Assembly: GCA_963933885.1 (NCBI GenBank) | Contig: CAWVWF010000024.1 | Location: forward strand, 1 to 24,943 | DNA: 24,943 bases | Reading direction: 5' to 3' | Source: an uncultured Flavobacteriales bacterium | GTDB taxonomy: Bacteria; Bacteroidota; Bacteroidia; Flavobacteriales_C; GCA-002722245 | Program-made: the position numbers and the translations under genes | The notes under the pieces: model-generated | What the model saw: only the letters and a program-made list of their open reading frames with translations | What the model was told of the DNA's origin: nothing | Databases searched by the model: none | Shown here: piece by piece, positions 1 through 24,943 of the stretch | Position numbering within the stretch: position 1 is the first letter of the stretch | Layout: the number at the start of each line of letters is the position of its first letter

Positions 1-386
1 CCGTCTAATGAACCACCTTTATAATTACCTTCAGAAAATAAGAGTCCATTTTTACTATAAAACTTCCAAACCGAATCCTTTTTTTGACTGATATAATTAC
101 CGTCTGCTAACACTTTTCCATTTTCATGGAACAACTGCGCTGTAACTGCTGAAACTCCACTTTTATATTGCAAAGTCGATGATATCTTTCCCTTATTTGA
201 ATAACGTTTAAAAAGACCTACAGGTGCGTCATCCTTAAACTGACCACTATACCTCAATTCACCATTCTTATACTTCTTTTCCCAATGCCCTTGTTTTTTT
301 CCTTCGGCATCAACTTGATTAATATCATCTTGAGCGAAAGCTAAACATCCCCAAACAAGTGCTAAAACAGTAAGAATACTTCTCAT
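1..386 (-). CDS. MORN-repeat (YwqK-like) secreted protein, N-terminal part only (C-terminus beyond window edge)
   Basis: Minus-strand ORF from ATG (rc of cat at 384..386) running off the window start. Translation MRSILTVLALVWGCLAFAQ... is signal-peptide-like. It continues with repeated G-x-W-x-x-Y-x-NG-x-L-x-x-G-x-Y/F-K-x-G units (GHWEKKYKNGELRYSGQFKDD, NGKVLADGNYISQKKDSVWKFYSKNGLLFSEGNYKGG) typical of MORN repeat variant 2. Confidence 0.55.
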   Translation of the reverse strand, partial: MRSILTVLALVWGCLAFAQDDINQVDAEGKKQGHWEKKYKNGELRYSGQFKDDAPVGLFKRYSNKGKISSTLQYKSGVSAVTAQLFHENGKVLADGNYISQKKDSVWKFYSKNGLLFSEGNYKGGSLD

Positions 387-479
387 ATAATTATCTTTTT
401 TTTGGATAACGGGAAAATACAGGATCGTAACAAAACAATTAAAGGTTTAGTTAATTTTTTATTAACACACCGTTAGTAC

Positions 480-3400
480 TTAGTTAGCAACCTTTGCCAA
501 AAACTTTCTCTTCGACCTTTCGGTTCCAAGCATAAAAGTATATGGACCTTCTCCTTTTTCTCCTTTAACTTCTCTTTTATCAGCCTTAAGTGATGATATA
601 ATTGCATTAAAATCATCAGCAGAAGAAAGACATCTCATAACTCCTTTTGAATAGGAAAAATAGTACCACGTTTTATCATCTATTTCAATATAGATTGTAA
701 CTGCTTCTTTACCTTTCTTTCTTACAACTTGAATATTCCCCTTAACAAATCTATTAAGTTGTTTTTTACCTAACAAACCAATTCCTAGTGCTCCATCAGA
801 CAAGTATGATTTTGTTCTTTGTTGCCAGTATAGATTAACATCATTAAAGAGAATATTATGACGAATATTAGAAGGTACTTTCTTAAAAGCTCCAAATAAG
901 TTTAATTCAGAAACCAACTTATCTCCTTTCTTCTTTCCAACCATTTCTCTAATTGCTTTCTCATACATTAAGTTTCCAACTTTAGTTGGTCTTAGTTTAG
1001 GATTACCTTGGATGTTACCTAGAATATGTGCCCACATTGCATCATCCAGATGGAAATCGAACGCCATTGCTCCTTTTATCTTAACAGAATCAGTATAAGG
1101 ATCGTGTGTTATGCCTCCAAAGTTCTTCACTTTTATCTGACCCAACTTATCAGCTAAAACCACTTCTCCTTCCCCTCTAATCACACAAGTATTAGTATTT
1201 AATCCAATAAAATTACCAGGGAAACTAGATTCCATTAACTTCTCTTTATTAGATAACTGGTATTCTTTTAATTCAGAATCATACTGAACAAAACCTGCCG
1301 CAGTAATTAACATTTGATCACTATGATATTTCTTTTTAGATAAGAATGCAGAATACAAATGAGTAGAATCCTTTTTAATAACTACCCCTGTTCCAAGTTT
1401 AGTTCCTTTCGCTTTTCCTTTAACCCAAGACTGAATTCCTGAATCAATTGGAATCATAACATTAGAAGGGTCAATTTCACTTTCAAATCCAAACCAAGGT
1501 TTATTTAATTTATTACACGCATGCTGTAAAACAGCTGCTCCTCTAAATAACATTCCTTTCTTATTGGCCTCAATTTTTGTACTTCCTCTATATCCAAAAT
1601 CAGGACTTAACATGAATTTATCATCAACGTTGATATTACCGCTAGCTACAGTTTGGAATGCAGAATCAACTCTAATATTATCAAAATGGATCAATTGTTT
1701 ACCACCATCAGAACCAACGTATTCATAATCTCCCTCAGCAAAATAACTTCTTCTTGCTCTAATTTCTACCGTAGAATTATTAATTGTATGATACTGAGTA
1801 GTAACGTTAGCTATAATTTTCGCACTATCAAGTGGCACTAGTTCAGCAGCTTTTTTAACAACTACTTCTCCATCTGATGGATAAATTCTAGCATCTGCTA
1901 CATTGATATATTTAACATCATGCGCTTTAATTATATATTTCTTTAAATCGTAATTCGCTTTTGGAGAGATAAATTTAAGTGAATCTTGATCTTTGTGGGT
2001 AGATATAAATTCAGAACCTGCTAAATCTAAATCATTTCCTCCAGCAGTTGAAGCAGCTTTACTTGCATTACCGTCAGAAGAAGATAATTCAAGTTCGAAA
2101 TCATCCATGAACCATTTAAACTGATCCATAAAACAGATATAACTGTTCATAGGGAAATCAACGAAAGACGCTCCTCCATTTGCTACAAATTCTCCAACAC
2201 GTTTCTTAAAGTCAATCTTAGAATTTACATCATTTGTTGAAAAGGCTATTCCATCACCAACATCTGCAGCAGTGGTATCCGATTTTAATTTGAAATCGGA
2301 TGTATCAGCATTGAAAGTTATATTTTGGAATTCAAAAATTTCAGATTTCAACTCTGCATTATCAAAATCCATCATTCCAGCACCTGTCATTCCTTTGTGA
2401 TCATATACTAAACCTCCATGAAGTTTAGACCCTTCAGAATACATTGAAATAGGAGTTTTAACCTTTTTCATTGTGAAATAATCTTTAGTTGCATAATATG
2501 CTACTTTCACTTTTCGCCCTTGAACGTCACAGTATTCAACAGGTGCCATTTGTGGTCGAATTTCAGATTCGTATGCTGGAGCGTTCATGGAATCTAAATA
2601 AAATACAAAAGCTTTAGATTTTGAAGTTGAAGTAATGTAATGGAATTCTCCATCTCCCATTAAACCTTCGTTACTTAATATAATGTCATTGTTAAACTTC
2701 GCTTTCCCTCCATACATTTGATACCCCTCTGGTGGTGCAGCTTTTACAAAACCTAAGGAATGATCAGGCATCAAAATCAACTTTTCTTTGAAATCAGGGA
2801 AAATTCCTCCTGAAGCAAATGTCCCAGGAAAAGATATTCCTGGAATTGAAAAAGACATCATACTATCCACAGTAAATGTATCTAACTGAAAATAGACTTT
2901 ATGTGGATCATATGCATTACCTCTTTTATTCCTTTTGTTATATCTAACATATGATTTTTTTGTTGAATGGAATTTCGGGAATTCGGGAAATGAATCAGAT
3001 AATATTCCTGATTTGTTATGAGGCCAATCAATTTCTAATGCTCCACTCACATCTTCAATTGTACTTCTAACCATTTTATACTGAACTTTATCTCCTCTTG
3101 TCTCTCCTGCTAAATACGCAGCCTGTAGTCTTACTGAATCAACTTCATCTAATTTAACATCAAAATTATCATAAGAGAATTCAAACTTATTCCCATGAAA
3201 CTCATAACGTCCAGCTCTAATAATACCAGCAAAAGACATGTCTCTATTTCTATGTAATTTAAAAACTCCATTCGAAGGCATGAATCCTGTTTTCCTAGCT
3301 CTACTTAATGCAACTCCACCTACACCTCTCATAGTAATATCAAAGTTGATCAAATTCATTGTTGCGTTAGGTTCTCCTTTTATAATTGAAGTAACTTCAA

Positions 3401-5099
3401 TATTATCATAATCTCCTTTTTGAGATTTTGCATTCATATAATCAAATAGTCTATCCTTAACTGTAATAAGACCTTCTTCAATATTATAAATTAAAAAACC
3501 TTGACTTGCTAGGTTTACCATCAATCGTTTTACAGATTCAATATCTTTTCTAAAATGACCCGCAATTTCAACATCCGTAAACTGTCGTTCACCATAATTC
3601 TTCTTCATTACAAATTGCTTCAGCGTATACAATGGATGCGTGTCACTTAATCCTTGTAAACTCATAAAACGATCTTCAGAATAATAACTACCCGACTCTA
3701 ATCTCATCTCACCTGAACTACTCCCTGGTATTGTTGAGAAGTCCATATGGTTTTTATCAATATCCCATTTTGCCCATTCAATAAACATATCCATTTGATG
3801 GAATGTATTTGAATATGGTGAGGCTCCAATCCCTTTTCCCTCTCGATATAATGTAAGCTCTCTCTTTGCCGGACTAAACTTCATTTGTAAGGCTGGATGA
3901 TAAATTGAATCGGTATCTAAAACCATCGTAATTGCAGCATATTTTGTTGCAATTCTATCTTTGCTTATTGTAAAACTTCTAGACTTTGCTATTAAGAAAG
4001 GTTTGTTGTGTCTTTTAAAAATTACTTTAGCAGGACTATCTCCAATACTCTTCCCTATAAATTTATTTCCTTTAATCATGAACCCACCTTCGTAATCAAT
4101 ACTATCTTCAATCTCAATAATCTTCATGGATTCTGAATAGGAAATAAATCGAGGGTAAGTAGCATTTTTTTCATTTACGTTCGCAAGAAGCTTCTCCTTG
4201 AGTTGACCGTAAAGCATATCTGGGAAATATTTTTTATTCTTATATTTAACTGAGTCTGCAACATAATTAGATGACTTTAGTTTAATCTCGTAACTAGATA
4301 ATTCTGCATACGAAATTGCTGTATCAATACCAGCTCTTGTCCAAAAAACCTTTCCTCCCTTTCCATGCCAATATCCACTAGTAGGGTAAAAAGATCCATT
4401 TGTTTGGTAAATTCTCGCCGTATCATTTTTTGCTACACAATAGATATCCATTTCAGGAAATACAACTTTTGGTAAACTGTCGTAATCAAATGAAAACTTA
4501 GAAGAAGTTCCATACCAAGTTACATTCTGAGTAACATATATTGCATTATATATAAATATGTTATTACAACTATTTAAAAATTTTGTGAAATGTCTTTTGT
4601 TATCCTTGATTAGTTTGTTCGTAGCGATGTTCCATGCATCAAAAGAATCCTCAGATTGATAAGTAACGAAAAAGCTAATTATAGAAGTAAGATAAGCCTT
4701 AAAATCAGGAATGGCTTTCATTCTATTCTTTAGCATTTTATTAGACATATCAATAATCATTGATATTTGATAATCATTAAGCTTTCCTGTATTAACAGAA
4801 TATACAAACTCACTAGTAACCTTAGCCTTGGCCATTCTAGTTAAAAAAATCTTATTCGCTGCCTTATATATTTTCTCTTCTTTTTTTGGCTCAACATCAG
4901 TCATTGGCCAAATAGCTTTTATTTCACCAATTAAATTAGCTGATTCAACTTCATTAGTCTCAGCAATAAAATCTTGTAATTGTTGTAAGAACTCTGCTTT
5001 ATCCCTAGAGAAAGCTTTCACAGGTCCTGCATCCGCTAAAAAAGGGAATAGAATAGTAAATAATAATCCTAATGTTACTTTTTTGAAAATGCTAGGCAT
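480..5099 (-). CDS. Large (~1539 aa) signal-peptide-bearing protein of unknown function
   Basis: Uninterrupted 4.6-kb minus-strand ORF. The ORF track starts at TTG 5105. The first in-frame ATG is at 5099 (MPSIFKKVTLGLLFTILFPFLADA), giving a classic Sec signal peptide with an A-x-A cleavage site and no lipobox Cys. Sequence is rich in Y/W/F/G/N/D. I see no HExxH, Walker, lipobox, T9SS-CTD or recognisable catalytic motif. Overlaps prmA stop by ~25 nt. Confidence 0.7.
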   Translation of the reverse strand: MPSIFKKVTLGLLFTILFPFLADAGPVKAFSRDKAEFLQQLQDFIAETNEVESANLIGEIKAIWPMTDVEPKKEEKIYKAANKIFLTRMAKAKVTSEFVYSVNTGKLNDYQISMIIDMSNKMLKNRMKAIPDFKAYLTSIISFFVTYQSEDSFDAWNIATNKLIKDNKRHFTKFLNSCNNIFIYNAIYVTQNVTWYGTSSKFSFDYDSLPKVVFPEMDIYCVAKNDTARIYQTNGSFYPTSGYWHGKGGKVFWTRAGIDTAISYAELSSYEIKLKSSNYVADSVKYKNKKYFPDMLYGQLKEKLLANVNEKNATYPRFISYSESMKIIEIEDSIDYEGGFMIKGNKFIGKSIGDSPAKVIFKRHNKPFLIAKSRSFTISKDRIATKYAAITMVLDTDSIYHPALQMKFSPAKRELTLYREGKGIGASPYSNTFHQMDMFIEWAKWDIDKNHMDFSTIPGSSSGEMRLESGSYYSEDRFMSLQGLSDTHPLYTLKQFVMKKNYGERQFTDVEIAGHFRKDIESVKRLMVNLASQGFLIYNIEEGLITVKDRLFDYMNAKSQKGDYDNIEVTSIIKGEPNATMNLINFDITMRGVGGVALSRARKTGFMPSNGVFKLHRNRDMSFAGIIRAGRYEFHGNKFEFSYDNFDVKLDEVDSVRLQAAYLAGETRGDKVQYKMVRSTIEDVSGALEIDWPHNKSGILSDSFPEFPKFHSTKKSYVRYNKRNKRGNAYDPHKVYFQLDTFTVDSMMSFSIPGISFPGTFASGGIFPDFKEKLILMPDHSLGFVKAAPPEGYQMYGGKAKFNNDIILSNEGLMGDGEFHYITSTSKSKAFVFYLDSMNAPAYESEIRPQMAPVEYCDVQGRKVKVAYYATKDYFTMKKVKTPISMYSEGSKLHGGLVYDHKGMTGAGMMDFDNAELKSEIFEFQNITFNADTSDFKLKSDTTAADVGDGIAFSTNDVNSKIDFKKRVGEFVANGGASFVDFPMNSYICFMDQFKWFMDDFELELSSSDGNASKAASTAGGNDLDLAGSEFISTHKDQDSLKFISPKANYDLKKYIIKAHDVKYINVADARIYPSDGEVVVKKAAELVPLDSAKIIANVTTQYHTINNSTVEIRARRSYFAEGDYEYVGSDGGKQLIHFDNIRVDSAFQTVASGNINVDDKFMLSPDFGYRGSTKIEANKKGMLFRGAAVLQHACNKLNKPWFGFESEIDPSNVMIPIDSGIQSWVKGKAKGTKLGTGVVIKKDSTHLYSAFLSKKKYHSDQMLITAAGFVQYDSELKEYQLSNKEKLMESSFPGNFIGLNTNTCVIRGEGEVVLADKLGQIKVKNFGGITHDPYTDSVKIKGAMAFDFHLDDAMWAHILGNIQGNPKLRPTKVGNLMYEKAIREMVGKKKGDKLVSELNLFGAFKKVPSNIRHNILFNDVNLYWQQRTKSYLSDGALGIGLLGKKQLNRFVKGNIQVVRKKGKEAVTIYIEIDDKTWYYFSYSKGVMRCLSSADDFNAIISSLKADKREVKGEKGEGPYTFMLGTERSKRKFLAKVAN

Positions 5100-5908
5100 A
5101 ACCAATTGTCTTTTGAGTATTTTTTATTGAATAAAAAACCTGCTTCAATAGCGGCTTTTGTAATTATTTCTTCATCTACTGATAAAAAACCACTAAGGGC
5201 TAAAATACCACCTTGCTTAATATTATCAGAATAAACATTTAATTGATCAAGAAGAATATTAAGGTTAATGTTAGCCAGAATTACATCAAACTCTTTATTG
5301 CTAATCATTTCTTTACCTCCCAACTTCACATCGAAACTTACATCATTTCGTTCACTGTTTTCTATACAATTTTCAACAGCCCATTCTTCAATATCGATCG
5401 CTTCAACAAATGAAGCTTTCATTTTTTTTGCTAGTATAGCTAGGATACCTGTACCAGAACCCATATCCAATACAGACTTCCCTTCTAGCTTCATCTCTCT
5501 CATCGCATTCACCATCATATAAGTAGTTTGATGATGACCAGTTCCGAAAGACATTTTTGGCTCAATAATAATTTGAAATTCCGTTTGAGGAACATTTTGG
5601 TGAAAAGGGGCGATAATACTACACCAGTTCTCCACCAAAATGGGCTCGAAAGAGCTTTCCCAAACTTTGTTCCAGTTTTTAGTCGGCACTAATTCTATAG
5701 AAAAATCCAGTTTATACGAATCGTTTAAACTTAAATTATCTAAATATTGTTTGATTTCATTTGAGTAGTCCGAAGCTGAAATAAAAGCGTTTAAACCCTC
5801 TTTTGTTTCTTCAAAACTTTCACATCCAAGCTCTCCCAATTGGGCAATAAAAACATCAACCCAGGGAGTCCTGGGTTGAATGTTAATTGATATTTTATGA
5901 TAATCCAT
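5075..5908 (-). CDS. prmA: Ribosomal protein L11 methyltransferase
   Basis: 277-aa ORF with the PrmA hallmark GTGHHQTT, an SAM-binding DMGSGTGILAI motif and overall PrmA length and layout. ATG start overlaps the tpiA stop (TAATG). Confidence 0.9.
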   Translation of the reverse strand: MDYHKISINIQPRTPWVDVFIAQLGELGCESFEETKEGLNAFISASDYSNEIKQYLDNLSLNDSYKLDFSIELVPTKNWNKVWESSFEPILVENWCSIIAPFHQNVPQTEFQIIIEPKMSFGTGHHQTTYMMVNAMREMKLEGKSVLDMGSGTGILAILAKKMKASFVEAIDIEEWAVENCIENSERNDVSFDVKLGGKEMISNKEFDVILANINLNILLDQLNVYSDNIKQGGILALSGFLSVDEEIITKAAIEAGFLFNKKYSKDNWLCLAFSKK

Positions 5909-6669
5909 TAATTGAAAGCAGTAATGATTCCAATAAAGTCTTCAGCTTTTAAAGCAGCTCCACCAATTAAACCACCATCAACATCTTTCTTTCCAAAGAT
6001 TTCAGCAGCGTTACCTGGCTTACAAGATCCTCCATAAAGAATTGGAGTTTCATCAGCGATTGCTTGTCCGTATTTACCAGCTACAAATCCTCTGATAAAT
6101 GCATGCATGTCCTGAGCTTGATCAGGAGAAGCAGTTAAACCTGTACCGATAGCCCAAACTGGCTCATATGCGATAACAACTTTAGAAAATGCGTCATTAG
6201 AAAGGTGAAATAATTCATCCTTAATTTGTCCACCAACGATTTCGTTTTGTTGACCACTTTCTCTTTGTTCTTTTACCTCACCACAACAGTATATAGGCAC
6301 TAATCCTTGAGCTAAAACAGCATCAACTTTTTTCACTAAGTCTGCAGCGTTTTCTCCAAAATACTCACGTCTTTCAGAGTGACCAATGATTACATAACCA
6401 ACACCAACAGCTTTAAGCATATCAGCTGAAATTTCTCCAGTATAAGCACCATTAGCTTCTTGGTGAACATTTTGAGCAGCAACGTTTACAGCTGAACCAG
6501 CAGCAACTTTAACAACTTCTGAAAGGTTAACATAAGTTGGAGATACAACAACAGTTACATCACTCACATCATGCTTAGCCAATCCGCTTTTTAATTCTTC
6601 TACTAACTGAGCTCCTTCGCTTACAGTTTTGTTCATTTTCCAGTTTCCTGCAACAATTTTACGTGCCAT
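5908..6669 (-). CDS. tpiA: Triose-phosphate isomerase
   Basis: 253 aa with canonical TIM motifs AGNWKMN (N-terminus), IGHSERR (catalytic His) and the AYEPVWAIGTG catalytic Glu loop. Confidence 0.95.
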   Translation of the reverse strand: MARKIVAGNWKMNKTVSEGAQLVEELKSGLAKHDVSDVTVVVSPTYVNLSEVVKVAAGSAVNVAAQNVHQEANGAYTGEISADMLKAVGVGYVIIGHSERREYFGENAADLVKKVDAVLAQGLVPIYCCGEVKEQRESGQQNEIVGGQIKDELFHLSNDAFSKVVIAYEPVWAIGTGLTASPDQAQDMHAFIRGFVAGKYGQAIADETPILYGGSCKPGNAAEIFGKKDVDGGLIGGAALKAEDFIGIITAFN

Positions 6670-6691
6670 ATTCTATCTAATTTATCTTGTA

Positions 6692-8050
6692 TTATTTGTA
6701 ATCGTTTTTAATTTCCTCAAAGATCGGAAAATCATTGTAATGCCACTTCCCCATTACGGTATCTTTTTTCAACAAAATTAATCCTGGGGATGATCTGATC
6801 ATTGTTTTTAATTCAATATCATTCGAACTGTAAAACTTAACTCTCGTTTTCATTTCGTGCTTAAAAGCCTGTATTTTTTGATCATCTACTTCCGTTGTAA
6901 GAATATTATACTCAAAACCTTCTGCTGCAGACTCGACAAATAGTTTTTTTACTCGTTCATAACTTTTCTCTCCTTTCGCTGATTTCATAAATACTAATCC
7001 ATCATTTGTTTCTTCAAAATGTCCATAAAATTTTAGATCTCGAACAACTAACATAAATCTGTAAGTAGAATCAGCTAACATCTCTTGTAATTTATCTTCT
7101 CCATTATCTAAAGACTCAGCTGTTAAATCCATAATCTTTGGATCCTTGTCAGGAGAATATAATACTGTAGTATCAACATAAACTATCCAGTCGTTTTTAA
7201 ATTCTTCAGGAACTTCTTCTACCCTTGTTTTCTGACCAGTACTCTTAATCTCGATGTATTTAATATCCAATTCCTCATCTACTTCCCTAAAGAAAGTTGT
7301 TGAAGAATCTTCCTCGTCAACATATTGCTCCCAATTTTTGTAGTCATCTGGAAAATCAGCTATTTCAACAACAACCCCACTCTGCTTATTTTTAAGTTTA
7401 TATAATATCAAAGGATTTCCTTTTTTAACTTTCATATTCTCCAGTAAGGAATCCCCTACAGCATATGCTCTATGATCTGCCATAGGTAAATGACGGAAAC
7501 AATAGAATGTAAATAAGAAAAATATAATACTTGAAACCCAAATAGTCAGTTTTTCACCTACCGGAGTTAATATTGTTTCGATTGAACTTCTTAAAATAAC
7601 CAATGGTAAAATCCCAAAGATTAAAATAACATCTTTCATAAAACTTTCAAAAGGTGTTAAAACCCAGAAGTCACCAAAACAACCACAAGTTTTAACTAAA
7701 TCAAATTTCCAACTTACAAACGTTAGAAATGTAAAAAATACAATCAGAACAAGTAACCAAATGGACACTTTCTTCATTTGAATACCAAGAAGCGTTAAGA
7801 TTCCTAACACGATCTCTAACACTACAATAAACATTGACATAGGAAGCGCTATATATGTAAGCCATTCCATAGGGTGAGCTAAAAGCCCTAGACCATTCTC
7901 AGAAAATATCTTTGCAAATTCCTCGAAATACTCTTGTAATTTATAAGAAAATCCTAACGGATCATTTGCTTTAATTAAACCTGAAAATATAAATAAACCT
8001 CCAACACCTAATCGGCTAATCCAAATCAAAATTCGTAGTGCAATATTCAT
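6692..8050 (-). CDS. BT_3928-family / DoxX-like membrane protein with C-terminal soluble domain
   Basis: 452-aa ORF with 4-5 N-terminal hydrophobic helices (DoxX/TQO-small-subunit-like) followed by a ~250-aa hydrophilic domain. This family is commonly found next to tpiA and DUF1599 in Bacteroidota. Confidence 0.6.
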   Translation of the reverse strand: MNIALRILIWISRLGVGGLFIFSGLIKANDPLGFSYKLQEYFEEFAKIFSENGLGLLAHPMEWLTYIALPMSMFIVVLEIVLGILTLLGIQMKKVSIWLLVLIVFFTFLTFVSWKFDLVKTCGCFGDFWVLTPFESFMKDVILIFGILPLVILRSSIETILTPVGEKLTIWVSSIIFFLFTFYCFRHLPMADHRAYAVGDSLLENMKVKKGNPLILYKLKNKQSGVVVEIADFPDDYKNWEQYVDEEDSSTTFFREVDEELDIKYIEIKSTGQKTRVEEVPEEFKNDWIVYVDTTVLYSPDKDPKIMDLTAESLDNGEDKLQEMLADSTYRFMLVVRDLKFYGHFEETNDGLVFMKSAKGEKSYERVKKLFVESAAEGFEYNILTTEVDDQKIQAFKHEMKTRVKFYSSNDIELKTMIRSSPGLILLKKDTVMGKWHYNDFPIFEEIKNDYK

Positions 8051-8113
8051 TTTATGTTTTTTTAGATGAAATAAATTTCGACATTCATTTAATGGTAGTC
8101 AAAAATTTAACGC

Positions 8114-8665
8114 TTAATTAACGCTATCCGCTTCACCCATTCTAATCATTGCAAATATTGAATAATTAATCATATCAAGATAATTTGCATCTAAACCTTC
8201 ACTTACAATTGTTTTCCCTTCATTATCTTCTATAGATTTCACCCTTAAAAGCTTCATCAATATCAAATCGGTAAGTGAACTAACTCTCATTTCTCTCCAA
8301 GCTTCACCGTAATCATGATTTTTATTAGCCATTAAATCTTTAGCAGTCTGTAAATATTTAGCATGAAGCTTAGCAATTAAATCCTGATCCGACTCCTCGT
8401 TCATTGCTGCACCAAGTTCTAATTGAATAATTGCCATTACGCAATAATTAATTATCCCTATGTATTCAGGAACAATTCCTTCTCCAACTTTAGACGTTTC
8501 ATTAATCTCTAAAGTCCTAATTCTTTGAGCTTTAATGAAAATTTGATCTGTTAAAGATGTTGTTCTTAAAATACGCCAAGCCGTACCATAATCTTTCATC
8601 TTATCTAAAAAAAGACTAGAACATTTATTAATAATCACGTCAAACTCTGCAGATGTATTACTCAT
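8114..8665 (-). CDS. DUF1599 domain protein (internal tandem duplication)
   Basis: 183 aa with two homologous halves (KDYGTAWRILRTTSLTDQIFIKAQRIRTLE / HDYGEAWREMRVSSLTDLILMKLLRVKSIE). DUF1599 is typically divergent from folP in Bacteroidota. Confidence 0.7.
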   Translation of the reverse strand: MSNTSAEFDVIINKCSSLFLDKMKDYGTAWRILRTTSLTDQIFIKAQRIRTLEINETSKVGEGIVPEYIGIINYCVMAIIQLELGAAMNEESDQDLIAKLHAKYLQTAKDLMANKNHDYGEAWREMRVSSLTDLILMKLLRVKSIEDNEGKTIVSEGLDANYLDMINYSIFAMIRMGEADSVN

Positions 8666-8722
8666 TTTATATTTTTGCTAAATATGGAAACGAAAGATAC
8701 TTTTTTTTCAAATAAATACAAT

Positions 8723-9541
8723 ATGAATTGTGAAGGGAAACTGATAGACTTATCAACACCCCAAATTATGGGAATCCTCAATGTTACGCCAGATTCATTT
8801 TTTGATGGTGGACAAAACAATTCAATCTCGTCTGCTCTTACTCAAGTTGAAAAGATGATTAAGGAAGGAGCTACTTTTATAGATATTGGAGGTTATAGTT
8901 CCCGACCTAACGCTAAAGACGTTTCAATTGAGAAGGAAATTAAAAGGACTAGTCCAATTATAGAATCCATTAAAAAACATTTCCCTAATGCTTTAGTCTC
9001 AATTGACACTTTTAGAAGTGAAGTCGCAAGAGAAGCGATCAACTCTGGTGCATGTATAGTTAATGATATATCAGCAGGTAAATTAGATAATAAGATGTTT
9101 GAGTTTATCGCTAAAGAAAACAAACCATATATAGCAATGCATATGAGAGGAACTCCTCAAAATATGCAAACAAAAACTAACTATCAAAATGTAGCAAACG
9201 AAGTCGTAAAAGAACTTTCTGAAATCACTCAAAAACTAGCTCTTAAGGGAGTTAATGATGTAATTATAGATCCAGGTTTTGGCTTTTCAAAAACGATAGA
9301 ACAAAACTATAATCTCTTAAACAATCTAGAATCACTCCAAACCTTAAACCGCCCAATTCTAGTAGGTATTAGCAGAAAATCAATGATATATAACTTATTG
9401 AACATTGATCCAGAAAGCGCTATTAATGGAACGACCGCAATTAATACTATTGCTTTACTAAAAGGTGCTAATATTTTAAGAGTTCATGATGTAAAAGAAG
9501 CAGTTGAAATCACTCAAATTGTTAAAGCAATGAAGGGTTAA
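8723..9541 (+). CDS. folP: Dihydropteroate synthase
   Basis: Pterin-binding motif GILNVTPDSFFDGG and DIGGYSSRP; overall DHPS layout. The ORF-track start 8675 is TTG. In-frame ATGs are at 8684 and 8723. The 8723 start gives the same 15-aa spacing before MGILN as E. coli FolP and leaves 57 nt for the divergent promoters. Confidence 0.88.
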   Translation: MNCEGKLIDLSTPQIMGILNVTPDSFFDGGQNNSISSALTQVEKMIKEGATFIDIGGYSSRPNAKDVSIEKEIKRTSPIIESIKKHFPNALVSIDTFRSEVAREAINSGACIVNDISAGKLDNKMFEFIAKENKPYIAMHMRGTPQNMQTKTNYQNVANEVVKELSEITQKLALKGVNDVIIDPGFGFSKTIEQNYNLLNNLESLQTLNRPILVGISRKSMIYNLLNIDPESAINGTTAINTIALLKGANILRVHDVKEAVEITQIVKAMKG

Positions 9542-9589
9542 GTAACCATTAACTTAGGTTTTCAATTTAATCTTAAATATATTTACTAA

Positions 9590-10411
9590 ATGACTAACAG
9601 TATTCCATTAACTATTCTAACTAATTTCTTTGATTGGAAAGATGCTTTGGATATTCTTTTGGTTTCTGTTTTACTATACCAACTTCACAAGATTATAAAA
9701 GGAACAGTTGCAGTAAATGTTTTTATTGGAATTATTCTAATCTACCTTTTTGGATTGATTGTAGAAGCTGCTCAAATGAAGCTATTGAGTACAATTGTAA
9801 GACAAGTTTTAGGTGTTGGAGCAATCGCATTAATTATTCTTTTCCAGCAAGAAATAAGAAAATTCTTGATATTAATAGGGATAAAAAGCTACAATTCTAC
9901 ACAAGCGAAATGGTTGTTTAATTTAATTCCATTTTTCAGAAAGAAAAGTACTTTAAGCTCTAAATACAAACCTATAATTAATGCTTGCTACAATATGAGT
10001 ACTACCCATACTGGAGCATTAATAGTTTTAGGAAACAGTAGTGATTTATCTTTTTACACATCTACAGGAGATATTATTAACGCTAATGTTAATGTTAGAT
10101 TAATCGAAAATATTTTCTTTAAAAACTCACCGCTTCATGATGGTGCCGTTATTATTGAAAAGGATAAAATTGTTGCTGCACGATGTGTTCTTCCTGTAAC
10201 TGAAAACGAAGAATTCCCTCCACATTTAGGAATGAGACATAGAGCTGCTGCTGGTATTTCAGAATTATCTGATTGTATTGTACTAATTGTTTCTGAAGAA
10301 AGTGGAACAGTTGGTTATTCTAAAAACGGAAAGCTTTATACTAATATATCTAAGGAAGAACTAACTCAGGTGTTGAGTAAAGATTTCAAATCGGAACTTC
10401 TCTCTAACTAA
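9590..10411 (+). CDS. cdaA: Diadenylate cyclase (c-di-AMP synthase), membrane-anchored CdaA type
   Basis: 273 aa with three N-terminal TM helices followed by a DAC domain. The DAC motifs are GALIV, HDGAVII and RHRAAAGISE. Confidence 0.85.
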   Translation: MTNSIPLTILTNFFDWKDALDILLVSVLLYQLHKIIKGTVAVNVFIGIILIYLFGLIVEAAQMKLLSTIVRQVLGVGAIALIILFQQEIRKFLILIGIKSYNSTQAKWLFNLIPFFRKKSTLSSKYKPIINACYNMSTTHTGALIVLGNSSDLSFYTSTGDIINANVNVRLIENIFFKNSPLHDGAVIIEKDKIVAARCVLPVTENEEFPPHLGMRHRAAAGISELSDCIVLIVSEESGTVGYSKNGKLYTNISKEELTQVLSKDFKSELLSN

Positions 10412-10441
10412 TTAATTTTCTGAATTTTAAGCAAAAAAAAT

Positions 10442-10481
10442 ATCCCCATCTGGAACTGATGAGGATAAAGCTTTTTGATTT
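10442..10481 (+). terminator. Candidate intrinsic terminator after cdaA
   Basis: Imperfect hairpin atccccatc / gatgaggat (9-bp stem, one mismatch, 7-nt loop) followed by aaagcTTTTTgaTTT, 30 nt after the cdaA stop. Confidence 0.3.
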
Positions 10482-10757
10482 CACAAAAAGCGAAACTATG
10501 AGTAACTACCTTGCATATTACTCTACGACAGCAATTAGAAAAAAGCCCATCCTTATCGCTCAATAACTTAAAATTAGCGGTGAACGAATTAAGAAACGAG
10601 CCAGGATTATCATTTGGAATCCAGCTAATTTTTAGAACGATCTGTTTTAAGGTGCCATAATCATTTTTTATCTTAGAAATAAATTAGTTTACAGGTTTGA
10701 TAATACACGAAACAAAAACCTGAGTTATTGTGTACTATACGTGCACTACTATTTGTA

Positions 10758-13619
10758 ATGAAAGAAAAAGACAATTTACTTCATCTTCGAAAAGAGATTG
10801 AAAGCCTAAAAAAAGAAAACCTCCATTTAAAAGGAAAGATAAAAGATGTTTTCAGCACTGTTTCTCATGGGAAACCGACAGTATACTCTACGTTTAACTC
10901 AGACGAAACATTAGAAAACCTTTTAAATTTATTCTCTGAATTAGAATCAAAAAAAGCCCTTTTAGATCAAAACCTCCAAGCATTAGATTCCGTTAATGAT
11001 GGAATAGCAATATTTGATAAAGATGGATTTTTAGTGTTTTCTAATAAATCGTTTCCAAAAGTTTTTCGGTTATCTTCTCAAAATTTAATTGGTAAACATT
11101 GGAGAGAAATTTTTAAAGGCGAAATAGAGTCCTCAATTAGATCATTACTTAGAGAAGTAAATCATAATTATGCTGTTCACAAGGAAGTAGTTATTCCATA
11201 TAAAAACGAAAGCATCTTTGTATCATCCTCTATCCATCCATTAGAAAATGGTGATTTTTTAATCAATGTTAAAGATGTTACTAGAGAAAAAGAAAAGCTA
11301 CATAAAATTCAAGAACAAGCTTTACTTTTAAAATCATCAGGAGAATTCATAGGAATTTGTAATTCTAAATTTGAATTTACTTTTCTAAATGATTCAGCGA
11401 TAAATTTATTTTCCATTCACAATGACTGGAAAGGCATGAAGTTCAGCGACTTTCTTCTTAATGGAAAAGTATTGGAAAAAGAAATAATCCCGAAGCTAAA
11501 GGAACGAAAAGGGTGGATTGGTGAATTAAATGTAAAAACGAAAAATAGAACATTCCCAATTGGTTGTGAAATAATGCCATTTCAAGCAACTCAGCTATCC
11601 AAAGGAGGTTACTATATAATACTGCGAGATATCACAGAAAGAAAACAAGCAATAAAAAAGCTTGTTGATGCAAAAGATGCTGCTGAAAACAACATGAAAA
11701 TCCGCCAGCAGTTCTTAGCGAATATGAGCCACGAAGTTCGTACTCCAATGAATGCAATAATTGGATTATCAAGCCTATTGTTAGATGGTACTTTAAAAGG
11801 GAAACAAAAACAATTTGCAGACTCTATAAAACTCTCAGCTGAAAACTTATTGGTTATTTTAAACGACATTTTAGATATTTCGAAAATGGAAAGTGGTAAA
11901 TTATCAATTGAGAAAGTATCTTTTGACTTTTACCAGTTAATAGAAGGTGTTAGATCTATTTTTGTTCATAAAATAGAAGATAAAGGAATAAAGTTCATAA
12001 TCAACATTGAAGAAGAGATTCCTGATTTTTTAATTGGTGATCCAACAAGACTTAATCAGATTTTATTGAATCTGATTAGTAATGCTGTGAAGTTCACTGA
12101 CAAAGGACATATTTCTTTAAATATAAAAGCTGTTACAAACAGTCAATCTGAAACAACACTTCAATTTGAAGTTGAAGACACAGGGTTAGGTATAGCAAAA
12201 GAAAACTTAGAAAAAATATTCAATGTTTTCACTCAAGAATCCTCTAATACAGCTAGGTTATTTGGAGGTACTGGACTTGGATTAGCAATAGTTAAACAGC
12301 TAATAGGAATACAAAATGGAAAAATAAATGTTCGATCAATTATAAATAAAGGAAGTGTTTTTACGGCTGAAATAAAATACGGAATACCTAAAGTTCAACT
12401 TGAACAACCTAAAGAATTTAATGAAGATTTTCAACTATCTAAATTAAAAGAGGCAAGAATCATAATGGCTGAGGATTACCCTATGAATCAACTTCTGGCT
12501 AAAAGCTTGTTTGATAAATGGGGACTTCATTTAACTATCGTAGAAAACGGAAAGGAACTGCTTAACGACTTAAATACGAACACATATGATATAATATTAA
12601 TGGACATCCAAATGCCAGAAATGGATGGTTTAGAGGCAACTCGAAAACTTAGACAAAGAGGTATTAGAACTCCAGTTATTGCAATTACAGCTCATGCTTT
12701 TGCTGAAGAACAAGAACAATGCATTAAATCAGGAATGAATGATTTTATTTCAAAACCATTTAAGGAAAAAGATTTAAAAGAAAAACTGATTACATTTTTA
12801 CATTTAAAACCTGATGATATTCAAACCATTAGGAAACATACCCCTACTCCAATATCCAATGACATAAGCTACTTCAAACTTAACTATATTAAAGAGATGG
12901 GAGCAGGTGATAAAAGATTCACTATTGACATGCTTGAAATGTTTCTCCAACAAGTACCTAAATCATTAAACGATATTATTAAAGCTTTAAATCAAGGAAA
13001 TAAAAAAGAAATATCAAAATACGCACATACCTTACAATCCTCTTTCGAAATTATTGAACGATCAGATGTAAAGTCGGATTTAAAAAGACTTGAACTGTGG
13101 GGGAAAGAAATAGAACCATTAGACAATCCTATAGGTGAACTTGAGTCTATTATAGAGAAATCTAAATTGATTATCCAAGCTGTTTCTGATTATCTTGGTA
13201 AGGTTGTAAATACTAGCTTCACTCCTATTGAAATGGTTTATAATACGAACACCTTAAGTGAGGTAATTATAAACTTCAGAAAAATAAATGAGCTAGCAGT
13301 AGGTGATAATAATTTCATTAGAGAAATGCTAAACTTATACGTTTCACAAACCTCTGGTCAATTAGAAGTGATAAGTCAACTTTGTAAAAAAGGAGACCAC
13401 TTTGAAGCAAGTACTATATTTCACAACATGATCGCATCGTTTGATTTAATTGGATGCGAAAACTTAATGAACTCTTCTAGAAGGTTGGAAAACCTTACTA
13501 TCAATAATGAGAAGTCAAAAAACTTAGACACTATGATAGATCAGTTTATCACGCTTACCAAATCTACTTTCGAGATTGTAAAAACAAAAGCAAATGAAGA
13601 ATTCAAGATTAAGCTTTAA
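10758..13619 (+). CDS. Cytoplasmic hybrid sensor histidine kinase/response regulator with two PAS domains and two C-terminal Hpt-like domains
   Basis: The ORF-track start 10728 is TTG. The first ATG at 10758 gives MKEKDNLLHL with a coiled-coil leader and no TM segment. PAS-like blocks are DSVNDGIAIFDKDGFLVFSNKSF and LLKSSGEFIGICNSKFEFTFLN. HisKA H-box MSHEVRTPMNAIIG. HATPase N/G boxes LNLISNAVKFT, DTGLGI and GGTGLGLAIVK. Receiver domain with DIILMDIQMPEMDG and KP. Hpt 1 has KYAHTLQSS. Hpt 2 has FHNMIASFDLIGCENL. Confidence 0.85.
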   Translation: MKEKDNLLHLRKEIESLKKENLHLKGKIKDVFSTVSHGKPTVYSTFNSDETLENLLNLFSELESKKALLDQNLQALDSVNDGIAIFDKDGFLVFSNKSFPKVFRLSSQNLIGKHWREIFKGEIESSIRSLLREVNHNYAVHKEVVIPYKNESIFVSSSIHPLENGDFLINVKDVTREKEKLHKIQEQALLLKSSGEFIGICNSKFEFTFLNDSAINLFSIHNDWKGMKFSDFLLNGKVLEKEIIPKLKERKGWIGELNVKTKNRTFPIGCEIMPFQATQLSKGGYYIILRDITERKQAIKKLVDAKDAAENNMKIRQQFLANMSHEVRTPMNAIIGLSSLLLDGTLKGKQKQFADSIKLSAENLLVILNDILDISKMESGKLSIEKVSFDFYQLIEGVRSIFVHKIEDKGIKFIINIEEEIPDFLIGDPTRLNQILLNLISNAVKFTDKGHISLNIKAVTNSQSETTLQFEVEDTGLGIAKENLEKIFNVFTQESSNTARLFGGTGLGLAIVKQLIGIQNGKINVRSIINKGSVFTAEIKYGIPKVQLEQPKEFNEDFQLSKLKEARIIMAEDYPMNQLLAKSLFDKWGLHLTIVENGKELLNDLNTNTYDIILMDIQMPEMDGLEATRKLRQRGIRTPVIAITAHAFAEEQEQCIKSGMNDFISKPFKEKDLKEKLITFLHLKPDDIQTIRKHTPTPISNDISYFKLNYIKEMGAGDKRFTIDMLEMFLQQVPKSLNDIIKALNQGNKKEISKYAHTLQSSFEIIERSDVKSDLKRLELWGKEIEPLDNPIGELESIIEKSKLIIQAVSDYLGKVVNTSFTPIEMVYNTNTLSEVIINFRKINELAVGDNNFIREMLNLYVSQTSGQLEVISQLCKKGDHFEASTIFHNMIASFDLIGCENLMNSSRRLENLTINNEKSKNLDTMIDQFITLTKSTFEIVKTKANEEFKIKL

Positions 13620-13783
13620 TCTTCACTTCCTAATTTCTTATACAACCAATATGCCGCTGCAACTAAGGCAAGTAACAATGCTATATTTAAAATCCATCCA
13701 AATATCTTAAATATATACATTGACAAGAAGTAAAGTACTACACCTAATAATATCCAATAACCTAATTTCTTTAACTCTTTCAT
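13616..13783 (-). CDS. Unannotated 55-aa two-TM small membrane protein, translationally coupled to the giant AAA+ gene
   Basis: Minus-strand ORF MKELKKLGYWILLGVVLYFLSMYIFKIFGWILNIALLLALVAAAYWLYKKLGSED. Its ATG overlaps the giant gene stop (TAATG at 13781..13785). It has two hydrophobic helices with Lys flanks. It falls below the ORF-track length cut-off. Its stop overlaps the kinase stop convergently. Confidence 0.4.
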   Translation of the reverse strand: MKELKKLGYWILLGVVLYFLSMYIFKIFGWILNIALLLALVAAAYWLYKKLGSED

Positions 13784-16700
13784 TAGTCAACTCCGTTTAA
13801 ACCGTTTTCAATAACTTCTTTTAATGACTTTAATCCTAGATTAAACTCATCCATTTCCAATAATATTTTCCCCATATTATCTCCTCCTACACCGTTGTAT
13901 TTGTTGTTTTTCTTAAATTGATCAACAATAGAATTCCAACGATCTAATTCCTCTTCACTTTGATAACCAGTTAAAGATTTAAACTTTAACAAGTTTGATT
14001 CTGCGTTAGATGTTAAAGTCTGTGATTCACTTTCATAATGTGCCATAAGAATCTCCTCAAGTTCCTCATCATTCATTATAGGGACAATCTTCGCAGAAAT
14101 CTTATTCATATCCCTATAAGAACCCTGTAATTTAAAAACTGGCTCTAAACGATATTCATCAGCTTGCGCTGCAGATTCAATATATTGTTGATTCACTTTC
14201 AAGATAACATCTCTTGCTACAAAAAGCTTCTTCAAAACACTTGTAATCTCTGTAATATCATCAGATGTAATATTACTTTCTAAATGTAAATTCTCACTAT
14301 TTCCTGTTTCTGCGAACTCAATTAAACTATATAAATCTTGCTGACTTTTTGAAGACAGCTTACTCAACACAGAATTACTCGTTAAACAGTTTTCAACATA
14401 AGACAACTTAAATGCTCTCTCTGACCCTCCTAGTATATCCCCAAGGTTATAAGTATCAGCCCTATTCGTTAACATATCTGGAATTTGAAACTTATCTCCA
14501 CTTTCAGTATATGGGTTCCCCGCCATTACAACACAGACTTTCTTACCTCTTAGATCATAAGTTTTAGATTTACCTTTATAAACTCCTTCTATTTTTCTTT
14601 GTCCATCACAAAGAGAAATAAATTTTTGCAAAAACTCTGGATTACAATGCTGAATATCATCAAGATATATCATTACATTATCTCCCATTTCAAAAGCCAA
14701 GTTCAACTTTTTCAATTCATCTCTTGTTGCTGAATTATCTGCTAAAGCTGGATCAATTGAAGTAATCGAATGCCCTAAAGCAGGACCATTGATTTTCATG
14801 AAAATCAAACCAAGTCTTGAAGCTACATATTCCATTAATGTAGTTTTTCCATAACCTGGAGGTGAAATCAATAACAACATCCCCATTAAATCGGTACGTT
14901 TATTCTCTCCTGCCTCTCCTATTTGTTTCGCAAGATTATCTCCAATAATAGGAAGATACACTTCATTAATTAATCGGTTTCTAACAAATGAACTTAAAAC
15001 TCTTGGTTTAAATTCGTCCAGTTTAAGTGTTTCCTTAAAATCTGAAACTAATGTTTTCTTTAAATCTAAAAAAGCCTTGTAGTTTGGTACTTCAATATTC
15101 TCAAAAACTGTTAATTGCGTAACAAAATCTATAAACTTAAATGATAGTTCACCATTTATAACTTTTGAATGTTCTCCAACCAAACCAGAAACAATCGTTC
15201 CTGTTTCAACATTTGAAACCTGAGAAACTTCGTAGCTATTATCCATTACCAACAAAGTCGTTTCTAAACAAACCCCTGCATCTTCAAAAGAAATTGAATC
15301 AGCATAAGAATCTACCCATTTCTTAACGAATACAAACTTATCTACATTCGTTTCTGCGAGTTTCTTTAAAGAATTTAAATACGTTTCTTTATGTTTTCCG
15401 TTTACTAAGAACTTATTGAATTCATCTTTGAATTCCCAAGCCTTATGATCAATTACAAATTTTGAATTAGATTTCAATTCTTCAAAAAGGTAATTAGCAG
15501 AATCAATAGATTCATCTTGAAGTAATTCTTTCCCTGCTGCAAAAACATCAATTTGAAGACTAATATTTGTAATCAAATCATCCATTTCATTACTTGTTGG
15601 AAAAACAGACAATAACAATGAAAGAGATTTAATCTTATCTGAAATCACTTTTCTCTGCTCTTCGTTTAATCCGTATTTCCAGAACAACTGTGCTTTAACT
15701 CTGCTCTCATTCGAGAAACGAAGCAAACCAATAGACTGATTTAACTCAATCAACTTCCTTAATATTTTTGCAGCATCAAAATCATGAACACCTTTCAAAT
15801 AACCTTCTTCATATCTAGACGCCATTCTTTTTTGAACAAAATCAAGTAATTCTTCTTCTGAAAAATGAAGCGTATCCTCATGATCTCCTGCCTCAATTTC
15901 TTTAAATAAACTGAAGGCTAAAAATTCTGAACGGTAAACAGTCTTATTTTCTGAAGGTAAATGAAGTGACCAATAATCTTTGAACTGATAAAATGCTTCA
16001 TCTTCTAACTTATCATAAAAGTTAGTTCCTGTTAAGTGAAAATACATTTCATCCCCTTTGGGTACTATTGTTAAGTCCAACGGTTGAGTATTAACTGAAA
16101 ACTTACGCTTCCCGAAAGAGATAATATTTTCTCCATCAACAAAAAGCTCTTTTCTATCCTTTAATTGTCTGATTGAGTCTTCTTGAGTAGATTTTAATTT
16201 ACTCTGAATTTCATCTGCTTTCACAGAGTCTTTCATTTCAATCAATTGCTTTACAATATCACGAACTTTATCAACCATGATATCACTCGCTAAGTAAGAA
16301 TTGATTTCAGACACTGAATCCATCTGAGACAATTTATTCTTTACTCCTTTTAAAATCCTATTCGCAGAATTTAATAATGCACTCGATTTCTTGTTGAATT
16401 GCTCTAAAACCTGAGCCTTCTTAGTTTCGAAGATATTATAAACTTCTTCTCGCTTTTGGATAACAGTTTCTATAAACTCAGGAAAATCAGAAAATCTTCC
16501 TTCTAATTCTTCAAGCTTAACCATTACCTTATTCAAATACTCATCACACTTTTCTTGTGTATCACTTATATCTATATAATTCCCGAGACTCTGCTCTACT
16601 AATTTTATTTGTGCGGCAAACTCAGACTTTCCTTCTTTAAGCATAAGAGATTTTTTAATACCTCTTAACTTTGATCTAAGTTGATTGAACTTACTATATA

Positions 16701-18666
16701 TTTTAGATATATTATCTACAATTTTTGTTGTTTGAGTTGTATCCTTAATCTTTAAATTAGATACTACATCAATCAACATTTCAAGCTCACCTGCCGTCTT
16801 ATTAATATCTTCATTTACATTGTCGCATGTTTGTACTTTAAGCACCTTAGCAATCTCCCCCTCAATCGTTAATACCTTATCAGAATATGGATTAAGAGAT
16901 TCTTTTTTCAATAAGAACTGAATACAACGTTCACTTTGAGTTTCGTTTAGCTTTGAAAGAATCTCTTCATAACCTTCAATTTTTTCTAGATCTGCATATC
17001 TAAGGTCTCTTAAACTTATTGCTTCACCACGAAGATTTCTAATAACAGATAAGACTTCAACAAAGTCATGAATTTTATCGTAATTACTAGACTTTAATTT
17101 CTTAATAAGATTATCTAGCTTTAAAAACACTTCACCAGAAACCTCGTTTGTATTCTTCCTCGCTCTAACTACTTTATCAAATTCGTCTATTGCAAGTTCT
17201 GCTGTAGACTTAATTTCTTCAATAGATTCTGATATGTTAAAAGCTTCAGATTTGTTTAACCAATAATAGGAATCCAATACATCCGTAGAGAGCTTCTTAA
17301 TATCATAATACAAGTCTTGATAGTTCTCATCTTTCTTTAAAAGACCAACTAACTCATTCCCTTCAGACATTGCTTTAACAACATCTTTATTTCCAATTTT
17401 ATACAAATAATTACTTGTATCTCCTGAGTCAGCAATACCTGCTTCAGTATATGGAGTTTGCCAAATTTGAATTACATGATGTTTCTGAGGATCTTCATCT
17501 GCTGAAAAATAACACAATGAACCATCATCGAAAAATGAGTAACCACTACAAATAATTGGCTTAGCTGCTTTTTGACTTATAATATTATATGAAAACAAAC
17601 TATATGTCCCTGTACTTTCTTGATAGAACACAAATAAGTTATCTTCTCCATTTGGAGACACAATTTTTTTATCAAAGCCAACCCCTTCAATATCTAACTC
17701 AAAAGTTTTAGAAGCTCCATTTTGTAAATAGAATCCATTAGGGAAAATTACACCTTGATCATCTGGCAATAACAAACATGCTGTTTCAATAGCATCAACA
17801 CGAACAACTGTGCTCAGTTTTTCATTAAAAATAAAATACCTAGCGTTTTCTTGATAGGGTTTTATTTTTAATAAAATGATACTTCCTAAATCAACATAAT
17901 GATAATCTGCATCATCTAAAGTTTGATCCTTATTATCAACAGCTTCAGAATAAATTCCTTTACCATCATTTGTATTATCTTCAATTTTTATGGTTAAATC
18001 GCCTTTTATAGTTTCTACAAATACACGATCTAAAATAGACACATGTGGTTCTTCACCTGCTCTATGTGCATCTCTTGTTACTTTCTCCCATTCAAACTCA
18101 TGTTGAGATGGATTTACAACTTCATGATCAAATCTACTTCCTATATAAGTAAGTGAATCATCTTCATTTACTTGCCATTTAAATGCTTTAAAATCAGAAG
18201 CAGACTTTCCAATCTGGAAAATCATAAATAAGAAAGGGCCTATCTCTACAAACTTTGTAAATACAGTTGTTTTATAGTACTTATAAACGTCCTGAAATTC
18301 CTTTTCAAATTCAGTATTATTAATTAACTCTAAAGTCTCTTCTTTGAAATTCTCATTATAAGTGTAAATGCTAAAAACATCTTTAGGTAGTACTTCAGAC
18401 CTTAAACCAACAAAAACATTATATCCGAAAATAAACTTGTTTCCAACAGGAATCATATCCCTAGGAACACAGTTGTTTTGAGTATTAATTCTTTCGGTAG
18501 CAATTAACTTAGTTTCAATTGAACCAAAGACTTCTTTCCTAGAAACATTTAATTTCTCAAGTTTTTCAGAAAGAGAAACAGCACCATCAGAAAGTCTTTT
18601 TCTCAAAACTTCGTAAGTACCACTCGCTATATTTACTTCTGGATTTTCTGTAGAATTATCAGCCAT
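13783..18666 (-). CDS. Giant (~1627 aa) multidomain protein with C-proximal MoxR/AAA_5-type AAA+ ATPase module
   Basis: 4.9-kb ORF. The track start 18714 is TTG. The first ATG at 18666 gives MADNSTENPEV. Layout: beta-rich N-terminal ~450 aa, then a ~600-aa K/E-rich helical/coiled-coil region, then an AAA+ core. Walker A LLLISPPGYGKTTL; Walker B VMIYLDDIQHCNPEFLQKFISLCD; sensor-1 VCVVMAGNP; Arg finger IPDMLTNRA. Spacing and pattern match MoxR/dynein-type AAA_5, not ABC/SMC (no LSGGQ). A ~230-aa C-terminal extension follows. Confidence 0.8.
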   Translation of the reverse strand: MADNSTENPEVNIASGTYEVLRKRLSDGAVSLSEKLEKLNVSRKEVFGSIETKLIATERINTQNNCVPRDMIPVGNKFIFGYNVFVGLRSEVLPKDVFSIYTYNENFKEETLELINNTEFEKEFQDVYKYYKTTVFTKFVEIGPFLFMIFQIGKSASDFKAFKWQVNEDDSLTYIGSRFDHEVVNPSQHEFEWEKVTRDAHRAGEEPHVSILDRVFVETIKGDLTIKIEDNTNDGKGIYSEAVDNKDQTLDDADYHYVDLGSIILLKIKPYQENARYFIFNEKLSTVVRVDAIETACLLLPDDQGVIFPNGFYLQNGASKTFELDIEGVGFDKKIVSPNGEDNLFVFYQESTGTYSLFSYNIISQKAAKPIICSGYSFFDDGSLCYFSADEDPQKHHVIQIWQTPYTEAGIADSGDTSNYLYKIGNKDVVKAMSEGNELVGLLKKDENYQDLYYDIKKLSTDVLDSYYWLNKSEAFNISESIEEIKSTAELAIDEFDKVVRARKNTNEVSGEVFLKLDNLIKKLKSSNYDKIHDFVEVLSVIRNLRGEAISLRDLRYADLEKIEGYEEILSKLNETQSERCIQFLLKKESLNPYSDKVLTIEGEIAKVLKVQTCDNVNEDINKTAGELEMLIDVVSNLKIKDTTQTTKIVDNISKIYSKFNQLRSKLRGIKKSLMLKEGKSEFAAQIKLVEQSLGNYIDISDTQEKCDEYLNKVMVKLEELEGRFSDFPEFIETVIQKREEVYNIFETKKAQVLEQFNKKSSALLNSANRILKGVKNKLSQMDSVSEINSYLASDIMVDKVRDIVKQLIEMKDSVKADEIQSKLKSTQEDSIRQLKDRKELFVDGENIISFGKRKFSVNTQPLDLTIVPKGDEMYFHLTGTNFYDKLEDEAFYQFKDYWSLHLPSENKTVYRSEFLAFSLFKEIEAGDHEDTLHFSEEELLDFVQKRMASRYEEGYLKGVHDFDAAKILRKLIELNQSIGLLRFSNESRVKAQLFWKYGLNEEQRKVISDKIKSLSLLLSVFPTSNEMDDLITNISLQIDVFAAGKELLQDESIDSANYLFEELKSNSKFVIDHKAWEFKDEFNKFLVNGKHKETYLNSLKKLAETNVDKFVFVKKWVDSYADSISFEDAGVCLETTLLVMDNSYEVSQVSNVETGTIVSGLVGEHSKVINGELSFKFIDFVTQLTVFENIEVPNYKAFLDLKKTLVSDFKETLKLDEFKPRVLSSFVRNRLINEVYLPIIGDNLAKQIGEAGENKRTDLMGMLLLISPPGYGKTTLMEYVASRLGLIFMKINGPALGHSITSIDPALADNSATRDELKKLNLAFEMGDNVMIYLDDIQHCNPEFLQKFISLCDGQRKIEGVYKGKSKTYDLRGKKVCVVMAGNPYTESGDKFQIPDMLTNRADTYNLGDILGGSERAFKLSYVENCLTSNSVLSKLSSKSQQDLYSLIEFAETGNSENLHLESNITSDDITEITSVLKKLFVARDVILKVNQQYIESAAQADEYRLEPVFKLQGSYRDMNKISAKIVPIMNDEELEEILMAHYESESQTLTSNAESNLLKFKSLTGYQSEEELDRWNSIVDQFKKNNKYNGVGGDNMGKILLEMDEFNLGLKSLKEVIENGLNGVD

Positions 18667-18720
18667 GCTTATCAAAATATACTGTATCTCTCTTTCATAT
18701 CGAATGAAAAACAAACACTA

Positions 18721-18776
18721 CACTTATTAATAAAAGAAATTGAAATAATAGGGTTCGATTAATCTCGAACCCTATT
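18721..18776 (-). terminator. Intrinsic terminator/attenuator candidate between flotillin gene and giant AAA+ gene
   Basis: Perfect 12-bp stem aatagggttcga / tcgaaccctatt (18747..18758 and 18765..18776) with a 6-nt loop. It lies 13 nt downstream of the flotillin stop. On the minus-strand transcript it is followed by AUUUCAAUUUCUUUUAUU. Confidence 0.4.
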
Positions 18777-18789
18777 TAATTATTTAGAA

Positions 18790-20937
18790 TTAGTTCCTTG
18801 ATATTGACTCTAAACCTAGGATAGAAGCACTTTTCTCAGCGATTCCCATTCCTGTAGCAATGTTTAAGAAGTTCCCTAAAACACCTTTTTCTTGATCGTT
18901 AGCTCCACTCATCATTTTAGCGATTAAAGCAGTAATACTTAAGTTTTTCAACTCTTCACTTGTAACTCCAAACTGATCAATAAACTTTCTCAAGTTCTCT
19001 TTAAATGATGAACCTCCTTCTGAATCAAAGAATGTATTTTTGATGTCTTGAACAGTTTCTGAATTGTTAACCATTCTATCAATAGACTTTCCTTGTGTAA
19101 CTGCTCCAACCAACTTATCAAAGAAGATTGTTTCACCTCCAATAATTTCAATATTAGAGTTTCTAAGCGCTTCAGATAATACATGAGCTTGTGAATCAGC
19201 AATACTTTTCTGAGCATCTAAATGAGCCAAATCAACTTTCAATTCCTTCTCTAATTTCAATCGGAACTCTTCATGATCTTTCCCAAGACCTTCAAGCTTC
19301 TTCATTGCAATTGCTTTCTGATCGATACCTTCAGCTTCAGCAATCATTTTAGCTTTCAATACTTCAGCTTCAACATTACCTTCTTTTAATTTAGCTTCAG
19401 CCATTTTCTCAATAACTTGAGCCTCTGCCAAACCTTGCTCAACTTCCAACTTAGCGACAACTAATCCACGTTTTTCATTTGCTTCTGCTTCTGCTTCTCC
19501 AGTTAACTCAATTGCTCTAGCATTTGCTTCAGCTTCTTTTTCAGTAGCTTGTGCTTTAGCCTCCATTACCTGAGCTTCAGCCATACCTAAAGATGCACTT
19601 TCTGCAGCTTTCGCTTCAGCTAATGTTTTAATTGCTTCAGCTTGCTTAACACTTGCAACTTGTGTGCTTTCAGCATTAATAACAAGCTCTTGAGCTTTAA
19701 ATTCGGATGCTTTCTTATTAGCCTCTGCTTCTTTAATTTGCTTTACCAAACTCTCTTCAGCATCTTTCTCTGCTAGCGTGATTGCAACTTCTTTAGTTCT
19801 CTCCGCTTCTGCAAATGCCTTAGTATCTTTTATTTTCTCTTCTTCTTCAACAACCAGTTTCTCAACAATTACTCTATCTCTGATTACATCCTGAATGTTC
19901 TTACGCTCTGTTTCTATAACTTTTTCTTTCTCAATTTGAGCAAGTGTTACGATACGTTCACGTTCTGTAACCTCCAACATTCTGTCTTTTTCGATACGCT
20001 CGTTTTCAACAGCTTCAGTTCTTTCTTTATTTTTCGCTGCAACAATTACTTGTCTGTCTTTGTTTTCTTCAGCTACTTTAATATCTTCCTCTGCTTCGAT
20101 CCTTGCGTTCTCAGATTTTCTTCTTTCAATCTCACCTACTTTTTTAATTTCAGCTTGTTCTCTAGATTTAATATTAGCAATCTCACGCTTCTGCTTTTCT
20201 TCAGCTTCAGCCAATTGCTTATTTAATTCTAATATTGCTTCTTTAGCTTCAACATTTTGTTTTGTAATAACCTTTTCCTTTTCTTTTTCAATCAGGTTAG
20301 ATTTAATTTTTTGTTGAGCAGTTAACTCTGTAATTTTCTTAATACCTTGAGCATCAAGAATATTCTTTTCGTTTAAGTATTCAACTGGAGTTTGCTCTAA
20401 ATAGTCAATATGACAGTTATCCAATGCATATCCATTTAAATCACTTCCGATAATTCTAATAATCTCATCTCTGAAATTTTCTCTTTCATTATACAACTGT
20501 ACAAAGTCAAATTGCTTTCCAACTGTTTTTAATGCTTCAGAAAATTTTGCTTCAAACAATAAATGTAATTGCTCTGGATGAGATGCTCTAGCACAACCTA
20601 TAGACTGGGCTACCTGCATTACTTCTGTTTTACTAACTCTTACATAAAAAGCAACTTTAATATCTGATCGGATGTTATCATTACAAATTAATCCATCACT
20701 TCCCGATCTTTCAATTTCTACTTTCTTAAGAGAGACATCCATTGATTCAATCTTGTGTAAAACAGGAATCATAATCCCCCAACTATGGAAAACCTTAATC
20801 CCACCTATACCAGTTCTTACTAAAACTTCTCCAGGCGATGTTTTTCTTACTGCTCTTGCGAAAAACACAACAATACCAATTAATATTCCTAAAATAATCA
20901 AGCCTGCGAGGCCTACTGTATTTAATATAAAATCCAT
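18790..20937 (-). CDS. Flotillin-family SPFH/Band-7 protein (YqiK/FloT-like) with long EA-rich coiled coil
   Basis: 715 aa. N-terminal TM LAGLIILGILIGIVVFFA. The SPFH core includes SPGEVLVRTGIGGIKV and DIKVAFYVRV. An extended E/A/K-rich flotillin-type coiled-coil follows (AEAEANEKRGLVVAKLEVEQGLAEAQV), then a C-terminal ~150-aa tail. Confidence 0.85.
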   Translation of the reverse strand: MDFILNTVGLAGLIILGILIGIVVFFARAVRKTSPGEVLVRTGIGGIKVFHSWGIMIPVLHKIESMDVSLKKVEIERSGSDGLICNDNIRSDIKVAFYVRVSKTEVMQVAQSIGCARASHPEQLHLLFEAKFSEALKTVGKQFDFVQLYNERENFRDEIIRIIGSDLNGYALDNCHIDYLEQTPVEYLNEKNILDAQGIKKITELTAQQKIKSNLIEKEKEKVITKQNVEAKEAILELNKQLAEAEEKQKREIANIKSREQAEIKKVGEIERRKSENARIEAEEDIKVAEENKDRQVIVAAKNKERTEAVENERIEKDRMLEVTERERIVTLAQIEKEKVIETERKNIQDVIRDRVIVEKLVVEEEEKIKDTKAFAEAERTKEVAITLAEKDAEESLVKQIKEAEANKKASEFKAQELVINAESTQVASVKQAEAIKTLAEAKAAESASLGMAEAQVMEAKAQATEKEAEANARAIELTGEAEAEANEKRGLVVAKLEVEQGLAEAQVIEKMAEAKLKEGNVEAEVLKAKMIAEAEGIDQKAIAMKKLEGLGKDHEEFRLKLEKELKVDLAHLDAQKSIADSQAHVLSEALRNSNIEIIGGETIFFDKLVGAVTQGKSIDRMVNNSETVQDIKNTFFDSEGGSSFKENLRKFIDQFGVTSEELKNLSITALIAKMMSGANDQEKGVLGNFLNIATGMGIAEKSASILGLESISRN

Positions 20938-20950
20938 TTAATTATTGTTT

Positions 20951-21610
20951 TTAATCTATATATGGTTCAACAATGTAATAATTTTTAGCTTCAATTAACT
21001 CGAGAACTAAAGCCTTATCTCCTTTTTTCAAAGAAGTTCCTGATACACACTTAAACATGATCAATTCAGGTACTCGATCAACTTCAATTTCCCCTTGTCC
21101 TAATTTCATTTCATCAGCACCTAATGTTACCGTAACAATTTTCCCTACAGCATTCCTCAATTCTTTTTCTTCAATTTTCATTTTCTTAAAAACTTTCACA
21201 AAAGGCTGCGTAAAGATTTTACCGATAATTGAACTGATAATAATATTAGGAATAAATAAACCTAAACCTAAAAGGAAATTGTCGCCTAACAATTTATTTC
21301 CAATAATAGAAATAAACCATCCAGACAAAGCGAAGAAACTAAGAAAGAACATTAATGGAACGTACTTGATGTTTAAAAACTCAAGGATGTTATTTAAAAA
21401 CATCATATCTCCTAATCCTCCGTCTGCTTCCACACTAGTATCAACGTCTACATCAGCACTTAAATCAACATCAGCGTCAATATCTATGTCCATAAAATCC
21501 ATATCTAATACTCCAACGATAACAGTTACCCAATAAAGTAAAATCAGTACTAGTAATATCGTGAAGGGATAATTCATCCCTTCAAAGGACAATTCGATTA
21601 TTTCTTTCAT
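20951..21610 (-). CDS. NfeD/YqiJ-like membrane protein with C-terminal OB-fold and poly-acidic loop
   Basis: 219 aa. It has an N-terminal TM, the acidic tract DMDFMDIDIDADVDLSADVDVDTSVEAD, 2-3 further TM helices, and a C-terminal beta-barrel segment (GKIVTVTLGADEMKLGQGEIEVD...YYIVEPY) typical of NfeD partners of SPFH proteins. The stop is 13 nt upstream of the flotillin start. Confidence 0.7.
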   Translation of the reverse strand: MKEIIELSFEGMNYPFTILLVLILLYWVTVIVGVLDMDFMDIDIDADVDLSADVDVDTSVEADGGLGDMMFLNNILEFLNIKYVPLMFFLSFFALSGWFISIIGNKLLGDNFLLGLGLFIPNIIISSIIGKIFTQPFVKVFKKMKIEEKELRNAVGKIVTVTLGADEMKLGQGEIEVDRVPELIMFKCVSGTSLKKGDKALVLELIEAKNYYIVEPYID

Positions 21611-21660
21611 TATTCTAAATATTATTAAATGCTTATGAGAAAACTAATGATAAAATAGAA

Positions 21661-22365
21661 TTATTTATCCATGTTCATCTTAGCTTTCAAAGCAGCTAAT
21701 GCATCATCAGCAGAACTAGCGTCAGTATTTGCAGCATCGTTGATTTCATCTTCTATAGAAGTGTTTTCACCAGCAATCTCACCATATGCTTCGCCTAATG
21801 CTTCATCTTGCTCAACTTTTTCCTTCATTCTTTCTAACATAGAAATTGTACTATCAGGATCGATTCCAGCTAACTGCTTGTTCATCTTCTTAGTAGTTTC
21901 ACTAACACGAACTCTAGCTTTTAAAGTCTTTAATTCGTTTTCGTAATTACTAATCATGCTTTTCAATTTCTGAACTTGAGCACTCAATTTCACTTCTTGA
22001 GCTCCGTAGTTATCAGATCTTACTTGAGTTTCTGATGAATTCTTAACAGCTTGATCCTTTTTAACCAAAGCTTCTTTTGCTAAACGATCAGCATCTTCTG
22101 CGTTTAATTCTCCTTTAGAAACTTTCTGTAAAATCAACATTGCTTTCTTTTCCCAAGATTCAGCAGCTAATTTAGCTTCCTTTGCTTCTCTTTTAGATCT
22201 GATAACAATTGCTTTAATTTCAGCTAATCCTTTTAAAGAACCATCCAAATCTTTTTTCAAATCTCTAATTCCTTGCTCTGTGTTTGCAATTGGATCTTCT
22301 AATTTATCAATAACAGAATGTGCTTCTGCTTTACCAATATTAAATAATCTTCTAAATATGTTCAT
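21661..22365 (-). CDS. pspA: PspA/IM30 (phage-shock protein A / Vipp1 family; ESCRT-III superfamily)
   Basis: 234 aa. The N-terminal signature MNIFRRLFNIGKAEAHSVIDKLEDPIANTEQGIRDL matches the PspA/IM30 helix alpha0-alpha1. It is heptad-rich throughout with an acidic C-terminus. Confidence 0.85.
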   Translation of the reverse strand: MNIFRRLFNIGKAEAHSVIDKLEDPIANTEQGIRDLKKDLDGSLKGLAEIKAIVIRSKREAKEAKLAAESWEKKAMLILQKVSKGELNAEDADRLAKEALVKKDQAVKNSSETQVRSDNYGAQEVKLSAQVQKLKSMISNYENELKTLKARVRVSETTKKMNKQLAGIDPDSTISMLERMKEKVEQDEALGEAYGEIAGENTSIEDEINDAANTDASSADDALAALKAKMNMDK

Positions 22366-22369
22366 TTTA

Positions 22370-22765
22370 TTATTTTTTTGAAATGTTAATTAACTCCGAC
22401 GAATATTCACTCATTAATAGACTTAATGAATTTATCGATGATTCTAATTCGTTTAAATCTAAATTCTCTAATTGTAATGTATCTCTAAAAATCAATTTCT
22501 TTCCTGAATCATCAAGAACAAATGCTCCATGAATTATATCTCTATTCTTTTTAAGTAAATCGATATATACTTCACTTGAAGTAGAGTCTATATCAGTAAT
22601 ATATTGCTCCATGATTAAAATAGGATCTTCACATCCTAAAACAAGGTTTTTAATTCCTGATTCTTCTGCTTCTATAACCAAAATTGAATCAGCTTCACTT
22701 TCGTTTACAATAGTGTATTCTAACTCCGTTACGTAATTTTTAATTTTTGAAAAATTGTTATTCAT
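22370..22765 (-). CDS. Acidic small cytoplasmic protein, possibly YbjN/DUF2170 (YjfI-like) PspA-associated protein
   Basis: 131 aa, very D/E-rich, no TM, 4 nt upstream of pspA. Its size, charge and position before a PspA paralog mirror E. coli yjfI-yjfJ. Family assignment is from pattern only. Confidence 0.35.
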   Translation of the reverse strand: MNNNFSKIKNYVTELEYTIVNESEADSILVIEAEESGIKNLVLGCEDPILIMEQYITDIDSTSSEVYIDLLKKNRDIIHGAFVLDDSGKKLIFRDTLQLENLDLNELESSINSLSLLMSEYSSELINISKK

Positions 22766-22949
22766 CCCTTTCCTTTTAGTTGCTTTTAATTAAAAAACTA
22801 ATCTAAACCAAAATTCCTTTAATTGTTAAATAATTGAATTGAAATATTTAAAATCGTGCACTTTTTTAAAATATTATTCACTCAAAACTTTCATTTATTA
22901 GCATTTTTGTTTAAAATTGAACATAACCAAGATATAAAATCTTTTGTGA
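22766..22949. promoter_or_regulatory. Divergent promoter/operator region between the psp-flotillin cluster and the XRE/S24 regulator gene
   Basis: 184-bp AT-rich intergenic region flanked by divergent ATG starts. It contains short palindromes (CAATTG, AAATATTT, GTGCAC) and attcac...gtgaat inverted half-sites. No precise -33/-7 call made. Confidence 0.3.
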
Positions 22950-23639
22950 ATGAACAAATTTTTAGCAAAAAATAGCGAAGAAAAATCTACAATTAGTAAA
23001 AACATTAGAAAAATAAGGACTATAAAAGGTATTAGTCAAACAGTTTTCGCTGAAGACTTTGGTCTTAATCGTGCTAACATTAGTAGTTATGAAGAAGGAA
23101 GAGCTGAGCCTAAGATGGATTTTGTGATAAAGATTGCTAAAAAGTTCGGTTTAGACATGGAACACCTTTACACAAAAGACCTTACTGTAAACGACCTAAC
23201 CCACTTCTCCCCTCCTCAATACAAGAAAGAAACAATTTCACTCCAAAAAGAAAATAGTATTAAATGGGTAAGTAGATCAAGTAGTTTAGACTATGCATCA
23301 ATACTAATAAATGGTAGTGATAATTTACCCGATCTTCAAGTTCCAAATATTAAAGAAGCAAGAGCTTTCGAATATTTTGGTGACGACATAAAAGCTTTTA
23401 GCAATGGAGATGTTTTATATGCTAAAAAAATTGACAATAAAAACTGGAATGGTATAATTCCAGGTGAAGCATGTGTAGTTATTAGCAACGACAGAGTATA
23501 TTTTAAAAGATTAGATGTTGTTAAGAATAAAATTTCCCTTGTATCTGAAAACCCAAAATACAAGTCATTAAATATAGCAATTGAAGAGATTCAAGAAATA
23601 TGGAGGGTTGTTGGTTACTTATCTTTTTTAATTCCTTAA
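22950..23639 (+). CDS. XRE-family HTH transcriptional regulator with LexA/S24-like C-terminal domain (nucleophile Ser not conserved)
   Basis: 229 aa. N-terminal Cro/C1-type HTH IRKIRTIKGISQTVFAEDFGLNRANISSYEEGRAEP. The C-terminal region aligns to the LexA/cI S24 fold: GEACVVISNDRVYFKRL with the general-base Lys in FKRL conserved, then SLVSENPKY and WRVVGYL. Where LexA has G-x-S-M this protein has YFGDDIKAFSNGD, so a canonical Ser-Lys dyad is doubtful. Confidence 0.7.
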   Translation: MNKFLAKNSEEKSTISKNIRKIRTIKGISQTVFAEDFGLNRANISSYEEGRAEPKMDFVIKIAKKFGLDMEHLYTKDLTVNDLTHFSPPQYKKETISLQKENSIKWVSRSSSLDYASILINGSDNLPDLQVPNIKEARAFEYFGDDIKAFSNGDVLYAKKIDNKNWNGIIPGEACVVISNDRVYFKRLDVVKNKISLVSENPKYKSLNIAIEEIQEIWRVVGYLSFLIP

Positions 23640-23661
23640 TTTTACACTTTCAATTTGAATT

Positions 23662-24384
23662 ATGGCGACTAGGATTAACAAATACTTAAGTGAAGCAGGT
23701 TATTGCTCAAGAAGAGCAGCAGATAAACTGATTGAAAAAGGTAGAGTTACTATTAATGGCGTTGTTCCTGAAATGGGAACTAAGATTGAAGATACAGATG
23801 AAGTACATGTTGACGGTAAATTACTATCTAAACCAAAAGAGAAAAGTGTTTATCTAGTTTTTAATAAGCCTGTAGGAATTGTTTGTACTACCGATGTTGG
23901 TGTTGAAAGAGATAATATTATTGAATACATCGACTACCCTACTCGTATTTTCCCAATTGGACGATTAGATAAGCCTAGTGAAGGTTTAATCTTCATGACC
24001 AATGATGGAGATATTGTAAATAAAATTCTTCGTGCCAGAAACAATCACGAAAAGGAATATATAGTTACTGTAAACAGAGCAATTCGTGACTCTTTTATTG
24101 ACCATATGAGTGAAGGTGTTGAGATATTAGAAACAATGACTAAGCCTTGTTATGTTGAAAAGTTAGGAGCTTTCAAATTCAAAATCATTCTTACACAAGG
24201 TCTAAATAGGCAAATCAGAAGAATGTGTGATCATTTAGGTTATCGTGTTCTTACCCTAAAACGTGTTCGAATCATGAATATTGAACTAGACATTCCCGTT
24301 GGAGAGTATAGAGATTTCAGAGAGGAAGAACTTACTGAGCTTAATAAACTAATTGAAGACTCTAGTAAAACAAATGAGGAGTGA
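23662..24384 (+). CDS. rluF: 23S rRNA pseudouridine synthase, RsuA/RluF family
   Basis: 240 aa. S4 domain RINKYLSEAGYCSRRAADKLIEKGRVTING; catalytic PIGRLDKPSEGLIFMTNDGD; NHEKEYIVTV and GLNRQIRRMCDHLGY blocks closely match E. coli RluF from memory. Confidence 0.8.
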   Translation: MATRINKYLSEAGYCSRRAADKLIEKGRVTINGVVPEMGTKIEDTDEVHVDGKLLSKPKEKSVYLVFNKPVGIVCTTDVGVERDNIIEYIDYPTRIFPIGRLDKPSEGLIFMTNDGDIVNKILRARNNHEKEYIVTVNRAIRDSFIDHMSEGVEILETMTKPCYVEKLGAFKFKIILTQGLNRQIRRMCDHLGYRVLTLKRVRIMNIELDIPVGEYRDFREEELTELNKLIEDSSKTNEE

Positions 24385-24387
24385 AAT

Positions 24388-24397
24388 CCCCCCCCCC
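24388..24397. repeat. C10 homopolymeric tract in intergenic DNA
   Basis: Ten consecutive C directly after the rluF TGA stop, in otherwise AT-rich DNA. Confidence 0.9.
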
Positions 24398-24524
24398 TCA
24401 ATAAACAAGTTAAAATCTACAAACCTAAGTTCTGAATAAGACCTACTCAACCGTGCTTTCAAGTATTTGGAAGAAAACTCAATATATTAGAAAAGGAGAG
24501 CTGCTAATGTTGTAAATTTGCAGA

Positions 24525-24943
24525 ATGAAAACGAATCTTGAAATCGTAAAAGATCTTTATCAATTTGTAAAAAGTAACGACCTAGATTCTATTAGGCCTA
24601 TTTTTCACAAAAACATCAAATGGAACCAAATGAAAGGGTTCCCAAATGGCGGCCAGTATGTTGGTGCTGATGAAGTATTTCAGAATGTTTTCAAAAGCTT
24701 AAAAAAAGACTGGTCTAACTGGGCTTCACAAATTGAAGATTACATCGATGCTGGAGAAACAATCTTAGTTACTGGGTTTTACGAAGGAACTTTCAATGAA
24801 TCAGGAATTCATATGGAAGCAGAATTCATACATAAATATACTGTTCAAGACGGAGTTATTACTAAATTCAATCAATATACAGATACAAGCCTTATTGCAA
24901 ATGCAATGAGAGTTACTACTAAGAAAAAGCAAGTAAATAATCC
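24525..24943 (+). CDS. SnoaL-like / NTF2-fold (ketosteroid-isomerase-like) protein, C-terminus beyond window
   Basis: ATG at 24525 with an open frame to the window end (139 codons, no stop). MKTNLEIVKDLYQFVKSNDLDSIRPIFHKNIKWNQ...ETILVTGFYEGTF matches SnoaL_2/NTF2-like small proteins. It is absent from the ORF track because it has no stop in the window. Confidence 0.55.
   Translation, partial: MKTNLEIVKDLYQFVKSNDLDSIRPIFHKNIKWNQMKGFPNGGQYVGADEVFQNVFKSLKKDWSNWASQIEDYIDAGETILVTGFYEGTFNESGIHMEAEFIHKYTVQDGVITKFNQYTDTSLIANAMRVTTKKKQVNN

Follow-up and report, generated by a model that had tools for sequence, protein, structure and literature searches.

SPFH proteins form large domes on the cytoplasmic face of the membrane, as seen in solved structures, and in the HflK/C-FtsH and prohibitin-m-AAA protease systems such a scaffold is linked in function to an AAA+ hexamer. 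Since FtsH, an AAA+ protease, sits inside HflK/C cages, a partnership between SPFH and AAA+ proteins has precedent. In E. coli, yqiJ and the flotillin gene yqiK follow each other at tight spacing, with sibD/ibsD next to them, and in yjfI-yjfJ(-KLMC) a small chaperone-like gene stands directly 5' of a YjfJ-type pspA gene, together with polyamine-related genes. The B. subtilis pspA-ydjGHI operon encodes PspA together with the SPFH protein YdjI, which links PspA to the membrane (PMC8581546), and is thus an earlier example of a PspA-SPFH partnership. According to a 2025 review, a Vps4-like ATPase is not known in bacteria.

PspA has been noted in the company of band-7/FloT, NfeD and HTH regulators (Popp et al. 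2022). Ravi et al. (2024, mSystems, PMC11237479; text and Table S3) then described an operon of Dokdonia donghaensis (ANH61663.1) that comprises CesT/Tir-PspA, YqiJ/YuaF, a band-7/flotillin protein and a beta-propeller/coiled-coil AAA+ protein, including the regulator. The same work suggested that AAA+ ATPases linked to PspA have an ESCRT/Vps4-like role, in the sense of a chaperone or remodelling function, and reported that shorter operon versions without PspA are widespread. Literature searches on DUF3686, and on flotillin with MoxR, returned nothing relevant. Here we analysed such a locus in a 24,943-nucleotide contig of an uncultured Flavobacteriales bacterium (the window).

Results

Layout of the locus

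Re-reading of the window confirmed 7/7 open reading frames of an initial annotation at their coordinates (Table 1). Genes for a CesT/Tir-like protein, PspA, a YqiJ/NfeD-like protein, a YqiK-type flotillin, a giant AAA+ protein and a 55-aa protein follow each other on the minus strand, and an XRE/S24-like regulator gene is divergent from them. Since the same order recurs in 22 other Bacteroidota genomes, the arrangement is not due to chance, and the initial view of the locus as a composite of a PspA pair, a YqiJ-flotillin pair and a giant AAA+ gene holds. Its further claim that a dedicated giant AAA+ partner is without precedent has to be abandoned, because the Dokdonia operon has the same genes in the same order with a divergent 'cHTH+Protease' regulator; its architecture does not differ from that of the window.

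Table 1. Features of the locus and the evidence for them
Feature	Coordinates	Strand	Evidence and remarks
55-aa membrane protein	13616..13783	-	2 hydrophobic segments; start overlaps giant-gene stop
Giant AAA+ protein, 1627 aa	13783..18666	-	DUF3686 E 5e-179, DUF7902 E 4e-24, AAA E 8e-10, AAA_5 E 1e-5
AAA+ core and lid of giant protein	14290..14880	-	residues about 1263-1459; motifs and model
Long alpha-helical stalk of giant protein	16144..17409	-	residues about 420-841, including DUF7902
Beta-propeller domain of giant protein	17458..18510	-	residues about 53-403, DUF3686; AlphaFold model mae6f2d62bdf9
Terminator-like stem-loop	18747..18776	-	12 bp stem, 6-nt loop, then T-rich tail; flotillin-giant interval
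YqiK-type flotillin (SPFH), 715 aa	18790..20937	-	family profile matches E. coli YqiK
YqiJ/YuaF (NfeD-like) membrane protein, 219 aa	20951..21610	-	YqiJ_N E 1.7e-5, above cut-off
PspA/IM30-family protein, 234 aa	21661..22365	-	PspA_IM30 E 5e-39
CesT/Tir-like chaperone, 131 aa	22370..22765	-	Pfam CesT_Tir_1 PF22550, E 6.5e-54, full length
Divergent intergenic region, 184 nt	22766..22949	.	read from sequence; presumed promoters and operator
Divergent regulator, 229 aa	22950..23639	+	HTH_3 E 4e-11, Peptidase_S24 E 6e-7

The annotated gaps of 4 nt (CesT-like gene to pspA) and 13 nt (YqiJ-like gene to flotillin gene) were reproduced, while that between pspA and the YqiJ-like gene is 50 rather than 51 nt. 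The 75 nt given for the interval between flotillin and giant gene apply solely if a TTG at 18714 is the start (1643 aa). It is the ATG at 18666 (1627 aa) that is conserved as the start, in line with the closest homologs (P0001-P0003), and relatives carry indels and a hairpin upstream of it; the true gap is therefore 123 nt. The stem-loop within it has a free energy of -18.6 kcal/mol (z -5.35). Its stem is identical in the close relative L083, whereas in L084 the stem sequence is completely changed with the structure kept and the T tract present. Across the loci, the hairpin after the flotillin stop codon outscored 8/8 shuffles in 42/67 cases. Hence, the hairpin structure is conserved despite the change in stem sequence and is enriched across loci. 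It breaks the run that had been described as a tight five-gene operon, and could be a sign of separate transcription of the giant gene.

At the other end of the giant gene, its TAA and the ATG of the 55-aa reading frame overlap as TAATG, as annotated. Frame and overlap are kept in L083 and L084, whose giant proteins are 90% and 82% identical to that of the window. Small hydrophobic reading frames of a similar kind occur downstream of the giant gene in three more loci (L001, L016, L059) and are absent from the others with sequence on that side. The 55-aa membrane protein is lineage-specific.

The giant AAA+ protein

The giant protein belongs to the DUF3686 family, with at least 4575 homologs and about 50% identity over the full length across phyla. 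Its propeller region was modelled with a pLDDT of about 85-90 and matched LGI1 EPTP, CyRPA, PON1, Vps18, prolyl oligopeptidase and YncE in Foldseek searches (E 1e-5 to 1e-3). The AAA+ motifs, namely Walker A (GPPGYGKT), Walker B (YLDDIQH), sensor-1 (MAGNP) and the NRAD arginine, are invariant in sets of 16 and 48 homologs. As Walker B is invariantly DD and not DE, ATP hydrolysis may be slow or regulated.

A second model (m7512c6597ca7) places a pre-sensor-1 beta-hairpin between helix alpha3 and strand beta4 (model residues 359-372). Foldseek matches of the AAA+ module were MCM, the MoxR-family proteins NorQ and CbbQ, RuvB and dynein; neither Vps4 nor p97 was among the top 50. The structure model thus agrees with the MoxR-type, non-Vps4 assignment made initially and puts the ATPase outside the classical (Vps4) clade: it resembles MoxR, MCM and RuvB, not Vps4, and is closest to MoxR-type and other pre-sensor-1-hairpin proteins. 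The MoxR family (NorQ, CbbQ, RavA) provides the best target-normalised structural matches (TM 0.53-0.60) and shares the AAA_5 match and the hairpin. The motif NP..E..G....IP...L.NRAD also resembles the MoxR signature. In contrast to that family, no VWA/MIDAS partner gene lies near the giant gene, the model shows no clear helix-2 beta-hairpin, Walker B reads DD and the protein is about five times larger. FtsH, as a membrane-anchored classical-clade AAA protease, differs from it too, since the giant protein falls in the pre-sensor-1-hairpin group and has neither a protease domain nor a TM segment. It is not SMC/SbcC-like.

NCBI and Pfam name the family after DNA repair (NCBI: 'DNA repair ATPase'), which would make the adjacent membrane genes incidental. 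We give this reading hardly any credence. It derives solely from annotation wording ('ATPase involved in DNA repair' or 'DNA repair ATPase'), a name that did not appear in the literature searched. RuvB and MCM are weakly similar in the AAA+ core only, and no more so than NorQ and CbbQ, whose targets are proteins. Searches revealed no DNA-binding, nuclease or helicase-specific domain, and the only conserved neighbours encode membrane proteins.

The YqiJ-like protein and the flotillin

Both assignments come from comparing family profiles with the E. coli proteins. The YqiJ-like protein has three hydrophobic segments, an acidic loop of DxD repeats and a beta domain at the C-terminus, and its family profile matched E. 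coli YqiJ over the full length (probability 96.6%, E 6e-10); YqiJ_N was found in 32/53 homologs and NfeD in 7/53. The flotillin combines an N-terminal membrane anchor with an SPFH domain and a long coiled coil rich in Ala and Glu. On its own the 715-aa protein gave no Pfam match, but Band_7 was found in 8/57 family members (best E 9e-15) and the family profile matched E. coli YqiK with 100% probability (E 4e-43, 393 columns). Order and tight spacing are those of yqiJ-yqiK, yet in E. coli no giant ATPase gene follows and YqiK is shorter (553 aa).

Flotillin core and PspA add-on

We surveyed the giant gene in the genomes of 80 species that belong to six or more phyla, the 80 loci being the most query-similar of at least 588 and thus biased to Bacteroidota and nearest relatives. 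Where 3.3 kb or more lay upstream of the giant gene (64 loci), flotillin adjoined it in 61 and YqiJ was present in 58. YqiJ, flotillin and giant ATPase are encoded in this order on one strand in Bacteroidota, Planctomycetota, Verrucomicrobiota, Desulfobacterota, Clostridia and Kiritimatiellota, and the trio also occurs on Pseudomonas, Streptomyces and Deinococcus replicons. The linkage is therefore not confined to the source genome. Three loci (L008, L023, L035) lack flotillin despite ample flank, and heterogeneous genes lie between flotillin and giant gene in 22. No other conserved gene family was found beside the giant gene in the surveyed loci.

PspA was detected in 23/30 Bacteroidota loci, on the upstream side together with CesT and the regulator. 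Outside this phylum, a more sensitive search found it in one of the 33 loci with 7 kb upstream, that of a Kiritimatiellota genome (L033), upstream of YqiJ. A Planctomycetota locus (L017) carries it downstream of the giant gene, and in the Pseudomonas megaplasmid pQBR103 a whole yjfI-yjfJ-type operon is fused ahead of the trio. PspA was thus recruited separately in Kiritimatiellota, in Planctomycetota and on the Pseudomonas megaplasmid. The invariant core consists of YqiJ, flotillin and the giant ATPase, and PspA is an add-on.

The initial annotation had put its emphasis on PspA, with the giant ATPase as a Vps4 analogue of another clade that is primarily dedicated to remodelling or disassembling the PspA polymer, YqiJ and flotillin being only a membrane platform. 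In both the locus and the ESCRT-III-Vps4 system an ESCRT-III-superfamily polymer, here PspA, is encoded with an AAA+ ATPase, and the fact that PspA joined the trio independently, in no fewer than four layouts, speaks for a functional link. For associations of PspA with AAA+ proteins, Ravi et al. (2024) put forward ESCRT-like remodelling driven by ATP, and they considered that PspA encoded elsewhere may serve operons without it; in the 2025 review, bacteria are not known to have a Vps4-like ATPase. However, about two thirds of the surveyed loci lack PspA near the giant gene, whereas flotillin is almost always present, and of the 33 non-Bacteroidota loci with 7 kb upstream only the one given above has it. 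The ATPase differs from Vps4 in clade, a domain search detected no MIT-like domain, and its link to PspA is facultative. The C-terminal PspA motif is generic, being common to E. coli PspA and without operon specificity. We therefore regard a primary dedication to PspA as unlikely; as the ATPase is tied far more to flotillin and YqiJ, a role directed at flotillin is no less likely than one on PspA like that of Vps4.

PspA, chaperone and regulator

By sequence, the PspA of the window falls into the YjfJ-like branch within the ESCRT-III superfamily. Its identity to E. coli YjfJ is 29% (E 2e-6), and its scores come nowhere near the equivalog cut-offs for PspA and LiaH; its N-terminal helix (MNIFRRLF) and C-terminal motif (LAALKAKM) align to E. 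coli PspA. The 131-aa protein had been called YjfI-like (DUF2170), which is the wrong family: it showed no BLAST similarity to E. coli YjfI/DUF2170 and belongs to CesT_Tir_1. The window thus shares with yjfI-yjfJ(-KLMC) the position of a small chaperone-like gene, but not its family or the polyamine-related genes; a true yjfI-type operon is the one fused to the trio in pQBR103. The B. subtilis operon in turn encodes no AAA+ protein, and other membrane partners (YdjG, YdjH) than the window.

The regulator combines an N-terminal XRE-type HTH with a C-terminal S24-like domain. It stands divergently beside CesT in 22/22 CesT-bearing loci, in agreement with its initial inclusion in the module. At the position of the serine of the LexA Ser-Lys dyad the window protein reads GDD; 21 of the 22 homologs have no serine there (only L052 differs, with NSM), and the lysine is mostly replaced by arginine. 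LexA-like self-cleavage is therefore unlikely, judging from the sequence. In related loci, the divergent intergenic region contains palindromes such as TATTAGCTAATA or ATTAGC-N8-GCTAAT, of which the window has a TTAGC half-site only; this region presumably holds the operator. As annotated, no PspF, PspB/C or Lia genes were found in the window.

An XRE-type regulator adjoining the operon, its matches to generic HTH models of defence systems (PADLOC), copies on megaplasmids and the accumulation of small, mobile-looking genes between flotillin and giant gene would also suit a role in phage defence or abortive infection in which membrane damage is sensed. We consider this very improbable. PADLOC matches of the operon proteins were no better than Walker A-level or coiled-coil-level, a domain search revealed no nuclease, toxin or other effector domain, and 50,697 phage records contained no homolog. 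The cross-phylum identity of the giant protein is unusually conservative for a defence gene, and the flanks are housekeeping genes (cdaA, folP, tpiA, prmA and a pseudouridine synthase), syntenic in L083 on the side covered (cdaA, folP, DUF1599, MauE, tpiA, prmA).

Discussion

We favour, with some reservation, a membrane-maintenance module driven by ATP, centred on flotillin and working together with PspA. Its core would comprise the YqiJ/NfeD-like membrane protein, the flotillin as a scaffold forming a dome on the cytoplasmic membrane face, and the cytoplasmic giant protein. In the latter, propeller and stalk may act as a docking arm, and a ring formed by the ATPase domains would power assembly, opening or dismantling of the flotillin structure or of its clients. 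Owing to the hairpin behind the flotillin gene, there is probably much less ATPase than scaffold. Adjacency of genes is not proof of physical interaction among the proteins of an operon.

In Bacteroidota, the chaperone and the YjfJ-type PspA would have joined the front of the operon, and the divergent regulator would have arrived with this pair, its S24-like domain probably no longer a protease. The chaperone may hold PspA until needed, and PspA may then seal or reshape the stressed membrane at sites organised by flotillin; in addition, PspA may serve as a substrate for the ATPase. The analysis itself establishes which genes are present, that their order is conserved, the domain architecture, the AAA+ clade, and the hairpin with its conservation. 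From these we infer physical contacts among the proteins, a substrate of the ATPase, induction under stress and a signal to which the regulator would respond.

Taken as a whole, the initial interpretation stands in the conserved composite, the AAA+ clade and the regulator, and falls in the claimed lack of precedent, the emphasis on PspA, DUF2170 and the tight operon. The operon layout was already described in 2024 by comparative genomics and represents a widely conserved bacterial cluster. To that description our analysis adds counts that centre the ATPase on flotillin, independent recruitments of PspA, an AAA+ clade assigned from a structure model, a degenerate S24 active site, a conserved intercistronic hairpin and a lineage-specific 55-aa membrane protein.

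Organization of the locus

Reading the sequence directly, we found all seven open reading frames that the initial annotation had listed between 13616 and 23639 (Table). From the CesT/Tir-like gene to the flotillin gene the intergenic gaps are 4, 50 and 13 nt; two of the distances proposed before (4 and 13 nt) hold, a third is shortened from 51 to 50 nt, and a fourth of 75 nt, between the flotillin and giant genes, depends on a start codon that we reject. This TTG at 18714 was discarded since the closest homologs of the giant protein comprise 1627 aa. Moreover, the ATG at 18666 marks the onset of conservation in two close relatives (L083 and L084, with giant proteins 90% and 82% identical), where the sequence upstream of it contains indels and a hairpin. 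Thus, the giant protein is 1627 aa long and its gene starts 123 nt past the flotillin stop. At its other end, the coupling to the 55-aa open reading frame by a TAATG overlap was seen as described before. Open reading frame and overlap are retained in close relatives. While phmmer detected no homolog of the 55-aa protein, inspection downstream of the giant gene revealed small open reading frames with two hydrophobic segments, like those of the 55-aa protein, in three other Bacteroidota loci. The 55-aa protein is encoded by a real, lineage-restricted gene.

Features of the locus and of neighbouring window genes
Feature	Coordinates	Strand	Length	Remarks
Regulator	22950-23639	plus, divergent	229 aa	184-nt spacer to CesT/Tir-like gene
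TTAGC half-site	near 22889			in spacer
CesT/Tir-like protein	22765-22370	minus	131 aa	
PspA	22365-21661	minus	234 aa	
YqiJ-like membrane protein	21610-20951	minus	219 aa	
DxD-repeat loop	21400-21500			YqiJ-like residues ~36-70
Predicted YqiK-type flotillin	20937-18790	minus	715 aa	
Hairpin and T-rich tract	18776-18747	minus		perfect 12-bp stem
Giant AAA+ protein	18666-13783	minus	1627 aa	start ATG
Walker B motif	14650-14670			giant protein residues 1334-1340
55-aa protein	13783-13616	minus	55 aa	ATG overlaps TAA of giant gene
Hybrid histidine kinase	10728-13619	plus	963 aa	convergent with 55-aa gene
1541-aa protein	480-5105	minus	1541 aa	

The remaining genes of the window are housekeeping genes and one hybrid histidine kinase; as noted earlier, the window contains no pspF, pspB/C or lia gene. 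The kinase (PAS, HisKA, HATPase, receiver and Hpt domains) overlaps the 55-aa gene by 4 nt. It is missing from L083, where cdaA directly follows the 55-aa gene; the kinase thus reflects a recent insertion or loss and does not belong to the module. The 1541-aa protein carries an N-terminal signal-like segment and matched no Pfam family at E 1e-5; L083 encodes a 1545-aa protein at the same position, beside prmA.

The five larger minus-strand genes had been read as one tight operon, but a hairpin with a T-rich tract separates the flotillin gene from the giant gene (free energy -18.6 kcal/mol, z -5.35). L083 shares its stem (~2916-2943), and in L084 (~1150-1174) the stem sequence is wholly different while structure and T tract are preserved. 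Across 67 loci, the best hairpin within 100 nt past the flotillin stop beat all eight shuffles in 42, compared to about 7 expected. These data point to a conserved terminator, attenuator or RNA-stabilizing element, so the five genes do not form one simple tight operon. The same intergenic spot is an insertion hot spot: in 22 loci (for example L002, L020 and L063) it contains heterogeneous small genes, which by eye resemble genes for lipoproteins, DUF559-like endonucleases, REP-associated transposase-like proteins and small transmembrane proteins.

Flotillin and YqiJ are the constant partners of the giant ATPase

The 715-aa protein itself gave no Pfam match, but the profile of its family (57 orthologs) matched Escherichia coli YqiK with 100% probability (E 4e-43, 393 columns, YqiK residues 16-423), and eight of the orthologs matched Band_7. 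A hydrophobic N terminus is apparent from the sequence. The YqiJ-like gene precedes the flotillin gene by 13 nt, a pairing kept in 58 of 64 loci. By these sequence criteria, the protein is a YqiK-type flotillin, as proposed initially. Its partner, annotated as NfeD-like, is of the YqiJ type: its N-terminal multi-transmembrane region scored 25.4 bits with YqiJ_N (cut-off 23, E 1.7e-5), 32 of 53 homologs likewise matched YqiJ_N, and the family profile matched E. coli YqiJ with 96.6% probability (hhalign). The window protein matched neither NfeD nor YqiJ_OB; NfeD was matched weakly by 7 of the 53 homologs, and the hhalign alignment with YqiJ continues across the beta region at the C terminus. A strongly acidic DxD-repeat loop (DMDFMDIDIDADVDLSADVDVDTSVEAD) is situated between hydrophobic segments one and two. 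Its D-x-D pattern is retained in the family consensus, and the loop may serve in cation binding.

The assignment of PspA was borne out by a full-length match to PspA_IM30 (134.6 bits, gathering cut-off 33.9; residues 2-229, E 5e-39). It is not an equivalog of E. coli PspA (TIGR02977, 47.7 bits versus a cut-off of 242.95) or of Bacillus subtilis LiaH (34.4 versus 380). It is closer to YjfJ (29% identity), and we assign it by similarity to the YjfJ type. Alignment with E. coli PspA was possible only for an N-terminal amphipathic-looking helix and a C-terminal motif. The 131-aa protein, initially taken for a YjfI-like DUF2170 protein, is something else: it gave no DUF2170 match and a BLAST E value of 0.4 against E. 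coli YjfI, while it matched CesT_Tir_1 (PF22550) from end to end (E 6.5e-54, residues 1-131 aligned to positions 1-131 of the profile) and, weakly, the CesT and YbjN profiles. According to Ravi et al. (PMC11237479), the CesT_Tir_1 protein and DUF2170 belong to one CesT/Tir superfamily.

We then surveyed the neighbourhood of the giant gene. Scanning GTDB with a single genome for each species gave at least 588 carriers. The 80 loci with the highest similarity, which come from Bacteroidota, Verrucomicrobiota, Planctomycetota, Desulfobacterota, Clostridia and Kiritimatiellota, were retrieved and subjected to ORF calling, iterated profile searches and clustering of all neighbours. Among the 64 of these 80 loci with at least 3.3 kb of upstream sequence, 61 encode the flotillin and 58 YqiJ; in the loci surveyed, the order YqiJ-flotillin-giant ATPase on one strand was found without exception. 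In these loci, the conserved neighbours of the giant gene are otherwise limited to PspA, CesT and the regulator. These three occur jointly only in Bacteroidota (PspA in 23, CesT in 22 and the regulator in 22 of 30 loci), and the regulator gene is in every case divergent and beside CesT. In L008, L023 and L035, three loci whose upstream sequence spans 7-10 kb, neither flotillin nor YqiJ adjoins the giant gene. In two verrucomicrobial loci (L070 and L072), an ORF of about 300 aa whose N terminus looks coiled-coil lies directly 3' of the giant gene.

PspA also occurs outside Bacteroidota, upstream of YqiJ in a kiritimatiellotal locus (L033; PspA_IM30, 40.7 bits) and immediately downstream of the giant gene in a planctomycetal one (L017; 50.7 bits). 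Both were recovered with an E. coli PspA seed and Pfam, the profile built from Bacteroidota being too narrow. The Pseudomonas fluorescens megaplasmid pQBR103 carries a complete yjfI-yjfJ-type operon ahead of trio-type genes, in the order YjfI, PspA, rhomboid, DUF2491, DUF350, DUF1190, glutathionylspermidine-synthase-like protein, 217-aa protein, SPFH protein and giant ATPase; on replicons of Streptomyces and Deinococcus, the trio stands alone. Thus, the expected co-occurrence of the giant gene with its neighbours is near constant for flotillin and YqiJ, but PspA is facultative and found mainly in Bacteroidota. The flotillin/YqiJ pair is the constant partner of the giant ATPase, and PspA is an accessory that the trio gained repeatedly. 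Such repeated acquisition argues for real functional cooperation between PspA and the trio, and against a role on PspA only. We consequently regard the proposal that the giant ATPase is a PspA-specific analogue of Vps4 as doubtful.

Architecture of the giant AAA+ protein

The giant protein matched DUF3686 (E 5e-179), DUF7902 and an AAA domain, and has at least 4575 homologs with about 50% identity over the full length even across phyla. Two AlphaFold models based on 48-sequence alignments covered the whole protein (mean pLDDT 79 each). They start with a conserved N-terminal helix, followed by a beta-rich region (residues ~53-403, corresponding to DUF3686) for which Foldseek returned six- and seven-bladed beta-propellers, a small beta domain and further helices; the AAA+ core and a C-terminal helical domain form the end. 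Walker A (GPPGYGKT), sensor 1 (MAGNP) and the NRAD arginine are invariant. Walker B, invariant in the 48 homologs, reads YLDDIQH, with DD in place of DE; DnaA has a similar DDIQ motif. This substitution suggests that ATP hydrolysis may be slow or regulated.

In the model, a beta-hairpin lies between helix alpha3 and the sensor-1 strand of the AAA+ core. This pre-sensor-1 hairpin, which classical-clade AAA proteins such as Vps4 lack, places the modelled core in the pre-sensor-1 beta-hairpin superclade. The best Foldseek matches of the core were MCM, NorQ, CbbQ, RuvB, dynein and HslU, with neither Vps4 nor p97 among the top 50; sequence matches to p97 were confined to the Walker A region, and no MIT domain was matched. 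That is, the classification "MoxR-type, not meiotic clade" is broadly right. Strict MoxR membership, however, is unproven: the model predicts no helix-2 beta-hairpin, no VWA/MIDAS family is among the conserved neighbours, and PF00004 (39.8 bits) scores above AAA_5 (26 bits, cut-off 22). The MoxR proteins NorQ and CbbQ aligned with TM scores by target of 0.53-0.60, at E values similar to those of MCM and RuvB. When the flotillin and the giant protein were compared with PDB sequences, both directly and as profiles, the matches were at the Walker A or coiled-coil level only.

NCBI names the giant protein "DNA repair ATPase". The sole backing for this name is Pfam text; we consider a function in DNA repair extremely unlikely and the family systematically misnamed.

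The regulator and an unlikely role in defence

The divergent XRE/S24-like regulator was recovered as predicted, with matches to HTH_3 and Peptidase_S24. Its HTH is strongly conserved. LexA/CI-type self-cleaving repressors possess a Ser-Lys dyad, whereas the window protein does not: the position of the catalytic serine reads GDD, the serine is missing in 21 of 22 homologs (only L052, with NSM, has it), and Arg mostly takes the place of the Lys. This makes self-cleavage of the LexA kind unlikely; the S24-like domain probably has a role in dimerization or sensing. Many homologs bear an extra C-terminal coiled-coil tail that is missing in the window copy. TTAGC/GCTAA palindromes (TATTAGCTAATA; ATTAGC-N8-GCTAAT) occur in the regulator-CesT intergenic regions of five related loci (L013, L020, L054, L004 and L041) and are candidate operators. 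No shared operator was definable in the spacer of the window, which contains a TTAGC half-site only. Scanning for sigma-70 promoters gave no useful signal (45 sites versus 41 expected). Promoter motifs of Bacteroidota are of a different kind.

An anti-phage or abortive-infection system had been considered as an alternative function. A PADLOC 2.0 scan of all seven proteins returned nothing specific, that is, a Walker A-level match to IetA (E 0.0085), a coiled-coil match to JetC and, in the case of the regulator, generic HTH models. No homologs were detected in the phage collection searched, the gene context is housekeeping, and the giant protein is strongly conserved, all of which speaks against defence; we judge this reading very unlikely.

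A proposed flotillin-centred membrane-maintenance module

The reading we favour, with moderate confidence, is that the locus encodes a flotillin-centred, ATP-driven membrane-maintenance module. YqiJ and flotillin would build a membrane-attached SPFH assembly, on which the giant ATPase would dock via its propeller and stalk to remodel the assembly or its clients. Bacteroidota would add a chaperone-held PspA under a dedicated repressor for membrane sealing, and PspA might also be a substrate of the giant ATPase. The hairpin between the flotillin and giant genes would set a high ratio of scaffold to ATPase. The analysis shows the gene content, its conservation, the domain architecture, the AAA+ clade and the hairpin; all interactions in this model, like the inducing signal, are predicted. 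A more far-reaching version seems unlikely to us at present: the giant DUF3686 protein, as a hexamer of about 1.1 MDa, would dock by its propellers and stalks on flotillin domes and act on the SPFH assembly and on PspA (ESCRT-III) polymers alike, dismantling or reshaping them. It would then be the missing ATP-driven remodeller of bacterial membrane scaffolds, a functional analogue of Vps4 that arose in another AAA+ clade and occurs in at least nine bacterial phyla.

Overall, the initial observation is confirmed with the corrections above, and its interpretation holds in part. The giant AAA+ partner had been thought unprecedented, but comparative genomics has already predicted this system. Ravi et al. 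(PMC11237479) described the same operon, divergent regulator and YqiJ/YuaF-type 3TM protein included, in Dokdonia donghaensis, and reported a wider distribution for shorter versions that lack PspA. For PspA-AAA+ associations they proposed a function in ATP-dependent membrane remodelling akin to that of Snf7 and Vps4. The association of PspA with band-7/FloT, NfeD and HTH regulators was noted by Popp et al. (2022), and a Vps4-like ATPase appears absent in bacteria according to a 2025 review. Our literature searches for experimental work on DUF3686, on flotillin with MoxR and on "DNA repair ATPase" with flotillin found none.

Since the idea is in print, the value of the present analysis is practical: it ties the family to flotillin first and to PspA second, names tractable carriers (species of Flavobacterium or Sphingobacterium, and P. 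fluorescens SBW25 with pQBR103), and offers experimental handles in the propeller, the Walker B motif with its DD, the hairpin and a regulator whose protease domain is inactive. Bacteria possess ESCRT-III relatives (PspA, Vipp1) and flotillin domes, but to our knowledge an ATPase that remodels one or the other is not established. With its high conservation, at least 4575 homologs, at least 588 species genomes that carry it and a position nearly always beside flotillin, the giant ATPase is the obvious candidate remodeller, and thus an attractive target for the question of which ATPase remodels flotillin and PspA assemblies in bacteria.

Follow-up and report, generated by a model that had tools for sequence, protein, structure and literature searches.

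A giant DUF3686-family AAA+ ATPase encoded at the end of a YqiJ–flotillin module and its probable role in membrane-scaffold remodelling

Within the window, the whole 24,943-nucleotide stretch of DNA analysed here (contig CAWVWF010000024.1 of the uncultured Flavobacteriales assembly GCA_963933885.1), is a gene for a giant ATPase of 1,627 residues (positions 13783–18666 of the minus strand, stop codon included). Its open reading frame spans 13783–18714 (−), and an in-frame ATG at 18666 yields exactly 1,627 residues beginning MADNSTEN, the size proposed in the initial annotation; an independent ENA metagenome contig also encodes the identical 1,627-residue protein. The N-terminus matches Pfam DUF3686 (PF12458) with an E value of 4.8e-179 (596 bits, profile positions 2–448 of 448), which excludes chance and marks the open reading frame as a genuine protein. 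The Pfam domains of the chain are DUF3686, DUF7902 (PF25472) and AAA; an NCBIfam scan gave no meaningful match, and the solved structures searched by sequence include no member of the DUF3686 family.

The protein is an ordinary member of the large DUF3686 family of giant bacterial ATPases, which share a fixed architecture: homologues of identical architecture fall into more than 4,081 clusters, and 404 representative clusters are found at E ≤ 1e-30, collinear with the ATPase down to 26% identity. It has the DUF7902-bearing central helical region and the single C-proximal AAA+ module with intact motifs that are expected of this family. The earlier description of an "atypical" single-chain megaprotein therefore does not hold, as the family has existing Pfam entries (DUF3686 and DUF7902) and its operon was published in 2024 (Ravi et al., mSystems, PMC11237479). 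The 'beta-propeller + coiled-coil + AAA+ ATPase' of CesT/Tir–PspA–YqiJ–flotillin operons described there, exemplified by Dokdonia donghaensis ANH61663.1, agrees with it in domain order and in gene order, the divergent cHTH+protease gene included, and nothing essential differs. Both family and operon are thus already catalogued, by comparative genomics only, and a literature search on the DUF3686 ATPase and its flotillin/YqiJ linkage, Proteus included, found no experimental work.

From the N-terminus, sequence and structure prediction give a β-propeller-like head, a mostly helical middle of ~740 residues with conserved length, one catalytically intact AAA+ module and a helical tail. Forming the head (residues 1–480; 17227–18666, −), which corresponds to Pfam DUF3686, are an N-terminal helix (residues 16–47), a predicted β-propeller-like domain (strands within residues 53–403) and helices 420–471, which pack against the N-terminal helix. 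The AF2 model of this domain has a pLDDT of 84.7 and places ~30 strands at residues 53–403, in 6–7 groups of 3–4 strands, bearing out the β-rich N domain first proposed from the sequence.

Following the head is a K/E-rich helical-bundle region (residues 481–841; 16144–17226, −) that includes DUF7902 (residues 590–671). In the model (pLDDT 82), these ~360 residues (K+E 24%) form 11 helices of 10–58 residues each, joined by short loops. Between this bundle and the AAA+ module, the model has a small β domain (~848–886), a second helical domain (~912–1141), a β pair and a long connecting helix (together residues 842–1230; 14977–16143, −), and this region has no sequence match among solved structures. 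Of the ~600-residue coiled-coil spacer that had been suggested, the K/E-rich helices are thus present in the model, but a continuous coiled coil of 600 residues is not, as the ~360-residue bundle gives way to β and separate helical domains. Spacer length has an interquartile range of 741–753 residues in 187 proteins; this conservation is compatible with the suggested function as a ruler, although ordinary folded domains would look alike. The C-terminal helical tail (residues 1531–1627; 13783–14076, −), as delineated from the model and family length comparison, is the length-variable part of the family.

The AAA+ module (residues 1231–1530; 14077–14976, −) comprises an α/β core, from β1 (1264) to β5 (1407), and a helical lid. 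Walker A, SPPGYGKTT, occupies residues 1268–1276, with its lysine at K1274 and an invariant G-Y-G-K-T-T (residues 1271–1276; 14839–14856, −). In the invariant Walker B, MIYLDDIQHC (residues 1332–1341; 14644–14673, −), D-D (D1336 and D1337) replaces the usual D-E and is directly followed by Q-H, also invariant. A predicted pre-sensor-1 (PS1) β-hairpin (residues 1358–1371; 14554–14595, −) is assigned by DSSP of the model, its strands at modelled-segment positions 878–883 and 886–891 lying between α3 and β4. Further along are the invariant sensor-1 A-G-N-P (residues 1382–1385) and the N-R putative arginine finger (residues 1401–1402), together spanning 14461–14523 (−). All four motifs are present as the initial annotation had them, and all are invariant in 71 close homologues, in 20 cross-phylum orthologues and in 70 full-length proteins that represent clusters at 50% identity; the proposed check of the Walker residues among homologues accordingly turned up no degeneration in these 70 divergent representatives. 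The AAA+ core is the best-conserved part of the ATPase, with 57–73% identity versus 32–48% for the middle.

As modelled, the AAA+ module has a fold closest to the MoxR/dynein/midasin group, with CbbQ2 and NorQ as the best structural matches of the core. Every top fold match is an AAA+ protein, in agreement with the original assignment to AAA+ rather than to an ABC/SMC head. Two MoxR features are found in the model, namely this closest fold among the AAA+ clades and the PS1 hairpin between α3 and β4. The helix-2 insert, a β-hairpin between β2 and α2, is absent from the DSSP assignment of the model, which has at this position a loop of 18 residues containing short helical turns; by the same assignment, ~110 residues, including a 33-residue helix, separate β5 from an invariant G-S-Y-R and are a candidate pre-sensor-2 region. 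By sequence, the P-loop half of the core resembles classical AAA/RuvB; Pfam scores generic AAA (PF00004, 39.8 bits) above AAA_5 (26 bits, cutoff 22) and returns no AAA_3/MoxR match to the ATPase. Searches of PDB sequences with the single protein and with whole-family, AAA-core and Walker-B-to-β5 half profiles matched only the P-loop/β2 stretch (p97, Rix7 and RuvB), and the second half of the core, searched with the half profile, matched no solved AAA+ protein, so the clade is not assignable from sequence. Placement in the classical AAA clade (Vps4, p97 and FtsH), which would entail no PS1 hairpin, a D-E Walker B and a classical AAA fold as the closest one, was tried and rejected.

Judged from its sequence and model, the ATPase is not a bona fide MoxR protein. 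The proposed MoxR/dynein-type core therefore stands as regards the nearest fold, but not as regards MoxR membership proper, given the lack of a VWA partner in 80 loci, of a helix-2 hairpin in the model and of a sequence match for the second half. Members of the MoxR class (CbbQ, NorQ and RavA) have ~300 residues, a D-E-x-N-R Walker B, a VWA partner and the helix-2 hairpin, whereas this ATPase has 1,627 residues, D-D-I-Q-H, no VWA partner in the 80 loci and no helix-2 hairpin in its model. Midasin (Rea1/Mdn1) and the dynein heavy chains differ from it in having six concatenated AAA modules, not one, and a MIDAS or microtubule-binding domain where the model here suggests an N-terminal propeller-like binding head; unlike them, this ATPase is bacterial and linked to a membrane scaffold.

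The ATPase gene closes a conserved module of three genes, for YqiJ (NfeD-like), YqiK-type flotillin and ATPase, and here, as expected of the family, it lies directly downstream of the other two. The flotillin (715 residues; 18790–20937, −) consists of a TM segment, an SPFH domain, a long E/A/K helix and a conserved C-terminal region, and aligns with Escherichia coli YqiK by hhalign with 100% probability (E 3.9e-40). Pfam found no match in it and matched Band_7 in only 1 of 22 homologues; its profile gave only a weak match to QmcA in the PDB. The flotillin C-terminal region aligns in a distant ATPase-linked homologue but not in E. coli YqiK, the sole negative control. Upstream is a YqiJ/YuaF-type (NfeD-like) membrane protein (219 residues; 20951–21610, −; Pfam YqiJ_N 25.4 bits versus a cutoff of 23; BLASTP to E. 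coli YqiJ, E 1e-3).

The window carries the Bacteroidota variant of this module, in which a CesT/Tir–PspA dyad precedes the triad and a cHTH+protease gene diverges from it. The dyad consists of a PspA/IM30 family protein (234 residues; 21661–22365, −; Pfam E 5e-39) and a CesT/Tir-like chaperone-fold protein (131 residues; 22370–22765, −; Pfam CesT_Tir_1 E 6.5e-54), and it precedes the triad on the same strand in Bacteroidota and at least one Pseudomonas megaplasmid. The divergently transcribed gene encodes a putative regulator with Pfam HTH_3 and S24-like domains (229 residues; 22950–23639, +), drawn as '<-cHTH+Protease' in the supplement of PMC11237479; a divergent HTH regulator upstream of the module is found in Bacteroidota, and its position and orientation are conserved in 23–24 of 80 loci. 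Elsewhere in the window are the housekeeping genes tpiA, prmA, folP, cdaA and an rluX-like gene.

Across the 80 ATPase loci, flotillin is present in 74, YqiJ in 58–64, PspA in 26 and CesT in 23. The emphasis that the initial annotation had placed on PspA thus shifts to the flotillin/YqiJ pair as the near-universal partner. This linkage persists across at least seven phyla and down to 26% ATPase identity; the triad is kept at 26–28% identity and occurs also in Proteus and on pQBR103. Apart from flotillin, YqiJ, PspA, CesT and the HTH–S24 regulator, the 80 loci contain no recurrent neighbour, no VWA/MIDAS-domain partner and no conserved gene downstream of the ATPase, and no neighbour in the window has a VWA Pfam match. 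A search for a further conserved partner (VWA or phospholipase D) found sporadic insertions of unrelated genes between flotillin and ATPase.

On balance, we favour the explanation that this DUF3686 ATPase, the last gene of the YqiJ–flotillin module, carries out ATP-driven remodelling of the flotillin scaffold and is unrelated to DNA repair; to judge from the gene linkage, its job is probably the ATP-driven remodelling of membrane scaffolds. The AAA+ modules would oligomerise, probably as a hexamer by likeness to other AAA+ proteins, with the helical arms keeping the propeller heads at a set distance, docked on the assembly of flotillin and NfeD in the cytoplasm. The C-terminal region of flotillin, apparently conserved only where flotillin and ATPase are linked, is a candidate site for this contact. 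Binding of ATP and its hydrolysis, the latter probably slow because of the D-D Walker B, would power the assembly or disassembly of the flotillin scaffold, or the exchange of its clients, under envelope stress and, where PspA is present, could act on its ESCRT-III-like polymers as well. Gene linkage is the sole pointer to physical contact of the ATPase with flotillin or PspA. Known MoxR/midasin-type ATPases act through VWA/MIDAS partners and, as there is none here, their coupling mechanism is not simply transferable. By analogy, the ATPase might play a part like that of Vps4 with ESCRT-III or FtsH with HflK/C, each pairing an AAA+ enzyme with a polymer of the ESCRT-III family, as PspA is, or a cage of the SPFH family, as flotillin is; this analogy is functional only.

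A more specific version, put forward tentatively, is that the family serves specifically to energise flotillin (SPFH) scaffolds, and PspA too where the CesT–PspA dyad has been added. In this version, six propeller-tipped arms of defined length would fasten a hexameric MoxR/dynein-class motor to the family-specific C-terminal region of the flotillin dome, and the motor would drive cage opening, disassembly or client release; if true, the family would be a non-homologous 'missing Vps4' for bacterial membrane-repair polymers. How flotillin cages and PspA polymers are (dis)assembled in bacteria without a Vps4-type ATPase is an explicitly open question (2025 review, PMC7619361). The DUF3686 family, which thousands of genomes wrongly label a DNA repair enzyme, is the sole ATPase genetically locked to the flotillin/NfeD pair across many phyla and is therefore an obvious candidate for scaffold turnover. 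Beyond PMC11237479, the present analysis adds flotillin/YqiJ rather than PspA as the near-universal partner, the AAA+ clade placement, D-D invariance, spacer-length conservation and a recurrent inter-gene hairpin, and singles out K1274, D1336/D1337 and the flotillin C-terminal region for mutation.

A less probable alternative is that the ATPase is the missing bacterial analogue of Vps4, with the ESCRT-III-like PspA polymer as its main substrate and flotillin merely recruiting it. PspA and the CesT-like gene share the operon in the window and in 23–26 loci, mostly in Bacteroidota, and the same link is seen on pQBR103; according to PMC7619361, bacterial PspA has no known Vps4-like ATPase, and ESCRT-like roles have been proposed (PMC11237479).

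Unlikely is a classical MoxR-type maturation chaperone that activates one particular client enzyme or equips it with a cofactor, as in CbbQ/CbbO, NorQ/NorD and RavA/ViaA, with the flotillin linkage incidental. The top structural matches, CbbQ2 and NorQ, and an AAA_5 score above the Pfam cutoff speak for such a function, as does the 'GNP...G...PDML-NR' pattern in the second half of the core, which we take to be MoxR-like. Against it are the 80 loci with neither a VWA/MIDAS partner nor a recurrent client gene, the unmatched Pfam AAA_3/MoxR, the helix-2 β-hairpin missing from the model, and a flotillin/YqiJ linkage that holds over at least seven phyla, even where identity falls to 26%.

With an invariant D-D in Walker B, hydrolysis might be very slow, making the ATPase a switch rather than a motor. 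Carried further, the ATPase would be a non-enzymatic scaffold or nucleotide-gated switch, a long strut under the membrane with Walker B as an ATP-binding latch, in keeping with ~1,200 non-catalytic residues and a conserved spacer length. We consider this even less likely, as the other catalytic elements (Walker A K/T, sensor-1 N and N-R) are invariant over deep divergence, and the higher identity of the core (57–73%) than of the middle (32–48%) is a pattern typical of an active enzyme.

Function as an anti-phage or mobile-element defence module, which the historical tie of PspA to 'phage shock' and one copy on a megaplasmid might suggest, is very improbable: PADLOC gives only a match to IetA that is not meaningful (E 0.0084 over 29 P-loop residues), 2.9 million viral contigs contain no relative, the locus in the window is surrounded by housekeeping genes, and 10 of 13 plasmid-collection matches are predicted non-mobilizable, several of the records being multi-megabase replicons. 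An SMC/Rad50/SbcC-type DNA repair ATPase, as in automatic annotations and the Pfam DUF3686 description, has only database names in its favour and is scarcely credible, its ABC identity being refuted as far as sequence and fold allow and the doubt already cast on that name upheld, since one C-proximal AAA+ domain holds both Walker A and Walker B, 60 residues from each other and not split by a coiled coil, the ABC signature, Q-loop and H-loop are lacking, all fold matches are AAA+, neither Pfam nor NCBIfam gives an SMC/ABC match, and the adjacent genes encode membrane proteins and no nucleases.

An inverted-repeat search for an operator in the divergent promoter region (22766–22949) returned nothing beyond AT-rich palindromes without evident significance. 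A scan for sigma-70 promoters, a consensus that does not cover Bacteroidota promoters, was uninformative, with 48 sites versus 44.9 expected. A terminator- or attenuator-like hairpin with a 12-bp stem (18747–18776, −) lies in the 123 nucleotides that separate the ATPase gene from the flotillin gene. A hairpin recurs at this position in related loci, with z ≤ −2 in 26 of 41 spacers and z of −7.0 in the window.

The 1627-aa protein described by the initial annotation is encoded on the minus strand of the window by an open reading frame at 13783..18714, with an in-frame ATG at 18666, and the identical protein is also called on a separate, independent metagenome contig. At the expected positions are the AAA+ motifs, comprising Walker A SPPGYGKTT (residues 1268–1276), Walker B MIYLDDIQHC (1332–1341), A-G-N-P (1382–1385) and N-R (1401–1402). 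These are invariant in 71 close homologs, 20 orthologs of other phyla and 70 full-length representatives of 50%-identity clusters, which share only 26–45% identity with the query once the core is set aside; the predicted catalytic residues are conserved. Two readings put forward as possible refutations, degenerate Walker motifs in homologs and an SMC/Rad50 head instead of an AAA+ fold, therefore both fail, the fold matches being AAA+ proteins.

Contrary to the initial claim that it is atypical, the protein belongs as an ordinary member to a catalogued family whose operon is published. In Pfam, the head corresponds to DUF3686, described as ‘ATPase involved in DNA repair’, and DUF7902 covers part of the middle; source names are ‘DNA repair ATPase’ or ‘MoxR-like ATPase’; the widespread ‘DNA repair’ annotation of the family is wrong. 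The gene order listed for Dokdonia donghaensis in a supplementary table of Ravi et al. (PMC11237479) is the same, down to the divergent cHTH+protease gene, and abbreviated flotillin–YqiJ(–ATPase) operons have a wider distribution (same paper). No experimental study of the giant ATPase was found in the literature searched.

Two AlphaFold2 models, built on alignments of 72 sequences, cover the whole chain. The head (residues 1–480; pLDDT 84.7, pTM 0.82) is composed of a long N-terminal helix (16–47), about 30 β-strands (53–403) falling into six or seven groups with three to four strands each, and helices at 420–471, so that it is predicted to be propeller-like, without a close solved relative. 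In the second model (residues 481–1627; pLDDT 82.2, pTM 0.58), a first helical region is followed by a small β domain, a second helical domain of ~230 residues, a β pair and a long helix; the coiled coil of ~600 aa proposed initially is not seen, and the structural reading was otherwise largely right. Beyond these lies the AAA+ α/β core (β1 at 1264, β5 at 1407), with a helical lid and tail behind it and a two-stranded insertion between α3 and β4, the pre-sensor-1 hairpin. The head–spacer–motor architecture is fixed: the distance from head end to core start is strikingly constant (median 746 aa, IQR 741–753, 187 proteins; 732–752 aa among divergent representatives). Total length ranges from 1496 to 2036 aa, much of this spread being due to the C-terminal tail, and cross-phylum identity is 57–73% in the AAA+ part, 47–56% in the head and 32–48% in the middle.

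From sequence alone, the AAA+ clade is ambiguous. Pfam scores generic AAA at 39.8 bits versus 26 bits for AAA_5, and profile matches to solved AAA+ proteins (p97, Rix7, RuvB) are confined to the P-loop/β2 stretch, with none among solved structures for the half of the core from Walker B to β5. Comparison of the modelled fold is clearer: it placed NorQ (16.4), a dynein motor domain (14.8) and midasin (14.1) below the top match, followed by ClpA, ClpB, NVL, Lon, McrB, Vps4, FtsH and RuvB (13.2 down to 10.7), and Foldseek independently ranked dynein heavy chains, NorQ and CbbQ2 at the top. The modelled fold is thus MoxR/dynein-like, as the initial annotation had it, but the evidence does not establish it as a true MoxR family member. 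The helix-2 β-hairpin is absent from the core model, and none of the 80 loci compared has a VWA/MIDAS partner gene. Walker B is an invariant D-D-I-Q-H in this family, whereas MoxR has D-E-x-N-R, and the chain is five times as long as a MoxR. We treat the ATPase as a separate lineage whose nearest predicted kin are the MoxR/dynein/midasin group.

Upstream of the ATPase gene, all on the minus strand, are genes for a 715-aa protein without a Pfam match (18790–20937), a YqiJ/NfeD-like membrane protein (20951–21610), PspA (21661–22365) and a CesT/Tir-like protein (22370–22765). The 715-aa protein is a YqiK-type flotillin, because its homolog profile aligns with E. coli YqiK (probability 100%, E 3.9e-40, 32% identity, 395 columns) across the transmembrane helix, SPFH domain and coiled coil. 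Its C-terminal region (~aa 550–715; the conserved part is ~aa 570–715, at 18790–19230 on the minus strand), with consensus ‘IDIVGGE..FFD’, ‘GK.VDR.V.NS’ and ‘FGL.SED.KNLSI’, is kept among ATPase-linked flotillins and aligns even in a 28%-identity homolog (L082). In E. coli YqiK it could not be detected, and no ATPase gene lies beside yqiJK in the E. coli region fetched. The ATPase head might dock at this candidate site; the pattern is suggestive only, as E. coli YqiK is the one control.

Across 80 loci from Bacteroidota, Planctomycetota, Verrucomicrobiota, Desulfobacterota, Clostridia, Acidobacteriota and Kiritimatiellota, linkage to flotillin (74/80) and YqiJ (58–64/80) is obligate and that to PspA (26/80) and the CesT-like gene (23/80) facultative; in most of the loci without flotillin, the locus tables point simply to a shortage of upstream sequence. 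Every locus that has the CesT-like gene, and almost every one that has PspA, bears a Bacteroidota name. No further neighbour recurs in the 80 loci, and occasional inserts between the flotillin and ATPase genes are unrelated to each other. The triad is retained in family members of only 26–28% identity and occurs in Proteus mirabilis. On the P. fluorescens SBW25 megaplasmid pQBR103 (L085, 1–13184), one same-strand array carries YjfI(CesT-like)–PspA–rhomboid–DUF2491–DUF350–DUF1190–glutathionylspermidine-synthase and, directly after this polyamine cluster, the YqiJ-like/SPFH/giant-ATPase triad, merging two PspA operon classes that Ravi et al. (PMC11237479) list apart. In L082, the locus of a distant family member (28% identity), the ATPase gene is directly followed by a TelA-family gene (PF05816; 13001–14221), while ~6 kb upstream stands a gene for FtsH (137–2098).

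The AAA+ modules would oligomerise, with the arms holding out the propeller heads to a cytoplasmic flotillin/NfeD assembly. Nucleotide cycling, in which the invariant D-D Walker B may give slow, switch-like hydrolysis, could then drive assembly, disassembly or client exchange of this scaffold under envelope stress, and would act likewise on PspA polymers where present. The only serious rival is a PspA-specific analogue of Vps4, a kind of ATPase that appears absent for bacterial PspA according to a 2025 review (PMC7619361), but most loci lack PspA and the fold is non-Vps4. The other alternatives, namely a maturation chaperone of the classical MoxR type, a strut gated by nucleotide, a DNA repair enzyme and phage defence, we do not count as serious. 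The family has no defence-system signature and no relatives among 2.9 million viral contigs. It is a credible, testable candidate for powering the flotillin/PspA membrane scaffolds of bacteria with ATP.

The 123-nt spacer from the flotillin stop (18790) to the ATPase ATG (18666) contains a hairpin with a 12-bp stem and, behind it, a T-rich tract (18747–18776, minus strand). Across phyla, related loci have a strong hairpin of different sequence at this position, and in 26 of 41 spacers the best 45-nt fold reached z ≤ −2 against dinucleotide shuffles (median −2.9; window −7.0). The hairpin may act as a partial terminator or mRNA-stability element, setting a low ATPase:flotillin ratio.

Divergent from the operon is an HTH_3 + S24-like gene (22950–23639, plus strand), its position kept in 23–24 of the 80 loci. 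The S24-like part reads ‘GDDI’; the catalytic-serine motif of LexA/CI-type peptidases is ‘GDSM’. Its product is probably a non-cleaving operon regulator, and the AT-rich 184-nt region between this gene and the operon yielded no clear operator. A second giant open reading frame (480–5105, minus strand; 1541 aa), whose N-terminus (MPSIFKKVTLGLLFTILFPFLADAG) resembles a signal peptide, overlaps the prmA start by ~30 nt and has no Pfam, NCBIfam or PADLOC match at E ≤ 0.01. Directly after the ATPase stop, in the short gap before a convergent hybrid histidine kinase gene (10728–13619, plus strand), a gene caller places a 55-aa open reading frame (13616–13783, minus strand; in locus L084, 7884–8051).
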